A stretch of DNA of 64,000 nt from Schmidtea polychroa. Taxonomy: Eukaryota. The notes beneath the pieces are model-generated. The model searched no databases. It saw only the letters and a list, made by a program, of their open reading frames with translations, and was not told where the DNA came from. How positions within the stretch are numbered: position 1 is the stretch's first letter; each line of letters begins with the position of its first letter. Below are positions 1 through 64,000 of the stretch, piece after piece. The stretch spans positions 17,176,001-17,240,000 of the forward strand of contig CM097885.1 in assembly GCA_044892525.1 (NCBI GenBank). The letters are read 5' to 3'. The position numbers were made by a program, and so were the translations under genes.

Positions 1-565
1 TAATTTCCGGTGGCATAGCGCGCATGAAGAATTCTTTCACCAATTCGTTGGAACCGGAGTTTGTTATGTTTGGTTGCAGATACTCCAGTTTTTGTTTCAA
101 TTGTCGTAGGAAATCTATGGGCTTGTTGTCCCCTAACTGTGTATTGTTGAGGCATGGCTCAAGCATTTGCCTCCTGTTGACCTTGTCTTTGTTGGTCAAT
201 ATGTTACAAAGTTTGGTAAAAGGGTCTTCGTCTTTTGATATTTCATCGATTTGATCGGCGATTTCGTTTAATTTGTTGCTTGGTAGTGCCGCTATTATGT
301 TGGAGCATAGGGATTTTGTTGACTTGACTCCCGAAAGCGTTAGGGTTAGTTTCGCGAATTCTAACCATTTTTGCGGTGTTCCGTTGTCATCTGTGAAATA
401 GTTGGGGATATTTGTTTTTGGGTTGATTATTGAATTAATGGTATGTGTGTTTTCTGGGTTGGTGTTTGGGTTGTAGTAGTAATTGGTGCTTTCAGGTGTT
501 TGGGTATTATCGTAGTTGTTGGGTATTTGTGGAATGTTTGTTGGATTCGTTTGATTTGATGCCAT
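1..565 (-). CDS. gag: Ty3/Gypsy-type LTR retrotransposon gag, N-terminal part (runs off the window edge)
   Basis: Manual translation from ATG at 565 is open to base 1: MASNQTNPTNIPQ...PQKWLEFAKL...DPFTKLCNIL...QLGDNKPIDFLRQLK...LVKEFFMRAMPPEI. The LGDxKP..xLR and F...PP motifs are typical of Gypsy gag. Confidence 0.7.
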   Translation of the reverse strand, partial: MASNQTNPTNIPQIPNNYDNTQTPESTNYYYNPNTNPENTHTINSIINPKTNIPNYFTDDNGTPQKWLEFAKLTLTLSGVKSTKSLCSNIIAALPSNKLNEIADQIDEISKDEDPFTKLCNILTNKDKVNRRQMLEPCLNNTQLGDNKPIDFLRQLKQKLEYLQPNITNSGSNELVKEFFMRAMPPEI

Positions 566-665
566 TAATTGTTTTGTTGCTGTTTTTTTATTGCTTGTTG
601 TGCAAAAAAAGGATATTTGTTTGTTTGAAGGATATGGCCCACTGTGTTCGGCCAACAGTGTCACT

Positions 666-2059
666 AGCCTTTATAGTTCTATAATAACTATACTGAAAGG
701 TTTCGTGATTGAAAGAAAACGTCGAATGCGAGAGTCGTGTTGTGTTTGCTTTGCTTCTGACACCAATTGTTATATTAGTATGTTATTTGTTAGTTTCGTA
801 GTTTTGTTATGTAATAAGAAAATTGATGTGCCCGAAAGAGTCTCCGTTAAAACTTGTGGCGGGATAATCGGGGTGCAGGCTGAGTTTTGTAATGTGACAA
901 TAATAAGTAAAAAAAATAGAAATAATATGCAACAATAGTAATTATAGTATCACAACTTTTATTAAACAAAACAGAAATTAATACTACTTGGATCAACTAG
1001 TTATAGTAGGTACTAGGTAAAAGAATTTTCGGTTTATATTGAAACTTATATTTTCTGTATTAGGACTTCGATCTTTCGAACCTTCTTAATTAGAGAAATC
1101 TGAAATTTTATATTAGAACCTGAATCTCTCGAATCTTCTTAATTTGTGGCGAAATCTGGTTTTTCTATATTAGAATAAGAATCTTTTGAATCTTCTTAAT
1201 TGGAGTTGAAATCTGAATTTATATATTAGAATCAGAATCTTCTGTATCTTCCTAAATAGAGTTGGGATCCGAATTTTCTATATAAAAATCAGAATCTTTT
1301 GTATCTTCTTAGAGCGGAAATCCGAGGTTATCAAATTTTTTATTTAGCTTAATTCCTTAATTCAATTTCTTAATTCAATTTCTTTTTTCAATTTCTTTAT
1401 TCAATTACTTTCGATTTTTTTTATTTACTATAGCGATAATTTACTATAGTAAATTATCGCTATATAGTTTTTTTGTAAATCTGGATTCCTAATTGTGAAC
1501 ACTAAAATATTAATAAAAATAGCTGTACATTACAACTATATTATATTTGTGTTGGGGGGTGTGTGAGAGAGAAAATCTGTAGAGCTCGATAGTCACCGTT
1601 AAAAAATGTGGCGGGACAATCGGGGTGCGTGTTGTGTAGAGATTTTATGACAATGAAATGACAAAAGTAATATTAAAATAATATTAATTGAACAAACCTA
1701 CGAACAATTAAAATTCCAACTTTTATTTAAATAAAATTCAAAAACATTAGAGATGGTGCGAAGTTAGAATGTCAAACTTTTCAATTTCGGCGAATTTACT
1801 TTTATAAATCTATTCAAAAATCTTTTCTGCTTGAGGGAAATCTCCGATGATTGGTATCAAATTTCAGAATATAGTAGAATAAATTTCTTTTTGATTGTCG
1901 AATTGTGATAAGTTTTTAACTTTCAGTTTTATTATTGATTTTTTATTTGTGGTCAATATTTGTATAGCGATAATTTACCATAGTATAGCGCTCAACGAAA
2001 TAGCAAGGCGTCGCGTAACCTTGTTTAAAAAGAAATAAAATATATAACTATACATTACA
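666..2059 (-). mobile_element. Probable 5' LTR region, apparently two diverged LTR-like units in tandem (~666-1534 and ~1535-2059)
   Basis: Both units begin TGTAATGTA on the minus strand (1534, 2059). They share blocks such as ccgttaaaa..tgtggcggga.aatcggggtgc (~845 and ~1596) and tatagcgataattta (1429, ~1963). Lies directly upstream of gag. Confidence 0.45.
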
Positions 2060-3326
2060 CTGTTACTTTCACAATTCATAAAAGTTTCCAGTCAAACGGA
2101 AACCCAAAATATTATGTATCAGAGTTTAGCGGTTTAAAAATCAAATCAAATTTTTAAATTGGTTTTGAATTAATGTTTTTTTTAAAAAAAATTCTTTAAA
2201 ACTTTTTGAATTAACTCGTTAAAAGCCCACATTTCCTAACTTTAATAATTTAACATAAAGATTAACCCATTTTTGCCCGAATTTTTCTCTCAAAATTTAT
2301 AATAATTTCGATAAATCATAATGTTACATAATATTTTATTTTTTTGCATTCGTATTGGTTTTATGAGTTTTTCGAGATGTTCCAAATTTGGAACACTGGG
2401 AATTCAATGAGGTAGAAGTTATAAAACTAAATTAAGAAAAAAAGTTATTTCAACACAACCGGACTTATAGCGTAGATAAATAAATAAAGGTATGTAAATA
2501 TAATTATTGATTTATTTATTTACATACATGTAGCTACATATACAATAATAAACATTTTATAATAATCAATATCTTATAATGAACATCTTATACTATATTT
2601 ATATTGGTTGGAATCATAAACATGAATTAACGAAAATCGAAGGTTTTAAAACATTTTTCTTGCAAATTTACACCACATTTTCCACAACATTTTGTGGCAT
2701 TTTTTTACAAAATACACATCGAGTTTGTTTATTAGCTAGAATCATCCAATGATCTAGCCGATCATATCGAATTTCGACAGGCACCCTGCTAGATAATTCT
2801 TTTGGCCTTCCTCCTCTTTTATGGGATAACTATTATTTTTTAAGTACACTTGTAATATATTTCTTAACTGCAAGTAATCTAACTTTATATATTCTGAATT
2901 TTTTCTATAAAGTTGCGAGGCATTATGAATTGCAGTATCCAAACAAAAGGTAAAAGGTCAATTTATTTTAACTAGGTTTAGGGAGGGCAGGCCCTAGGGG
3001 AAATGTTTCAAAAAATATAACATACATATTATAATTCATAATACATAAAACATACGTTTGAAAATCATCAATTACCTTGTTCCGGCTGGCTAGCCGGAAC
3101 CACGCTCTGCTACCATGGTGCTTACCATTTGAAAATAGAAAACACCAATTAAATCCACTCCAATGGTACGATTCCAGAAACAATATATAATTCAAAAAAA
3201 TTCACAATTCGAGAAAAAATCCATAAACCTTTTATGCAGCAAAACAACTCTTGTTTTCTACAAATTTTAATATAAAAAAATTACAATAAGATAATAAACC
3301 TACTTCTCGCGTCTGTGTGCGCACAC

Positions 3327-5695
3327 TAAGCACTTGCATATTGAATTGAAAATTTTGAATATATTGAAATTCATGAAAAATAATAAATTTATTGAATATT
3401 GTATTGAAATTCAATACATAAATAATCTTTTGAATATTGTTTTGAAACTCAATATAGTTTTTACAATATTTTGAAAAAAATTCAAAATAAAAAAAATATT
3501 CAAAAAAAAATTATTTTGAACGTATTGAATTTCAAGAAAAAGTTTTACAGTATTTCACAAATTTTTTAAAAATTCAAAATATAATTTAAAAAATATAATT
3601 CAAAGTACTGTGAAAAATTATTTTGAAAAAAAATTACAAAAACAAGTTATATTTGGGATAAAAATAAAAGCGGTTTTTATATAAGAATTGAAATGGAATA
3701 ACTTCAACAAATCCTTCAATAATAAAAAATATGTGATAAAATGTAATAAAAACATTTACAGCAGTAGAACTGAGTTTTGTCTCCAAAAATTGACAGGGAA
3801 TATCTATTGAGGCCATTTCTCTCCTCTATTCATCCTTGAATGCATTTCACTAAAAAAATAAATTAACTACATTTTGTAACATTCCATTGTTAACTAAGAC
3901 TATGTGTGAGCTTGGTTTTAACCCAATGTAAAATTTAGGGTACATTTTATCCAAAATAAAAAGAAAGAAAGAAATATCTTGGAATATTCATTATTTAACA
4001 TCAAATTCAAATCAAATAGAAATTTTACAATATAAAATAATTTATATATTTTTGTTGTTTATAAATGCGTCTTCAGTGAAGAAAAACAAAACTGGTTATT
4101 CAAACATTTTTGTCTGATTGTCGTCGCTGTCATCAGAATACAAGTTCAGTTTTGAAATTGAAACTTTATTCAAGTTTTCATGAATGAATATCAATTTGTT
4201 CACCTGTTCAAGTGCTAAATTTGTTCGGTGACAGTTGACAATTTGACCTGTTTTGGAAAATGTCCTTTCTGAAGAAGCTGAGGATGCTGGAATGGCCAAG
4301 TAGTGTCTTGCCATGGAAGAAAGTAATGGAAACCTTTCACTATGAATCCTCCACCTGTCAAGTGCATCAGTTCCCTTTGGTGGCTTGATTAGTAATAGGT
4401 AATTTTTCATTTCCTTGGCAACATATGTCAGAGCAGTGCTATTTTGACTAACCTGAACTGAAAGGATCGTGGGCTCCTGAATCCCCCAATCTTCAAACAG
4501 TAGGTCCACTGGATCCATTTCAGAAGAAGGAGGTCGACTAACGCTTGATTCAGATGCTTGTTCTTTTTCTTCAGTTTAAAACGTTTTCTGTATCATAGCA
4601 CAGATCTCAGTGTACCTTGTAATTTTATTGCCACCATCAACAAGATTTTCTGAATGAGGAACATGCTTGAAGATGACACCCCGATGTGAAGGATCAATGT
4701 AGTGTGCAAAAGCTACTTCATCTTGTTGAAGCCCCATGTCAGGGAATCGTTTCTCCATTTCATCAAGAATAGTATTAATAAATTCTTCAGCAACAGTTTG
4801 CCACTGAAATGTGCGATCATCTGCTGATGAAATATAAGTCTCAACTTTCATCAAGCCAAGCTTTGCTCTGACATTAAACAATGTGACAGGGATTTTTTGA
4901 ATGGTGCATGTCTTATCACTTGACAATAATTCAGAGATTGATGCAAAATAGCCCAATATTCTAACAACTTGGACCATGATATCAAATTGCTTGTCTGACG
5001 GGATCAGTTTTCCTAGTTCCTCATCTGTCCTATCTGTACTATCTCTGATTTTGACAAGAGCACGGCGCAGATCTACAATGGATGACATGCACATCCACTG
5101 ACTGTTCCAACGTGTTGGACATGGAGAAATGATTTTTTTGTATGAAACTGCTGATGGATTGCTGTCGTCCATTGTATCTGCACAAGCTTGTCTGATACGT
5201 TCACATTTAATGACACTTTTGTAAGTAGATGCTGATAATGTTTTGCACACATTCATGACTTCCATTACCAATCCCAAAAGTTTAATAGTGTTGGTAACAA
5301 CCAGGTTCATGTTGTGGTCTGCACATGCAATTTTTTTGTTCATGTACTTGGATTTTTTGGCTGCCAGAATCATGTTTGAGCCATTGTCTGTCACTGAGTA
5401 AGTCTGCAGCTCATCACTTAACATTAATTGACCAATCACAGAATCAAATTGTTCAGCATATCAGTTTATTGAACAAATCAGTTTATTGAGCAAATCAATA
5501 TATTGAACAAATCAATATATTGACAAAAACAATATATATTGAATACTGCTTTGAAATTCAATAAGTATTGAATATTGTTTTGAAATTCAATATGAAATAT
5601 TGGCTATTTTGAATATTGTTTTGAAATTCAATATAGGAAATTCATCATATATTGTATTGTTTTGAATGTCAATATGGTCGATATGCAAATGCTTA
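3327..5695 (-). mobile_element. hAT (Ac/ZBED-like) DNA transposon, internally deleted
   Basis: TIRs TAAGCACTTGCATAT / ATATGCAAATGCTTA (14/15 match). Perfect 8-bp TSD GCGCACAC at 3319-3326 and 5696-5703. Subterminal TATTGAA/TTCAATA repeats at both ends. Confidence 0.9.
4096..5439 (-). pseudogene. hAT transposase, 5'-truncated, with one in-frame stop
   Basis: Motifs VTDNGSNM, CADH, PTRWNS and the dimerisation domain RFPLLSSMARHYLAIPASSASSERTFS. The two ORFs are in the same frame, separated by TAA at 4576-4578. Confidence 0.9.
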
Positions 5696-5799
5696 GCGCA
5701 CACCAACAAAATTCAGTCAAATCATACCGCGCACACAGACGCGATAGAGAAAACGCCAAACCAACTGCCAGTCAGAGGCAATCCCCCGCTGACTGGTCG

Positions 5800-6894
5800 A
5801 AACAGGTACTCACCACCATTTTTTAGATTTGATGGATACTTGATAGTTATCTATATTTTCGTCCATTTGATCTACTCCGCCTATATATTTGTTATATTTT
5901 GCTATGACATTTGATCGACTGACTAGTAGTTTCTTTTTTTCGGAGGATATCCATCTTTGAGTCTTTCCTATTGGTTCTACTGGATCACAGGAGCTAAAAG
6001 TGAGAACTACTAGGTTTTCATTCCAATCTGTAATAGTAATGCCAGTTTTGGTGTCAGTACAAAATTCGCAAGTCCCTCTTTTTTATTTTTCTATAAATTT
6101 AGTATTTTATATAGGGTATTTTTCTGTTCTATAAGCCATTATTGTTCCCGTATAGCCGTACCCTAGTGTTTGCAAATGATTGACTAATTTTAACGAAGAA
6201 AATAATCTATCTGCATAGATTTTGAAAGGGGCATCTTTTGGGAGATTCGTCAACAAATTCACAACCACTGAACCTCCAACTCCCAATTCCATATATTTTC
6301 TACGGGTTTGTTTTCCTTGGTATAGATCAAATTGTATGAGATAACCTAAAGGTTCACATAAACACCACATCTTATAACCATAGCGGATTGGTTTACCACG
6401 TACAAATTGTTTACTAGGATGACTTCCAAAATATGGCCCCATTCTTTCATCTATGCTCAAATTCTCTGGAAACTCGGAGTATTTTAATTACCGGATATTT
6501 AGCAGATCAAAAAGTGACCGAACTTTAGTAAATTTGTCATCTGGTATCAGATTATCATTGTCAGAACAGTGGGGATATTTTTTATTTGTTCAAACCGATT
6601 TCTTCTCATTGCATTAGCAACGGCCGGATTATATGTTTCAGTATCAGTTTCCCATAACATTCTCCACCTGGGTAGGTCTAAATACCCGAACAATAATAAT
6701 ATTGCACTAAAGCATTTTAGTTCTTTGACATCTACCTCAAAATTATGATCTCCTTTAGACTTTACACATTTAATAAACGTATTTTGAAGGAATTCATACA
6801 CTTCGGTGTCAAAAAATAACTCGAAATAACTCAGGGGATTAGAAGGTATGGTTATTTGTGTCTTTGGAGATATAAGATTCAAAATTGCACACAA
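5800..6894 (-). pseudogene. piggyBac (PGBD-like) transposase remnant
   Basis: Motifs MRRNRFEQI, SIDERM..Y.G.HPSKQFVRGKPIRYGYKMW, IYADRLFSS, GYTGTI, and downstream DQMDENI..Y...IKSKKWW near 5810-5870. Several frameshifts. Confidence 0.85.
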
Positions 6895-7224
6895 GTACTT
6901 TCGATTTTACCCAATGACGCTGAATTTTATTTTGTTTCTGCCATTAAACAGTACTTCCGCAATAGGAGTAAATAAATTCCTCTTAGCCGAAGGCATAAAC
7001 AATTAATACTGAAACTTCGAAAATGAACGAATGGGAATTTTTTCAAACAAAACAATTACGCCGGTGACCTCTCGCTTTTCTCAAAGATCTTGATTCGCTA
7101 ATTCACAGCTAATCATCTTTGTTGATTTTGAAAAGAAGCATAATTTCATTATTTTCTTGTTTACCTATTGGGTTTTTTACATGGCTCGAGTTTCCTAAAT
7201 ATTTAATAAATCATATATTTATTT

Positions 7225-7345
7225 TTGATTAGTTTGTACTTTTTTGAAGTAGGGCATCACACTAATTGGCACTTCACAGGTCTTCCACCAGTATAGGGAC
7301 TACTTACGTGTCCCATTTATTGTGCACACGACACATCTTCGAAGG
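7225..7345 (-). pseudogene. Remnant of a piggyBac C-terminal Cys-rich domain (separate copy)
   Basis: Minus strand reads RRCVVCTINGTRK*SLYWWKTCEVPISVMPYFKK, a degenerate RRCxxC...CxxCxxxLCxxPCF motif. Confidence 0.55.
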
Positions 7346-9146
7346 GGATTTGATTTTGCGTTTCTAGTATGAAATTGGAAAATATTTTGCGATGAGACGT
7401 GTAGGTTTTACAGCTTTAGTTGATCGGCCACCATTCGAAGTCTGATCACTGAATCGCATATTCCTCAACAATTTGCTCGTTAAAATTGAGCAAAAATTTA
7501 ATCGATTTAATTTTCCGTCATTTTTTTATAAAATGTAATAGTTCAAACACATTATGTTAAGGTTTTTTAAAATATTTTTTTAAATTAAAATTTCCTGTTT
7601 TATGAATTTCAAATAGATTAATTTTATTTATATAAATACAAATTTTTGAGAAATTTTAAAATGCTTTCATTTACAAATAATTTAGGGAAATTCTTTTATG
7701 TGATTGTATTAATTTTCTTCCTGTTCCGATCAATATTTTAATCATCTTCTGAATACCTACAAATAATTTACTTTTAAATTTAATATTATCTTATAAATTA
7801 CATTTTCGATGCTTTTCTGGATTTTTTCATAATTTCCGGTAATCTATCATCATTTTCCAAATTTCGAAAGAAGTTTTAAATTTGAATTTTTTTATATAAT
7901 TTCTTATTTGTAATCCTTGTTCCTCGACTGTTCACGAAAAGGTGGAATGTAATGAACAGCTTGAAAAATCCTCAAATTGCATATTTTTATAATTAAAAAT
8001 GCCATTAATAATGACTGTCCTTAATTTTTTTCCGCGTGCCTTTTTATTATACGGTTGATGTTTGTAGTGAATGTGTGTTTGTATTTTATTTTTTCCTACC
8101 AAAATTATTTTTAAGCTTTTCTCTAGTAAATGCACTTAATTTATGCCGGTGCCCATAATTTTTGTCCTTATTTTAAGTGGGTGTGTATATTTTCTTAATA
8201 TATAATTTAATTATGTATTGTACAAGACCACTAGAGGCTAACCTTTTTAGGTCGGTGTGTCAAAATTCTATAAAAATATAGTTTAGATCGAACACCTTGT
8301 AACAATGAGGAATATCGATAATTTGGTGATGTTTACAATTAATAAATATTAAAAGAACAGTTTTTTAAAATTATTTATTCATTATTAATAAAACATAATT
8401 ATTTATATTAGTGACTTCTTTGTTTCTGAAATGTATTTGGTAAATTTTCAATTGAAGGTTTGTATTTCGTACATTTCAAACGTAAAGAAGCATTAGTTAC
8501 TTCATCAGCCAGTCAATTTCTTTTATTTGTTTTGAGATTATTTAACGCCTAGAATAGGGTTTCACAAAATACGTTGATAAAAATATCGTGAGTAAAGCCA
8601 TAGCTAGATTTCAAATTTCTTGTTCGTAGTTGTACTCTTCTCCATTTTCCAAACGACTTTTTTTCAAGATTTATTATTTTGGACTTTATTATTATTATTA
8701 TTATTTCTCATGCTTTGCTTTGAAATGAGGAATGACGAAACTTGCTGTTTTATTTTTTAAATCTTTTACAGGTTTTGTATAGAATTTCTTTGACTTGTAT
8801 TTGGTTGGGATTCCCTCCAAAGGGAAGTTTGTGTGTTTTCTTTCAGAACTGCGGAGACCTTCGACACATCAATACTCTCAAAGAAATCCCAAATTACTTT
8901 AACATACGACAAGGTACCCATGGAAATCTCCATGTTGGAAATGCACCAAGTCGACGAAATCTTTAGAACAGGTGAGTTTCTGTTTTAAAACTACTTCTGA
9001 ATTTCTAACCAAGTTCATGAATGCCGTTAGAAGGACTTACTCTGCATTGCTGTATATTCAATTCAGTTTGCATCTTACTTCAAGATTCGTAGTTATTTGG
9101 TTCAGATTTCCCCCTACTTTCCTTTCGGTTATTACTTACAAACATG

Positions 9147-9775
9147 AGTAGATGGATTGGTCTCCGCTGGAACAAAGACAAATACCCCCCCCCCCCCCCC
9201 CGGCCGGCAAAATTAAAAAAAATTTCAAGGTCAAATTTTAAACAAAGACATATGACTCATCCAAGGTCATACGACTCATCCGATGACTAATCAAAAAAAC
9301 AGGTATCCGCTGGAACAAAGACATTTATTTTTAAAATAATAATAATAATAATGTCTTTGTTCCAGCGGAGAGCTACTTTTGGTCATGCAACAATTACGTG
9401 ATCCCATCATCTGAATTTATTAAACAATAGCTTATTTTAAAGCCTAGTGCAAGATCTATCTAATGATATATAAATATTATTATTATCATTAATATTGGCA
9501 AAGTTATTAACATTTTCCCGAGACCATTTTCAAGGTCATTTGACTATTTTATTATTATTTTTAAAAATATTATTTTTTCAAGGACAAATTTTTTTTCAAG
9601 GTCAAAATTTTTTCAAGGTCGTATTTTAAAATTTAAAAGTTCCCGCCAACGAAAATTATTCAACGATAGCTCATTTCAAAGCCCAATACGAGACCTTTCG
9701 AATGAACCACATATCTTATTATTAACATTATTATTTCTAAAGATATTATTATTATTATTATTAGTATTAGTATTA

Positions 9776-9808
<33 letters not shown>

Positions 9809-9907
9809 CTCCGAGTTTATCCGACAAAATATTCTGTCCCCCCATGGGTATTGCTCACAAGGACACTGCTCACCCTCCACAAAACAGAATGGTACTGTTC
9901 GCAATGA

Positions 9908-9910
<3 letters not shown>
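9147..9910. mobile_element. Maverick-type terminal/subterminal region, homologous to 22556-23220
   Basis: Clear similarity to 22556-23220, e.g. aaagttcccg.caacgaaaatta..cgatagctcattt, ccgag.ttatccgacaaaatatt.tgtcccc.atgggta.tgctcacaagg. Contains TCAAGGTCA and TGACTCA motifs. Starts with AGTAG at 9147, resembling Polinton AG/AGT termini. Confidence 0.6.
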
Positions 9911-9976
<66 letters not shown>

Positions 9977-10428
9977 CGATATTATTATTTTCGTTGGAGT
10001 CTTTTAATAAAAAATACTATCAACCGATAAATAATGTTGCGTGCAACATTATTACACAATAAAAATATAATAATAAAATTTCTACCAAAATTCTTAGAAA
10101 AGTTCCGTCATCAGGATACAAACGAATCTCCAAATAAATATTATTATTAATATTATTATTATTATTTTTCGTTGGAGTCTTTTAATAAAAATACTATCAA
10201 CAGATAAATAATTTTGCGTGCCCACTGCAACACTATTACACAATAAAAATATATTATTATAAAAATTCTTACAAAAGTTAACACTTGTGTGAAATAATCA
10301 AAAATAATCAAAAATATTTATTCGAGCGTTTAACTGTTGTAAGAACCTTGAAAACTATAACTAGTTTTCAATAAAACGATATAAAACAATATAAAGATTA
10401 TTTTTTAAAAAATATATTAAATAACAAA

Positions 10429-10719
10429 TTAATCAGATAAAATCACATCGTCAATATCGATGACGATTTCGCGAATGAAAATGTCATCATCTGATTCCTC
10501 ATCAAAATCAGGGCTCAAGCCACCAAAAAGCTGGCCAATCTCTTCGAATATCTGACCAGCATTATCCGGATCTGAGTCGTCATCAAAATCAGGACTCAAT
10601 CCACCAAAAAGTGGTCCTACTTCAGAAAATATCTGACCATCATCAGTTTCGTCAAATCCTAAAGGGGTTGAGTACTCGCAAAAAGTGAGCGCCTTAAGAG
10701 CACTATAATTGTCGAGCAC
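10429..10719 (-). CDS. Acidic hypothetical protein C-terminus with a tandem internal duplication (probable Maverick accessory gene remnant)
   Basis: GQIFxExGxLFGGLSPDFDxxSD occurs twice. The upstream frame is interrupted by stops. Confidence 0.4.
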   Translation of the reverse strand: MLDNYSALKALTFCEYSTPLGFDETDDGQIFSEVGPLFGGLSPDFDDDSDPDNAGQIFEEIGQLFGGLSPDFDEESDDDIFIREIVIDIDDVILSD

Positions 10720-10934
10720 TCTATGGGTTCACGGACGCCGATAGAAGGCACGTGTCCAATTTATTTCGGTCCCTCATCGAGATTGTTTTCCCCAAACGCT
10801 TTTCTGCCAACCATCTTGTTTTAGACAACCGCAAAGTTCAATCACATACTCATTAGATAACGAGAATCATTTATTTAGCCACTACTATATTACAAGGTTT
10901 GTTTACTCAGGAGGGTCGCACTCTCAAACGTCTC

Positions 10935-11402
10935 TCAGGGTCGTGGATTGGCTTCAGTCTCTTTCAATTTCTCCTGCTCGGCCAGCCAGGCCCTTTTCAA
11001 TTTGTCGCGGGTATTCCGCCCTAGCCGTTTACGTTTCGGCTTGCTTGCCTGGGCTGGTGGGTAAATCCTGGCTAGCTCCACCTGAAGAGGACGAATCTGC
11101 TCTTGGAGGGCGTCCTGGATGAATTTTTCATTCAGTTTGCTCTCGAGCGAGTGTACTTGTAGCTTCAACGCTCGAATTTCGAGTTGGTCTTGCTCCGCCT
11201 GGACCTGGAGTTTTGAGATGTGTGTTGTTCGTTTCTTCATCTCAGCCGGACTGAACCAAGTGCCTTCGAGTTCCTGGCACTTGATTTTTAGCTTCTCGAC
11301 TCGGCTTCGAAGGTCCTCGGATTGTTGCTGGGCCTGTTCTCGGTCTTTTCGTAGGTTTTCGAGCAACTGGTACACTGAATGGAAACAATAATAAAATTCC
11401 AT
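10935..11402 (-). CDS. Coiled-coil protein with NLS-like basic patch (probably a spliced terminal exon)
   Basis: GC-rich coding-like island with heptad-rich sequence and KPKRKR. Candidate acceptor tttccattcAG at 11375-11376. Confidence 0.5.
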   Translation of the reverse strand: MEFYYCFHSVYQLLENLRKDREQAQQQSEDLRSRVEKLKIKCQELEGTWFSPAEMKKRTTHISKLQVQAEQDQLEIRALKLQVHSLESKLNEKFIQDALQEQIRPLQVELARIYPPAQASKPKRKRLGRNTRDKLKRAWLAEQEKLKETEANPRP

Positions 11403-11700
11403 CGCTCGCTGTCATGTGCGTAAAGGTGATTCGCTTGGTGGTGTAAAATTTATCGCGGAAGGAGTAGGAAGGTCCCCCCGACCCTGAAGACACCCCATAA
11501 GCTATAAGGCTCAAATACGATCACAGAGAAAAATAATTTATTATACGAGGAAGACACATGACCAAATATAATATTAATAATTTTAATAAAGTAAAAATTC
11601 TACAAATTGTCGCATCAGCTACTAAAGAAGTCAAACACAATCACAATAACATTATGTCAGATTGATCACATAGTTTGTTCAAGCCACCACTGCCGTCGGA

Positions 11701-12126
11701 TTAGGCAGGGTTCTTCCGGGGCCTCCCTCGTTTCCTCGGAGGTGCCTCGGCCTCTTCTACCTCTTACAGGGACACCCCTTCCCTTTCGGCTCTGATCTGT
11801 AGGTCTATCTTCTTGAGCCGGGTCTGAGCGGCTTCCACATCCCAGGCCGCCTGATCTCGGGCCTCCTCAACTGGTTATTCTCCGGTTCCACCTTCACCCA
11901 TGCCGGGGCATCTGCTTCGGGGCCTCGTCGAATCACTCTATCCGCACAGTCCAGGTCCCGCCCCTGACACCATCGATGAATATGGTACCAAATGTACCGA
12001 GTGCGGAGACGGGTGATCGTCCATCGCTCGTCCTCTTCGATGTTGTTGATATCATTTGGTGGTGTCATGCCTGGAAGGTAACCGTTAAAACCCGTTTAAC
12101 CAACGTAACTTACAGATGGTCGTCAT
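11701..12126 (-). pseudogene. Two-exon AT-hook protein gene, disrupted
   Basis: Exon 12126-12114 (ATG ACG ACC ATC T) and a 43-nt GTAAGT..CCAG intron (12113-12071) join in frame to MTPPND. After a frameshift near 11875 the frame reads EEARDQAAWDVEAAQTRLKKIDLQIRAEREGVSL*EVEEAEAPPRKRGRPRKNPA*. Confidence 0.55.
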
Positions 12127-13366
12127 GATAAAATATACCGAAATAAATAACATATCAATGATCACGTTTACTACAATTGTTATAACTACTTTTATCAAAA
12201 AAAATTTGTCTATATATTTTATCAATGTGATTTTTAACTACTTAGATTTAAATAGGATCTTATCCAAATTAAGCATTAATAATTATCATCATTGCTCTGG
12301 TTTGTGGCTTTTTATTTTCGTTGTTTTATCGCGGTAATCGTTATTAAAGTTACGCAATAATTTCCAAATGCTATAATTTTGTCAGCATGGATAAAATAAA
12401 GGAAATAAATTCAGGTATTTAATGTTTAGGTCTTAAATTTTTCAATAATAGTTTATTGATATTAAACTCCGTTTGAAATTTTGTATTTTGATTTGATTTT
12501 AAGATAAAGTTAATCCTCCTGGTAAAGTAATAAATTCTTTTAATGAAAATGCTTTGATTACTTCTAATTTTAAATTTCCGGGAAATTCCCAAATCGATAT
12601 CAGATCGATGAATAATGTTAGTAATGATAATAATAATAGTAATAATAATAAGAATAATAATAGTATCAATAATACTAATAATGCTAATCATGATAATAAC
12701 AATGATAATAATAATAATATTAAAAATAACAGTAATAATTGGTAATAATGGTAATGATGATGATAATTTTAGTAATAATACTAGTGATGATAGTGCTAAT
12801 AATAATAGTGGTATAGTTTTCTATTTTACAATTCGGGGTTCTTATTTCCTAATTTTAGAAATTCTTCTTTTACGATTTAGGAAGTTACCTTTACAAGTTA
12901 AGGATTTCTGTTTATAATTCAACATTTGTATTTTACCATTTACGAATTTCTACTTTACAGTTTCTAGTTATATATATCTCAGTTTATAGTTTAATACTTC
13001 ACAATATGACCTAAACATCTCGAGATTATATACCCAGTTGAAATATCAAACTAAAGTTATACTTTGGATATTCAGCCAAATTATAGTTCATAATCAATTA
13101 CATATTTAAGTAAATGTATAATACTACGTTATAATTTAGATATGTATAAATTATCGATGGAGGTAATAGAAATTATCATTATGCCCTTTGACACTCGTGA
13201 ATTATATTTTTATATAAAAATTCTAGTTTCCAATTTAGGCGGTTGGATATTTAGGTAGCTTATAAGATTCCATAGTACATTTCTACATTATATTTTAAAG
13301 ATGGATTTCGTAATTTAATAAAGTTGTATTTTATCAATTGATACTATTATATAAAATACTTTATAT

Positions 13367-16300
13367 TAGGGTGGAGCTTATTTTTGAACTTTCAAAATAT
13401 TACCTTCTTACCCTCCCATTCTGTTCCTATATATGAAAGAAAAATTCAGGCAAAATATGAACACAATTGAACAATATTTAGGGGTAGCTCAAGGACAGAG
13501 AAGTTTCTGATACTCTTAAGCAGCGGCCGCCCATTTATTTACGGTACCTTACTATAGTAACTGAGAACTAAGTAAATTGAGACTTTCTCAGACTCTGATA
13601 ATCATACAACATTTCAATCCTATTTTTACAATATACAATTAACACAAATTCTTCATAGTCCAGGCATGATCAGACTTGTTTAGTAATTTTACTGTGTGGA
13701 CTGGCTATTGCAGGAGTTTGACAAATGTGTTTATAAATTTAAATTGTAAACAGTTGATAACACTACTATTAAAGTGAGCATTAAATTGCTGGTAGGCCAC
13801 TGAAGTGAAGCAAGCCTTCCTGAATCTATAGCTGCTGGTAAGTTAGTTGAATGTTATTTGAATATTGAATATTATTTTCAATGTTTAAGTGTGAATAGTA
13901 ATTAAATGAAGATATAGATTAGTTAGATAAGTAAATGTGAATTTTGTAATACAATTATTCAAATTAACATATCAATCCATGATTCCAAAGTCAATGCTAT
14001 TTTTATAATATTCATTTCAGATTCATTTCTGTAAGAAAATGTCATCAGTTGCAAAAGCAACACGATCTCAAACTGAGTTGTATCTTCTTGGCGATTCCGT
14101 GACTCAGTTACGTGGCAGCAAGCTGCCATCTTTACGTATGGCTCTTGGACTCTTCCTACATCACCATCTGGAACTGAAAGAGACAATAAGACAATCATCG
14201 GCTGTTACCATTACAGAAGTATCGAAGTTTTGGCAGAAAGCGAGGATCCCGATGAGAGATCATCAAAACTGCCAAACCAAGGTTGAGCATCCATTTGAAG
14301 AATGGCGTCTTCTGAAAAAGAACAAGGCACGATTATCAGCAACTCAACTAGCGAGAGAATCAGCTTTTAGTTCCAAGCTCGAGGATCTCTTTGATCTTGC
14401 TCATGCAGATGCACTGACCAGCCCCTCGGTACTACAGGAAGATAAAAATTTCTTGTTAGCCCAGAGAGAAAAAGGAAGAAGGGGGTCGATGACTGGTGCA
14501 GATGAAAAACTTGCTGCTAAGGAGAAAAGATCATTTGAACGAGATGAGCAAATGCTTTCGAGGCGACAGCGAATGGAGCAAGTGAAGCAGTTAGCAGCTT
14601 CTACCGCTGAACTGATATCGTCATCTTCTGAAACCAGCTTAGATGGTGGAAACATGAAAAGTGGAGAAAATCTGAGTGATGATGCTGCAGGAGGCAGCAC
14701 ATTTCGGACGCCAAGAAGAAAGAGGGGGCGAAAAACTGTTATTACTCCAGAACTTGCAGTAGCTTTAGATAGAACTAAAGTGTCAGATCGCAAGGCTGTT
14801 TTCGTTATTGCCGAAACTGCTAAAAGCCTGGGACAGAACATCGATGAACTTGCTCTAAACAGAGACTCGATTCGACGACTTAGGGTAGAACATCGAGTTC
14901 AGAGAGCTGCCAACATAAAAGCAAAGTTCCAGGATAATGTACCACTTGTAGTTCATTGGGACGGCAAACTGATTCCTGATCTGATTGGAAAGGAGAAGGT
15001 TGATCGACTGCCGGTTTTGGTTTCTGGAAAAGGAGTATCTCAGCTACTTACAGTTGCTAAGCTTCCATCTGGAACAGGCAAAGCTCAGGCTGCTGCTGTA
15101 TATGAAGCCATCAAAGACTGGGGCATAGCCAAGAGTATCCGAGCTATGTGTTTTGACACTACTAGCTCAAACACTGGTCGGATTGCTGGTGCTTGTGTAC
15201 TGTTAGAGCAGAAGCTTCAGAAGGAGTTGTTATCACTGGCTTGTAGGCACCACATTATGGAACTGATAATTGGGGCAGTTTTCCAGGTCTGCATGGGAGC
15301 CTCATCCTCCCCAGAAGTTGCACTCTTCAAACGCTTTCAAGAGTTCTGGAGATTTATAGATACGGCTAAGTATGAAGCAGGCACTACAGCTGATGACGTA
15401 GCAAGTTTACTGGAGGATATAAAGCAAGACACCGTCGATTATGCCAACAAGTATCTTGAACAGAGTCAGCCGAGAGATGACTATAAAGAATTCTTGGAAC
15501 TTGTAATTGTCTTCCTCGGTGCTGCTCCTCCCAGAGGTGTACGGTTCATGGCACCTGGTGCAATGCACCATGCTCGTTGGATGTCCAAGGTGATATACAG
15601 CCTAAAAATTTGGATGTTCAAGGCGCAGTTCAAGCTGACTACTGCAGAAGAGCGAGGGTTGCGTGATGTTTGTGTATTTGCAGTACGAGTGTACCTGAAA
15701 GCTTGGATATCTGCACCTCAAGCAGCAGGTGCTCCATTCAGTGACTTGCTGCTGCTGAAGTCGCTGCTCGAGTACTCATCAATACATGCAGCCATTTCAA
15801 AGGCAACATCTCGCAAGTTTGCAAATCATTTGTGGTACTTATCTGAGAAACTGGTAAGCTTGGCTTTTTTCGACAGTCGGGTCAGTTCGTCAACCAAACG
15901 ACTGATGGTGAGTGCCATGCAAAATGATGAAAACCAGGATTCTGATCATTGCAAACGTATCACAGTTGCTCTTGGTTCATTCAAAGAGAAAAACTTGGAA
16001 GATTTTGTCACAGCTAAATCTGCTTCAACAGCTTGAACTGCCAGATGGATTTCTTGCAGTTGACCCAGACTTGTGCGGAGACAGAGATGATTACAAACAA
16101 GCTGCAGAAACAGTTACATCTCTAAAAGTTGTAAATGACCATGCTGAGCGTGGAGTGGCCCTCATTCAGGAATACAGTGGATTAATCACCCGTGATGAAA
16201 CACAACTACAATTCTTGCTGCAAGTTGTCCAGGACCATCGCAAAATGTATCCCGACAGCAGGAAAAAGACTCTGTCCGCCATCTCTGGGTTTACATAATA

Positions 16301-16600
16301 ACAGTTAATTTCAAGTTTGCTGGACATTTACAGATTGTTTGTGTCAGAAGCTAAAGAAACATTTCACTATTAATGTCTATGTGTGTAACACTGAAGTTTG
16401 CAAAAAAATAAAATAGAATCAGAATTTGTTGAATTTACAAAAATTTTATCATATTTCAGGCACTTGAGCTACCTCTAAACATAAAAATTTATTGCTTAAA
16501 CTTTTTATACAGTGTTTCTATACCATAAGGAACAGATTAGGGGGGTAAGACTTTCAAAAATTATTTTTTTATTTTTTTTTATTTTTTAAGCTCCACCCTA
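13367..16600 (+). mobile_element. hATm-type DNA transposon, full length
   Basis: TIR TAGGGTGGAGCTTA / TAAGCTCCACCCTA. Perfect 8-bp TSD CTTTATAT at 13359-13366 and 16601-16608. Confidence 0.92.
14039..16298 (+). pseudogene. hATm-type transposase with a single frameshift near 16020
   Basis: Motifs VVHWDGKL, FDTTSSNTG, LACRHH, HHARWMSK. The C-terminal KVVNDHAERGV lies in the shifted frame (ORF 15912-16298). Confidence 0.9.
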
Positions 16601-17368
16601 CTTTATATTTTTAACGGGGATGTAAAGCCATATTTCTAATTCAATATTAGTAGAATACAATATAACCTAAAATTATATTTATTCTTTAGCATCATAGTAT
16701 CTTCATACATTATATCTTAAATAGACATAATGTTATATATCATAATGTGAGATTTACAGATTATATTTTTAAATATAGTATGAAATTACATGGTTAATAA
16801 TTATAAATTATACTTCTAAGCAAAGTTATTTTCGTAATTTATGGACATTTAGCATTTTTAAATTACATTTTCAAACCCATTAATAAGGCATATTTCATGA
16901 ATGATGTGTAATACGTATTTATAGGTTATAACTTCGACTACTAATTTGAACCATAGATTTAGAGAATAATTAAGTACTTTCATGTTATTATTTACGCTTG
17001 TCGAACTTCTTTCGAGGATTTTACGTTTACTTCTAGGAAAAAAAAATTTATAGAATTATATATCTCAATGATGTTCAACCGACTACATGTGTTTAGTTTG
17101 GGTCTGAATTCTACTCAATTATGACCTTAGTGTAAAACTATTGTATACGATTTTTAATGTTGAGTTTAATTATGTTCTGCATTCAACTCGGGAAGAATGC
17201 TTGCTTACACGGCCCCACTGTGACCGCTACGACAAGCCCTAACGTTGTGTTGAGTCGAAACATCACTGTCGACCGATAAATAAAGTATATGGAGCCATAG
17301 CGGAGGGGTTTTATCGACACAACTCCATGGTAGAACCATGAAGTGGCCGACCTCCGATGACCGAAAAA

Positions 17369-17373
<5 letters not shown>

Positions 17374-17452
<79 letters not shown>
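17374..17452. repeat. (TA)n microsatellite
   Basis: Pure TA run. Confidence 0.95.
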
Positions 17453-17454
<2 letters not shown>

Positions 17455-18403
17455 TGCATGTCTGCATGTTTCATTTTAGAAGGCTGCATTACTATCGAAT
17501 GCAGGACTGAATAGAGACGCACTAAGACGTCGCTGATCAGTCGTAATAAAAAAAAATATAATGAGAAAAATCATAGGTCTTTAAATATGTTAATGAAAGG
17601 TAGATTACGTTAAAATGATTACATGAAACATATATTAACATTAAAATGATTACATAAAACATATAATAATGAAAAATTACTCACTATAAGTTTTCGTAAG
17701 ATTTTCAACAATAAAATATTGGCATAAAAAGTGATTCTTGTGTCTGAAACGTGTCAGTATATATACCTATTTTGTACACGTGTATGTATTGATGCATTAA
17801 AACAAACTCGAATTCTTTTTATTCCAGAATTTTCTATTTTGCGATTTTGATATTTTTAACGGCAATTTTTGTGCCATAATTTTTGTTTTTATTTTTAAAT
17901 TTTAAATTTTAAATTATTTTTCATTAATTTTACGTCCATGATGGATTTGGAACTGTTCCAGAACATTCTATATTACTTTTAATTTAATTTTTATTTTAAT
18001 TGATGTTTTATGAATTTCTTTTTAAGAATTTTTATTTTTATTACTAATTTATTTATTTTTCTAAATTTTATTGTTTAAGGTAGCTTTTATGATGGTCATC
18101 GCCATTTTTATGGAATGTTCTGGGTTTTCTGGAATTTTTTTCTGTTTTTACCATCTTTTAAGTTATTCGAGTTTGTTTCTTGTAACTCTATGTTTATTTG
18201 GTTATTTTTGAGTTAGATTTTTGCGCTTGTATAATTTTATTTAATTTTTGTGTTTATGCTTTTGTTGTTTTCTCCTTTAATTAATATTGTTTATTTGGTG
18301 TATTTTTACTATTTAACTACACTTTTTGCTTTTTGCATGTTGTGTACCTCCACATTTCAGTCACAATTATAATTTGGGTCTAGAAATCAGTTCTAGCCCA
18401 ACA

Positions 18404-19349
18404 ACTGGTTCAGTAATGGCTTTTGCAAATCTTATATCCAGTCGTAAATTTCCATTTTGAGGTAATTGACTTTGATTTAAATCAAAATCAGGGGTTAAAA
18501 CAAATGTAATAAATGGGTATTTGCTTTTAAAATCTTCTAGAGTTATTCCGCAATTCAAATTTTTATCTAAATAACCAAGATTTCTAACAATACTCTGCAT
18601 ATATGTCGCACAGTAATTGTCATTCTCGAAATCTTGAATATATGTTTCTCTATAATCAGTATTTTTCGACAAAGTCAATGATGTAACACCAAAGTTTTTG
18701 AAAATTGAGCTGGAAGCAATATATGATCCATTATATTGTGTTTCACTTTGAAATGTTATCAGAATAAAATTAGGCATTCTTCTGTCACCAAATATTTGTT
18801 CTTTATAGAATGATGAAGCACCTTTAGCAATAGCAAATTGTACAATTTCCTTTGTTTTTAATGGATAAATTGCATGTTTTGAATTAAGACCCAATTGATG
18901 ACCTGCTAATACTGAGGGGTCTACTCGAACTTTTCTCACCAATAATTTTGCATCAACTAATTGACATATTGGTGTAGTAGTTGCACTAGTGAGAGATAAT
19001 GCAGAACCAGACCTTTTCAGTCTAATATGTACATTAACTCCCGGTAGTAAATATTTCGGTTGATCCATAAAATCAAGTTGTAATGATGAGCACATGGTGA
19101 AAACCTTTGAGCCTTTTACCCACTTTTTTCTTTTATCATCTGCTGCTGCATAACCTTAATCTGAACAGTCAATAAAGTATCGTTCAAATCTAAATATTCG
19201 GTTTGTGAACCATTAATATAAAACTCGATATCGTTTCTACTATCTGTAATTGAATTCATAGGTAAAACTTCCTCAAATGCCCCAAATTCTATTACAGCCT
19301 GGGGCGATGGTCTATCAAATATACATAATTCGGATTTACCACAAATCAT
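18404..19349 (-). pseudogene. Maverick major capsid protein, internally deleted and 3'-truncated
   Basis: ORFs 19116-19349 and 18367-19095 match the N- and C-terminal parts of 30642-31862. A ~208-bp deletion is bounded by AACC microhomology. Confidence 0.92.
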
Positions 19350-19717
19350 TTTGCAAATATAGTTCCATGTCCTTTCATTCGTTTGTTTATACGTGATATT
19401 CCATGTCTTTTACGTTTTGGAGCATGAGCTGGAGCTGGAGCTGGAGCTGGTTTTTGAAACATACCTGCAACCCCGGGTAAAACTTTCCCTAATTCTGCTA
19501 AAGCATTTGTTTTTAGAGATGGTAATATTTTCTGTTCATTCATAATAACATCTTTTGCAGTTTTCATACCAAAACTACCGATACGTTTAAGAATAGGCAA
19601 TGCAAATCTACCAATTGTTCTCAACCATCCTGATCCGTACTGTTTACCAATAAAATATGGTAAATCACCACCAGATTGGCTACCACTATACATACTAATA
19701 ATATCAGAATTAGCCAT
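19346..19717 (-). CDS. Maverick small core-like precursor (copy 2)
   Basis: Protein identical to 31859-32230. Confidence 0.85.
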   Translation of the reverse strand: MANSDIISMYSGSQSGGDLPYFIGKQYGSGWLRTIGRFALPILKRIGSFGMKTAKDVIMNEQKILPSLKTNALAELGKVLPGVAGMFQKPAPAPAPAHAPKRKRHGISRINKRMKGHGTIFAK

Positions 19718-20040
19718 TTATTTTACGAAAATGTAATGTCAAATGAGTTTTTGGAAATTCGATTAATTGACCAGAATCATAACTTATATTTATTTCTATA
19801 TTGTTTATACAAGATGTTGAAACAGGTAAATACATGGGATTTTCTACATTGATTTGTACAACTTCATCATGATCATGTTTTTCAATCCATATAGATTTCA
19901 TTAAAGAAACACTAAAATCTCCAACAATAACAGGTGCCACGATATTACTGTAAATGAACATTTGCTGATGATGTTTAAGGATTTTCGGTTTGTTTGTTCC
20001 TTCACAAATTTGTTCATTTTGTGTACATATTGGTTTAGAC
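19710..20040 (-). pseudogene. Maverick minor capsid (penton) C-terminal fragment
   Basis: Matches the C-terminus of 32223-33290 with a 9-bp deletion (GSK). The ORF-track N-terminus is hAT TIR sequence. Confidence 0.9.
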
Positions 20041-22312
20041 CAGGGCTGTCCAACCTCGGGAAACCAGAGGGCCGCAATGCAAAAAAAAACTATTCGGGGG
20101 CCGCACACAATGCAAAGAATTTTTATCTAAAATAAATGGCTAAGGATACCAAAACGCCTGCCTGTACGGAAAATTTTGGACTCAACACCTTCAGTTGTTA
20201 CTAATGTATACTCTGGGGCTTGTTTTGAATTCATTGGATATTTCTGTCTGCACGGCCTGTCTTAGGACCGCACACCAAAAATAAAAATGATATTATGTTA
20301 ATAATTAATTGTACTAATGTTTAAGAAATATTATATGGTAAATATTTGATATTAGATATAGATATTGTCAAGAAATGAAAAATGTTATATTTCAATGAGA
20401 AATTTTCGGTAGCTTTGCATCGTTTACCAGTGTATCGATATCAATTTCAATGTTTGTGGTTGCCAAACGCAGTAAATTTGATAGCGATTTATCAGTCATG
20501 GAACATCTATGCTTTGATTTAATAAACTTCATAGTGGAAAAAGTACTCTCACAAAAGATAAGTACTGCCGAGCATTGATCCGATTTTAAGACCAAAGTCA
20601 CGCAATTTGGGATATCTTACTTCGGATAATAGTTTGAAAAAGTCTTCCCCTGTTTCACATTTATTGGTAAACTGGGGATCAGTTTGCAACTCACATAATT
20701 CTAACTGCAAATCGGACGGCACATTTGCAATACTAATAGTTAAAGGCTGACTAAAAAGTAAAATTTCTCGTTCAAATTTTCCAAAATCGATAAATCGGCT
20801 TTCGAATTCCGCGATTATCCCATCAATATATTCCACATGAGTTAAAAATATTGTGACCTCGGAATTATTCATGTCTTCAAAATGCGCCTTGCAATTAGGG
20901 AAGAAAGTAAAATTATTATTGCTCAATGTTGATTTGAATAACTGCAATTTACTCTTGAAACCTTTGCAATAGCAATAAAGGTTTGCGATATTCTGCCCCT
21001 TACCTTGTAGTTTTAAGTTCAGCGCGTTTAAGTGGTTGGTCATGTCAGTTATAAAAGCAAGGTCAGCTAAAAATATAGGATCCTGCATTTGACGAGCAAG
21101 TTCTTCGGTATCAGACTTTACTTCATTTTGGAGGAATATTGGTATTTCTTTTCGTATAGCAAAAAACGTTCTAAACATTTTCCAGCACTCAGCCAGCGAA
21201 TATCTGTGTGAAGTGTCAAATCACCATATGCAGCATCCATTTCCTCTAAAAAACTCCGAAACTTACGATGGGTGAGGGATCTGTTACCGCCTCGTATCAT
21301 ATTTGTTATTTTTATTGCTACTTTCATAGCATCGGCTTGTCGTAAATTTTTTCCGCACAGTGCTTCCTGGTGGATTATACAGTGCAGATTTGGACATTTA
21401 ATGTTATTTTTCTTCAATAATCCGCAAAAGCCAATTTCTGTTCCAATCATAGCTTTGGCCCCATCTGTAATAATACATGAACACTTATCGAATCCTCCAT
21501 ATAGCATAACATTTTTATGGACAGCTTCAAAAATGTCGCTCCCTTTGGTGGTGTCATACAGAGATTCTAGGCTAAGGAGCTCTTCGTTGACAGTGAAATC
21601 ATTTTGAATAGTACGAACAAATATTAAAAGCTGGCTAATATCTGTCAAATCAACGCTCTCATCCAAACACAGGGAAAAATATCTACATTTTTCCATCATT
21701 TGCAGCAGCTTTTTGGAAACATGTTGGTTCATATCATCCACTCTCCTGGCCATGGTTTGATGAGATAATGCCACGGTGTTGAATTTTTCTGCTATTTTCG
21801 GCTCATTAAATTGTTTGGCCATTTCAATTGCACATTTCTTTATTAAAAGACCATCACTATATGAAGCAGCAAGGCTTTCCGTTTCTGTGGTGTTGAGCTT
21901 CATAAAAAATGTGGGTTGGTGCATCACGTCTTTTTTATACTTTTCAATGATCGATGTTCTGGATTCTCCGATATACGAGTCAAATTTTTCGCTATGAAGT
22001 GATACATAGTGCCTTTTAACGTTATACTCCTTACACGCCGACAAAACTTGCATACAAATTATGCATTGAATTTTATTTTTATTGTTTATAATGAAATAGT
22101 CCGATTCCCACCTGATATTGTACGTTCGATTTTCATTTTCGATTTTTCTTCTCTTCTCAGACATGGGTTTCTAAAAATAAAGAATACAAAGCTATTGTAT
22201 GGCATTGTTAATATCAGTATAATGGAATATAGTCTGAAATTAATTAATACTTGCAGTTATAATATTGATTATAGTTGAAAACAACCCCACACCCTCGTAA
22301 TACATATCCCGC

Positions 22313-22314
<2 letters not shown>
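20041..22314 (-). mobile_element. hAT element of the Charlie/SPIN (GTF2IRD2-like) group; only one TIR visible
   Basis: Begins CAGGGCTGTCCAAC exactly where penton homology stops, after GTTTAGAC (similar to the NTCTAGAN target). No matching second TIR before the (TA)n run. Confidence 0.8.
20392..22164 (-). pseudogene. Charlie/SPIN-like hAT transposase with two frameshifts
   Basis: BED-like CIIC..KRHY..H, FSLCLDESVD, IITDGAKAM, HCIIHQEAL, IRWLSAGKCLERF, LAFITD, GSTYL/CESTFSTMK across three ORFs. Confidence 0.9.

Positions 22315-22315
<1 letters not shown>

Positions 22316-22404
<89 letters not shown>
22316..22404. repeat. (TA)n microsatellite
   Basis: Pure TA run. Confidence 0.95.
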
Positions 22405-22406
<2 letters not shown>

Positions 22407-22555
22407 CGCCAAATTTGACTCATTGTCTATTTTTTCGATTAACAAATTACTAAATATATCCCGGTTTGGGCGACCCATTCATTTTCGCAAAACATTCAAA
22501 TAATAATATATATGTTGTTATAATAATACAAATAAAATGTGCAATGAAGACACAG

Positions 22556-22865
22556 CAAGGTCATTTAAACAAAGACCATGACTCATCAAGGTCATTCTCA
22601 AGGTCGTATGTCTCATACGATGACTCATCAAGGTCATTTTCAAGGTCATATGACTCATCCGATGAGTCATAAAAATTTTCAAGGTCATTTAAACAAAGAC
22701 CATGACTCATTCAAGGCCATTTCCAAGGTCATATGACTCATTCAAGGTCATTCTCAAGGTCATATGACTCATTCAATGTCATTCTCAAGGTCATATGACT
22801 CATACTATGACTCATCAAAATTTTTCAAGGTCATCTGAGTCATCGCGATGAGTCATCAAGGTCAT
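22556..22865. promoter_or_regulatory. Dense array of TCAAGGTCA and TGACTCA motifs in the Maverick terminal region
   Basis: About a dozen (T/C)CAAGGTCA-like and about eleven TGACTCA/TGAGTCA motifs in ~310 bp, plus AACAAAG. Confidence 0.6.
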
Positions 22866-23031
22866 ATTATTATTTTTAAAAATATTATTATTTTTAAAAA
22901 ATATTATTATTTTTAATTTTTTCAAAGTTCCCGTCAACGAAAATTAATAATCGATAGCTCATTTTAAAGCTCAATCCAAGGCCTTTCGAATGAGCCATAT
23001 ATCTTGTTATTAAGATTATTATTTCTAAAGA

Positions 23032-23080
<49 letters not shown>

Positions 23081-23387
23081 CTATATACACCGAGTCTATA
23101 TAATCCGAGTCTATCCGACAAAATATTTTGTCCCCCTATGGGTAATGCTCACAAGGGTACTGGTAAAATTAACAAAGGTAAACTAAATATTGATGTACTA
23201 CTATTCGCAGCAATATTGTTAGAAATTGGTATAGAAATCATTAGTAATAAATTTCTTAATAACTAAATTACTTTTGTTCTTACATTTATAAAATTGTGAT
23301 CGCCAATCAAAATATAGTTTTCAAAATGTAGAAATTGTAACCATCAAATGTATAATAAGCATGACTAGTAACCTTGCAAGCTGTTTA

Positions 23388-23598
<211 letters not shown>

Positions 23599-23824
23599 GT
23601 CATTGATATAGCTGCATGCTCACTGCAGACTATATAAAAATCACTATTAAATATAAAAAATTATAATAAAACAACAAATACTTGAAATAATTTAAAAAAA
23701 AAATCTGATTACAAATTTTTATTCAATATGTATATATATAAATACAAGTTATAATACATGTTATAATACAAGTTATAAATACAAGTTTTTGTAAATAAAA
23801 GTTTCTATACAATTTTCAGTTGTC

Positions 23825-26800
23825 TTATTGATCTTCATCCCATTCGCTGTCGTCGAAACTGGGACTTGGAGCTGCACTGAATTCCTCATCATATTCACTT
23901 AATTCGTCAACTCCTAAATTGTGCCCAAATGCGTAACTTATGTTTTTGCCTAGCCACGCGCGCTTATCATCATTATTACTTAGGGCAATTTTCGAATTTT
24001 TAAAAGTAAAAAGTTGGTGATTTCTAGTACCTATTCTAGTCTGCGGTACAGAAATCACCTGATTTGAATGAAAGCAATTTAGATATGTTTCATGATTTAT
24101 TGATGTCCCTGGTAATTTAACCCCCTTCGCTTTTACCGTTTCCTTACTACCTAAAAGACTATAACATTTAGGGCGTAAGAAAACCCATTCGGAATAACCT
24201 AATCCCTTGCTCTCATCTTTAAACTTCCCGATGACAGAGTCAAGGTTCCTATTATACAAGGGGTGTGTTGGATCGTAATTTGACGTATCCAATAAATTAT
24301 CAGAGATCATCTGAGGTAATAGAGTTGTTAATTTTAAATTTTTTATTTCCAAAAAGAAACTGTCGGTATCACCGGCAATAATATTTATAATACATTTATA
24401 TTGACGTCTGTACTTCTCCAAATCAATGTATTGGAGCTGGTACATCCGCAGTTTAGACAGATCTAGTACTGTTTGACCAATGTAGCTAGGTCTGTCTAAA
24501 CAAATTGAATCTTTTTCCAAATGTGCCGCAATCAGATCGTTATCGATTCTTATAGACTTTCTGAAAGTCGGCTTTGAGGAGTATACTATCATCTTTTCGG
24601 ATGAATTACACAACCTCAAATTCATTCGTTTTTTCAGATTTTCAACGGATTTACCGTACAGACTGTTATTATACAATTTAAACAAGTCCCTATATATCTC
24701 GCTAGTAGACTGAGATCGTAAAGTGGTGTTGGTGTCTATGTAGGATTTAAAGATAGGTCCTTGTTTAAACTTTATACATCTATGAATATTTACAACAACC
24801 GCACCTAATTCTATATACAATTTGAGAAGCCTCCAATGAAGAACATAGTTCCTCTTTGGCCAATGCGTAAGCATAAGCTTCTCAACTTTTGAATTAGGCG
24901 GGCACAACTTTTCCGGCGCAAGCGGAAAATCATTCAAAAAATCATGCACACATTCCGGAATATCGATATCGACCTCCATAGTATACCCATATGGAAGGTT
25001 ATCAATATCCGTGTTCATACATTCAAGTAAAACATCATTCAAGTTATTATTCACCCAAGAAAAATCACCATACGGAAGATTTTGGCTAAGAGCCCAACCA
25101 TACAGATTATTTATATCAATGTACAATAATTCTGTATCATCTGAAGTAGCCGTGTAATGTTTGTTAACAAATGTTAACCCACCCCGGATACCTCCCTCAT
25201 AGAAATTATACATTTCCATGTCCTGCAAAAGTTCTATGGGTTCCGTTAATGTCATAAGCGCTGAGGCCCATGACATACCGGGAATCCCGTAGAAATTAAG
25301 AGGATCCAGACCATTGTAAGCAATTGCCTTACCGCGGAATTGCTGAAAATAGTCTGCGAGGAGGTATACGTCCAATTTTAGGTAGATTAACATATAATCT
25401 AACAAATTATTACAGTTATGCTGACTCCACATTATTTGAGCCTCAGCGTACTGATCTTCCGTAACATCAGACCAAATAGGAGGTAATTCTAAAGTCGATT
25501 CAAGAACATCCAAAGAAGTAGCGAAATTATATGGAAAGATACCTTTAGAGTGAATCATCGACCCTTGAAAGACAGACGAAGTTAACGGAAAAGTAGTAAG
25601 TGTTTTCACAGCTTTTGCTAAAGAACAATTAACAAATTGCATGCTGTCAATAAAACGAACAGGCAATTTGTTAATATATGCAATTAAAGATATAAATTTT
25701 TCTGTAGAGGTAGGTATAATATTAAGTTCCCAAAGGGGAAAATCACTGAGACCATGTTTTAAAATATGGTGGAGGTCATAGCCTCGTAAATTATGAAAGA
25801 CTACTGGTAACAACTTATTAATCCTGCGAGAGACATTACATTTCCTACATGCCGCTCCGACATATCTACCTGTAAAATGGCAATGATCTCTCACAGGATT
25901 AATAATAGCTTTTTTACACAAATAACAAATAGTACTAGATCGAAAGGCACGCTCCTGAGCAAAAGACAAAGTAGACATACCTTTATGACCTTCAAGTTCA
26001 TAATATGGCAGGACAATTGTGACAGCAATTTCCTCCACTTTCCTCAAAAAATCCAAAATACAATTAGGTCCAAAAAAATAATAATAAAATTTAGTGTTTG
26101 TATAATTATTATTTAATAAAAGACCTGCTGATATGGGTAAATGTATTTGATGATATGTTTCATGTTCTGGTAAAACCGATTCAAAATCGGCATAAATTAC
26201 GAAGGGAGGTGTAACGGTTTTTGCGTAATCTGTGAATAATAAATCCTTATTTTTAGGAAGTGTATACAAGGTTGTGCCAGTCTGATTTTTACAGCATAGA
26301 GCAACATGCTGATCGAAAGCATTCTTATATCTAAAGCCATTTAAACAATGTGGGCACCAGTTACACCTTATTTGAACATTTACATTTTCATTTAAATGAC
26401 AATTCATTAATTTGTCCAAGTCTGTCACTGCCGTATAATGATATTTATCTTTATTACTCAAAAGTAATAAATAAATCGGCCTACCATCTATAACCTTGGA
26501 GCGATGTATGATATTAAGATGAGGGTGGTGAGCTACATAATTCTGAGAAATATCACTATCAGAACTGGCTGGATTATACGAAAGAACGTTTATGCTTAAT
26601 TTTAAATCACGATTTTTCCTTTCAAATTTGGGAATGTTACATAGCCTCATCGGGCAATCTGTGTCTTCATCATAATTTAATAGAGGTAAAAATTCTATAT
26701 ATTTGGCGGCTCTTTGGTGATTACGACCTATTTCTTCTCTTTTTAAAAGTGCAAGAATGCTATATAAGAAACACTTATGGTCGTTGTTTTTAACATTAAT

Positions 26801-28543
26801 TATTGCATGTTTTAATTTTAATGCAGATGGGGTTTTTATATAGCTATGTCCGGATAATCTACTAACGGGTGCGTATTTCGTTAAAATAAAATCTATCTCT
26901 AAAATATTTAATACTCGCCACGCGCTTCCTAAATAAGTAAATTACTCAATCTTTTCATTTAATTTGCTCACCCCCTCGTTTATAAAGTTTGCTGTAAAAA
27001 CTTGAGCATTGTTTGAAAAATAATTATCCTGGATCTCCCCATCTTTTTAAAATTTAATTAAAATTGCAAATTGAATTTTTACATTGCCCATCTTTTCTAT
27101 TTCCGCTATTAATCTTTCTTCAATTTTTGATGTTAGGGCTATTTTTACTAAGTTTTGATTTCTTATATCAAATTTTAAAGTTTTTCGCGATCCGTTCAAA
27201 TCGGATTCTACCATAGGTTCAAACAAAGAGCCGCCTATTTGATATATGTTGAAAGACGTTGAAGCTACACATTCATCATTGATGACTATCACTTCTTGTT
27301 GTGTAATGGGTGTGTGTTGTGTAATGGGTGCGTGTTGTGTGAAAGATGTTGAAGCTACACATTCATCTTTGCTGATGACTATCACTTCAGGTCGCGATAA
27401 TTTATTCGGAATATAATTTTTAATTAAACCAGCAGGTCTTTTAATCGAATCTTTTTTAATATTTATAATATCTTTTTTAATAATATTTATAGTATCTTTT
27501 TTAATAACATCTTTTTTAATAGAATCTGTTTTTTCTTTTATAATATTTTTTTTAATATTTTTTAAATCTTTTTTAATATCTTTTTTTATATCTTTTTTAA
27601 TAGTATTTTTTGGTAAATTTTTTGATAAATTTTTTTGTAATTTTTTTTTATTTATTTTTTTAAATAAAACATTTTTTGATATCGAAAATTGCCCTAAGTG
27701 ACTATGATGTTTATTAAAAAATTCCCTATATTTTATTTTTTCGCTCGTTACACATTTGGGGCATATAAAAAAGTTGACCGAATTAAACTTTTTTCGGTAA
27801 TATTTTCTCATTGTATCATGACAATCATCGTTATGACCAATTGAAGATTGGCAATAATTCGGGTATAGTATACCTGTTAAATAATAAAATTAAAATTTTA
27901 TTGTTTTTTCTATATAGAAAACTAATTGTTACTTCTACAAGGATTTATCATCATTTGTTATATAGTTCATTTGAATTAAATAACAAATGATGATAAATCA
28001 TTATAGAAAATAGGTTAATATATTCGATAGAATATTAGAGAGATTTTAGTAGACGGGGTCTGATTATTATTTATATATTATTATTATTATTATTTATATT
28101 ATTATTATTATTATTATTATATAAAAGAAAAGTAGCTGCATGCTCACTGCAGACTACTATGTAGCTGCATGCTTACTGCAAACTACTGTAGACAGGGTCT
28201 GATTATTATTTATATATTATTATTATTATTTATATTATTATTATTTATATTATTATTATTTATATTATTATTATTTATATTATTATTATTATTATTATAT
28301 AAAAGAAAAGTAGCTGCATGCTCACTGCAGACTACTATGTAGCTGCATGCTTACTGCAAACTACTGTAGACGGGGTCTGATTATTATTTATATATTATTA
28401 TTATTATTATTATTTATATTATTATTATTATTATTTATATTATTATTATATAAAAGAAAAGTAGCTGCATGCTCACTGCAGACTACTATGTAGCTGCATG
28501 CTTACTGCAAACTACTGTAGACGGGGTCTGATTATTATTTATA

Positions 28544-28613
<70 letters not shown>

Positions 28614-29748
28614 ATTATTATTATTATTTTAACTATTGTAGATGCACATTGCAAACTACAAGGATTTATAACCATAATTTGTAATCACTTTTTAAATATT
28701 TTGATAATAATAACTTTCAGAAACTTAGTATAATCATTTTCATCATAATTTTGGTTGTAAATCATTTTCATCATAATTTTCGTCATATTTTCATCATAAT
28801 TGATTTTCATCCTATTTTCATCATTTTCTTCATCATAAATTCATAATTTTCTTCATCATCATTTTCGTCATATTTTCATCATTTTCTTTATAAAACATAT
28901 AATCATTTTTCTTCATAATTTTTCGGTATATTTTCATTATAAATCATAAAATCATTTTCTTCAGAAGTTTCATCATAATTTTTATTAAAATATTTAAAAA
29001 AGTTTTTTATCAAAATATTTAAATAAGTTATTACAAATTTAACATATAAATAAAAAACAAAATATATATATAAAAATAAATATTTCTTACATTGTGATTC
29101 CATGTCGGAATCATTCTCAGAGATTTGCCCATCATTCTCTGAGATTTGATCATCATCCGATGAGATTTGCCCATCATTCTCTGAGATTTGATCATCATCC
29201 GATGAGATTTGCCCATCATTCTCACAGATTTCACCATCATCCGATGCGAGGACATTAATTTCTTCTTCGTCAATATCAACATTTAAAACATTTTCTGAAA
29301 TGAAAATTAATTTAATAGAAATAATAATAAAATTTACTTTTTTCTTTGAGAACTGGGGCATAATTAGGGGCATCAGTTTGCCCAATAAAGACGACATCAT
29401 CGTCGCTATTGTAAACATTTTCTGAATTGAAAAAAAAAATAATTTAATAAAAAAAATAATAATAAATTTACCAAAGATCTTATTAGGAGCATTACTTTCC
29501 CCGATAAAGACGACATCATCGTCGCTATTTGAAGCATTTTCTGAATTGAAAAAAAAAATTAATTTATTAAAAATTATAATAATAAATTTACCGAAGATCT
29601 TATCCACTGTTAATATCGAGTCATCTTCCGTTACATCGTACCAATCGAATGGTTCTAAAATAATAAAATAAAATATAATAAAATAAAATAAATTACCCAT
29701 TGTCGTCAAAAGATTTCTTAGAATTCCATTTTTATTATTGTTAGCCAT
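23825..29748 (-). pseudogene. polB: Protein-primed family B DNA polymerase; predicted 6-exon gene (~1506 aa) with two premature TAA
   Basis: Core 23825-26650 has IYADFES, FHNLRGYD, YIDINNLYG, KLYNNSLYGK, GDTDS and RPKCY, plus an endonuclease VII-like CYLC..DHCH.TG...CRKCN. The same frame extends upstream through TAA at 26944 and 27049 (GSAW, SYIKTP, AIINVKNNDHKCF) into ORF 27047-27811. Predicted exons 29748-29697, 29654-29592, 29540-29472, 29421-29338, 29294-29091, 27873-23825. Confidence 0.9.
28049..28620. repeat. Tandem repeat of ~150-180 bp units with variable TTA tracts, inside predicted PolB intron 5
   Basis: Three full units of gtagac(g/a)gggtctga-(tta)n-ataaaagaaaagtagctgcatgctcactgcagactactatgtagctgcatgcttactgcaaactact, plus a partial fourth. 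Confidence 0.9.
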
Positions 29749-30070
29749 TTAGATTTTTAAAATTGAAATTGAAATTTGAAAAATTTTGAAATAATTGTGA
29801 CAAATTTTAGATTTGTCAATGTTTATAAAGAGAATGAATATTTTCCTGTCCCAGCCAATGAGAATATAGACACACACACATATACATTGAATATTTTACT
29901 CTCTCAACCAATCACACGCATGCATGTATGTAATGTAAATCAGTCAGAATTACATGTGACTGCCTTTGTTAGTCATGCCTTTGTTAACTTGCACTGTGCA
30001 TGCCTCATGCAAAGGCAGTCTTTATGTTACAAATAATAATATTTATTAGAATAATAATAAAATTAATAAT

Positions 30071-30131
<61 letters not shown>

Positions 30132-30228
30132 TTAATAATAATAATATTAATAATAATAATAATAATAACACAACAACAAAGGAAAGGATACATTTATTAA
30201 ACATCAAATTTATTAAACATTTTTTTCT

Positions 30229-30614
30229 TTAAACATCAAATTTTTTGTACAATAACCAAGCTAAACAATGTTGACCGCATGTTTGGGTCAAAGGATTTTG
30301 AAACATAGTTTTATTATACACAATAGGTTTTCCCATTGTTTGTAGTTTTGATATCAACAAAGCTGGGTAATAGAAACCCATAGGATCGAACACGAATATA
30401 TTACCAGGTTTCACATATATAGCTATCCAATGTTCTCCACCAAGATGAGACGATTGAGTATTGACGATTATTGCTTGATTATTGCTCAAATATGGAATTT
30501 TATCAAGAGGAAAAACTCCAACAAATTCATTTCCCAATATCTGTTTTCCGATTTTATTGACCTGAACAGAACTATTTTAATAAATTAAACAGTATAAAAA
30601 ACAACTTACTCCAT
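30229..30614 (-). CDS. Adenain-like (C5) cysteine maturation protease, two exons
   Basis: Catalytic motifs GEHW, FDPMG and Q...TCGQHC. ATGGA (30614-30610) plus a 38-nt GTAAGT..TAG intron (30609-30572) gives MDSVQVNKIGKQILGNEFVGVFPLD. Confidence 0.9.
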
Positions 30615-30641
30615 GATAACTTTTTGTGTTTCTGTATACAT

Positions 30642-31862
30642 TTATACCAACACTGTTCTATTTGCAGTAATTTGAACTTCATTTTCAAATACTCCATATA
30701 TTATAACATGTACTGGTTCAGTAATAGCTTTTGCAAACTTTATATCCAGTCGTAAATTTCCATTTTGAGGTAATTGACTTTGATTTAAATCAAAATCAGG
30801 GGCTAAAACAAATGTAAAAAATGGGTATTTGCTTTTAAAATCTTCTAGTGTTATTCCGCAATTCAAATTTTTATCTAAATAACCCAGATTTCTAACAATA
30901 CTCTGCATATATGTCGCGCAGTAATTGTCATTCTCGAAATCTTGAATATATGTTTCTCTATAATCAGTATTTTTCGACAAAGTCAATGATGTAACACCAA
31001 AGTTTTTGAAAATTGAGCTGGACGCAGTATATGATCCATTATATTGTGCTTCACTTTGAAATGTTATCAGAATAAAATTAGGCATTCTTCTGTCACCAAA
31101 TATTTGTTCTTTATAGAATGATGAAGCACCTTTAGCAATAGCAAATTGTACAATTTCCTTTGTTTTTAATGGATAAATTGCATGTTTTGAATTAAGACCC
31201 AATTGATGACCTGCTAATACTGAAGGGTCTACTCGAACTCTTCTCACCAATAATTTTGCATCAACTAATTGACATATTGGTGCAGTAGTTGCACTAGTAA
31301 GAGATAATGCAGAATCAGACCTTTTCAATCTAATATGTACATTAACTCCCGGTAGTAAATATTTCGGTTGATCCATAAAATCAAGTTGTAATGATGAGCA
31401 CATGGTGAAAACCTTTGAGCCTTTTACCCACTTTTTTTTTTCATCATCACTGCCATAACCCATAGGAGTAAGACATGTATTTTTAGTATCGGAATTGTAA
31501 TTTAAAATAGTTTCTATTAATGCCTTGTGAATGAATGTATTATTTCCGCCCTCAATCTTGATATTATTAAATCCCAACACTGCATCTTTAAAAAGAGTAT
31601 GAAACAGGAAATTGTTCGGTATTACATCTGCATTGGCATCCAAAACTTTTCTATCTTTATCTACAACCTTAATCTGAACAGTCAATAAAGTATCGTTCAA
31701 ATCTAAATATTCGGTTTGTGAACCATTAATATAAAACTCGATATCGTTTCTACTATCTGTAATTGAATTCATAGGAAAAACTTCCTCAAATGCCCCAAAT
31801 TCTATTACAGCCTGGGGCGATGGTCTATCAAATATACATAATTCGGATTTACCACAAATCAT
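30642..31862 (-). CDS. Maverick major capsid protein (double jelly-roll, hexon-like)
   Basis: Intact 406 aa with KSELCIF, YLDLNDTLL, NNFLFHTLF, QPKYLLPGV, FVLAPD and GNLRLDIKF. Lies between core-like gene and protease; ATGA overlap with the upstream gene. Confidence 0.9.
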   Translation of the reverse strand: MICGKSELCIFDRPSPQAVIEFGAFEEVFPMNSITDSRNDIEFYINGSQTEYLDLNDTLLTVQIKVVDKDRKVLDANADVIPNNFLFHTLFKDAVLGFNNIKIEGGNNTFIHKALIETILNYNSDTKNTCLTPMGYGSDDEKKKWVKGSKVFTMCSSLQLDFMDQPKYLLPGVNVHIRLKRSDSALSLTSATTAPICQLVDAKLLVRRVRVDPSVLAGHQLGLNSKHAIYPLKTKEIVQFAIAKGASSFYKEQIFGDRRMPNFILITFQSEAQYNGSYTASSSIFKNFGVTSLTLSKNTDYRETYIQDFENDNYCATYMQSIVRNLGYLDKNLNCGITLEDFKSKYPFFTFVLAPDFDLNQSQLPQNGNLRLDIKFAKAITEPVHVIIYGVFENEVQITANRTVLV

Positions 31863-32230
31863 TTTGCAAATATAGTTCCATGTCCTTTCATTCGTTTGTT
31901 TATACGTGATATTCCATGTCTTTTACGTTTTGGAGCATGAGCTGGAGCTGGAGCTGGAGCTGGTTTTTGAAACATACCTGCAACCCCGGGTAAAACTTTC
32001 CCTAATTCTGCTAAAGCATTTGTTTTTAGAGATGGTAATATTTTCTGTTCATTCATAATAACATCTTTTGCAGTTTTCATACCAAAACTACCGATACGTT
32101 TAAGAATAGGCAATGCAAATCTACCAATTGTTCTCAACCATCCTGATCCGTACTGTTTACCAATAAAATATGGTAAATCACCACCAGATTGGCTACCACT
32201 ATACATACTAATAATATCAGAATTAGCCAT
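31859..32230 (-). CDS. Small basic core-like precursor with protease cleavage motifs
   Basis: QSGG|D and QYGSG|W followed by an amphipathic helix and a basic tail KRKRH. Conserved position before the MCP. Confidence 0.75.
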   Translation of the reverse strand: MANSDIISMYSGSQSGGDLPYFIGKQYGSGWLRTIGRFALPILKRIGSFGMKTAKDVIMNEQKILPSLKTNALAELGKVLPGVAGMFQKPAPAPAPAHAPKRKRHGISRINKRMKGHGTIFAK

Positions 32231-33290
32231 TTATTTTACGAAAATGTAATGTCAAATGAGTTTTTGAACCTTTTGGAAATTCGATTAATTGACCAGAATC
32301 ATCTCTTATATTTATTTCTATATTGTTTATACAAGATGTTGAAACAGGTAAATACATGGGATTTTCTACATTGATTTGTACAACTTCATCTTGATCATGT
32401 TTTTCAATCCATATAGATTTCATTAAAGGAACACTAGAATCACCAACAATAACTGGTTCCACGATATTACTGTAAATGAACATTTGCTGATGATGTTTAA
32501 GGATTTTCGGTTTGTTTGTTCCTTCACAAATTTGTTCATTTTGTGTACATACTGGTTTAGTCAATCCTAATGTTTTTGTCAAATTTGAGTCAAATTTAAC
32601 TTGACTAAGATTAGAATTTATACTAAATCTAAATACTTTATCTTTTTGAAGCTCAAAAACTGTTAAAATCTCGCTACAATTGTCACCTAAATAAGTTTGT
32701 AATTGTTCGAGGTCTGTAATATATAAATTATCTTTAAAAGTATATGCATGCTCTGTTATTTCAAAGTATGATAGCTTAAATTTGAATTCCACTAAATTAT
32801 TAGTTTTTGGAAGTGTAGAGAGATTTATTTTGACTGTATCATTAAATACATTACGTAAATCAGTAAATCCAAGACGTTTAGCATCAGCCACTGTAGAAAA
32901 TATAATTTCGAATGGCTTATTCAAGCAATTCATGTATAAATATTGACCATCATCATAAATTATAGGTTTCCTTGATTTCGATGAACTCGTCAAGTTATAA
33001 TTATCTTTATCAATAAGAACACTAATATATTCCGTTACTGCTACTTTCTTATTATATTCAATAACAGATTTGCTATAGATTGGGAATAAATTGTATACAA
33101 ATGTAAAATCCAACAGAGCAACTTCCCAGTCATTATCCAAATAGATGGGGTTTTGGAGTTCGATGATGAATTTGCTTGCTTGATTTTCTGGATGAATTAA
33201 TGGACAACTATTGCTCGGCAAAATAGTATAAAAATTCACTTTACTATGTCTTTTGCTGATATCCATGACGGGTTTTGATAACCATGCCAT
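32223..33290 (-). CDS. Maverick minor capsid protein (penton)
   Basis: FYTILPSNS, WEVAL, FIYSNIVEP.IVGD..VPL, NPMYLPV, IRDDSG..I.F, LHFR. The true start is probably near 33239 (GTG AAT TTT overlapping the integrase stop). Confidence 0.88.
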   Translation of the reverse strand: MAWLSKPVMDISKRHSKVNFYTILPSNSCPLIHPENQASKFIIELQNPIYLDNDWEVALLDFTFVYNLFPIYSKSVIEYNKKVAVTEYISVLIDKDNYNLTSSSKSRKPIIYDDGQYLYMNCLNKPFEIIFSTVADAKRLGFTDLRNVFNDTVKINLSTLPKTNNLVEFKFKLSYFEITEHAYTFKDNLYITDLEQLQTYLGDNCSEILTVFELQKDKVFRFSINSNLSQVKFDSNLTKTLGLTKPVCTQNEQICEGTNKPKILKHHQQMFIYSNIVEPVIVGDSSVPLMKSIWIEKHDQDEVVQINVENPMYLPVSTSCINNIEINIRDDSGQLIEFPKGSKTHLTLHFRKING

Positions 33291-33868
33291 TTGACATAGT
33301 ATTGTTTATCCTTACCGACCATTTTAGTTTTCAATATTTTTTGAATTCTAAATACTTTTGGGGGAGGAATGACTTGTAATTCCTGCTCATAAAATTTCCC
33401 CTGTACAATATTATTATCATTGTCTTTGATGACATACATTACAGGATTCTGTTTAGTATTTATTTTTGAAATTACAAAGACTTCATCACTCCAATTTGTA
33501 TCAAAATTTTTAATAAATGGTGATGCACTAATTTTACTAATTCTAACATGATCACCGACTTTATATTTAGGTTTTGTAATTTTTACAGATTTCTTAGAAG
33601 TCAATGATGTTTTTGATGTAATATCAACCGGTCTCAATCCATTCAGTCCTCGATGTGATGAATGATTATAACTTGTTATTATTTTCGGTAAAGCATTTAC
33701 CCATTTTTTATTACCTTGATGCACGAACAATTTCTTTAATCGATCTCTCAATGTTCGATTAAATCTTTCAACATGGGCAGCTTTGTATTGAGAATGTACC
33801 GAGTAGTGATTTATTTTCAGTTTATCGAGGATTTGCTTAACTTTACTATTGTAGAATTCTTTACGTAA

Positions 33869-33909
<41 letters not shown>

Positions 33910-34294
33910 CCAAATCTGTTTGCAAGTTATTAGGATGTCCATCTTTAAATAAAATATTAATTGCCTTGGACATTTCTTCTGCAGATTTAGCCTTGACTGG
34001 TATTGCTCGTGCAAACCTGCTGTATACATTAATACATGTTAAAATATATTTATTCCCATTGTTAATTTTCGAATAAGGTATCATCTCCATCAAATCCATT
34101 TGCCATAAATCGTCAATACCAAATGTTTTATACGCTCTTGTTGGAAATCTTTTCCGCATCGGTTTGTTCAAACTGTACGCAAGCTGATCTGATAACCACT
34201 TCTGGGTTTCTTTTTTCGAATTCGGAACTCTTTTGTTTTATTTTGCCACTCCACCGAAACCGGCTTCGTCTTCTGGGTTCGTCCAAATCTTCAT
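33236..34294 (-). pseudogene. rve (retroviral-like) integrase with C-terminal chromodomain; premature stop and a probable 45-nt intron
   Basis: The frame starts MKIWTNPEDEAGFGGVAK*NKRV..KWLSDQLAYSLNKP at ATG 34294, with TAA at 34240-34238. Motifs WQMDL, LQTDLG^KEF, VERFNRT and YYVKWHGY. The insert at 33909-33865 is GT...TTTTAC. Confidence 0.9.
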
Positions 34295-34352
34295 TACAAC
34301 AAGAAGATTTAAAATTAAATTTAATGTCGGGCAATGAAGGATTAGCACCCAT
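34128..34352 (-). CDS. Small ORF overprinting the integrase 5' end, with lipidation-like N-terminus
   Basis: MGANPS...SSCC. The ATG lies directly after the stop of the upstream gene. Confidence 0.4.
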   Translation of the reverse strand: MGANPSLPDIKFNFKSSCCNEDLDEPRRRSRFRWSGKIKQKSSEFEKRNPEVVIRSACVQFEQTDAEKISNKSV

Positions 34353-34355
34353 TGT

Positions 34356-34888
34356 TTATGATTGATTTCCTACAACTCCACCTAATAATGATAATGCCAG
34401 AGGTATCAATGCACCAATAAATCCACCTTGTTGTTTATATATAATTTTCCTCATTTGCTTACGATTTTTATTATTTACTAAAGATAACAATGGTTTCCTA
34501 TGTTTGCTCAATAATTGCTTTTTTGATTTACTGATTTTAATTTTGCCTTTGACTACTTTAAGTATAATATTGAGTAAATCATCGACAACAAAATTTGGGA
34601 ATGATTGCAATATATTCATTCTTTTCATACTCGGGGCCTTTAACAATGCATTAAAAAATGGAAAACTGCGATGATTTTTAACTACTTTTTTACTGGTTTT
34701 ATGGGTTTTACGTTTTTACGTTTAGGTTTAGGATTTTTCGAAATAAGATTCATTGCAGAAAAATTTTCAGTTACAAGATTTTTAGATGGTGTATAACTAG
34801 TTGTTGGTGGAATCTTTGGAACTTTAATACTCTTTCTAATACTTTTTCTTAATTTCCTAATATTTTTCACCCTTGCTTTTAGAAACAT
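34356..34888 (-). CDS. Basic core-like protein ending in QQGG|F plus a hydrophobic tail; two ORFs, possibly one frameshifted gene
   Basis: 34356-34646 ends QQGGFIGALIPLALSLLGG. Its frame is open upstream to ~34714, where a 1-nt shift in an A run would join it to Lys/Arg-rich ORF 34682-34888. Confidence 0.65.
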
Positions 34889-34906
34889 TATTATTCATAG
34901 AGGTTT

Positions 34907-35533
34907 TCAACTTTGTTTATAAACCATGGCACCTTTTGGGTTGAAAATATCTGTTTTTACTCGTAAATCATCGGGGCATTGTTGTGTGAAATCAAGAAAT
35001 ATATATCCATGAGGTATTTTTGTAGCATCTTGAAATGCACTGATAAGAAAATTACGATTGTTAGGGTATGCTTGACGTGCAAGAAAATCAATCACTGTTG
35101 CATCTCTAGGATTCTTGAAAATAACTAAATATTGTACATTTAAATTACGTGTTCGATGTGCCCCACCTTGATGAAATAGATTTTGTGTTATGAAAATAAC
35201 TGTTACACCGACATGTCTGCTGATCTTTGTAAATAAATTATTAAAATCTTTTTCTTTATTAGCTTCTTGATACAAATCATCAATAATAATGACATCACCC
35301 TTCTTTAATCGGCTGGACCAGTTTTTATCAAATCCCTTTACTATTTTCATGTTTTTTAATTTACAGAAACTTGATTGAGTTAATCCATGTTCTTCATCAG
35401 CACCCCTATGCCAATAAATCCTGTTGAATTTTGATTTGAATAAATTGGATTTTAGTAATTTACAAACAAATAATGTTTTTCCACTACCACTCGGACCAAC
35501 GATTTGGTATACTGCATCATTTCTTAATTCCAT
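34907..35533 (-). CDS. A32/FtsK-like genome packaging ATPase
   Basis: Walker A GPSGSGKT, Walker B IIIDD, SRH..VTVIFITQNLF, FKNPRD and PHGYIFLD. Confidence 0.93.
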   Translation of the reverse strand: MELRNDAVYQIVGPSGSGKTLFVCKLLKSNLFKSKFNRIYWHRGADEEHGLTQSSFCKLKNMKIVKGFDKNWSSRLKKGDVIIIDDLYQEANKEKDFNNLFTKISRHVGVTVIFITQNLFHQGGAHRTRNLNVQYLVIFKNPRDATVIDFLARQAYPNNRNFLISAFQDATKIPHGYIFLDFTQQCPDDLRVKTDIFNPKGAMVYKQS

Positions 35534-35594
35534 TTCAAAGATTTTATAAATGTGTATTTGTTTATATTCGATGATTTAATGAACTCGTGCTCAA

Positions 35595-35606
35595 TTTATA
35601 TATAAA
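35595..35606. promoter_or_regulatory. Palindromic TATA box in the divergent ATPase/TBP intergenic region
   Basis: TTTATATATAAA is self-complementary and sits in the 99-bp gap between the two start codons. Confidence 0.5.
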
Positions 35607-35632
35607 GACTAATTTTCATAAATGATTTAATA

Positions 35633-36070
35633 ATGTTAGCAAATATAAATTATCGAGGAAATTTTGATGTATCGAATATGAGGTTCCCACCAGGGAAACC
35701 CCAGCAAATTATCGATAGAAGTGGGAAATATCCGATAATATTTTTCAAGACTGGTAAATGCAGAATCATGGGATGTAAGAAACCTTTGGATATTAATAAA
35801 TTACAATATCGAATAAATAATATTACAATCCAATCAATTACCGTTACTATGGATATGGGAAATAGTATCAATCTATATAACATGTCGAAAAAATGTGATT
35901 GTATGTTTGAACCGGAATTGTTTCCGGCACTAAGACTATTAAAATATAACCCTATATGTGTCAACGTGTTTGCTAGTGGAAAGGTTGTCATGCTGGGGTT
36001 GAGAAATTTGGAGTATAGAGAATTTGTTGACAATGTTCGAAATGAGATAATTTCATTGGTCGATTTCTAA
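35633..36070 (+). CDS. TATA-binding protein (TBP)-like protein encoded within the Maverick
   Basis: Repeat 2 ITIQSIT...INL...FEPELFPAL...VNVFASGKVVMLG compares with TBP FKIQNMV...IRL...YEPELFPGL...LLIFVSGKVVLTG. Repeat 1 IIFFKTGKCRIMG compares with ALIFSSGKMVCTG. Intact 145 aa. Confidence 0.88.
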   Translation: MLANINYRGNFDVSNMRFPPGKPQQIIDRSGKYPIIFFKTGKCRIMGCKKPLDINKLQYRINNITIQSITVTMDMGNSINLYNMSKKCDCMFEPELFPALRLLKYNPICVNVFASGKVVMLGLRNLEYREFVDNVRNEIISLVDF

Positions 36071-36144
36071 TTGGTTAATTTCTAATTGGTTATTGATTGA
36101 TTTAAACAAACGGTTTTTTGTTTAGGATTCATTTTTTCAACACC

Positions 36145-36564
36145 ATGTACAAATTACCAAGCGCTGCAAACCTCATGAAAGATATCGACGATTATGGTAA
36201 ATTTTAATTTTTTTTATTTTCACATTATTTACTATTTATTATTTTAGAAAAATATTTAGAAGTTATGATCAATAGGATAAAATATTATTATCCTCAAATT
36301 ATTGAAATTATCAAGGATCGAGAAGCAGAAATAATTCCGGACCTCATTTTCTACACAACTCAAATTAGAATAATGTTGGTATTTCACCAGTTCTTGTGGT
36401 ATATAAAGATAAACAGAACCATCAAACAAATGGAGCCGGAGTACCAGTGCATCATCGGATGCTCATGCTGTGCCGATCGATATCGGCGATATGTCGAATG
36501 GGAGTTAGTGAAAACTCTGAGAAGGTTTCACTACTCCCGGATTGTAGATTTAGGTTACCAATAA
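36145..36564 (+). CDS. Hypothetical Maverick accessory protein, two exons
   Basis: Kozak-like caccATG at 36145. A 51-nt GTAAAT..TTTTAG intron (36197-36247) joins in frame: MYKLPSAANLMKDIDDYEKYLEVMINR...CIIGCSCC. AATAAA overlaps the stop. Confidence 0.7.
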
Positions 36565-36649
36565 ATGTATTTTTATTGTGTTTTATCTTTTTTATATTTG
36601 AAATAATAATAGTAATAATAATAATAATAATAGAAATAGTAATAATAAA

Positions 36650-36688
<39 letters not shown>

Positions 36689-36927
36689 GAAATAATAAAA
36701 CATTAATAATAAAAAATTAATAATAATAATAATAGAAATAATAAAACATTAATAATAATAAAACATTAATAATAAAACATTAATAAAAATAATAGAACAT
36801 GTGACAATGCAACATCAATGCATTTTGAATGCAATTTAAACAAAGACATGCTATAATCTGATTGGTTGATAGGCATGAGTCAAAGGTATAAAAACCCTGT
36901 AACATTTAAATTTATTCATTATTCACG

Positions 36928-37590
36928 ATGACCAAGAAAATTTCAAGCACCGAAAAACCTAAAGAAATGGTACAACCAGTTCAAATGTTCCACAACTACA
37001 AAATGTATTTTTTGTAAGAAGAAATCAATATGAAATTGGTTGCACCAGTCAAGCTAATTCCAACTAAATTTCAATTCTTATCCGGCACGCTTTCAATGAT
37101 TGATGTCAAAACTATTGATGATGTTTTTAAACGGATAGATTCGAATCTATCGTGTAATCAACATGCATGGTTCAACAATAGATATGCAAGATTTTATGAT
37201 GCTTTTGATGAAATCAGTTTCAAAGAAAATGAATTTATGCTAAATGCAATTCAACAAAGTACTATTGCATTTCATTTGAGATAACTTTTGGAAGGAAAAT
37301 TAACTTGTGTTTGACGTTAGAACAAGCGTCGGAATCCTGTTAAGGCGTAAATTTGACGAGAAAACACAAAGCAAAGTAAGCTGCAATAAGAAAAAAGAAG
37401 TAACAAACAATTTAATTTGGTGAAAGCGTTTGTGAGGAAAGAACTTAAAATATGGATAAAAATCATTTGAAATCATAAAATTTATTTCTCCGCGCCAAGT
37501 GAACCTTCAAAAAAGAAATATTCGGAAACTGGGAAGTATTGAATGCCTGAAGAAGTAGCATAAGTTTTAAAGGAAGGAGAGTTATATTTG
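36928..37590 (+). pseudogene. Degraded hypothetical Maverick accessory gene
   Basis: TATAAAA at 36887 and a reverse CCAAT upstream. ATG 36928 is in frame with ORF 37030-37284 across TAA at 37015. Further stops follow; the 3' end is approximate. Confidence 0.45.
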
Positions 37591-37975
37591 TAATATTAAA
37601 ATATATATTGAAACAACTTTATTTCAATAATTCTGTTTGTTTAAAAATTGGATTAAGAGGAAAACTTTTCAAACTTTGTAATTTTTAAATATTTGTAATT
37701 TTAATGACGACTTCTTTAGATGTAACTATTAAAATCCAGGAATTACTAATGTTTTATGTTAGTCCCCTTTATCAGCCAAAAGAATACAACATTTAGTCAA
37801 AATAACCACTTAAATAATAAGTCTTAATCTCATCTTTGAACTTTCCAATAATAGAATCAAAGTTTTTAGAATATAAATGTTTGAAATATCCAGCACCATC
37901 GATTTGTGATAAATATAAAAAACTTTGATTGATAGTCTAAAGTTTTGACAAAATAAAGAAATGAAAATAAAAGAA

Positions 37976-38180
37976 ATTATTATAAGAACTTTTTTCAATT
38001 TTCACCACTGATTCCTTTTCAATTGACATTGTATTTATCAAAAAAAATAGACTATGAATCGGTAAAGATATCGATGTTTTTTTGATATATTTACGGATTC
38101 ATAGTCAAGCTTTTTTAATAAATACAATGTCAATTGAAAAGAAATCAATGGTGAAAATTGAAAAAAGTTCTTATAATAAT
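37976..38180. mobile_element. Palindromic MITE/foldback-like element
   Basis: Long imperfect inverted arms around a very short centre (attattataagaacttttttcaattttcacc...ggtgaaaattgaaaaaagttcttataataat). Confidence 0.7.
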
Positions 38181-38509
38181 ATTATTATTGTTAATTTAAT
38201 TAATTACTTATTATAATAAAAATGGAGTATAATTATATTTTATTAATATAAAATGTTTTTTTCAACATTTTTTTAAAACATTTTTTAAACATTAAGTAAA
38301 TATTTTCATTTCCCCAATTCTCCCTTGGACATTCCAATAAATTGGGAATTGTAAGAAATTTAATTCCCATTTTTTCTCAAAAATTAGAATAATGAATTTC
38401 TTTCTATATATTTTTATAAATATTCTTTACGACAAATCCATTTGAACTTTCTTTTGTTATTTTAGATTTGTTTTTTAATTTATATTTTTTATTTCTACAA
38501 TTATTTTTC

Positions 38510-41500
38510 TTATTCACAAAATCTTATTTCATTTCTTAGACTTTCTTGGTAAAGTAAATCGTTTCGAGCGTCTCTCAATTGATAATGTTTATTTCCTCTG
38601 CAAACCTCTTCATTGAATTTGTCTCTTACAACTTTGCGCGGTATTTCTGGTCTATCAGGAAGAATTCTCTGCTGATTTCTTGGCAGTTGAGAATTCCACT
38701 GAATCCATTTTTCTCGGCAGATGTTCTCATGGATTCCAATGGAATGTCTTGTGAAATACCTTCCACAAATGTAACAAACAATTCCTGGCATTGAGCCAAG
38801 TGGTTTTCTATTTGACTCTTTTAGAGCTTCCTCGCATTCTTCATAATTGCTTATGATAAGCTGCTTTTGAGTTCCATTGCACCATTTTTGGTGTTCGTCG
38901 ACTCTTTGTTTAGGAATCCATTTTTGGCACATATTACAACAGAAATTGATAAAGTCTTCTTGGAAATTTGTTTGCAAGGATAAATTTTTCATAATTTCCT
39001 GCATTGGAATATCAACACAGTTCGATGTTTTTACTATACTTGGAATAAACGGTTTATATTTGATATGGTAACACTTCAGGAGGATATCAACCAGTTCGAT
39101 GAATAGGGTATTCATCACAGCATCGTTTACCAAAAAGTCCACTCTATCACTTAACATAGTATTCAATGTTTCTTTAGTTTCCTTTACCGTGGGGATCTTA
39201 AATCCAGATAGTTCATTAAATCTATCATTTTTATTCGATTTGTCTGAATCCTCTGGACATTTTAATTCAGAATTTCCTCCCTTCCCTTTATTATCACATG
39301 TCTCATGGCATTTGCAATTACACGTATCTTTACATTTGTTTCTCCCTTTATTTTTGCAATCGCAAATGCAGGAATCTTTACAGGTGCAATGTTCTTTTTC
39401 CTTGCATGCACATGGGCAAGTTTTATTAGTTCCTTTATCAGCTGCCTTATTTTTTTCTAAACAAGGACACTGGCATTTGTCACTATCTTTATCTTTATTT
39501 TTGTCTTTATCTTTATCATTATCTTTATCTTCTTTTTTATCTTTTTTTCCAGTTTCATTGTCTTCATCCATACATTTTACAACAGGTATTTTTGTTGATA
39601 AGCTTCTATCTAGTCGTCCAAATGATTTACATTTAATGGAGACATCAATTGATGGAACTTTTCCTTTGCCCGTTTCACTTGGTGGACATCCATAAACTAA
39701 ATCTTGATCCATGTGAGTAATTACCGGGGAGTCACATATAACATTTTCAGTTTCAGGATTGCTGTACAACATATCATTTTCATTTTTTGGAACTATTTCT
39801 GAAGTAGCACTTGTGGTTTCTTTATAATTAATGTCTACACTATCCTTGTCCTCTCTAATCACCAAGCGAGAATTAAAACTGCTTACAGCTTTATCGGTAC
39901 TTGCTTCATTTATGTCGTTATAAGATCCTTCTTCATAAGGTAAATCTATTTCACGCTGATTGAATGAAACAGCTTTTAATTCTTTTGAAGGCCCTCCTTT
40001 ACCGGTTGGATCTTTCAAATCTTTTTCTAATATTTTCTCTCCTCGTCGTTTATTTTCGTCTACAACTGCTTTTACTGATTGATATGGTAAATATATAACT
40101 TTGTTCATGATTTCAATTATTTCGGTTTCATCCGGTAATTGAAGTGATAATTTATGACCCTCGCGTCTACTCTTAGGGTGATTAGCTTCAATAGACTCTT
40201 CGGGATTATCATTTAGCATTTGCCTATTTGTTAAGTATTCCATATCGAATCGCTTATATGCAGAAGGAAATTCATACTTATGATAGTCTTCATAGATGTG
40301 AGGCTCGTTAAGCTTAACTTCTCCATGATATTTATGAGGAATTCCTTCCCATGGTGAATCGCCATACTGAGGTTTTGAATACCTTTTATCTCCTTTTATC
40401 TTAGCAGGAGATTTACTGTCTGGAGATTTTTTAGGTGCATCTTGAAACGCTTTTTGTGGTTTAGTGGTTTTCATAGTATCATAGGTTGTACCTTCACTTT
40501 CGATCTTTGGAGCGGGTTTTACATTCTCAAATATCTGTTTAGGTATTTTTCTTTCACTTTCGATCTTTGGAGCGGGTTTTACATTCTCAAATCTCTGTTT
40601 AGGTATTTTTCTTTGACAACACTTCGATGGACCCAATTGATCACTATCTGCTCGTCGAAAATCCTTTTGGTTGCGATACTTTGGATCATCACTTTCAATT
40701 TGTTGAATAGTTTTCAAACTGTCATATTTTGACCGTGGAGACTTTCTCTGACAACAACTAGATGGGTTTTCACTTTGGGTTCGAGGTTGACTTCTATAAT
40801 GCTTTGAATCGTCACTTTCTATACTCTGTATGGGTTTTAAACTATCATAATTTGGGTTAATAGGTCTTTTTTGGCAACATTTTGACGGTCCACCTTTATT
40901 TCTCTTAAATTTGGGTTTGTCAGTTTTCTCCAGTGTATCTAAGTCGTCATAATGAGATTTGGGAGATTTCCGTTGACAGCATCTTGTAGTATCACCTTGA
41001 GCCGATGGTTTGGTATTCTTTTGTGGTTCATAATTATATTTGGGGGGTTTATAGCTGTCTTTCACAGTTGTCTTTCTGCAGCATTTAAACAAACAAGTAC
41101 TATTCTTTCTCGATTGTGGGAAATCTTGAATGTTTTTACTTTTCTTTACAGATGAAAATCTGCGTATACTTCTATCGTCTGTCCTAACTGATACTTTTGA
41201 ACAACATTTTGAAGACGTCTTTTCAGAGGAATCTATCGGTTTTATTTCTTTTATTTTATCAAAATCAACTTGATATGTAGATTCTTCCTTATCCCCAAAG
41301 CTTTCAACTACATTTTCTGTTTCATATTTCTCTCTCTTATCTTCCTGAATTGTTTTGATTGGGGTTTTTGATTTCTCCTTTTTGCGACACTTATAAGGAA
41401 TACATATGCAAGATGACTTGTTAGAATTGGTTGACTTTTTAATTTCTTGTTTAACCTGTTTTTTTGGAACAGGAGTTGGAATTTTATCACTTTCATCTAC

Positions 41501-44500
41501 TATATATGGTGTTATAATAGGGGTGCTATGATGGACTGATTCCGGTTGGGGTTTAGTATTTTTGAAAGATCTTCTTGGTAAATAATATTTTGGTTGAGAA
41601 CTAGGTGTTGATATAGGTGCATGATCTTCAAATGTTTCATAGGTTATTCTAGGAGGTGGAGGAGGTGGTGGTGGAGGAGGAGGGGGAGGTGGAGGAGGGG
41701 GAAATGATTCTTTAAGGAGTACAACACTTTCTTCCCTTTCTAATTCAATCTTTTGATATGGGGTTGGAATTTTTAAAGAATCTTTAGATTCCTTTTTGAA
41801 AATGGATAATTCAATAAATTCATATATATCCGGTTCATTTTCTATAGACTGAATTGGAGTGCTTGTGACTGGATGCATAGGCCGAATACTAGCTTCTTTT
41901 TGTAAGGAAAGTGGATCACGAATAGGTTGGTAATCTTCATGAAAGTCCCTTATTTCAGATATTGATTTTGAGGGGTGAAAACACGCAGAAAAGCACATTC
42001 CTTTTTTGCTGTCTTTCCTTTGATTAGGTTTCCGTTCATTGTATTCAAAGTTTTTATACATATTTATTGTGTTATCCTTTTTATTAAGGTTTTCAAGCTT
42101 TCTCATTTCGTTTTGAAGTATCATTTCGCTCATTTCGGTTTCAAAATACATTTCCGCTTCAAATACAATGGTGTCTTCTTTTTGTTCTTCTATAATGTCA
42201 TCGATATCAGAACTAATGTAAGAAATTGGTTTTTCAGTTGGAGGACCCCATAATTTAGACTGCCTAAAGCCTTCAGTACTTATTTTCTTTTCAGGTGGAC
42301 GCTGAATTTTCTTTTTCTTAACTTTATTTGTTCTCATACCTTGACCAATGCTGTTATCTTTCTTCGATGGAGGATCGTCACCTCTTTTAGGCATATTTCC
42401 TTTCAAATCTTCTTCAATAAAATATTGTTTAGTCGGTTCTTGATCTGCAATGTTTATGCATTTTTCTTTAATGGATTTGTTTGAAAACCTTTCTGGTATT
42501 CGTAATATTTCCGGTTTAACGTCTGCGATGAAAGTTTCTTCGAATTTAGGAAAAGGCTTAATTTCATTAAATGTTTGATTATAGACGGCTGGCTGTTCCA
42601 TTTTAACAGTTGGTGGAAGTTGTACTCTGCAGTCAGCTATGTTCAAAGATTTACATTCAACTCCAGTTGGAGCTGTTGGTCCAAATCTTTCGGCAATTCT
42701 TAACGGTGGGTGCTCATTTTCAAATTGCTGATGAATGATTGATTCTTTAACAGGAATGATTTTCACATCAAAACTATTTTTTGATGAGTCTTTTTTGTCA
42801 GATTTTTTGTTTAAATTATCCCACTGTTGGATTTCGATTTCCACCAGTTCAACTAATTCCTTTTTCAATCTATCATCAATTTCTTTAGTGTTTAAAGGAA
42901 TCTTTTCTCTATTTTCTAAACTCGAACCAGACGCTTTGCTTTTTATTAAGTCAGCTGAATCGGATTTTCTATCTCTTTGACCGTCCATCGAAGATTTAAG
43001 TCCGATTCTTTTGTTTTGAATGTCATATTTTATTGACCTTTCTTCAATATTTGATCCTTTTGGTTCTTGTTCATTGACAAATGTTACTGTCTTTAATATT
43101 TGAACACTGTCCTTCGATGGAACATCATTACTATCATTACTTCTCCTATTATTTGGATAACTTATTTCTTCTTTTATACTTTTCGCTCCTTGCAAAGTAT
43201 CTAACATGGATTCTTTATTATCAATAATTTTCGATAATTCTTTTTTAATTTTCTCTCTAACCTGACTTTGAGGAACTTGGTTTTCCAAAGAATCAATTTT
43301 CTTTGAAGAAGACCTTTTAATTTTACCCAGGCTGTCTGATCGCTCGATTATAAATTCTCTTTTTATGGAATCTGAATTCGGTTGTGATCCTTTTTGGCGA
43401 ATTTCTTGAATTGAAATAACTGACTCATTTTTTGCTTGCTCGAAAGATGGATTGCTTCTAAATTGTGGTATCTTTTTATTGTTATCTGTGATAGCACATG
43501 ATTCGACTTTCATCTGGACAGATATCTGACTATCTTGACTACTCGAACTCAGTATGGATGTCGAAATTACTGGTCCAGATTTCTGGACTTCTATCACTCT
43601 ACTTCTTGTACCATCGGAAACTGCGGATGTTGAAATTACTGGTCCAACATTAACTAGGGATTTCTGGACTTCTATCACTCTATTTCTTGTACCATCAGAA
43701 CTTATCCTCACCCTTTCACTGCTGTCGTGTGAAATAACTTTTGCTGGTTCTATCGTTTGTTCTTCCTTTACGTCATTATCCTTTCCATCTAAACGGATTC
43801 GAATATTTATTTCATCTTCCGAACCAAGATGAATTACATCAAAATCTTCATCTTTGGATGAAATATAATTGTAATCCTTTGTAAATAAAACAGTCTCTGG
43901 TTCTTTAATAGTAATATTCTCATTTTGAAATGTGATTTTATCCGTTTTAATTTGGTCGCTATATCGCTTGGTCATTTTGATTTCATTTGGTGGTCTGCTT
44001 TCAATCTCTTTGATTCGAATATTCTCGTTCTCGAAGATAACCTTTTCCGCTTTCAAAGAATCGGTATGTTGTCGATTTACTTTGATATCTCTCGGTGGTT
44101 TGCTTTCAGTTTTAAGGTTTTCACTCAGAAACACGATTTTATCTGTCTTGATGGAATCACTATTTTGTTTATTTGTTTTTGAGACTTTTGGTGATTTGCT
44201 ATCCGCTTCTTTGATTTTGATTTGGATGTTTTGTTTCAATTTGTCGTCCTCATAAATGTTCATGTCTAATATATTTTCACTAGCTGCTGGTGATTTTTGA
44301 ATATTTGAACCTTTCATTGCTTCCGTTGAGATAATGTCCCAATTCTTTTGATAATTGCGATCAAAGGTTTCTACATTCGACAATTTCATATTGATACTTT
44401 CCGCTTTGATTCCAGAGGACCTTTTGCCGGATCGAGTCGTGAAAAGTTTTTCTTCGATTTTTTTCATTATAATCTTGTGAAGAGGTAACGATTTAGTTGC

Positions 44501-45712
44501 ATCTTTTGGTCTTGCTGTCGTTTCAATTTTTTCGAATTTTATATCGACTTTAGGATCGTAATAGTTTTCGCAATCGGGATCATAGATTTTTGTCGTCGTC
44601 ATGTATTCCTCTTCAATCCTCTTTTGTGGATCTTCACCATCTTGATAACTTCGATGAATCGGAGTGTGGGTTTCAAGTCTGGTTCTGATTTCAGACCCAT
44701 CAGAAATGTAAACTGTTTCTTCACCGCGGTTTATTGTAGTTTCGATTTTCTCAGCATAACCTTTTTCCTTCAGTTTTCCTAACTTTACTTCATATTTAAT
44801 AACTTCTCTGTTAGCCAAAGCTTGATGAAGTTTTTGATTAAAGATTAAGTCCAACTGATTTTCGGATCTTTCAAAATCTGTCTCAACAAACATTGACTCA
44901 GACGATCTAGCATTTTTATTCTTTTCAAAATGGCCATCACTCACTATTTTCAAGTTTTCGAGATAATCAAAGTAACTTGATAACCTTTTATTGTCCTCTA
45001 ATGCTTCGTTATGTGACTGTTTACGTTTGACTCGAGGTTTTAGTGGCTTTGGTGAGGTATTAATTAGAAAATCAGATTTCTTTTCCATTAGTTGTCCAAA
45101 GTAATTATGTATGCACCCTCTGTTTGAAGTCTGTATACTAATATCTTTCTCTTCAACATTAATCATACCATGAAATGAATCTTTAGAGCAATTCGAAAAT
45201 GGGATCAAACTTTCTTTTCTTTTAGAGATTCTTTCATTTTTTACAACTCTTTGAGTTTCACGAGACCCAGACACCGAAAATTGAGATTCAACAACACATG
45301 AGAATCTATTCTCTTCATTTTGATCATCGTTAGTTGTCCTTTTACTGAATAGAATAGAATTGTAAGTTACTTTACTATCATTATTGTCATTTACCATCAT
45401 AACATTTGAATTGGAAGTTGTAAAGTTTATGAAATCACCACCATGATCGGGTACAATGAGGTTTAAAGGTCTTATAGGAGCTTTGGATTTACTTTTTGTA
45501 TATAGGTTAAATTCTTGGTCGATCTTGTTAATGATATCAAACATATTTTGGTTACCTTCGGAGACAACGCGTTTATCATTGTACTGACTTTCGTATTTCA
45601 TATGAAGAGAGTTCTTCCACATTTTCATTTGGCGAATAAAGCGTTTTTTACCACATCGGTATTTGTAAGAGTTATTATTACTATTGTTATTTTTCTTTCG
45701 ATATATAATCAT
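38510..45712 (-). CDS. 2400-aa host protein, largely low-complexity, with C-terminal C2HC zinc fingers (ZNF474-like), a Cys-rich segment and a polyproline tract
   Basis: 7.2-kb uninterrupted ORF in AT-rich DNA. CNMC..HQKWC and VCYICGRYFTRHSIGIHENICREKW. Confidence 0.85.
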   Translation of the reverse strand: MIIYRKKNNNSNNNSYKYRCGKKRFIRQMKMWKNSLHMKYESQYNDKRVVSEGNQNMFDIINKIDQEFNLYTKSKSKAPIRPLNLIVPDHGGDFINFTTSNSNVMMVNDNNDSKVTYNSILFSKRTTNDDQNEENRFSCVVESQFSVSGSRETQRVVKNERISKRKESLIPFSNCSKDSFHGMINVEEKDISIQTSNRGCIHNYFGQLMEKKSDFLINTSPKPLKPRVKRKQSHNEALEDNKRLSSYFDYLENLKIVSDGHFEKNKNARSSESMFVETDFERSENQLDLIFNQKLHQALANREVIKYEVKLGKLKEKGYAEKIETTINRGEETVYISDGSEIRTRLETHTPIHRSYQDGEDPQKRIEEEYMTTTKIYDPDCENYYDPKVDIKFEKIETTARPKDATKSLPLHKIIMKKIEEKLFTTRSGKRSSGIKAESINMKLSNVETFDRNYQKNWDIISTEAMKGSNIQKSPAASENILDMNIYEDDKLKQNIQIKIKEADSKSPKVSKTNKQNSDSIKTDKIVFLSENLKTESKPPRDIKVNRQHTDSLKAEKVIFENENIRIKEIESRPPNEIKMTKRYSDQIKTDKITFQNENITIKEPETVLFTKDYNYISSKDEDFDVIHLGSEDEINIRIRLDGKDNDVKEEQTIEPAKVISHDSSERVRISSDGTRNRVIEVQKSLVNVGPVISTSAVSDGTRSRVIEVQKSGPVISTSILSSSSQDSQISVQMKVESCAITDNNKKIPQFRSNPSFEQAKNESVISIQEIRQKGSQPNSDSIKREFIIERSDSLGKIKRSSSKKIDSLENQVPQSQVREKIKKELSKIIDNKESMLDTLQGAKSIKEEISYPNNRRSNDSNDVPSKDSVQILKTVTFVNEQEPKGSNIEERSIKYDIQNKRIGLKSSMDGQRDRKSDSADLIKSKASGSSLENREKIPLNTKEIDDRLKKELVELVEIEIQQWDNLNKKSDKKDSSKNSFDVKIIPVKESIIHQQFENEHPPLRIAERFGPTAPTGVECKSLNIADCRVQLPPTVKMEQPAVYNQTFNEIKPFPKFEETFIADVKPEILRIPERFSNKSIKEKCINIADQEPTKQYFIEEDLKGNMPKRGDDPPSKKDNSIGQGMRTNKVKKKKIQRPPEKKISTEGFRQSKLWGPPTEKPISYISSDIDDIIEEQKEDTIVFEAEMYFETEMSEMILQNEMRKLENLNKKDNTINMYKNFEYNERKPNQRKDSKKGMCFSACFHPSKSISEIRDFHEDYQPIRDPLSLQKEASIRPMHPVTSTPIQSIENEPDIYEFIELSIFKKESKDSLKIPTPYQKIELEREESVVLLKESFPPPPPPPPPPPPPPPPPRITYETFEDHAPISTPSSQPKYYLPRRSFKNTKPQPESVHHSTPIITPYIVDESDKIPTPVPKKQVKQEIKKSTNSNKSSCICIPYKCRKKEKSKTPIKTIQEDKREKYETENVVESFGDKEESTYQVDFDKIKEIKPIDSSEKTSSKCCSKVSVRTDDRSIRRFSSVKKSKNIQDFPQSRKNSTCLFKCCRKTTVKDSYKPPKYNYEPQKNTKPSAQGDTTRCCQRKSPKSHYDDLDTLEKTDKPKFKRNKGGPSKCCQKRPINPNYDSLKPIQSIESDDSKHYRSQPRTQSENPSSCCQRKSPRSKYDSLKTIQQIESDDPKYRNQKDFRRADSDQLGPSKCCQRKIPKQRFENVKPAPKIESERKIPKQIFENVKPAPKIESEGTTYDTMKTTKPQKAFQDAPKKSPDSKSPAKIKGDKRYSKPQYGDSPWEGIPHKYHGEVKLNEPHIYEDYHKYEFPSAYKRFDMEYLTNRQMLNDNPEESIEANHPKSRREGHKLSLQLPDETEIIEIMNKVIYLPYQSVKAVVDENKRRGEKILEKDLKDPTGKGGPSKELKAVSFNQREIDLPYEEGSYNDINEASTDKAVSSFNSRLVIREDKDSVDINYKETTSATSEIVPKNENDMLYSNPETENVICDSPVITHMDQDLVYGCPPSETGKGKVPSIDVSIKCKSFGRLDRSLSTKIPVVKCMDEDNETGKKDKKEDKDNDKDKDKNKDKDSDKCQCPCLEKNKAADKGTNKTCPCACKEKEHCTCKDSCICDCKNKGRNKCKDTCNCKCHETCDNKGKGGNSELKCPEDSDKSNKNDRFNELSGFKIPTVKETKETLNTMLSDRVDFLVNDAVMNTLFIELVDILLKCYHIKYKPFIPSIVKTSNCVDIPMQEIMKNLSLQTNFQEDFINFCCNMCQKWIPKQRVDEHQKWCNGTQKQLIISNYEECEEALKESNRKPLGSMPGIVCYICGRYFTRHSIGIHENICREKWIQWNSQLPRNQQRILPDRPEIPRKVVRDKFNEEVCRGNKHYQLRDARNDLLYQESLRNEIRFCE

Positions 45713-47272
45713 TTCTTATATATTATTATAATATAACCATATATATAAAATCTTGATTGATTATAATGATAATCATTTTTGTGAAAATAAATTTTATTCT
45801 GCTTTCAATCATTAATAGTACACCCCTATGGAACCTTCATCACAAAGGTTATAAATCTTTTTGTATAAGTGTCACACTAAAAAAATAAAAAAACTAAGTG
45901 GCTGTTTTAGCTTAGGGGGCGCTGTTTAAATGTTCTAGGGTTGCTCATAGATGTGTCACAAACTTTTCCCTAAACCCTTTCATGATTATTTTACTTTTAC
46001 CATTCATATACACATGGCAACAACCATTTTTTTAATATGCACAGTGGCTGTGTTCAGCTGAGTAGATGAGATGATGAGTCACAATACTAGAACTACTCCT
46101 CATTGCATTTTCATTTTCCGATTGATGACTGACGATAGGTCTTAGGTCACTTTATCATCACCCATTCATTTTTTGGATTATTGTTCCTCCTTGTTCATTT
46201 AGTTGCGGTCGTCATTATTTGATGTTATTCAATGTTACCTTCAAAGAGCAGGGATCTGTCCTTATTTCTCATTTCTATCATTCTGTGAAATCAGGTTTTG
46301 TAAAATTCTGAAAATTTTAGAACTGCAGTGCACACATAATTGAGTGTAAATCATTTTTAAATTTTGATTTTAATTATTTATTTTATTTATTCTTTTGAGG
46401 TGGTAGATATTTTGAATGCGTTGTTTCTCCCTCAACTGTGTTGGTAATTGTAACTTCTTGCGTTTATCATTTTTATTATTCGTGTTTTATTTATAATTGA
46501 ATTGAAATAAATTTCTTTATTTTGAATCTGTTTACTATTTTGTAAATCGTAGAACGCCGTGTACCCCAGTTAGAATTTTACAAAATTAATTTAGACAATA
46601 ATACATTAAAAACCATTTTATAAGAAAAATATTTTATCAATTATATGAAAATATTTATTTTCTCGAAGATTTTCTCGAAGCACTAGCTGAGAAATTCTGC
46701 ATTGTTGGATTATTATTAAAGTCGGTACTGACTCTAATACCTAGTACTCCTTGCTTCAATTATTAAAATAGGACCCAACACCCAATATTATGCGTCAATA
46801 AAGATCTGAGCACTAATATTAAGGCTCATACCAGCTTGAGGTACTGTTCGGTATAATAGTATAGGATTTCTGATTTTAATAAGTCATGCTAGCGTTGCTC
46901 TGCTAAAAATTTGTAGAAAAGTAGATTAAGTAAACAGTTAAGTCCATGAATCAATAATAAACAAAAAAATTATTTACTTTTGTTCCCTTTTGGCTTATTT
47001 GTGAAATATGTCAAGTAAAATATTATGAAAGTTTGAAATATTATAAAACGCGATCATTATTTATTACTTAATCAATATATTAAATTTCTATGATAAATTC
47101 AAATCATCATTAGATAATTTTGTATAATACTTCAATTGAAATGTTTCTGGAAATCTGAAAATAGAAAAGAAAAATGTAAACAGTTATTCAAATAACAAAA
47201 TGGGATCACCAAAATGACCTGCAACACAAATAATAGATTAAATCCAATCAAAATGCTTACAATTGCGCAAGT

Positions 47273-47566
47273 TCATTCAAATAATTGAAACAAAATTCTC
47301 CTAGCAAACAATTTTATCGGCCTGTAAACTTCATCTTCAATACCTACCAAATACCGACTGTTCCTTATTGAATGCATAAATGGCGAGTAAATATTCCCCT
47401 CGAGAATCAGTACAATTCCAATACAAGTCATTATCATTAACACAGTGAGCATCATGGAAATTAGCTTCAAACAAGAGACAGAGTTAACTTCATCAATCTC
47501 TTCATCAACCAATTCATTGTCAGAATTATTTTCCATTTCCTTAGAATATACAGGAGAATCGAACAT
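47273..47566 (-). CDS. Small tail-anchored membrane protein or terminal exon resembling the FRMD3/FRMD5/consortin C-terminus
   Basis: Acidic stretch, one hydrophobic helix, then LE...IR......E.Y.P.K spacing (similarity recalled, not searched). Confidence 0.5.
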   Translation of the reverse strand: MFDSPVYSKEMENNSDNELVDEEIDEVNSVSCLKLISMMLTVLMIMTCIGIVLILEGNIYSPFMHSIRNSRYLVGIEDEVYRPIKLFARRILFQLFE

Positions 47567-47836
47567 ATGAAAAATGAATTAATGATCACAAAGAAACAGA
47601 AAGGATTATACATATCAGGTGACAACTGAACACTCCCAAATTCGGGAATCTGGCTAATAAGATTGATTGCTATTGGACGATATTTTGTATTAATAGAAAA
47701 AACAGTGAAAACTCCAAGCTTTTATTAACATCAATATTGATAAATTATGGTCACTAAATAGTTGACAACTGAGCTAATTGTTTGAATAAAACATTAGACA
47801 ACTACACATCTAGAACACCAAGCTAGAACATCAGTG

Positions 47837-48007
47837 TTATTTGCCACTTTTCCTGACTAACTCCATCAATTTTTCTGTTGATAATGATTTTGGTCGTTCA
47901 ATCGGCAACCCCAAAGCTCTGTCCCAGACCAAAGAAGATAAAACTCCTAAAGCTCGAGAAATTCCAAACAGCACGGTGTAAAAGTTTGTTTCAGTCATTC
48001 CGTAGTA
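47837..48007 (-). CDS. CS: Citrate synthase, last exon
   Basis: tttt[58 protein letters not shown]. Confidence 0.95.
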
Positions 48008-51000
48008 CTAAAATGAAAAATAAATAATCAAACAAAACACGTTTAAATCGTTTGGTTTGTTTCCATTTTTATGTGGCAATATTTTGATGGAAATTACGCG
48101 GAAATTACAAATTATTATATAAAGCAACTTTTTCACTTATTTTTATCACACTCTGTAATTATTGTTATGCAATTAATTGCCGTGATAAACATTAAATTTT
48201 ACAATAACTCTCATTTTAATTGATAAAGTGAATTTTATATTTTAATCTGATCTAAAAATATATTTATATCTATCGAATTTCTTTTAAAACTATTTAATAG
48301 AATTAAATTTAACTTATTGATTTGAAATTTAGTCAAATAAAAATATTAAATAAATATTGCTTATTAGAAGCTGCTAACACATCTTCTAAATTATTTTTTA
48401 AATCCGGTTCAAAAGTTAACGACATAATTCCAAGTATTTATTTAATGAAATATTGTATAATTTCCAAACAAGTTTTCAGCGTTGAATAAAATATTTCAAA
48501 AACCATTTAACAAAATTTCGATATTTAAAATATATTTATTTAAAAATGATTTATTATTAAAAAGCTTTTTTAATTTAAAAATTTAAGAGTGATTTTAAAA
48601 AGTCAATTATTTATCATTTAAGATTATTTTAATAAATCATTGAAATATTGAATTCTCATCGGAAAACACATCACATTGGTAATATTTTAGTTACTAATAA
48701 TTAAGTAAAATTAATTATATGCAGATTATATTTTTATTATTTACAATTATTTATTAAACTATTTTTTATTATAATTATTATAATTGAATAAAGATGTCAT
48801 GCAATTTATTGGTATGATAAATATTAAACTTTACAATAACTCTCATTTTAATTGATAAAATTAATTTTATATTTTAATCTGATCTAAAAATACATTTTTT
48901 CTATCGAATAATACATAATTTTTTTCAATTTCACCAATTATTTATTTTAAAACTCTTTACTGGAATTAAATTTAACTTATTGATTTGAAATTTAGTCTAA
49001 TAAAAATATTAAATAAATATTGATAATATTTTAGTTTCAAATAATTAATAAAAAATTAATTGCATGCAGATTAGTTTTTTATTATTTACAATTATTTATT
49101 AAATTATTTATAATTTATTTATATTATTATTATTATTATTAATTTGATTATTTATATGAACATATCTCATTAAATATGAAATTGTATTAATGAAATTATT
49201 AATGAATGTATTAGGCTTATAAAAATTACTCGATTGTTTCGGAAATCTGCCAAGCATTCAATTAAAAGCATTAATAAAGCACAACAATGACAGAAATTAT
49301 TTCATTATAAAAATCTTTGACATTCACCATTGCAAAATATTTAGTCTAACACGACAGAAATAAAATATATTCGCCAAGAAACGGAAATGTCAATCTCGAT
49401 TCCTTATAAAATGAATATTTTGTCACATAATAATAACTCTTGTGAATTCATTTTAATTCACAAATACTTCAATATCGATTTTTCAAATATTAGTGCTATT
49501 CAGCTTAATTAAATTAACAAATAAATATATTTGAGCTACCTGAAATTGAAAAATCGATCAAGATTTAAGAAGGTAAAAAAGGGAAAGTAACTACTATTTC
49601 CTACATAGATTTATTTTGAATTTTTTTATAATTTTATATTTAAGATGTCTTAATTTTGTTTTACGTAAATAAATGACTGAATTATGCATATTGTAGTATT
49701 TTTTCCCATAATTTTACATGGTTTACCATAAAAAAATCCAGGGTTTCGAATTATATTGTTTAATGCGGAACCTATATATCGAGGAATAGGTGTATACCAA
49801 TCAACTCTGGTAGTTCTAGTGTTGTTTTTAATGATTCTACTTTTTATAATCTCTGTAAAACTAGTCTTCGTAAGAAATCTAAAAACAATTGTAAAAATTG
49901 GCATTTTCAAAGTTATAATGTATATGCTAAATTTTCTGTTTTTAGAATTAAGTTTTACTCCAAATAAAATTTATAGTGTGAATTTCAAATTTTTAACCCT
50001 GTAAGTCATGATAATTGATCGGTATACAAATATTGGTGAAATTTGAAAATAATCAGAATTCTTAACCATGATTAAAATTTAATCTTCTTTAATCTACCGC
50101 CAAAGAAATGTTATAAATCAAAAAAGATATTTTCAAATATTAAAACAAAATAATTGCTCTTTATTAAATGACAAAATATGCTTATCAAATTTATAATGTT
50201 ACGATATGAAAGAAACTAGTCAAAAATAATTCATGTAAAATGATTTTGACAGTTACTTTTATGTAACTACAATAAATTATGAAAATAATTGGTTAATATA
50301 ATATTTCAAAAGTGATACATAAAGAATAACACAAAGGTTAAATAAATAAAAGATTTAATAGAAATTTCGATATAATTCAAAACTTATTTGGAATGTTCAA
50401 TGTTAGCATATATTTATTTTAAATTTTATTTTCTGCCTTTCTATTGGATGTAAATTTTATTTGAAAGTTTTCAAAAAAAAATTATTTAGACTAATTTATA
50501 TTTATTTGTTATATTGTGTAAAATTAAAAATTTTATTTAAGAATTAAAAAAAATGTTTTAAAAAAACATTTTAAGCTGGAAAACGTATAAACTGAATTGA
50601 AAATTTAATATAAATTTTATAAAAAATGTTTGAATTTACGTCAAATTTCAAAATACACTGATACACTGAAAAATACCCTATAATAAAATCAAAAGGAAAT
50701 TTTAACTATAGAAATCTTTGTTATAAACGGCCTGTATTTTATTAAAATTATCTGTACGAACATTGTATAATATTTTGGTCTGTATATTTTTATTTTTACA
50801 ATGTAAGTATAAAGTGATAATTTCCTTGGTAGCAGCATTTATTATTTAACGCCATAAAGTGATAATTTAAGCCTTTTTCTGCGAATAATGTATTTAATGC
50901 CTTTCTATTGGATGTAAATTTGATTTGAAAGTTTTCAAAAAAAAATTTCTTTAAGCTAATTTATATATTATTTGTTATATTGAGTAAAATTAAAAAATTT

Positions 51001-53463
51001 ATTTAAGAATTAAAATAAAAATGTACTTCTATAATTTTTTATTTTATTTATAATTATAACTTAACAGAAAACGTGCATGTCAAATTAACTTTATTTTTTA
51101 CATTAATCATTAAAAGTCGAAAATTAAAATTGAATTAAACAAATAACTGTAAGGTAGAAGGGCAGATGATAAAGATAAAAAGGACATTTTACACCTTTCT
51201 TGTGTTTCTTTAAAATTCATATGATAAATTTGTTATTACATTTATTACATTGACCAAAATGTATAAAAATACTGACCCATTAAATAGCAGCCAAAACCAA
51301 ACGAGCTCGAAATAACACCACAACCCAAAATTTCTATAATTAAAAATGCATACATTGGAGAATTTAAAAAACTTTAGGTACGATAAAAAACTATTTGGAA
51401 TTTCAAATTTACATTTTTAACTAATATTGTATACCAAACACAACTGAAATACATTATCTATAGTGGTGGTTAGCGTGTACATCAATTGGTCAACAACTGG
51501 TGACTCACTAATTTAATGAATTTCATTTTTCAAGAAATTTATTTTAGCCATTTTAGAAATGGTAAGATATTTAATTTTAAGTAAATCATTATTCAAGTTC
51601 TTAAATATTACTTTTAGTCAATATTTGTGTTATAAATTATTTTTAATTAATTTTTAGGTTTTATAGGAATTTTATGAAATTTAATTTATAAATATTTTGG
51701 AATTATTTTGATATAATATAAGTCAGATCAATTATTAATAATAATTAAATAATTAAATCAATCGCCAAAAATGTATTTTTCAAAAACATTTCTAAAACAA
51801 ATATCAGAAATTCTAATGAATATTTATCTTAATTTTAACTCAAAAATAATTATTACGATGATATTTCGTCATTTTGATGATAATTTAACGCAGTTTCTTT
51901 AAAATACATTTTAAACATTTTCAGCGATCTTTTTTTTCAAAAATTGTGTAAAATAAAGTTATTATAGAAACGTATCTCAGCGACACATTTCTATATATCA
52001 AAAGTTTGTACGTGTTTTTAGTATGTGTTGTGTTTGTATGAGTAATATATAATATTTTTAACACTTTAGATTTCGATAGTGTAAGGCGTCAATGAGAACA
52101 TCAGTATGAAATCAAAGTAAGTATGTATTTTTCTATAATGTAAGATTATTGGTTTTTTTCTTGTATTATAAAAAACGTATCTGAGTGGTTTCTGGTGTAT
52201 GTGAGTTTGTGTGTTTCGATAATAAAACTTTTTGATTTTTTTGAAATATTGCAAACTTATATATAACTCATTTCATGAATTGTGTAATGAGCTTATACAG
52301 TTCACGAAATGTGTGAAATGGTAAATAAAACAGTAAGAAACTAACTTTACTAAATATATGGAAAGAAATTCCAAATTTAAAAGACAGGCAAATATATCAC
52401 TTGAAAAAGGCTGTGCCGAAAATTCGTGGATATAAAAAAACATCTATATCTTTACTGATTCATAGAGTACTCTAAGTTCCTGCTAGAATATTATCGGTTT
52501 ATAAACATAATGTCAGATATAAAGCAATTCTTAACAAAAATGGGCACCCAATTGTCAACAACAAAGAAAACCCAATGAAGTCGCCAATTTTGTTTTTTTT
52601 AGAATCTCTTCATTCTCTTAAGAAATGGCAAAAATTTTGGCTTTTTCTTAATTTTGAAGATAATTCCCTTCATGTATCAGAACAGCAAGGAATGGAAGGT
52701 AACATGCATCAAATTTTAAAATTATTTGAGAAAACACTTGAAAAATTTCAAGAATTTTTAATTTCAAGTTTTATTAAATCACATTTATATCGAATAGAAA
52801 GGCAGAAGTTGAATTTTTCAAAAAGACATAATCAAACATTGAACATTCTATGCAGGTAATAAAATAGATTGAAAAGGATTTTTGTATGGTAAGAAAAAAT
52901 TTCAGCAAAGAATAAAATTATCATTTATTATTTTAAAATTTAACTTATGCTGATACCAAATTTTCTAATACTGGCGAACGCGGTTAGCATAAAAACCAAA
53001 TAGAATGTAATAAGAGTCATAATAAATCATAACTATGAGGAAGTTGAAAGATTCTTAAAGATTAATTAGAAATTTTGTAAAAATTTAAAATATATTTTTA
53101 TTGAAAAATATTTTAAAAAGAAAGAAATTTATCATTTTTAAAAAATATTTTTATCAAAGAAATATTTTAAGAAACTCTGAAATTTGTTTAAATAACAAAA
53201 TAAGAACAGACAAGTTTTTGAGTATGTCATTTATTAAATAAAATTTATGGAATTATTTAGTGATTTGAAAACGGATGAGAATCCTAATAATAACCAAATA
53301 GTTTAGGAAAAAAATTGTAAACATAAAGGGAAACGATGAAAGCTAAAAAATATTCAAGTCAAAAATATCATAAATATAATTATATATCGAAAGGGATTTT
53401 TTAGAATTTTTAAGTCTAGTGTGTTAGATTTGACACTTAAATTAAATTCTACACTTTCTAGAA

Positions 53464-53539
<76 letters not shown>

Positions 53540-53776
53540 TAATTATATAAAGCAAAAGCATCGGTGTTAATGACAAGCGTGAATAAAGTCATTTAAAAAA
53601 ATACATTATAAAATATTCGAAAATTATTTCATCTTCCCGGATTTTTAATCGAATGAAATCAATTAAAAAGTCGCAAATTTTGAGTGTACATCTAAATAAA
53701 ATTTCAATTAACATTCCCTGTTCCACAGAAATTAAGTTTAGAATGGTAAAATAAACATATAAAATGATTTACAAAC

Positions 53777-53986
53777 CTGTAACAAAACTCCACTGTGTGC
53801 GTCGACATTTGGAAACGGATTGGCAATTTTACTTTTTTTACCGAGTACGACCGGGACAATTTGATACAACTGACTAACTACTTTGAATACCGGATCATTG
53901 GGCAAATGTTTCAATGCAAATTCTCGCTGACACATATACCGAGGATCAGTTTTACGTAAAACTGCGTGACCGTAACCGGGAACCAC
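53777..53986 (-). CDS. CS: Citrate synthase, penultimate exon
   Basis: [17 protein letters not shown]...[18 protein letters not shown], followed by a 5769-nt intron. Confidence 0.97.
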
Positions 53987-54031
53987 CTAAAAGCACCTTT
54001 ATATCACTTTCCATGAGATAACACGTTTTAC

Positions 54032-54253
54032 TTGTCCAGCTTTTAGAGTTTTCTCTATAAATTCTATTATATCACTATCACTGGGTTTGGATCCGATTAC
54101 TTCGATCATCTTTTGAACCCAGATCAAAACCTCTTGATTGGCAAGACCGTGAAGTGGTCCAGCTAAACCACACATTGCAGCTGAATAGGATAAATAAGGA
54201 TCTGATAAAGCGCTTCCTACTAAATGACAAGTGTGAGCACTGACATTGCCACC
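54032..54253 (-). CDS. CS: Citrate synthase, internal exon (upstream exons not found in the window)
   Basis: [43 protein letters not shown]...KAGQ, followed by a 45-nt GT-AG intron (54031-53987). Confidence 0.97.
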
Positions 54254-55009
54254 CTAGAAATCCATTAGATGTTTAAAGTTTAGAAACCAGAACTTTTACA
54301 AATATATGAAGAGCGAATTTAAAATTATATTTCATTGTTTATTGCTTTAGACGAGCAGTTTATAAACTAGTGCAAAAAAGCATTTTAGGAGTGTCAGTAG
54401 AGTCAGACATGTGAAAGTTATTGTTATTGCTTATATTCAGTATCTTCATAAACATATTGATATTTTATGAAAGTTATGTTAACTATGGTTGTTAATTTTA
54501 ATGAATTTTTCAGGAAATACGTTTTTTATCATTTTCCATCATTGATAGTATTTTTGAAAATCCCTTACCTTCATTTCTTATCAAGACTATCGATCGACAC
54601 TTTCTTTCATATTTAACGTTATTAGCAAAATATTTTTAGGTGTTGAAAAAGGCAAGAAATAAGGTCTTATTAAAGTGATGATTTCTTGGTAGCAAATGAT
54701 TTTAAAAAATTTTTTAAATTAAATATTCTTTAAAATTCAAGATGAAACACTAAGAAAAATTTAAAAATTTTTTAAAGCTTCTATAATTAGCTCATAGAAA
54801 CCTATTTTAATATATAATATCTTAAATTATAAAATATAGTTTCCAATAACTATTTATATACGTGATTTAAATATTTTTAAAAATGTTTATTTTGATTTTT
54901 AATCCTAATAATATTTTAAAAGTATATTTTATCTATTTTCTATATTATTTTAAATTTAAATTTAATTTTTTTAAATCTATTCTCAAGGTCAAAAACAACA
55001 AACCAAACT

Positions 55010-55650
55010 GATGATTTCATTTATCTCTTCTTTAGTGTTAATTGTTGACAGTCTGTTTATTATGAGAATTGCTTCTTTAAATCTGACATTTTTTTTAATG
55101 TTTACATTGGCTAAGATTTTGGTTGACATTGTTGGATATGTCTGTATACCGAGGATTTTCCACCAGGATCTAGATGTTCCTTAACTCTTTGGTCCAAGGT
55201 CCTGAGCGTACATCCAATGTATATTTCTTTGCATACATTGCACGTGATGCAACAGACAATGTTTTTTTGAAAGCACATATCTTTCAATTTCTGGCAGTTT
55301 TCCATTGTGCAATTTTCTTTTTTCGTATTGTTTGCCAGAGTTTTTCTCAATGTCCACGATTTATGTGCAATACGAATTGGAAGGCCAGTGCGTTACAGTT
55401 CTTTCAGGATGTCGAAGTCGAGTATGTCACTGATGAATGAATTATTCAGATAAAAATATTCCTTTTTTTGTTTTATTTCCTTAGATCTTTTTGGGGTAGA
55501 ATTCATTCTTTCAATGTCCTTACTTTGATATCCGTTTCTGTGTATGATTTCATTGAAGTTTAATTGTTGCTTATAGTTCTCGTTTTCTTCAGTACATCGA
55601 TTGGCTATCTTTTATCTCTTTTTTTATGATTTGTACTTTCTTTGGTGCAT
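55010..55650 (-). mobile_element. Penelope-like retroelement 3' remnant (GIY-YIG endonuclease)
   Basis: C..KNIVCCITCNVCKEIYIGCTLRTLDQRVKEH...SSVYRH. Lies within a citrate synthase intron. Confidence 0.75.
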
Positions 55651-58600
55651 AAATATTTTTTAGCGAGTATAGATTTTGTGTATTTTCAAGCACTTATTTT
55701 GTAATTTACTGGTTTAGATGATCGAAATTCCCTTTAAGTTATTGAGGAAGCCTTAAATTATCAAAAAAATCCTTTTATTTTCAAAATGCCTATCAATAGA
55801 GCTCATTATAGATTTTACAGGCAAAATCTATATGTTCAATTGCCCTTATCTTTATCAGATTTTAGATTATAGATCACTATTTTTATTTTATACGAATTTT
55901 GACATTTGAACAGACAAACTTTCATGAATTATCTCGTAACATACATAGACACTTGAAAATTATATTTATACTTCAAATAACTCTCTCCTGGTAAGTTTCC
56001 ATTAATAATCTGATCAAACAACTTTAAAATTTCAATTGATTGTGAAGAATGTTTTAAAAATGTTGATTTTGAAGTTTAATAATCCATATTAATTATCACT
56101 AATATTTTTTCTAAATTTCATAAAATATAATATTTAACGCTCCAATATTGACCTTAAGTGAGTTAAGGTTATTCTATGTGCTCATTTGCTTTCATAGATC
56201 CATTATCGGTAATTATAGGCCAATTATTTAGTGAATTGTAAATATATGTAAGAAAAAGATAATTAGATAAGATAAACTATTGTATTAATTCAACACTAAA
56301 ACTCTCTTTAAAGGTTAAGAAAAATAATTAAAATCTGCTGACACGTAAAAATATTGATGAATTTAATAACCAATTAATTGAGATTGAGATGTACGGTATT
56401 TCATGAACTGTTACCATTAAAAATTTAGGTGGACCTTGGAAATATCAAAAAAAAATCGTGGAGTCAACGCCTGATCTCAAATAAATCGCCTAAAATGTCA
56501 AAAATCAAAATATTCAGGGTCGTTCAAATGCAGATAGTGATAATGAAACGTTTTAATGAATATTAAAAATTTCATTCATAATCAGTCGGGACTTTTTAAA
56601 GAAAGATTACATGTTAATTTGGAGTATCTCATGTCTCAATATGCCACATAGTAAAGAAATGTTCAATAATGAAATGGAAACCATAGCTTAAACTCCAGTT
56701 GCTATCTCTGGATGTTAATGTTCTGTAAAATTTTTATCGCCTAAATTTAATTCAAGAATTTCCAGCATCCTTTCCAGCAGAATATTTTCAGATAAACTTA
56801 ATTTCTATGTAAATTCTCACCAATTAATATTTTTATAATTATGGTGAATTATATCTGATCTGATTTTCCAAAAATATGGTTATATCTCTATTAATTAACA
56901 TTTATATTTGGGAAAATATTTCCTGCGCTTGAATGCAAATTACTAAATATCCTTTTTCAGTGTTTTAAACAATGTTTAAAATTGAGATGTATGTTGTCAC
57001 TATTGTTACAGTGACAGTGGTTCCTATTGTCAATTATTACATATGATTTACCTCTTACATATTTGCCAGATATATAATATTCTAATTTTACATAGTTTTG
57101 AGTTTTACATTTGCATTGAAATATTTTCATTTGTTACAATTAATTGTCAAAAAATTAAAAATATGCTAAAAATGTTATAAAATATTAATAGGATTCGTAT
57201 CACATCATGCGATTCATCGTGGAAATAAATTAGTGAGTAAAATTTGATAACTACCTTAAAAATTTCCTATCGTTATGGTTATAAAATATAAGGAAATAAT
57301 AAATGTTAATTAAAATTATTAAATTATTACGAAAAATAATTCTGTCTGATTGAAATCGAAACATGTCACGTCAATAATTTACTGTAACACTTGGAAAATT
57401 GAAATTATTTTTAAAAATTTGATAACATTATTTGATAATTGTAAAGCACAATAATAATCAATACTGCAAATTGAATTAAATCAAAATTTAATTACTTATT
57501 CTAAAGTTCAATATAAATTGCTCTTATGTTAATGAATACGTTAGAACAATATGGTGACTTAGTTTTCAAAGACATGAGCACGTCAACATTAAAATTGTGC
57601 GACGTATAAAATTTTCATTGTTATTTATTCGATTGTATAATGACAGTGTAGATTTAAGCATAAATTCTAAAAATGATAGTACATTATATGATGAATACGT
57701 TGATGGTGATAGCTTTTGTTATTGGTCTAACATTCGAAATCGGTTCAGGATTAGTTTTACCTAATACTTAACGCCAACTGTATTACATGAGTGTAACATA
57801 TAAGATTGCAGAAGTATTTTACAATTTAAAAACCTTTATCAGTTGCTTTTAACACTCATGTAAAAATTTATCCATTAAAATTGTACAAAAATCCCATTCA
57901 ACCGGAATTCCCCATTCTAAATTACCACAAAATTCTATATAAAATATCTTTTTACCAAAAAAATCATATTCCATTTTATATGAGTATCTAGCTGGCAAGT
58001 GGAAAATGATTGCATTCTAAGGGGCTTCTTTAAAGGAGATTTACACCGAATTTGTAATGGACTGATAATGTATTAATATTTTGTTCATTGGCTTATTCCG
58101 TTTCTCCAGTAGATTTAATGAAATTTGACGAAAGCAATAATGTGTCATTATTAAACAATTCGATTCAAAACTGTTTATTTATCATAAGTGCTGCACTGAC
58201 AGTAGGTTATATAGAAGACTTATTAATAGAATTCAAATAAATATTACGAACTCTTGTATGTCAATGAGACATTTATTATGTAAATAGTTCCTAGATTTGT
58301 ATATAGTGCATTTCACTGGATATAAACTATTATGTACATTCCAGTTACCTAAAATTTCCAATTGCATACAGACAGAAAATGATGCGTCTGGAATATATTT
58401 AATATTTCTTTCATTTCTGTTCTTTTCCATTAAATGTCAAATAAATTCCGTTAACATTTTCAAGATAACGGTTGAAATTTAATTTTAAACTAAACTTTAA
58501 AAATCCTAATCAAATTTAAAAAATAAATAAAATATTCGAAATAGGAATTTTTATTATAATTGAAAATTAAATTTTCCATTACTCTATATTGATTTAATGT

Positions 58601-59934
58601 CATCTAAAAAATTATTAAAAAGTTTTACTGAAATTTTAATGTGAAAAATCGATATAATTACATGTGTGGCAGACAATGCAACTACATGTTTCGCCCAGTT
58701 GAAAATTTATTCAATACACACTTGACAATGTATTTTACCTAAAATATGAGAATATAATCGGTAAATTTTATGCATCGAGTACTGATAGCCAATCAGATGA
58801 TTTCATTCTGCGTTTTCATTCTACATCTTTACCTTCCTAGTCGAGGATTATAATTTGCAATATACAAATTGATTATTAAATTACTAAATTATTAAATGGA
58901 TTATCAAAATTATTAAATTGATTATTAAATTAATAAATGAATTACTAAATTATTAAATTGATTATTAAATTAATAAAAGGATTACCAAAATTATTAAATT
59001 AATAAATGGATTACTAAATTACATTGATTATTAAATTAATAAAATATTATTGTGTTAAACCAAAAATATAACTGAAGAAAACGGCATTTATTTTAATGAG
59101 TTCTAATTATTAAATTAATAAAACAGGTATTGGATTGTATTAATAATCCACAAATAGCAAAACGACTTCTTAATATTCATTCTCATAGTCTTTTTCTCTA
59201 GGGGTATAGAAATACTAATTCACTATGATGTGTTACTCAATGTGCTCGAGTAAAGTGAACAAATGTAACAGTATCATAACATTTTGTCTTGGTGCGGATG
59301 TGGACACAATGCCGACGCATTGGAAAATTAAATGTTATGCAACACAAGGTTTAACTCAAATAAAAGCGCTTAAGTTCGGAAATAAAACTTAGTAGTACAC
59401 GCGTATACCAGGAGTCGCGAAATGGTTGAAGTATGTTTTGTCAAGCCAAATGTCCAAATCTTTTCTTATTAAAAATATTCTTTAAATTTCATGCGAGCCA
59501 CACTCTTCGAACGATTGTATTAAACCAATATAAATATTTACATGAAAAGGGCAACAATATTAGTTGCTAGTATTAGGTTTCATTAACAAAGTCATTTATC
59601 CTTTTCATAGATATCCCATGATTTCCTAAACAGTTTTGACAAAAACCAGATGAGAATGTAATCATATTTGTCAGTGATAAATAGAAATCCATTGCAATAA
59701 TTACAACACAAAAAATATCTAACAATTCCTTAATTAATAAATAATTATAATTAATGATTCCCATATTGTACGTAACTATTAAACATTGCAATTATGCCAT
59801 GACCGATATATCAAAATATTAGAACAACGGTAACCTGACTTATATAAAAATGGAAATTTTTCATGACCCAACTGACTAGTAAATAAGCAGGGAAAACGAC
59901 TAAATAAAACTACTGCCTTATATTTTCCGTTTCT

Positions 59935-63532
<3,598 letters not shown>

Positions 63533-64000
63533 ACTCTCGCTGCAAGATTTTAAAATCATCTAGTTAACAAAAAAGTTCTAACAGCAAGTCGAAAATTAGT
63601 ATTTATTATAAATTCTTTGGCTGAGTAATTATTAAATTGATTATTAAATTATTAAATTGATTGTTAAATTAATAAAACATTATTGTATTTATCTAAAAAA
63701 TAGCCATAAACACTAATAGCAAAATGATTTTTGAAGTATTTCTAAGGCCTAATAAATAAGTTTCCGACATCTGTATTATATAAAACTATTATTATTATTA
63801 TATTATGAATGTCAAAGGTTCGATTTTTGGGAGTTTCTTGATGCAAGATATTTTTAGAAATTGAGAATCACCGTAAATATTTATTTAAAAGCGATAATTC
63901 CGTACTTACCCAAACACTTTTCTCCTAATTTAGGTCGTAAAATAAAAAAAAATTAATAAAATAAAATTTCCCTTTTTAATATAACATTTTAATATAAGTT

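Follow-up and report, generated by a model that had tools for sequence, protein, structure and literature searches.

The protein-primed family B polymerase (pPolB) of Maverick/Polinton elements (adintoviruses) contains a terminal-protein domain (TP), a vOTU protease, an exonuclease and a palm, in that order (PMC11161782, PMC8502044), and intact vertebrate Mavericks are reported to have intronless open reading frames (ORFs) (PMC8097293). Spliced replication genes are already known in adenoviruses, a related virus group, in which the main exon of the E2B mRNAs for pTP and polymerase, two separate proteins, is preceded by small exons and a long intron (PMC11304566). Spliceosomal introns also occur in the introner-carrying maverick-polinton-like elements of dinoflagellates, where they are transposon insertions made mostly after integration (PMC11957031). 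Planarian Polintons have been reported to be PIWI-silenced and to increase on knockdown of the nuclear PIWI (PMC8532177).

The window analyzed here is a stretch of 64,000 nucleotides of Schmidtea polychroa (GCA_044892525.1, CM097885.1, 17,176,001-17,240,000), with a polymerase gene on its minus strand (Table 1). This gene shares with adintovirus pPolB the order from TP to palm, here preceded by an acidic leader, a zinc finger and a linker, as well as the catalytic Cys and His of the vOTU and the linkage to genes for capsid, integrase and ATPase, but it differs in having five introns of the spliceosomal type and an exon number that varies. The intronless core ORFs of the vertebrate description, which is not a formal criterion, are not found here. 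The arrangement of small exons and a long intron ahead of the main exon resembles that of the adenovirus mRNAs, whereas in the present case a 157-residue leader is fused to the TP and the small exons multiply. Unlike the dinoflagellate introners, the introns are short, AT-rich and of host type, are common to diverged families and were multiplied by local duplication. Among distant relatives the N-terminal frame is unbroken in 32/34. In three relatives from metagenomes, phase-1 introns lie at another position. No description of such an intron layout in Polinton polymerases was found in the literature searched, with Repbase, supplements and Kapitonov and Jurka 2006 lying outside the search; PMC10748475 and PMC11131425 hold no relevant intron passage. 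The reading favored here, with a probability of about 0.7, is that of a dead Maverick/Polinton polymerase gene for a host-spliced polyprotein, whose leader was reshaped by intron-spanning duplication and is predicted to bind SUMO.

Table 1. Features of the polymerase gene and of the surrounding element (window positions)
Feature	Position	Strand	Remarks
Partial terminal repeat	22556..22900	+	Outer end missing in window copy
Exon 6	23825..27873	-	4049 nt; zinc finger, linker, TP, vOTU, exonuclease, palm
Exonuclease and palm, protein-primed family B polymerase	23825..26410	-	DFES, HNLRGYD, DINNLY, KLYNNSLYG, AGDTDS, PKCY
vOTU protease domain	26411..26836	-	Cys163 and His274 invariant in 80 sequences
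TP domain	26870..27193	-	Model with X at both stops, mean pLDDT 90.7
Lys/Ile-rich low-complexity linker	27260..27679	-	Ends in two SIM-like motifs (EVIVIS, EVIVIN)
Zinc-finger module (Cys/His), start of exon 6	27680..27873	-	Profile of 22 homologue segments, E 1e-16
Intron 5	27874..29090	-	1217 nt, phase 1; simple repeats and three 79-nt repeats
Exon 5	29091..29294	-	204 nt, acidic; made of 21/42-nt tandem repeats
Intron 4	29295..29337	-	43 nt, phase 1
Exon 4	29338..29421	-	84 nt; second SIM-like motif and original exon end
Tandem unit 2	29365..29483	-	Contains intron 3; self-alignment
Intron 3	29422..29471	-	50 nt, phase 1; inside tandem unit 2
Exon 3	29472..29540	-	69 nt; hybrid: acidic SIM-like motif, then copy of exon 2 end
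Tandem unit 1	29484..29603	-	Exon 2 end, intron 2 and 5' motif exon; self-alignment offsets 119-120
Intron 2	29541..29591	-	51 nt, phase 1
Exon 2	29592..29654	-	63 nt; most conserved leader exon (F-D-W, V-T-E, L-N-V-x-x-I-F)
Intron 1	29655..29696	-	42 nt, phase 1; length differs among sisters; no detectable relation to introns 2-4
Exon 1	29697..29748	-	52 nt; start codon, Asn-rich; length 3n+1 in sister subfamilies
TATA-like promoter motif	29811..29830	-	Conserved, 62 nt upstream of start codon
Rest of element, overall span	30642..36070		
Major capsid protein, double jelly-roll	30642-31862	.	Atlas features score 0.98; PF21738 on 65% of cluster
Small ORF	31859-32230		
Candidate penton ORF	32223-33290		Assigned by position
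Integrase, retroviral-like	33236-34159		rve E 1.5e-5 (below curated cut-off) and chromodomain
Packaging ATPase	34907-35533		Pox_A32 E 3.6e-7
TBP-like gene	35633-36070		

The element is a high-copy Maverick/Polinton, of which the window copy is dead. It has the protein-primed family B polymerase with TP and vOTU, the integrase, the packaging ATPase and the capsid protein of such elements; a maturation protease was not located. Its promoter motif has 691 exact matches in the genome, compared with 0 for the reversed control, and is common to families whose core proteins are 74% and 58% identical. No inverted partner of the terminal repeat was detected within the 64-kb window; sister copies have inverted terminal-repeat pairs 9-18 kb apart. 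Copies recombine, leader types being distributed over different cores with 8 label changes, where the minimum would be 5, and the window copy is itself a recombinant.

The original prediction of a six-exon gene holds: the model comprises 1506 codons plus a stop, all five introns are GT-AG and in phase 1, and the quoted peptides and intron ends agree with the sequence. That three ORFs form one gene, as had also been proposed, is supported. The in-frame TAA codons at 27049 and 26944, both inside the TP domain, are sense codons in 57/57 sisters and are thus private to this copy, as anticipated. A 281-aa ORF (28903-29748) was discarded as an artefact that reads through introns, and a 941-aa ORF starting at 26650 is devoid of the vOTU catalytic Cys. 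ORF-based annotation leaves the polymerase split or truncated, so that intron-bearing Polintons may be miscounted as decayed.

Comparison of copies makes it very likely that this is a single gene with small exons joined via host-type introns. The GC content is 0.05-0.19 in introns versus 0.29-0.40 in exons. Introns of similar size, ~43-50 nt, are present in the host SUMO genes, two of which were retrieved by a pattern search after a family search had given ubiquitins. With a frame-blind parser, which uses GT/AG and GC content only and ignores the reading frame, the length was a multiple of three in 240/265 small exons versus 69/265 short introns, and in 194/214 exons over 59 distinct exon-length haplotypes. 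The all-phase-1 layout was present in 48/49 parsed rows of a similarity-picked set (window included; 11/60 rows unparsed) and in 51/75 parsed loci of a promoter-picked set (15/90 unparsed), the other 24/75 being ascribed to decay or misparse; it is also retained in the diverged families with 74% and 58% identity in the core. For exon 2, pS was 0.70 and pN 0.13 over 38 distinct sequences (dN/dS ~0.07), and shifted frames reverse the pattern. There is very little doubt about the splicing model, in which host RNA polymerase II would initiate at the TATA-like motif and the spliceosome would excise the five introns.

Contigs of four runs were placed on 29070-29432 only (X1, 14; X2, 0; X8, 16; X4, 726); for X1 and X8 the assignment as RNA is a guess. 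One X1 contig of a sister subfamily joins two motif exons in spliced form; compared with 197 loci, the intron-containing form was found in 7 and the joined form in 0, and exact genomic matches to the join number 0. A search of the assembly did not find the precise variant of this contig with its intron, and most X1 and X8 contigs retain intron sequence. Among the contigs placed on this interval there was no junction of the window copy's own subfamily, and none spans intron 5.

Exons 3 and 4 had been regarded as tandem duplicates together with their introns. Duplication across an intron was confirmed, but not the copying of whole exons, since the unit breaks inside exons: the ~120 nt that are repeated comprise the last 12 nt of exon 2, an intron and the first 57 nt of a motif exon. 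Introns 2, 3 and 4 are paralogous (0/1000 shuffles reach their scores), intron 4 plus the first 14 nt of exon 5 matching introns 2 and 3 plus their exon starts; intron 1 has no detectable relation to introns 2-4. The five phase-1 introns are therefore not five independent events, because introns 2-4 share their phase by descent, and any in-frame duplication spanning an intron copies the phase. An intron-spanning duplication, or an unequal crossover between copies, would survive only with an exonic length of 3n, so that each new intron would inherit phase 1. A new intron position from local duplication resembles published intron gain by tandem duplication (PMC2891723), in which exonic proto-splice sites were duplicated, whereas here an existing intron was copied with its flanks. 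Motif exons number 1-4 per copy. The breakpoints form at least five classes and are mostly located within exons; genes of 5 to 8 exons coexist in one genome. Growth of the acidic leader by duplication, as predicted, is thus supported by self-alignment and breakpoint classes; it is likely that the leader both grew and shrank through tandem duplication across an intron, and there is little doubt about the duplication mechanism itself. The family displays intron gain by duplication in progress.

The acidic repeats had further been likened to SUMO-interacting motifs (SIMs). Exons 3 and 4, each with a four-residue hydrophobic core and an adjacent acidic run, fit a reverse-type SIM consensus pattern, and the likeness stands as a motif match. 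Shuffled exons match any of three SIM patterns in 1-2% of cases. A small-exon match is absent from 7/51 in-phase copies, a number equal to the size of the non-acidic family. SIM-like motifs are located in the small exons in the 74% families and in the big exon in the 58% family, and diverged families carry II(I)SD-acidic cores. Of 29 homologue N-termini, 5 match a pattern set post hoc (shuffled mean 2.1; 20/500 shuffles as high). SIMs are loose motifs, and multi-SIM proteins and viral SIMs (ICP0, BGLF4, LANA) likewise have a hydrophobic core beside an acidic run, repeated in a disordered region (PMC12751080), whereas the SIMs of this leader are predicted from the motif. Nothing that ties SIMs to proteins of Mavericks or adintoviruses was found among the titles listed, a coral paper having been checked for introns only. 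SUMO binding by the acidic leader is a tentative prediction, with odds just short of even. The vOTU is predicted, following the model of PMC11161782, to cleave behind the TP, so that the protein attached to the genome 5' ends would retain leader and zinc finger; several SIM-like motifs might then anchor the element at nuclear sites rich in SUMO, and their number might tune avidity. If the motifs bind SUMO, the leader connects these elements with nuclear control by the host in a way that is open to test. A more far-reaching scenario, which is doubtful, is that of an exon accordion which a clade of Polinton-type viruses would operate by means of host splicing: repeated duplication of an intron-plus-SIM unit would tune the number of SUMO sites on the TP at the ends of the genome, directing the element to, or protecting it from, sites of SUMO-dependent silencing or repair, and all phase-1 introns, the metagenomic ones included, would come from one ancestral intron beside a zinc-finger array.

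The alternative that survives best accepts the splicing as modelled but takes the number of motif exons to be neutral: in a multicopy family that recombines and is prone to slippage, a disordered leader would tolerate any in-frame duplication. It is a serious possibility that nevertheless falls clearly short of probable. Besides the recombination noted above, it draws on the finding that copies with a single motif exon are common (9/45) and that exon 5, whose repeat unit is not the same between subfamilies, and the linker of exon 6 likewise grow through unrelated repeats, whose periods are 24-90 nt. However, one hydrophobic-acidic motif is common to the five breakpoint classes, the motif core is conserved (in segments chosen by the motif and hence biased), and the family lacking acidic exons has such motifs elsewhere.

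It is unlikely that the leader binds another host partner, either as an acidic transcription-activation surface together with the zinc finger or through an Atg8/LC3-type site. The acidic W-x-x-V of exon 2 would fit the Atg8/LC3-type motif class; this exon, and not the SIM-like one, is the most fixed in length and sequence, and the element carries a TBP-like gene. Against this, the SIM-like exon is the part that is duplicated, and the cores of the diverged families fit the parallel SIM pattern (PMC12751080).

Symmetric-exon shuffling, to which the original prediction attributed the leader, is not supported, and the import of such exons from elsewhere by intronic recombination is highly improbable. 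Every internal exon is indeed 3n in length and of phase 1-1, leader types do change cores, and one of the five classes, though only one, repeats a whole exon, up to four times. Yet no imported exon was seen: the leader matches listed (40 scored of 1000 candidates) are copies of the element, introns 2-4 are paralogues, and the intraexonic breakpoints of the window copy and most classes point to local duplications spanning an intron and contradict shuffling for exons 3 and 4.

The proposed splice from 29091 to 27873 is supported by the junction Cys, the acceptor and selection on the codons past the junction. The first Cys codon of the zinc finger straddles this junction, and splicing yields Cys-x6-Cys, as in the homologues P0011 and P0017. 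The junction Cys is present in 73/76 loci, the three non-Cys rows, which resemble mis-picked donors, being retained in the count; it is weaker evidence than it appears, because the intron also begins with GT and the unspliced reading gives Cys too. Equivalents of intron 5 measure 279-3080 nt across the 76 loci and include all three length classes modulo 3. The 20 codons of exon 6 ahead of its first Met (27811) are under purifying selection (pS 0.55, pN 0.17), an in-frame ATG upstream of this Met is found in 0/96 copies, and the acceptor is conserved among sisters. Past the last donor the frame ends after 2-76 codons, so that no conserved stop belongs to the leader itself. A small gene of their own for the leader exons, with the polymerase beginning at Met 27811, is extremely improbable, because the length and AT-richness of intron 5, the lack of RNA across it among the contigs described above and the start of some homologues right at the zinc-finger helix are outweighed by the missing stop after exon 5, the acceptor and the selected codons. 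In an Atlas search with the zinc finger, all leads scored below 0.9.

Within exon 6 of the spliced polyprotein, the linker shows many 3n indels, with slips in A-runs in sisters; its A-rich part breaks the frame in 30/53 sisters, which is read as run slippage because no donor-like site was seen. A hidden intron at this place was rejected, the sequence being A-rich and not T-rich, with no donor-like site and many 3n indels. Of the two SIM-like motifs that end the linker, the regular expression matched just one. The TP model has a little-finger-like fold (4ir1, Z 8.5, rmsd 2.3, 91 aligned), and the vOTU model matches OTU folds with Z 6-7 over ~105 aligned residues. The polymerase core has no sequence match in the PDB, Foldseek against the PDB gave nothing at E<=0.001, and PF03175 has no match in the window copy's own protein. 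The polymerase has 2471 homologues at E<=1e-20, many of them with PF03175, and its top fold match is adintovirus PolB.

The polymerase gene is placed in a Maverick/Polinton by its surroundings, namely, capsid, integrase, packaging ATPase, and TBP-like genes on its upstream side and part of a terminal repeat downstream. The original prediction of six exons, five phase-1 introns, and approximately 1506 amino acids is arithmetically correct: the model comprises exons of 52, 63, 69, 84, 204, and 4049 nt and introns of 42, 51, 50, 43, and 1217 nt, all in phase 1, for a total of 1506 codons with two stops.

Coordinates of features in the window
Feature	Position	Strand	Remark
Polymerase gene	29748-23825	-	leader (exons 1-5) ahead of exon 6
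Exon 6	27873-23825	-
Intron 5 (long intron)	29090-27874	-
Stops	27049, 26944	-
Modelled domains	26351-27259	-
GC-richer 79-nt unit	28123-28530		three copies in intron 5; part again after the polymerase stop, near 23600-23640
Capsid region	30712-32560		parts duplicated at 18404-20038, 97-98% identical, same orientation
Insertion in integrase core motif	33865-33909	-	45 nt, AT-rich, in frame, begins with GT
TBP-like ORF within element	35633-36070	+	PF00352, E 7.5e-15
Imperfect palindrome	37978-38178		200 nt, 87%
2400-codon ORF	38510-45712	-	no convincing family match
Similarity to terminal region of element	9249-9779
hAT and piggyBac-type transposase fragments, Spin-doc zinc finger ORF	within 4096-6442 and 21118-22164

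Evidence for splicing comes from other copies in the same genome (781 Mb, four large contigs). A 20-nt promoter motif has 691 genome matches, compared with 0 for a reversed control; 90 loci, including the window's own copy, were taken from the first 100 listed motif sites, and 75 were parsed by a procedure blind to the reading frame. In these 75 loci, lengths are multiples of three for 240 of 265 small exons after the first, compared with 69 of 265 short introns, and 51 have the all-phase-1 layout. Exon 2 has a pS of 0.70 and a pN of 0.13 (38 distinct sequences), a pattern that is reversed in shifted frames; its dN/dS of approximately 0.07 is a rough value, pS being close to saturation. For the long intron, both splice sites were obtained for 76 of 119 loci, among which its length is unconstrained modulo 3, the unspliced frame past the last donor closes after 2 to 76 codons, and 73 encode Cys at the junction. 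Purifying selection acts on the 20 codons preceding the first exon-6 Met; in alignments they correspond to the Cys/His module of homologues, and the unspliced DNA of 96/96 copies has no in-frame ATG upstream. The promoter and the phase-1 small exons are retained in families with polymerases 74% or 58% identical. The latter family (L091, L110, L111, L146, L147, L154, and L175; identity from four loci long enough for comparison) has the same promoter motif and three non-acidic phase-1 small exons.

RNA support is thin: a 118-nt contig (depth 6) of sequencing run X1, presumed to be RNA, joins two motif exons of a sister subfamily. Their intron-containing form occurs in 7 of 197 loci and the joined form in 0 of 197, and the join has no exact match in the genome. 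The remaining contigs of X1 and of a further run, X8, are mostly unspliced, and no contig across the long intron was found among them. What counts against splicing is that 30 of 53 sister copies are out of frame across an A-rich linker; since these shifts sit in A runs of 8 to 12, slippage or assembly error is the probable cause.

It had been expected that both TAA positions would be sense codons in sister copies, and this was found in 57/57 loci covering them, from a sample of 59 chosen by similarity; 6 of the 57 have an open frame of at least 1338 codons from the start of exon 6. The predicted structure of the modelled region (stops read as X; mean pLDDT 90.7) shows a terminal-protein domain with a little-finger-like fold (Z 8.5), followed by an OTU domain (Z 6-7), an order also given in PMC11161782. 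Cys163 and His274 of the OTU domain are invariant in 80 sequences. Since both stops lie inside the terminal-protein domain and the leftover 941-aa ORF lacks the catalytic Cys, the window copy is dead.

The original prediction described exons 3 and 4 as tandem duplicates with their introns. A tandem repeat spanning an intron is present, but its 120-nt unit in the window copy comprises the final 12 nt of exon 2, intron 2, and part of the motif exon, and exon 3 is therefore a hybrid. Introns 2, 3, and 4 are paralogues when compared together with the adjoining 14 nt of the next exon, whereas intron 1 has no detectable relationship to them. A duplication that spans an intron and stays in frame necessarily copies the intron's phase, so the phase-1 uniformity is explained without the proposed symmetric-exon shuffling. 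The exon/intron observation was confirmed, but its interpretation only in part. Among 45 in-phase promoter-picked copies with at least four small exons, 9, 32, 3, and 1 have 1, 2, 3, and 4 middle exons, respectively. The two locus sets taken together contain at least five breakpoint classes (a short or a long end of exon 2, the whole exon, the beginning of the last exon, and a truncated exon), and in some copies the motif is repeated within a single exon. As the breakpoints differ, the sequences would imply separate duplication events. In a tree of 42 polymerase core segments, a sample biased toward window-like cores, the window's core groups with another leader type (support 100/97), which makes the copies mosaics.

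The resemblance to SUMO-interacting motifs (SIMs) holds to the extent that exons 3 and 4 fit a SIM pattern, which shuffled exons fit at 1-2%; exon 6 contains two further candidate SIMs. SUMO binding by the leader motifs is predicted at slightly below even odds (about 0.45). SIMs are loose motifs, frequent in viral proteins (PMC12751080). Binding of the leader to a partner other than SUMO and a neutral accordion of motif exons are both live alternatives. In the 58% family, the small exons are not acidic and similar motifs occur in the big exon. Wider homologues give weak support, with 5 of 29 fitting a pattern chosen after the fact. The vOTU protease domain is proposed to cut behind the terminal protein (PMC11161782); if so, the leader would be retained at the ends of the genome. 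The exons of the host's SUMO genes match proteins from flatworms, so the host is probably a flatworm and possibly a planarian; two near-identical SUMO genes of the host (L196 and L197) have introns of approximately 43-50 nt.

Beyond this genome, short, AT-rich introns in phase 1 are present in the metagenomic contigs L213 (four), L221 (three, one of them identified by eye), and L224 (three), which have 40-45% identity. These introns lie directly ahead of the terminal protein and, in L221 and L224, behind a zinc finger; L213 has two duplicated 66-nt exons. In L204, L205, L207, and L214 of the same clade, the frame is unbroken from a Met ahead of the zinc finger, and the sequence of L212 and L217 is not interpretable. 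The N-terminal frame is unbroken in 32 of 34 distant loci. Because several homologues have tandem zinc fingers, a single ancestral intron within the array could later lie on either side. Intact vertebrate Mavericks are described as intronless (PMC8097293), whereas the window gene model has five phase-1 introns. Dinoflagellate elements reportedly contain introners (PMC11957031), and adenovirus pTP and polymerase are reached via upstream exons (PMC11304566). The literature searched for introns in Polinton polymerases gave no account of such a layout, Repbase being outside its scope.

The insertion in the integrase core motif looks like a phase-1 intron, with a non-canonical acceptor in the window copy. 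The 2400-codon ORF, located where the other end of the element is expected, is probably a host gene. At least 150 ubiquitin-like matches occur in the genome, many within open frames of 300-1400 codons, which suggests fused ubiquitin domains in a repeat family.

What the first reader, a model, noticed from the sequence alone, without database searches (positions are those of the whole stretch)
27874..36247. Viral genes systematically split by short host-type spliceosomal introns
Seen: GT-AG introns that restore sensible frames in the protease (38 nt, GTAAGT..TAG, supplying the missing ATG), the gene at 36145 (51 nt) and the PolB 5' region (42, 51, 50, 43 and 1217 nt), plus a 45-nt intron-like insert in the integrase. 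Sizes match the host citrate synthase intron (45 nt). Established: Polinton core genes are generally described as single ORFs. Inference: this lineage depends on host splicing and ORF-based annotation would misread it. MCP, penton, ATPase and TBP appear intronless.
Basis: partly seen in the sequence, partly recalled or inferred. Interest (0 to 1): 0.85.

Follow-up and report, generated by a model that had tools for sequence, protein, structure and literature searches.

The report
Intron-bearing Polinton virus lineage
A virus-like jumping element (a Polinton) with over a thousand copies in an animal genome has its DNA polymerase, protease and integrase genes interrupted by short segments with intron-type ends that the host's splicing machinery likely removes, which is unusual because the core genes of these elements are described as intron-free.

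Summary
All eight segments exist at the stated sizes. Across genomic copies they behave like introns. GT/AG ends stay fixed while lengths drift out of frame: protease 51 of 51 copies, 37-41 nt. In the PolB 5' region, 49 of 53 distinct exons are multiples of three, against 16 of 49 introns. The protease intron separates the ATG from the gene and sits at the same place in three sister families and five metagenomic contigs at about 50% protein identity. It is absent from an outgroup, so it is old and inherited with the element. The integrase intron is young: a (TAT)n tract inside the TDxGxEF motif, which is contiguous in 120 of 120 homologues. It is fixed in over 1,300 copies and absent from two sister families. 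Capsid, ATPase and TBP-like genes are unbroken. Splicing itself is not shown: four public runs gave no matching joint, and some contigs read into the protease intron. The window copy is a damaged, truncated member. The scan noted intron-rich Polintons before in two other genomes. Verdict: new variant of a known kind, interest 0.72.

The parts
22556..37233 (.). Polinton/Maverick copy; left terminal-repeat remnant at about 22556-23164, right end missing beyond about 37233 (full copies about 18-19 kb)
29697..29748 (-). PolB predicted exon 1 (52 nt, carries the ATG)
29655..29696 (-). PolB predicted intron 1, 42 nt, phase 1 (short introns 37-52 nt across copies)
29592..29654 (-). PolB predicted exon 2 (63 nt)
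29541..29591 (-). PolB predicted intron 2, 51 nt, phase 1
29472..29540 (-). PolB predicted exon 3 (69 nt), acidic repeat with DDDVVFI
29422..29471 (-). PolB predicted intron 3, 50 nt, phase 1; tandem duplicate of intron 2 with its exon (89% over 122 nt)
29338..29421 (-). PolB predicted exon 4 (84 nt), acidic repeat with DDDVVFI
29295..29337 (-). PolB predicted intron 4, 43 nt, phase 1
29091..29294 (-). PolB predicted exon 5 (204 nt, acidic 21-nt repeats)
27874..29090 (-). PolB predicted long intron, 1217 nt, phase 1 (965-1604 nt in 38 measured copies); same position in sister families B and C
23825..27873 (-). PolB main exon (protein-primed family B polymerase with endonuclease VII-like domain); broken in this copy near 27047 and 26944
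30610..30614 (-). Protease predicted exon 1 coding part: ATG plus two bases (a second in-frame ATG lies at 30641 in this family)
30572..30609 (-). Protease predicted intron, 38 nt, phase 2; 37-41 nt in 51 copies; same position in sister families and metagenomic relatives
30229..30571 (-). Adenovirus-type cysteine protease, exon 2 (PF00770)
30642..31862 (-). Major capsid protein, single ORF (double jelly-roll by atlas look-alikes)
31859..32230 (-). Small conserved basic ORF (PZ-like, name recalled), single ORF
32223..33305 (-). Likely minor capsid protein, single ORF; identity inferred from position and size, atlas look-alikes unnamed
33865..33909 (-). Integrase predicted intron, (TAT)n tract, 45 nt, phase 0, inside the TDxGxEF motif; non-canonical AC end in this copy, AG at 1,746 other places
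33236..34294 (-). Retroviral-like integrase with chromodomain; premature stop near 34240 in this copy
34907..35575 (-). A32-like packaging ATPase, single ORF
35606..36070 (+). TBP-like gene, single ORF
36145..36196 (+). Gene of no known family, predicted exon 1 (52 nt)
36197..36247 (+). Predicted intron, 51 nt, phase 1; 47-51 nt in 45 copies; same position in sister family B
36248..36564 (+). Gene of no known family, predicted exon 2
53987..54031 (-). Host citrate synthase intron, 45 nt (comparison)

Best explanation
This is a high-copy animal Polinton whose polymerase, protease, integrase and several accessory genes carry short AT-rich GT..AG segments that are likely spliceosomal introns removed by the host spliceosome, so the element would need host splicing to copy and integrate itself. 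The introns are of three ages. (1) Old and inherited with the element: the protease intron just after the ATG, the long PolB intron and the intron of the gene at 36145. (2) Multiplied in place: the PolB 5' exons are phase-1/phase-1 units that duplicate in tandem together with their intron, giving 4-9 upstream exons and a variable acidic N-terminal tail. (3) Young: the integrase intron, gained in the ancestor of families A and D at a GGTA proto-splice site, probably by a short duplication or repair insertion followed by TAT slippage. Shown: positions, ends, conservation, phases, absence from relatives, purifying selection on the integrase exons. Inferred: splicing, the joining of the 5' exons to PolB, and the mode of gain.
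For: Ends are fixed and lengths free of frame in 51 of 51 protease and 45 of 45 matched 36145-gene copies. Non-3n indels against the window copy: protease intron 43 of 50 copies against 0 in exons (exon 2 identity was a selection criterion); 36145 gene 23 of 30 in the intron against 1 in exons. PolB 5': 38 of 51 copies have full phase-1 stop-free chains; 49 of 53 distinct exons are 3n against 16 of 49 introns; GC 35% against 8%. The protease intron has the same position and phase in families B, C and D and in 5 of the 6 metagenomic contigs that hold the protease start, with unrelated inner sequence (37-47 nt). These form one clade at 100/100 support, and the intronless L147 lies outside it. 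The long PolB intron is at the same codon in B and C. Intronless relatives begin Met-x-x-Cys right there and share the following Cys/His motif, which lies upstream of the first Met (residue 21) of the main exon. Integrase: 120 of 120 homologues are contiguous; B and C are contiguous; the donor-side pattern occurs at 1,313 places and the AG-ending pattern at 1,746, against 2 for AC; no length under 42 nt was seen, matching host short introns of 42-47 nt; dN/dS is 0.12-0.15 on both exons between families A and D, which both carry the segment.
Against: No spliced molecule was seen. In four runs guessed to be RNA, none of the 15 joints shown (31 not shown) matches a proposed intron. Contigs of X1 and X3 read into the protease intron, and the PolB 5' region was skipped as a repeat. 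All 65 integrase segments measured in fetched loci are multiples of three and 64 have no stop, so read-through is formally possible. Short protease introns of 37-38 nt are below the smallest host intron I found (42 nt, 9 candidates only). Ten of 48 parsed PolB chains failed: 4 with a frameshift or stop, 6 where my parser met a variant site. Length differences in T runs could partly be assembly error.
Confidence: 0.85

Rival explanations
1. The short introns are real, but the five 5' exons form a separate small acidic gene that ends inside the '1217-nt intron', and PolB starts at its own first Met in the main exon.
For: There is an AATAAA 104 nt into the long segment. Several database PolB relatives are called from the matching internal Met (P0139, P0140, P0142, P0149, P0153). 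The 5' exons are not alike in sequence between families A, B, C and L139.
Against: The 20 codons before that Met are stop-free and conserved in A, B and C, and they align with the true N-terminus of L144, P0150, P0151 and P0155. Donor, acceptor and phase are kept in all three families. AATAAA is common by chance in such AT-rich DNA.
Confidence: 0.1
2. The integrase segment is not an intron but a coding microsatellite expansion that inserts 13-70 or more isoleucines after the catalytic Asp. Family A integrase would then be dead and the family mobilised by the intronless integrases of families B or C.
For: All lengths are 3n, 64 of 65 have no stop, and no RNA joint was seen. Intronless sister integrases are present in the genome.
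Against: The GT and AG ends fall exactly at the limits of the part missing from 120 of 120 homologues. AG is kept at 1,746 places against AC at 2. No length under 42 nt was seen although slippage spans 45-306 nt. dN/dS is about 0.13 between A and D. 3n lengths follow from a 3-nt repeat unit and a 3n founder.
Confidence: 0.07
3. The segments are decay in dead integrated copies (host AT-rich insertions and slippage) and only look like introns.
For: The window copy is itself damaged. The genome is full of (ATT)n tracts.
Against: The same positions and phases recur in families and metagenomic contigs at about 50-75% protein identity, in hundreds of near-identical recent copies, and in copies whose remaining frames are open.
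Confidence: 0.02

Closest known systems
Polintons/Mavericks of vertebrates and Caenorhabditis (PMC8097293; bioRxiv 10.1101/2022.07.12.499685; passages read)
   Same: Same core gene set (pPolB, integrase, ATPase, protease, two capsid genes), terminal inverted repeats, 6-bp target duplication, about 19 kb.
   Different: Both papers state that the core genes are intronless (in nematodes introns are only in cargo genes). Here pPolB, protease and integrase carry predicted introns.
Introner-containing polinton-like proviruses of dinoflagellates (PMC12166617; abstract and passages read)
   Same: Spliceosomal-type introns inside integrated polinton-like elements.
   Different: Those are mobile introner transposons, mostly inserted after integration and under-represented in coding regions. 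Here the introns are unrelated to each other in sequence (apart from local tandem duplicates), are fixed in whole families and are inherited across a clade.
Punuivirus, a latent giant virus of Chlamydomonas (bioRxiv 10.64898/2026.10.09.758095; passages read)
   Same: Host-type introns in part of an integrated virus's genes (61 of 506), enriched in the latency set and missed by the first annotation.
   Different: A nucleocytovirus in an alga, shown with RNA data. Here a 19-kb Polinton in an animal, with introns in replication, integration and maturation enzymes and no RNA proof yet.
Adenovirus E2B polymerase and pTP (PMC2794291; annotation table seen in a passage)
   Same: A relative of Polintons whose polymerase and pTP get their start from a distant 9-nt exon, like the ATG exon of the protease and the 5' exons of PolB here.
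   Different: In that table the adenovirus protease is one unspliced ORF; the introns are kilobases long and shared between genes, not host-minimal introns. No homology of intron position was tested.
Adintovirus-type PolB (database name of P0241)
   Same: Family B polymerase with an endonuclease VII-like domain; 31% identity over the searched part.
   Different: Distant. The word search of the adintovirus paper (PMC8502044) found no mention of splicing or of spliceosomal introns.

Membership tests
Polinton/Maverick | [quoted passage not shown] | tested here: met
   Close homologues carry PF03175 and a distant one is named adintovirus PolB. The query itself matched only Endonuclease_7, weakly, and no solved structure.
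Polinton/Maverick | Retroviral-like integrase | tested here: met
   PF00665 at E 1.5e-5 (below the curated cut-off, with the insert in place) plus chromodomain; all 120 listed homologues carry PF00665.
Polinton/Maverick | Adenovirus-type cysteine protease and A32-like packaging ATPase | tested here: met
   PF00770 and PF04665 above their cut-offs.
Polinton/Maverick | Double jelly-roll major capsid protein | tested here: met
   Atlas look-alikes at 0.97-0.98 with PF21738 (the tool rates recognition as weak). No Pfam or PDB sequence match. No fold was predicted.
Polinton/Maverick | Single jelly-roll minor capsid protein | tested here: inconclusive
   Only unnamed look-alikes; assigned by position and size.
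Polinton/Maverick | [quoted passage not shown] | tested here: met
   Inverted repeats of 500-1,400 nt in 8 of 10 copies. One copy with both ends in view has AGTAG..CTACT termini and a GGTCAA duplication. The window copy lacks its right end.
Polinton/Maverick (as described in vertebrates and nematodes) | Intronless core genes (a described trait, not part of the definition) | tested here: not met
   Predicted introns in pPolB, protease and integrase.
U2-type spliceosomal intron | GT..AG ends with host-like donor and AT/pyrimidine-rich body | tested here: met
   Donors GTAAAT, GTAATT, GTAAGT, GTAAGA and acceptors CAG, TAG; the same types occur in host chaperonin introns.
U2-type spliceosomal intron | Removal restores collinearity with intronless homologues | tested here: met
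   Integrase 120 of 120; protease and PolB N-termini.
U2-type spliceosomal intron | Removed from the RNA | tested here: inconclusive
   No matching joint shown; the runs are only guessed to be RNA and are kept as contigs.
Introner (intron-generating transposon) | Many near-identical introns at unrelated sites | tested here: not met
   Within the element the introns are unrelated except for local exon-intron tandem duplicates. A genome-wide search for intron copies was not made.

The most novel reading that the evidence does not exclude
A whole clade of animal polintoviruses has carried host-type introns for a long time and uses splicing as a switch. The protease cannot even start without it, the integrase intron is an in-frame, stop-free tract whose retention would give an inactive poly-isoleucine enzyme without triggering decay, and the polymerase N-terminus expands and contracts by exon-intron duplication of a SUMO-binding-like motif, while the bulk virion genes stay intron-free. 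Host control of these junctions would then gate replication, integration and particle maturation.
Probability: 0.25. Interest if true: 0.88.

Novelty: new variant of a known kind. Interest (0 to 1): 0.72.

Why it matters
Papers on animal Polintons describe the core genes as intronless, and surveys count 'intact' elements by single ORFs (PMC8097293). An intron-bearing clade would be scored as degraded or mis-called, as database entry P0121 already is. Introns inherited across a clade imply long-term transcription in the nucleus by host machinery, which bears on whether Polintons are self-sufficient nuclear viruses or virophage-like. The integrase intron is a dated intron gain: the intronless state survives in sister families of the same genome and more than 1,300 copies are there to study. 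That makes it a test case for how new introns arise and for the minimum intron length. Each junction is testable by RT-PCR.

Tried and rejected
RNA evidence: one search listed no holder on record as RNA. laid four runs guessed to be RNA. It showed no joint at a proposed intron (15 shown, 31 not shown), contigs reading into the protease intron, and one contig spanning the divergent ATPase/TBP pair, which looks like DNA. It skipped 29423-29699 as repeat, and the 1217-nt intron's acceptor lay outside the stretch given. I treat it as inconclusive. IMG/VR scan with the capsid alignment: 80 pattern matches, no relative. Cluster look-up for a spliced protease among database members: four unnamed members, sequences not examined. 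An exact search for an intron-free form of the family A integrase site found 0 places (one exact pattern, so weak). The integrase lengths were inflated by an off-target anchor and were redone. A strict regular expression for the PolB N-terminal motif matched 0 of 33 homologues; the alignment uses 8 of them plus L144, chosen by eye. A dN/dS test of PolB exon 2 returned nothing because my pattern failed. PDB sequence searches for PolB and capsid found nothing useful. I rejected the idea that the window's AC-ended integrase segment marks a non-canonical subfamily: only 2 places have it.
Full report
The element. The window lies in a 781-Mb, AT-rich genome with four very large contigs. Between about 22556 and 37233 it holds a Polinton: pPolB, protease (PF00770), major capsid (double jelly-roll look-alikes), a small basic ORF, a likely minor capsid, integrase (PF00665, chromodomain), A32-like ATPase, a TBP-like gene and an unknown gene at 36145. 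At least 150 places encode an identical protease exon 2, and a pattern from the integrase occurs at 1,313 places. I fetched 50 of the 150 listed copies, all plus-strand hits spread over the ORF-length classes. Eight of the 10 copies fetched whole have terminal inverted repeats, and one with both ends in view has AGTAG..CTACT termini and a 6-bp duplication. The window copy is damaged: it has a premature stop in the integrase near 34240, breaks in PolB near 27047 and 26944, and no right end.

Observation. All eight segments are there at the stated sizes, as is the 45-nt host citrate synthase intron. The capsid, PZ-like, ATPase and TBP-like genes start at a Met in line with their relatives and run unbroken.

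Protease. The 38-nt segment follows ATG plus two bases. In 51 of 51 copies it begins GTAAGT and ends TAG, at lengths 37 (19 copies), 38 (22), 39 (4), 40 (4) and 41 (2). Exon 2 identity was how these copies were found, so its constancy is not evidence. Three other Polinton families live in the genome: B (integrase 71%, PolB 58% identical), C (integrase 68%, PolB 58%) and D (integrase 88.5%, no PolB in the two copies fetched). All four copies viewed (1 B, 2 C, 1 D) have the intron at the same base with different inner sequence. Of 11 metagenomic loci, six include the protease start. Five (L139, L141, L144, L145, L146; 49-58% identical) have ATG, two bases, GTAAGT, 37-47 nt, AG; L147 starts at a plain Met. 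A capsid tree of 12 rows puts the intron-bearing rows in one clade (100/100) and L147 with L148 outside (midpoint root, small sample). The intron is therefore older than the split of these families and travels with the element. Database proteins show the annotation problem: P0121 is 99% identical but called through the intron from a wrong start, and P0124, P0127 and P0136 have similar odd hydrophobic N-termini (their DNA was not seen).

PolB. Five upstream exons precede the main exon in the window, all joined in phase 1 and each stop-free. Of 51 copies, 48 could be parsed and 38 have a complete phase-1, stop-free chain (for four of them the last acceptor lay beyond the fetched stretch). Four have a frameshift or stop, and six stopped my parser at a variant site. 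Among distinct sequences, 49 of 53 internal exons but only 16 of 49 short introns are multiples of three (Fisher p 1e-10; the sequences are related, so this overstates the odds). Short introns are 37-52 nt at 8% GC against 35% in exons; the long one is 965-1604 nt in 38 measured. Exon number runs from 4 to 9 because a 99-nt exon and its 42-nt intron duplicate in tandem. Families B and C have, in one copy each read by eye, short phase-1 introns and a long one ending at the same codon. L139 has three short phase-1 introns at its PolB 5' end, and L144 has none. The main exon's first Met is residue 21. The 20 residues before it carry a Cys/His motif that aligns with the true start of L144, P0150, P0151 and P0155, which begin Met-x-x(-x)-Cys. 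This is the main argument that the upstream exons belong to PolB. The repeated exons encode D/E-rich stretches with VVFI, VVFL or IIFL, which resemble SUMO-interacting motifs (recalled, not tested).

Integrase. The segment sits after TDL and before GKEF, a motif that is contiguous in 120 of 120 listed homologues, in families B and C (30 loci) and in six metagenomic loci. In family A it is GT, a (TAT)n tract and TTTAG. The AG-ending pattern occurs at 1,746 places and the window's AC form at 2; one copy, L064, has lost the donor. Lengths are 51-306 nt in 65 fetched stretches and 45-306 nt in 61 coordinate pairs (partly the same copies), all multiples of three, and 64 of 65 have no stop. Family D has a 42-nt, less regular version, and A and D are sisters (100/99). 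Both exons show dN/dS of 0.12-0.15 between A and D (three comparisons), so the segment-bearing integrase stayed under selection. In the commoner form both ends share TTTAGGTA; in a subfamily including the window (20 chosen copies) only GGTA is shared. That fits gain at a proto-splice site by duplication or break repair (PMC3443670, passages), but that review warns that repeats flank old introns as often.

Other genes. The intron at 36197-36247 keeps GT..AG in 45 of 45 matched copies, at 47-51 nt, and is at the same place in family B. Non-3n indels against the window copy fall in the intron in 23 of 30 copies and in the exons in 1. In the part missing from the window, three more genes show such introns: 41-45 nt in an acidic ORF (8 of 10 copies), 44-47 nt in a RING gene (8 of 10) and 44-45 nt in a Bcl-2-like gene (8 of 10).

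Host comparison. A filtered scan of ten chaperonin loci gave nine candidate introns: 42, 42, 44, 45, 46, 46, 47, 72 and 84 nt, with donors such as GTAAAT, GTAAGT and GTAAGA. The filter only looked at about 31-93 nt, so this is a comparison, not a distribution.

Against the reading. No spliced RNA was seen. No holder is on record as RNA. In four runs guessed to be RNA, none of the 15 joints shown matches (31 not shown), and contigs of X1 and X3 run into the protease intron. One contig spans two divergent genes, so DNA or unprocessed RNA is likely, and the PolB 5' part was skipped. The integrase segment could be read through in frame. The 37-38 nt protease intron is shorter than any host intron I found.

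Literature. Nine searches; seven concerned Polintons and introns, and their listings showed no report of fixed introns in the core genes of animal Polintons. I read word-search passages, not whole texts, of 14 papers and no supplements. PMC8097293 and 10.1101/2022.07.12.499685 call the core genes intronless. PMC12166617 reports introners in dinoflagellate polinton-like proviruses, mostly inserted after integration. 10.64898/2026.10.09.758095 reports introns in latency genes of an integrated giant virus. PMC2794291 lists adenovirus polymerase and pTP joined to a 9-nt exon. PMC8502044, PMC10748475, PMC6431247, PMC12220804, PMC4028283, 10.1101/2024.01.15.575659, 10.1101/2022.07.28.501842 and 10.64898/2026.07.28.741278 showed nothing on the point in the passages returned. 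Two key papers were not held and Repbase could not be searched. Two earlier notes of this scan describe intron-rich Polintons in other animal genomes; I did not test them, and they are not independent support.

Verdict. The segments are real features of an active-looking Polinton clade and very likely spliceosomal introns (0.85). It is a member of the Polintons and a variant in gene structure. What this case adds is the layered history: an old start-codon intron shared across a clade, a polymerase N-terminus that grows by exon-intron duplication, and a young microsatellite intron in the integrase active-site motif with intronless sisters in the same genome. Interest 0.72, held back by the lack of RNA proof and by precedents in adenoviruses, dinoflagellate elements and punuivirus.

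Noticed in passing
window 35606-36070 (+): The Polinton encodes a TBP-like protein (PF00352, E 7e-15), also present in families B, C, D and in metagenomic contig L139. I did not check whether this is known for Polintons.
   Followed up: partly
L031 2054-2406 (+) and downstream: Accessory gene with weak likeness to Bcl-2 proteins (8 of 9 PDB hits are Bcl-2 family, best E 0.11). A 44-nt GT..AG segment separates it from a stretch ending WIEANGG, which resembles a BH2 motif (recalled).
   Followed up: partly
L032 7998-8534 (+): RING-finger gene (PF13920, E 1e-10) near the PolB end of full copies, with a 44-47 nt predicted intron after its first codons; missing from the window copy.
   Followed up: partly
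L133-L138: Family D copies have near-identical capsid and ATPase genes to family A, but both copies fetched lack PolB; they may be non-autonomous.
   Followed up: no
window 18404-20038: A second, partial copy of the same Polinton family (97% identical over the capsid region, with an internal deletion), next to a zinc-finger transposase-like ORF at 21118-22170 (PF18658).
   Followed up: no
L130-132, about 18050-18000 of the side-by-side stretch (minus strand): Family C has a further GT..AG segment upstream of the PolB ATG, possibly a 5'-UTR intron.
   Followed up: no
L127 about 5420-6920: A 1.5-kb insertion interrupts the ATPase of one family C copy; it has no GT..AG ends at first sight and may be another transposon.
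   Followed up: no
window 38510-45715 (-): A single 2,401-codon open frame with no Pfam match, low-complexity and Cys-rich, ending in zinc-finger-like repeats; probably one very large host exon.
   Followed up: no
L144 6740-7420 (-): A separate ORF upstream of PolB repeats the PolB N-terminal Cys/His motif; L143 and L149 have two tandem minor-capsid-like genes.
   Followed up: no
L187-L199: Many genomic places match only positions 311-454 of the chaperonin model, inside long open frames (up to 1,377 aa), which suggests a chaperonin fragment carried by a repeat.
   Followed up: no
window 37959-38197: A 240-nt imperfect palindrome (85%) just beyond the truncated right end of the element.
   Followed up: no

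Follow-up and report, generated by a model that had tools for sequence, protein, structure and literature searches.

A minimal TATA-binding protein gene in a Maverick/Polinton lineage and a conserved promoter-like motif as its possible target

The window (the whole stretch of 64,000 nucleotides from Schmidtea polychroa that was analysed) contains a Maverick/Polinton element of the adintovirus-like type, in which a family-B DNA polymerase (PolB), an rve integrase, an FtsK/A32-type packaging ATPase, a double jelly-roll major capsid protein (MCP), and an adenain-like protease are found. Next to the ATPase gene, divergent from it and separated by a 99-bp spacer, lies an intact open reading frame running from ATG to TAA; its position beside the ATPase is as the preliminary description of this DNA had given it. 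The features of the element and its flanking signals are as follows, with positions in the window.

22556..23078, no strand: tandem-repeat array, present again in inverted form at the other end of complete copies
23825..27094, minus: protein-primed PolB, ORF of 941 aa, assigned through the PF03175 matches of its relatives
30229..30576, minus: adenain-like cysteine protease frame, 115 open codons with no ATG at the head, assigned through the relative L063
30642..31862, minus: MCP, double jelly-roll by predicted structure, 406 aa, intact
31859..32230, minus: small basic ORF, 123 aa, whose 3' end codes S-I-N-K across the pre-capsid ATAAACA
31897..31903, minus: ATAAACA motif, 35-41 nt before the capsid ATG
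32223..33290, minus: virion-module ORF, 355 aa, conserved in relatives
33236..34291, minus: integrase with rve and chromodomain, assigned by profile and relatives, one in-frame stop (34238-34240)
34356..34628, minus: small conserved ORF, 90 aa, hydrophobic C-terminus, present in 9/80 loci
34907..35533, minus: A32/FtsK-type packaging ATPase, 208 aa, intact (Pox_A32 30.3 bits, cut-off 22.8)
35559..35565, minus: ATAAACA motif 26-32 nt before the ATPase ATG, the conserved promoter-like element of 'class II'
35597..35607, plus: canonical TATA box TATATATAAAG, 26-36 nt before the TBP ATG
35633..36070, plus: predicted viral TATA-binding protein (TBP) gene, 145 aa (Pfam PF00352, AlphaFold2, Foldseek)
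36928..37233, plus: accessory ORF, the 5' part of a frame of 132-135 aa, cut where the window copy ends; canonical TATAAAAA box upstream
27708, 29820, 32324, 33303, 34353, 34432, and 34914, minus: starts of the other ATAAACA motifs found by the motif scan

Several of these assignments rest on relatives as well as on the window itself. The window integrase, whose core domain contains an in-frame poly-Ile run, scores 25.6 bits for rve, below the cut-off of 32.6, and 21.9 bits for Chromo; relatives that are 35-66% identical to it reach 48-57 bits for rve and up to 35 bits for Chromo. The PolB ORF is 47-51% identical to relatives that match PF03175 at 77-98 bits. In the window PolB ORF itself no PF03175 match is found, and the homologous N-terminal stretch contains two in-frame stops. 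The protease frame is 42% identical to L063, which matches Peptidase_C5 at 32.2 bits (cut-off 21.3), and the ATPase is 71-76% identical to its closest relatives. The predicted MCP structure (pLDDT 77.3) aligns by VIA-align with the MCP of PBCV-1 (Z 25.0, 348 residues aligned, rmsd 3.8), with Sputnik (Z 21.6, 356 residues, rmsd 4.3), with mavirus (Z 19.9, 337 residues, rmsd 3.9), and with the adenovirus hexon (Z 13.7, 320 residues, rmsd 4.3). A Pfam match to TFIIB is present neither in the 11 ORFs of the window nor in 75 ORFs taken from relatives and from sister copies.

The window copy is one of many. A 30-mer taken from the ATPase-TBP spacer has about 951 matches in the genome, compared with 0 for a control, and about 950 near-identical copies of the element subfamily are present in this one 781-Mb genome. 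The stops that had been reported in PolB and integrase are indeed present in the window copy (integrase frame at 34238; PolB frame at 27047 and 26942). At these sites every other copy that covers them has a sense codon, with 27 such copies at the integrase site and 1 at the two PolB sites. In complete sister copies, whose termini are AT-rich tandem repeats, the 22556-23078 array recurs inverted at the far end, and the array is probably the left terminal inverted repeat. The window copy is truncated at 37233 and, because of this truncation, has no terminal inverted repeat pair: blastn of its halves detects no inverted repeat between the ends, and local alignment finds only 17 nt.

The 145-residue product matches the Pfam TBP family PF00352 in 2 stretches, with 55 bits (cut-off 22.9; E=7.5e-15), and five of its relatives score 56.7-65.2 bits. 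A phmmer search of the PDB returns 35 distinct sequences, every one a TBP or a TBP fusion construct, the top match being the TBP of M. jannaschii (3e-10). The motifs from which the homology had originally been proposed (IIFFKTGK, FEPELFPAL, and VFASGKVV) are all present in the ORF. A Foldseek search of the PDB with the predicted structure yields 44 matches at E<=1e-3, and 44/44 are TBPs; the alignments to whole TBP cores extend over about 170 columns, with TMq 0.66-0.77. As judged from these profile and model comparisons, the ORF at 35633-36070 is a true TBP homologue, a minimal viral TATA-binding protein (here called vTBP).

The AlphaFold2 model of vTBP, built from a 44-sequence alignment, has a pLDDT of 95.1 and a pTM of 0.84. 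It is predicted to consist of two tandem lobes that form one curved beta-sheet saddle. A TBP lobe has the topology S1-H1-S2-S3-S4-S5-H2, with its two helices on the convex face. The C-lobe of vTBP (repeat 2) conforms to this plan; it is complete, including the helices, and bears EPELFPA and FASGK. The N-lobe does not conform. In the model, residues 1-58 form four strands and no helix, residues 2-48 being strands only, and relative to host TBP the two helices H1 and H2 (11 and 13 residues) are gone, which confirms that repeat 1 is shortened as had been claimed. The protein also lacks an N-terminal extension, again as first described. Deletion of H1 and H2 is found in 11/11 family members aligned with host TBPs.

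Residues expected to face DNA and TFIIB are largely retained. Three of the four intercalating Phe (F38, F97, and F113) match the canonical positions and E93 and E95 of the EPE stirrup are kept, both in agreement with the preliminary description; all five residues are invariant across the 44 sequences of the vTBP family. Thus, the C-lobe keeps both of its DNA-kinking Phe, and the N-lobe keeps its DNA-facing strands and one Phe. At the remaining canonical position, where repeat 1 has its first Phe, vTBP has I27, and this position is variable in the family. The S1 Asn is kept in the N-lobe and in the family is replaced by Ser in the C-lobe. Because of these two substitutions, classical TATA binding by vTBP is not assured. 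In cellular TBP, the Glu residues at C.L3.2 and C.L3.4 contact TFIIB, and helix 2 of the N-lobe is the interface for TFIIA, TAF1, Brf1/2, Mot1, and NC2, according to the available text of Ravarani et al. 2020 (PMC7221094). As modelled, vTBP is without the surface through which these factors act on cellular TBP.

Compared with cellular TBP (PF00352) and its TRF/TBPL relatives, then, vTBP shares the two-lobe saddle, EPE(L/I)FP, F-x-SGK, the C-lobe helices, and the N-lobe S1 Asn. It differs in its length (145 aa, compared with a core of about 180 aa), in having no N-terminal tail and neither N-lobe helix, in the residues at the first N-lobe Phe and the C-lobe S1 Asn, and in being encoded by a virus-borne gene present in hundreds of copies. 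Its best matches in BFVD are TBP-like proteins of giant and large DNA viruses (phycodnaviruses, mimivirids, asfarviruses, iridoviruses, and ascoviruses), with E values of 5.7e-8 to 1e-3 and TMq 0.5-0.78; those proteins are 186-842 aa long and 8-20% identical to vTBP. About 90 residues of vTBP can be aligned with cellular and giant-virus TBPs, at about 20% identity. In the available text of PMC7221094, the diverged N-lobe of giant and large-virus TBPs is proposed to evade host regulators, most of these viruses pair TBP with a TFIIB of their own, and the TFIIB-contact positions vary. In contrast, the contact glutamates do not vary among the vTBP sequences, and the element yielded no TFIIB.

The gene had been described from a single element, but it is not a peculiarity of that element. 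The vTBP family comprises at least 108 clusters with 38-97% identity within the family, and a library clustered at 50% contains 59 representatives with E<=1e-30. Among 80 TBP-selected metagenome loci, 28 contain the ATPase, 17 the integrase, 12 the MCP, and 8 PolB, and most of the contigs without these Maverick genes are only 1-3 kb long. On sufficiently long contigs, vTBP relatives adjoin the packaging ATPase, the integrase, the double-jelly-roll capsid gene, and PolB. The preliminary description had proposed looking for TBP-ATPase-MCP synteny in other copies and species; synteny with Maverick genes extends to relatives with PolB identity as low as about 33%. The position of the TBP gene differs by lineage; it is next to the ATPase in some and follows the MCP gene or PolB in others. 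In IMG/VR, one distant TBP relative (25% identical) was found on a 44.7-kb contig, and there was no MCP relative among 191 pattern matches.

The ORF is intact in 70/80 metagenome loci and in 26/30 sampled copies of the Schmidtea polychroa genome, and its dN/dS is 0.05-0.45 (51/51 pairs). Within the 30 sampled copies, differences from the window copy amount to 73 changed residues per 139 nt differences for TBP (25 copies) and to 12 changed residues per 94 nt differences for the ATPase (12 copies). TBP differences are therefore amino-acid-changing more often than ATPase ones, which points to weaker constraint or diversifying change on TBP. Together, the sequence comparisons indicate that vTBP is a conserved gene of one whole Maverick/Polinton (adintovirus-like) lineage.

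Two classes of promoter-like sequence lie upstream of the genes of the element. A TATAAACA motif, found only in the forward orientation, precedes the ATG of the virion, packaging, and integrase genes by about 35 nt. In the element, ATAAACA occurs 9 times on the minus strand and once on the plus strand, where a Markov model predicts 4-5. In relatives, ATAAAC[AG] lies within -50..0 of the ATPase ATG in 22/25 sequences and within -100..0 in 24/25, and it precedes the MCP gene in 7/7 (within -100..0); on the reverse strand, taken as the control, the count is 0. Given a background of 0.56 per kb on each strand, the ATPase count has a binomial P of 1e-31, a value computed on related sequences that are not independent. 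Where the motif falls inside upstream coding sequence, it is read as the codons ATA-AAC in 7/7 cases (joint expectation 0.088).

Upstream of TBP genes the pattern is different: within -50..0, ATAAAC[AG] is found in 0/59, and a canonical TATAWAWR box in 19/59. CCAAT and TATA occur together in 8/59 of these upstream regions and so, at these frequencies, the 'early' promoter class is not uniform. In the Schmidtea polychroa element family, canonical TATA boxes are found at TBP and at three accessory genes, and three of these have a CCAAT box. For comparison, the canonical TATA box has the form TATAAAAG.

These observations bear on the earlier suggestion that the element may use a private TBP to redirect host Pol II to viral late promoters, or as a decoy. 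A Maverick gene with a predicted TBP fold is real, and the two promoter classes lend indirect support to redirection to late promoters. Since the element has neither an RNA polymerase nor a TFIIB of its own, vTBP would have to depend on the Pol II machinery of the host. Bound to a TATA-like element, it would bring in host TFIIB-Pol II via its conserved C-lobe stirrup; TFIID could not take it up, nor could host regulators displace it. The (T)ATAAACA motif, forward-only and upstream of the packaging, integrase, and virion ATGs, is likely its target, and the vTBP gene and accessory genes would use ordinary CCAAT and canonical TATA promoters. The presence of two promoter classes suggests an early-to-late cascade, in which host TBP would switch on vTBP and vTBP would then switch on the late module. 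We assign a probability of roughly 0.55 to this reading, that is, that an early-expressed vTBP binds host TFIIB, escapes host regulators, and drives late promoters through TATAAACA. A stronger version is more tentative, and we rate it somewhat below even odds: an orthogonal Pol II promoter code, in which a 145-aa 'regulator-blind' TBP, made from a CCAAT/TATA promoter, would read TATAAACA before each late gene and bypass TFIID, TFIIA, NC2, and Mot1.

The motif might instead be read by a host factor, either of the forkhead type or host TBP itself, with vTBP serving other promoters, or Pol III, or some other function, and with its link to TATAAACA due to coincidental co-inheritance. ATAAACA does fit the forkhead-factor consensus RYAAAYA, and TATAAACA departs from the canonical TATAWAWR at just one position. 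Nevertheless, a motif that is forward-only and fixed at about 35 nt from the ATG behaves as a core promoter rather than as an enhancer, and motif and vTBP gene occur together across lineages whose MCPs are only 26-27% identical, so that we consider a host reader unlikely.

If vTBP were the decoy that had been offered as an alternative, it would shut off transcription rather than start it, occupying host TATA boxes or titrating TFIIB so that no productive complexes form and transcription of the host or of rival elements is dampened. The retention of DNA-facing residues together with the loss of both N-lobe helices, which underlie the contacts with TFIIA and TFIID (PMC7221094, available text), would suit such a role. 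The invariant TFIIB-contact glutamates, however, suit recruitment as well as titration, and a decoy leaves unexplained why an oriented, position-fixed TATAAACA precedes the viral genes and is absent from the TBP gene; this makes it rather improbable.

An architectural role has also been considered, in which vTBP has no part in transcription and bends AT-rich viral DNA at the termini, the origin, or the packaging site, aiding protein-primed replication, packaging, or integration. The TBP gene often lies beside the packaging ATPase (28/80 loci), but its place varies by lineage. The element termini are AT-rich tandem repeats, and replication initiators include proteins with lobe-like TBP folds, Foldseek matching vTBP weakly to RepD-type proteins (E 0.018-0.09); all 44 significant structural matches, however, are to transcription TBPs, and a DNA bender would have no obvious use for the conserved TFIIB stirrup of E93 and E95. 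We regard this role as distinctly improbable. Finally, a functionless, recent processed copy or pseudogene of host TBP trapped in the transposon, with shared family membership as its one point in favour, has a negligible chance of being correct and is rejected, given the identity of only about 23% to the host TBP lobe, the large family with its 59 representatives and Maverick synteny, the dN/dS of 0.05-0.45, the PolB lineages of about 33% identity, and the ORF intact in 26/30 copies.

The reading preferred here, a private TBP that directs host Pol II to late genes, has a parallel in the beta- and gamma-herpesviruses. There, the late-gene TBP mimics (KSHV ORF24, EBV BcRF1, and HCMV UL87) couple a private TBP-like protein and a non-canonical TATA to host Pol II transcription of late genes, as described in the available text of PMC7498053 and PMC12529657. 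The proposed logic would be the same, that of a nuclear DNA virus without a polymerase. However, the mimics are large, with matching BFVD entries of 577-1005 aa, and have no Pfam-level TBP similarity; the fold matches of vTBP to them are weak (U58, E 2.3e-3; BcRF1, E 1.3e-2). The resemblance is a functional one, by analogy.

TBP had been taken to lie outside the canonical Polinton gene set. Its presence in Polinton-like viruses has some precedent in print: Starrett et al. 2021 (PMC8502044) use 'TBP' as a gene label in the legend of a figure on MELD viruses, which have an adintovirus-like PolB. In the available text of that paper, the label is a legend abbreviation in a section on non-animal datasets, without an analysis of sequence, structure, distribution, or promoters. 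A literature search, with subscription journals and bioRxiv supplements outside its range, found no analysis of a Polinton TBP and no animal Maverick promoter motif. TBP genes in mirusvirus-like elements are the subject of another paper, which proved unrelated. What is new here is the promoter pattern, in which TATAAACA stands before the virion, packaging, and integrase genes and is missing from the TBP genes.

To our knowledge, the mode of gene expression of Maverick/Polinton elements and adintoviruses is not known, and we know of no polymerase of their own and no transcription factor encoded by them. A private TBP together with a strictly positioned motif provides a concrete, testable model for Maverick gene regulation and reactivation. 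As modelled, vTBP would be a natural deletion experiment, in which the DNA saddle and the TFIIB-contact residues are kept and the surface for host regulators is removed; as such, it bears on how much of TBP initiation needs, and it may offer a compact orthogonal transcription part. If expressed, the hundreds of intact TBP-like ORFs in the genome could interfere with host transcription. If the proposed mechanism is true, it would constitute an early-to-late switch in Mavericks, and among natural TBPs that can nucleate a Pol II pre-initiation complex vTBP would be the smallest.

The viral TATA-binding protein (vTBP) of the Maverick/Polinton is encoded by an uninterrupted ATG-to-TAA frame of 145 codons (35633-36070, plus strand). 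Against the Pfam TBP repeat profile, this ORF scores 55 bits in two stretches (cut-off 22.9, E 7.5e-15). A phmmer search of solved structures returns 35 distinct sequences, which are only TBPs or TBP fusion constructs, with the M. jannaschii TBP as the best match (3e-10). The AlphaFold2 model, made with 44 family members as input, is very confident (pLDDT 95.1, pTM 0.84), and all 44 PDB matches found with it by Foldseek at E<=1e-3 are TBPs, aligned over ~170 columns with a TMq of 0.66-0.77. Because the profile, phmmer, AlphaFold2, and Foldseek results agree on TBP, the homology is not a chance resemblance of motifs. We put at roughly 0.9 the probability that vTBP functions for the virus as a DNA-binding homologue of TBP.

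The anatomy of the protein was read from the model and from an alignment that included the TBP exon of the host and three ORFs of host TBP paralogues. Nothing is missing from the C-terminal lobe (about residues 59-145), in which S1' and H1' are followed by four strands and a long H2'. In the N-terminal lobe, S1 (ANINYRG vs RNIVCTV in the host) and the strands around IIFFKTGKCRIMGCK are retained; the alignment has gaps of 11 residues at helix H1 and 13 residues at helix H2, and the model agrees, with four strands and zero helices in residues 2-48. Three of the four canonical intercalating Phe are present as F38, F97, and F113, each invariant in the family, and the fourth position is I27, a variable hydrophobic site across the family. 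E93 and E95 of the acidic EPE stirrup are also invariant. The S1 Asn is N6 in the N-lobe (invariant) and is a Ser (S68) in the C-lobe. Thus, the structural details in the preliminary description (a shortened repeat 1, three retained Phe, the acidic stirrup, and an absent N-terminal extension) are all borne out by the alignment and the model.

The following genes neighbour vTBP:

minus strand: A32-type packaging ATPase (30.3 bits), vTBP neighbour
minus strand: small conserved ORF
minus strand: integrase (rve plus chromodomain)
minus strand: two conserved virion-module ORFs
minus strand: capsid protein of 406 aa, predicted double jelly-roll (Z 25.0 to PBCV-1, 21.6 to Sputnik, 19.9 to mavirus)
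minus strand: adenain-like protease frame
minus strand: protein-primed PolB

Judged by this gene content and the predicted capsid fold, the element is a virus of the Maverick/Polinton type. In the window copy, the integrase frame is broken by one in-frame stop and the PolB frame by two, so the preliminary description was right, for this copy, to set an intact TBP against stops in PolB and integrase. Every other covering copy has a sense codon at these sites (27 copies at the integrase site, 1 at the PolB sites). Homology to other copies of the element (sister copies) stops at 37233 in all four compared, and three of the four extend about 2.7-2.9 kb further. This extra stretch contains ORFs of 132-135 aa, 103 aa, and 166 aa, the last of membrane type, together with a tandem-repeat array that corresponds to 22556-23078 in inverted orientation. 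Since sister copies continue past 37233 into the inverted array, the window copy is truncated on its right side.

Other features of the element and its surroundings were observed. The integrase ORF (33236-34159, minus strand) contains an uninterrupted stretch of 13 in-frame Ile codons (residues about 85-98) inside the rve core beside the T-D-x-G motif, which looks like a microsatellite expansion. A second, partial Maverick fragment at 18404-19994 is 89-94% identical to the capsid/123-aa-ORF region of sister copies (30598-32510). About 1.3 kb past the truncated end, a single open frame of 2400 aa begins (38510-45712, minus strand), with abundant low-complexity repeats and Cys-rich C-terminal motifs. 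In the sister copy L156, the 103-aa and 166-aa ORFs of complete copies are divergent (7611-7922, minus strand, and 8028-8528, plus strand), each preceded by a promoter-like region with CCAAT and TATA; the N-terminus of the 166-aa ORF resembles a signal peptide, and its C-terminus is hydrophobic. A Pfam search with both gave nothing significant. The stretch KWTRILVGFAY in the 103-aa ORF is reminiscent of the Bcl-2 BH1 motif.

The element is abundant in the 781-Mb assembly. A protein search scored 150 places among 4166 first-look candidates, and these 150 are all 98-100% identical, full-length, and stop-free. A 30-nt word of the ATPase-TBP spacer has 951 matches (<=2 mismatches) vs 0 for the reversed control. 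Thirty copies were sampled from the spacer-word pattern search in genome order, so that ORF integrity played no part in the choice; 26 of them have an intact TBP and 13 an intact ATPase. Relative to the window copy, 73 residues change in TBP for 139 nt differences (25 copies) and 12 for 94 in the ATPase (12 copies), tallies that were summed by hand over copies that are not independent. Amino-acid change is commoner in TBP than in the ATPase, and TBP is therefore less constrained, or diversifying, within the recent burst.

A Pfam TBP scan of the genome picks up the canonical TBP of the host and several paralogues, along with many more TBP-like open frames of 163-236 aa. These last number more than 100, lie in many places, and score about 50-55 bits to PF00352 (the window family frame is 154 aa); probably, other Maverick subfamilies of S. 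polychroa carry their own TBP versions. Outside the window, the genome also contains at least 13 intronless open frames that match the TFIIB cyclin-repeat family (PF00382, 37.9-43.7 bits; 301-310 aa), in clustered arrays at C1:23.85-24.19 Mb and C3:38.2-39.1 Mb. An amplified TFIIB-like gene among many viral TBPs might cooperate with them or counter them. Contigs of run X5, from an organism (B) with a different species label, contain near-identical pieces of 30600-37300, e.g. 481 nt with 3 differences, which could reflect a sister species, contamination, or horizontal transfer.

The protein belongs to a large family. A word-indexed protein search gave 108 clusters (38-97% identical, 96-232 aa), each of which has the Pfam TBP domain. 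Among 1.84 billion representatives, a profile search found 3178 proteins at E<=1e-3, a number that includes cellular TBPs; 640 reach <=1e-10 and 59 reach <=1e-30. Nearly all of the best 150 matches are short, with a single stretch spanning the whole profile. Of 364 candidate stretches in a metagenome scan, 176 were confirmed; 80 loci were retained. In these loci, all retrieved via TBP itself, tblastn with the window Maverick proteins found the ATPase in 28, integrase in 17, capsid in 12, the 355-aa ORF in 12, and PolB in 8; loci without such matches are mostly contigs of just 1-3 kb. Gene order varies by lineage: TBP and ATPase may share a strand or diverge as they do in the window, and the orders capsid-to-TBP and PolB-TBP-ATPase also occur. 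The neighbours are Maverick genes in every case, even where identity falls to about 33% for PolB and 26-27% for the capsid. The TBP ORF is intact in 70 of the 80 loci, with dN/dS of 0.05-0.45 in 51/51 pairs with usable divergence; ATPase values are 0-0.17 (10 pairs). These comparisons indicate that vTBP is a conserved family under purifying selection inside a Maverick lineage. A processed copy of host TBP is excluded by the low identity to a host lobe (about 23%), the large family, the Maverick neighbours, and the TBP dN/dS. In a more distant Maverick lineage, the gene directly upstream of TBP is of the parvovirus phospholipase-A2-like type (PF08398, 42-52 bits; loci L084:3994-4395, L093:9086-9484, L098:771-1211), and C2H2 zinc-finger ORFs lie between ATPase and integrase.

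TBP homologues are established in giant viruses, and the best BFVD matches of vTBP are such proteins (186-842 aa, 8-20% identical). IMG/VR contains no relative of the window capsid and only one distant TBP relative. In the literature on Polinton, Maverick, or adintovirus with TBP/TATA or promoters, nothing was found beyond a TBP gene label in one legend (Fig. 5), which stands in the section on non-animal datasets and, in the available portion of that paper, has no accompanying discussion (Starrett et al. 2021, PMC8502044). Thus, a TBP gene in such viruses is not without any earlier mention; what appears to be new is the helix-less architecture, the family's size and conservation, the fixed association with a Maverick clade, and a candidate cognate promoter.

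In the window, the upstream regions of the ATPase, integrase, 355-aa, 123-aa, and capsid genes share the word (T)ATAAACA, which occurs in the virion module 9 times on the coding strand vs 1 on the opposite strand. ATAAAC[AG] was then counted upstream of the ATG in de-replicated relatives.

Table. Relatives with ATAAAC[AG] upstream of the ATG
ATPase: 22/25 (-50..0); 24/25 (-100..0)
Capsid: 7/7 (-100..0)
123-aa ORF: 5/6 (-100..0)
90-aa ORF: 5/9 (-50..0)
355-aa ORF: 4/7 (-50..0)
TBP: 0/59 (-50..0); 3/59 (-100..0)

The reverse-strand control gives 0 in the tabulated windows of the five module genes and, over all bins, a single module-gene match, which belongs to the capsid gene and lies downstream of its ATG. 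The background density is 0.56 per kb per strand; for the ATPase, the binomial P is 1e-31, a value to be read with caution since the sequences are related. The core is preceded by a T in 35/46 instances, its flanks are not conserved, and it most often lies 31-38 nt from the ATG. The capsid-gene motif sits within upstream coding sequence, encoding S-I-N-K/R; its codons are ATA-AAC in 7/7, for which codon usage predicts a joint frequency of 0.088, and this invariance points to constraint on the DNA itself.

A canonical TATAWAWR box lies at -60..-20 in 19/59 TBP genes, 8 of which have a CCAAT box too. The TBP gene of the S. polychroa family has TATATATAAAG at -36..-26, and each of the three right-end accessory genes has a CCAAT box and then TATAAA(A/T)(A/G). 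PolB upstream regions from three relatives, whose true starts are uncertain, contain neither ATAAAC[AG] nor a canonical TATA motif. By sequence, then, there are two promoter-like classes, one for TBP and accessory genes and one for the virion module. A host factor reading ATAAAC[AG] is compatible with parts of these data, and the fit of (T)ATAAACA to the forkhead consensus counts toward it. Also compatible with parts of the data are vTBP as a decoy or shut-off factor and vTBP as an architectural protein in replication or packaging.

The reading we prefer is that vTBP directs transcription. In beta/gamma-herpesviruses, a TBP mimic is described as acting on a variant TATA box for late genes (PMC7498053, PMC12529657). 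The C-lobe glutamates C.L3.2 and C.L3.4 contact TFIIB, and N-lobe helix 2 bears a positively charged patch for TFIIA, TAF1, Brf1/2, Mot1, and NC2; in giant-virus TBPs, as reported there, both interfaces have diverged and the virus mostly has its own TFIIB (Ravarani et al. 2020, PMC7221094). In the vTBP family, by contrast, the TFIIB-contact residues are invariant, and 11 window ORFs plus 75 ORFs of relatives and sister copies include no TFIIB-like ORF. In this proposal, vTBP would nucleate host TFIIB-Pol II complexes on viral DNA, and could physically neither join TFIID nor be evicted by Mot1/NC2. It probably prefers the TATAAACA box as its site. Cellular TBP has a known orientation on its box; if this holds for vTBP, its N-lobe, which is altered, would face the 3' half of the viral box, which is altered too. 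The canonical promoter of the vTBP gene itself suggests an early-to-late cascade. We give slightly better than even odds to this whole chain, by which the virus may turn host TFIIB and Pol II to its own genes, escape regulators of cellular TBP, prefer the TATAAACA box, and pass from early to late expression.
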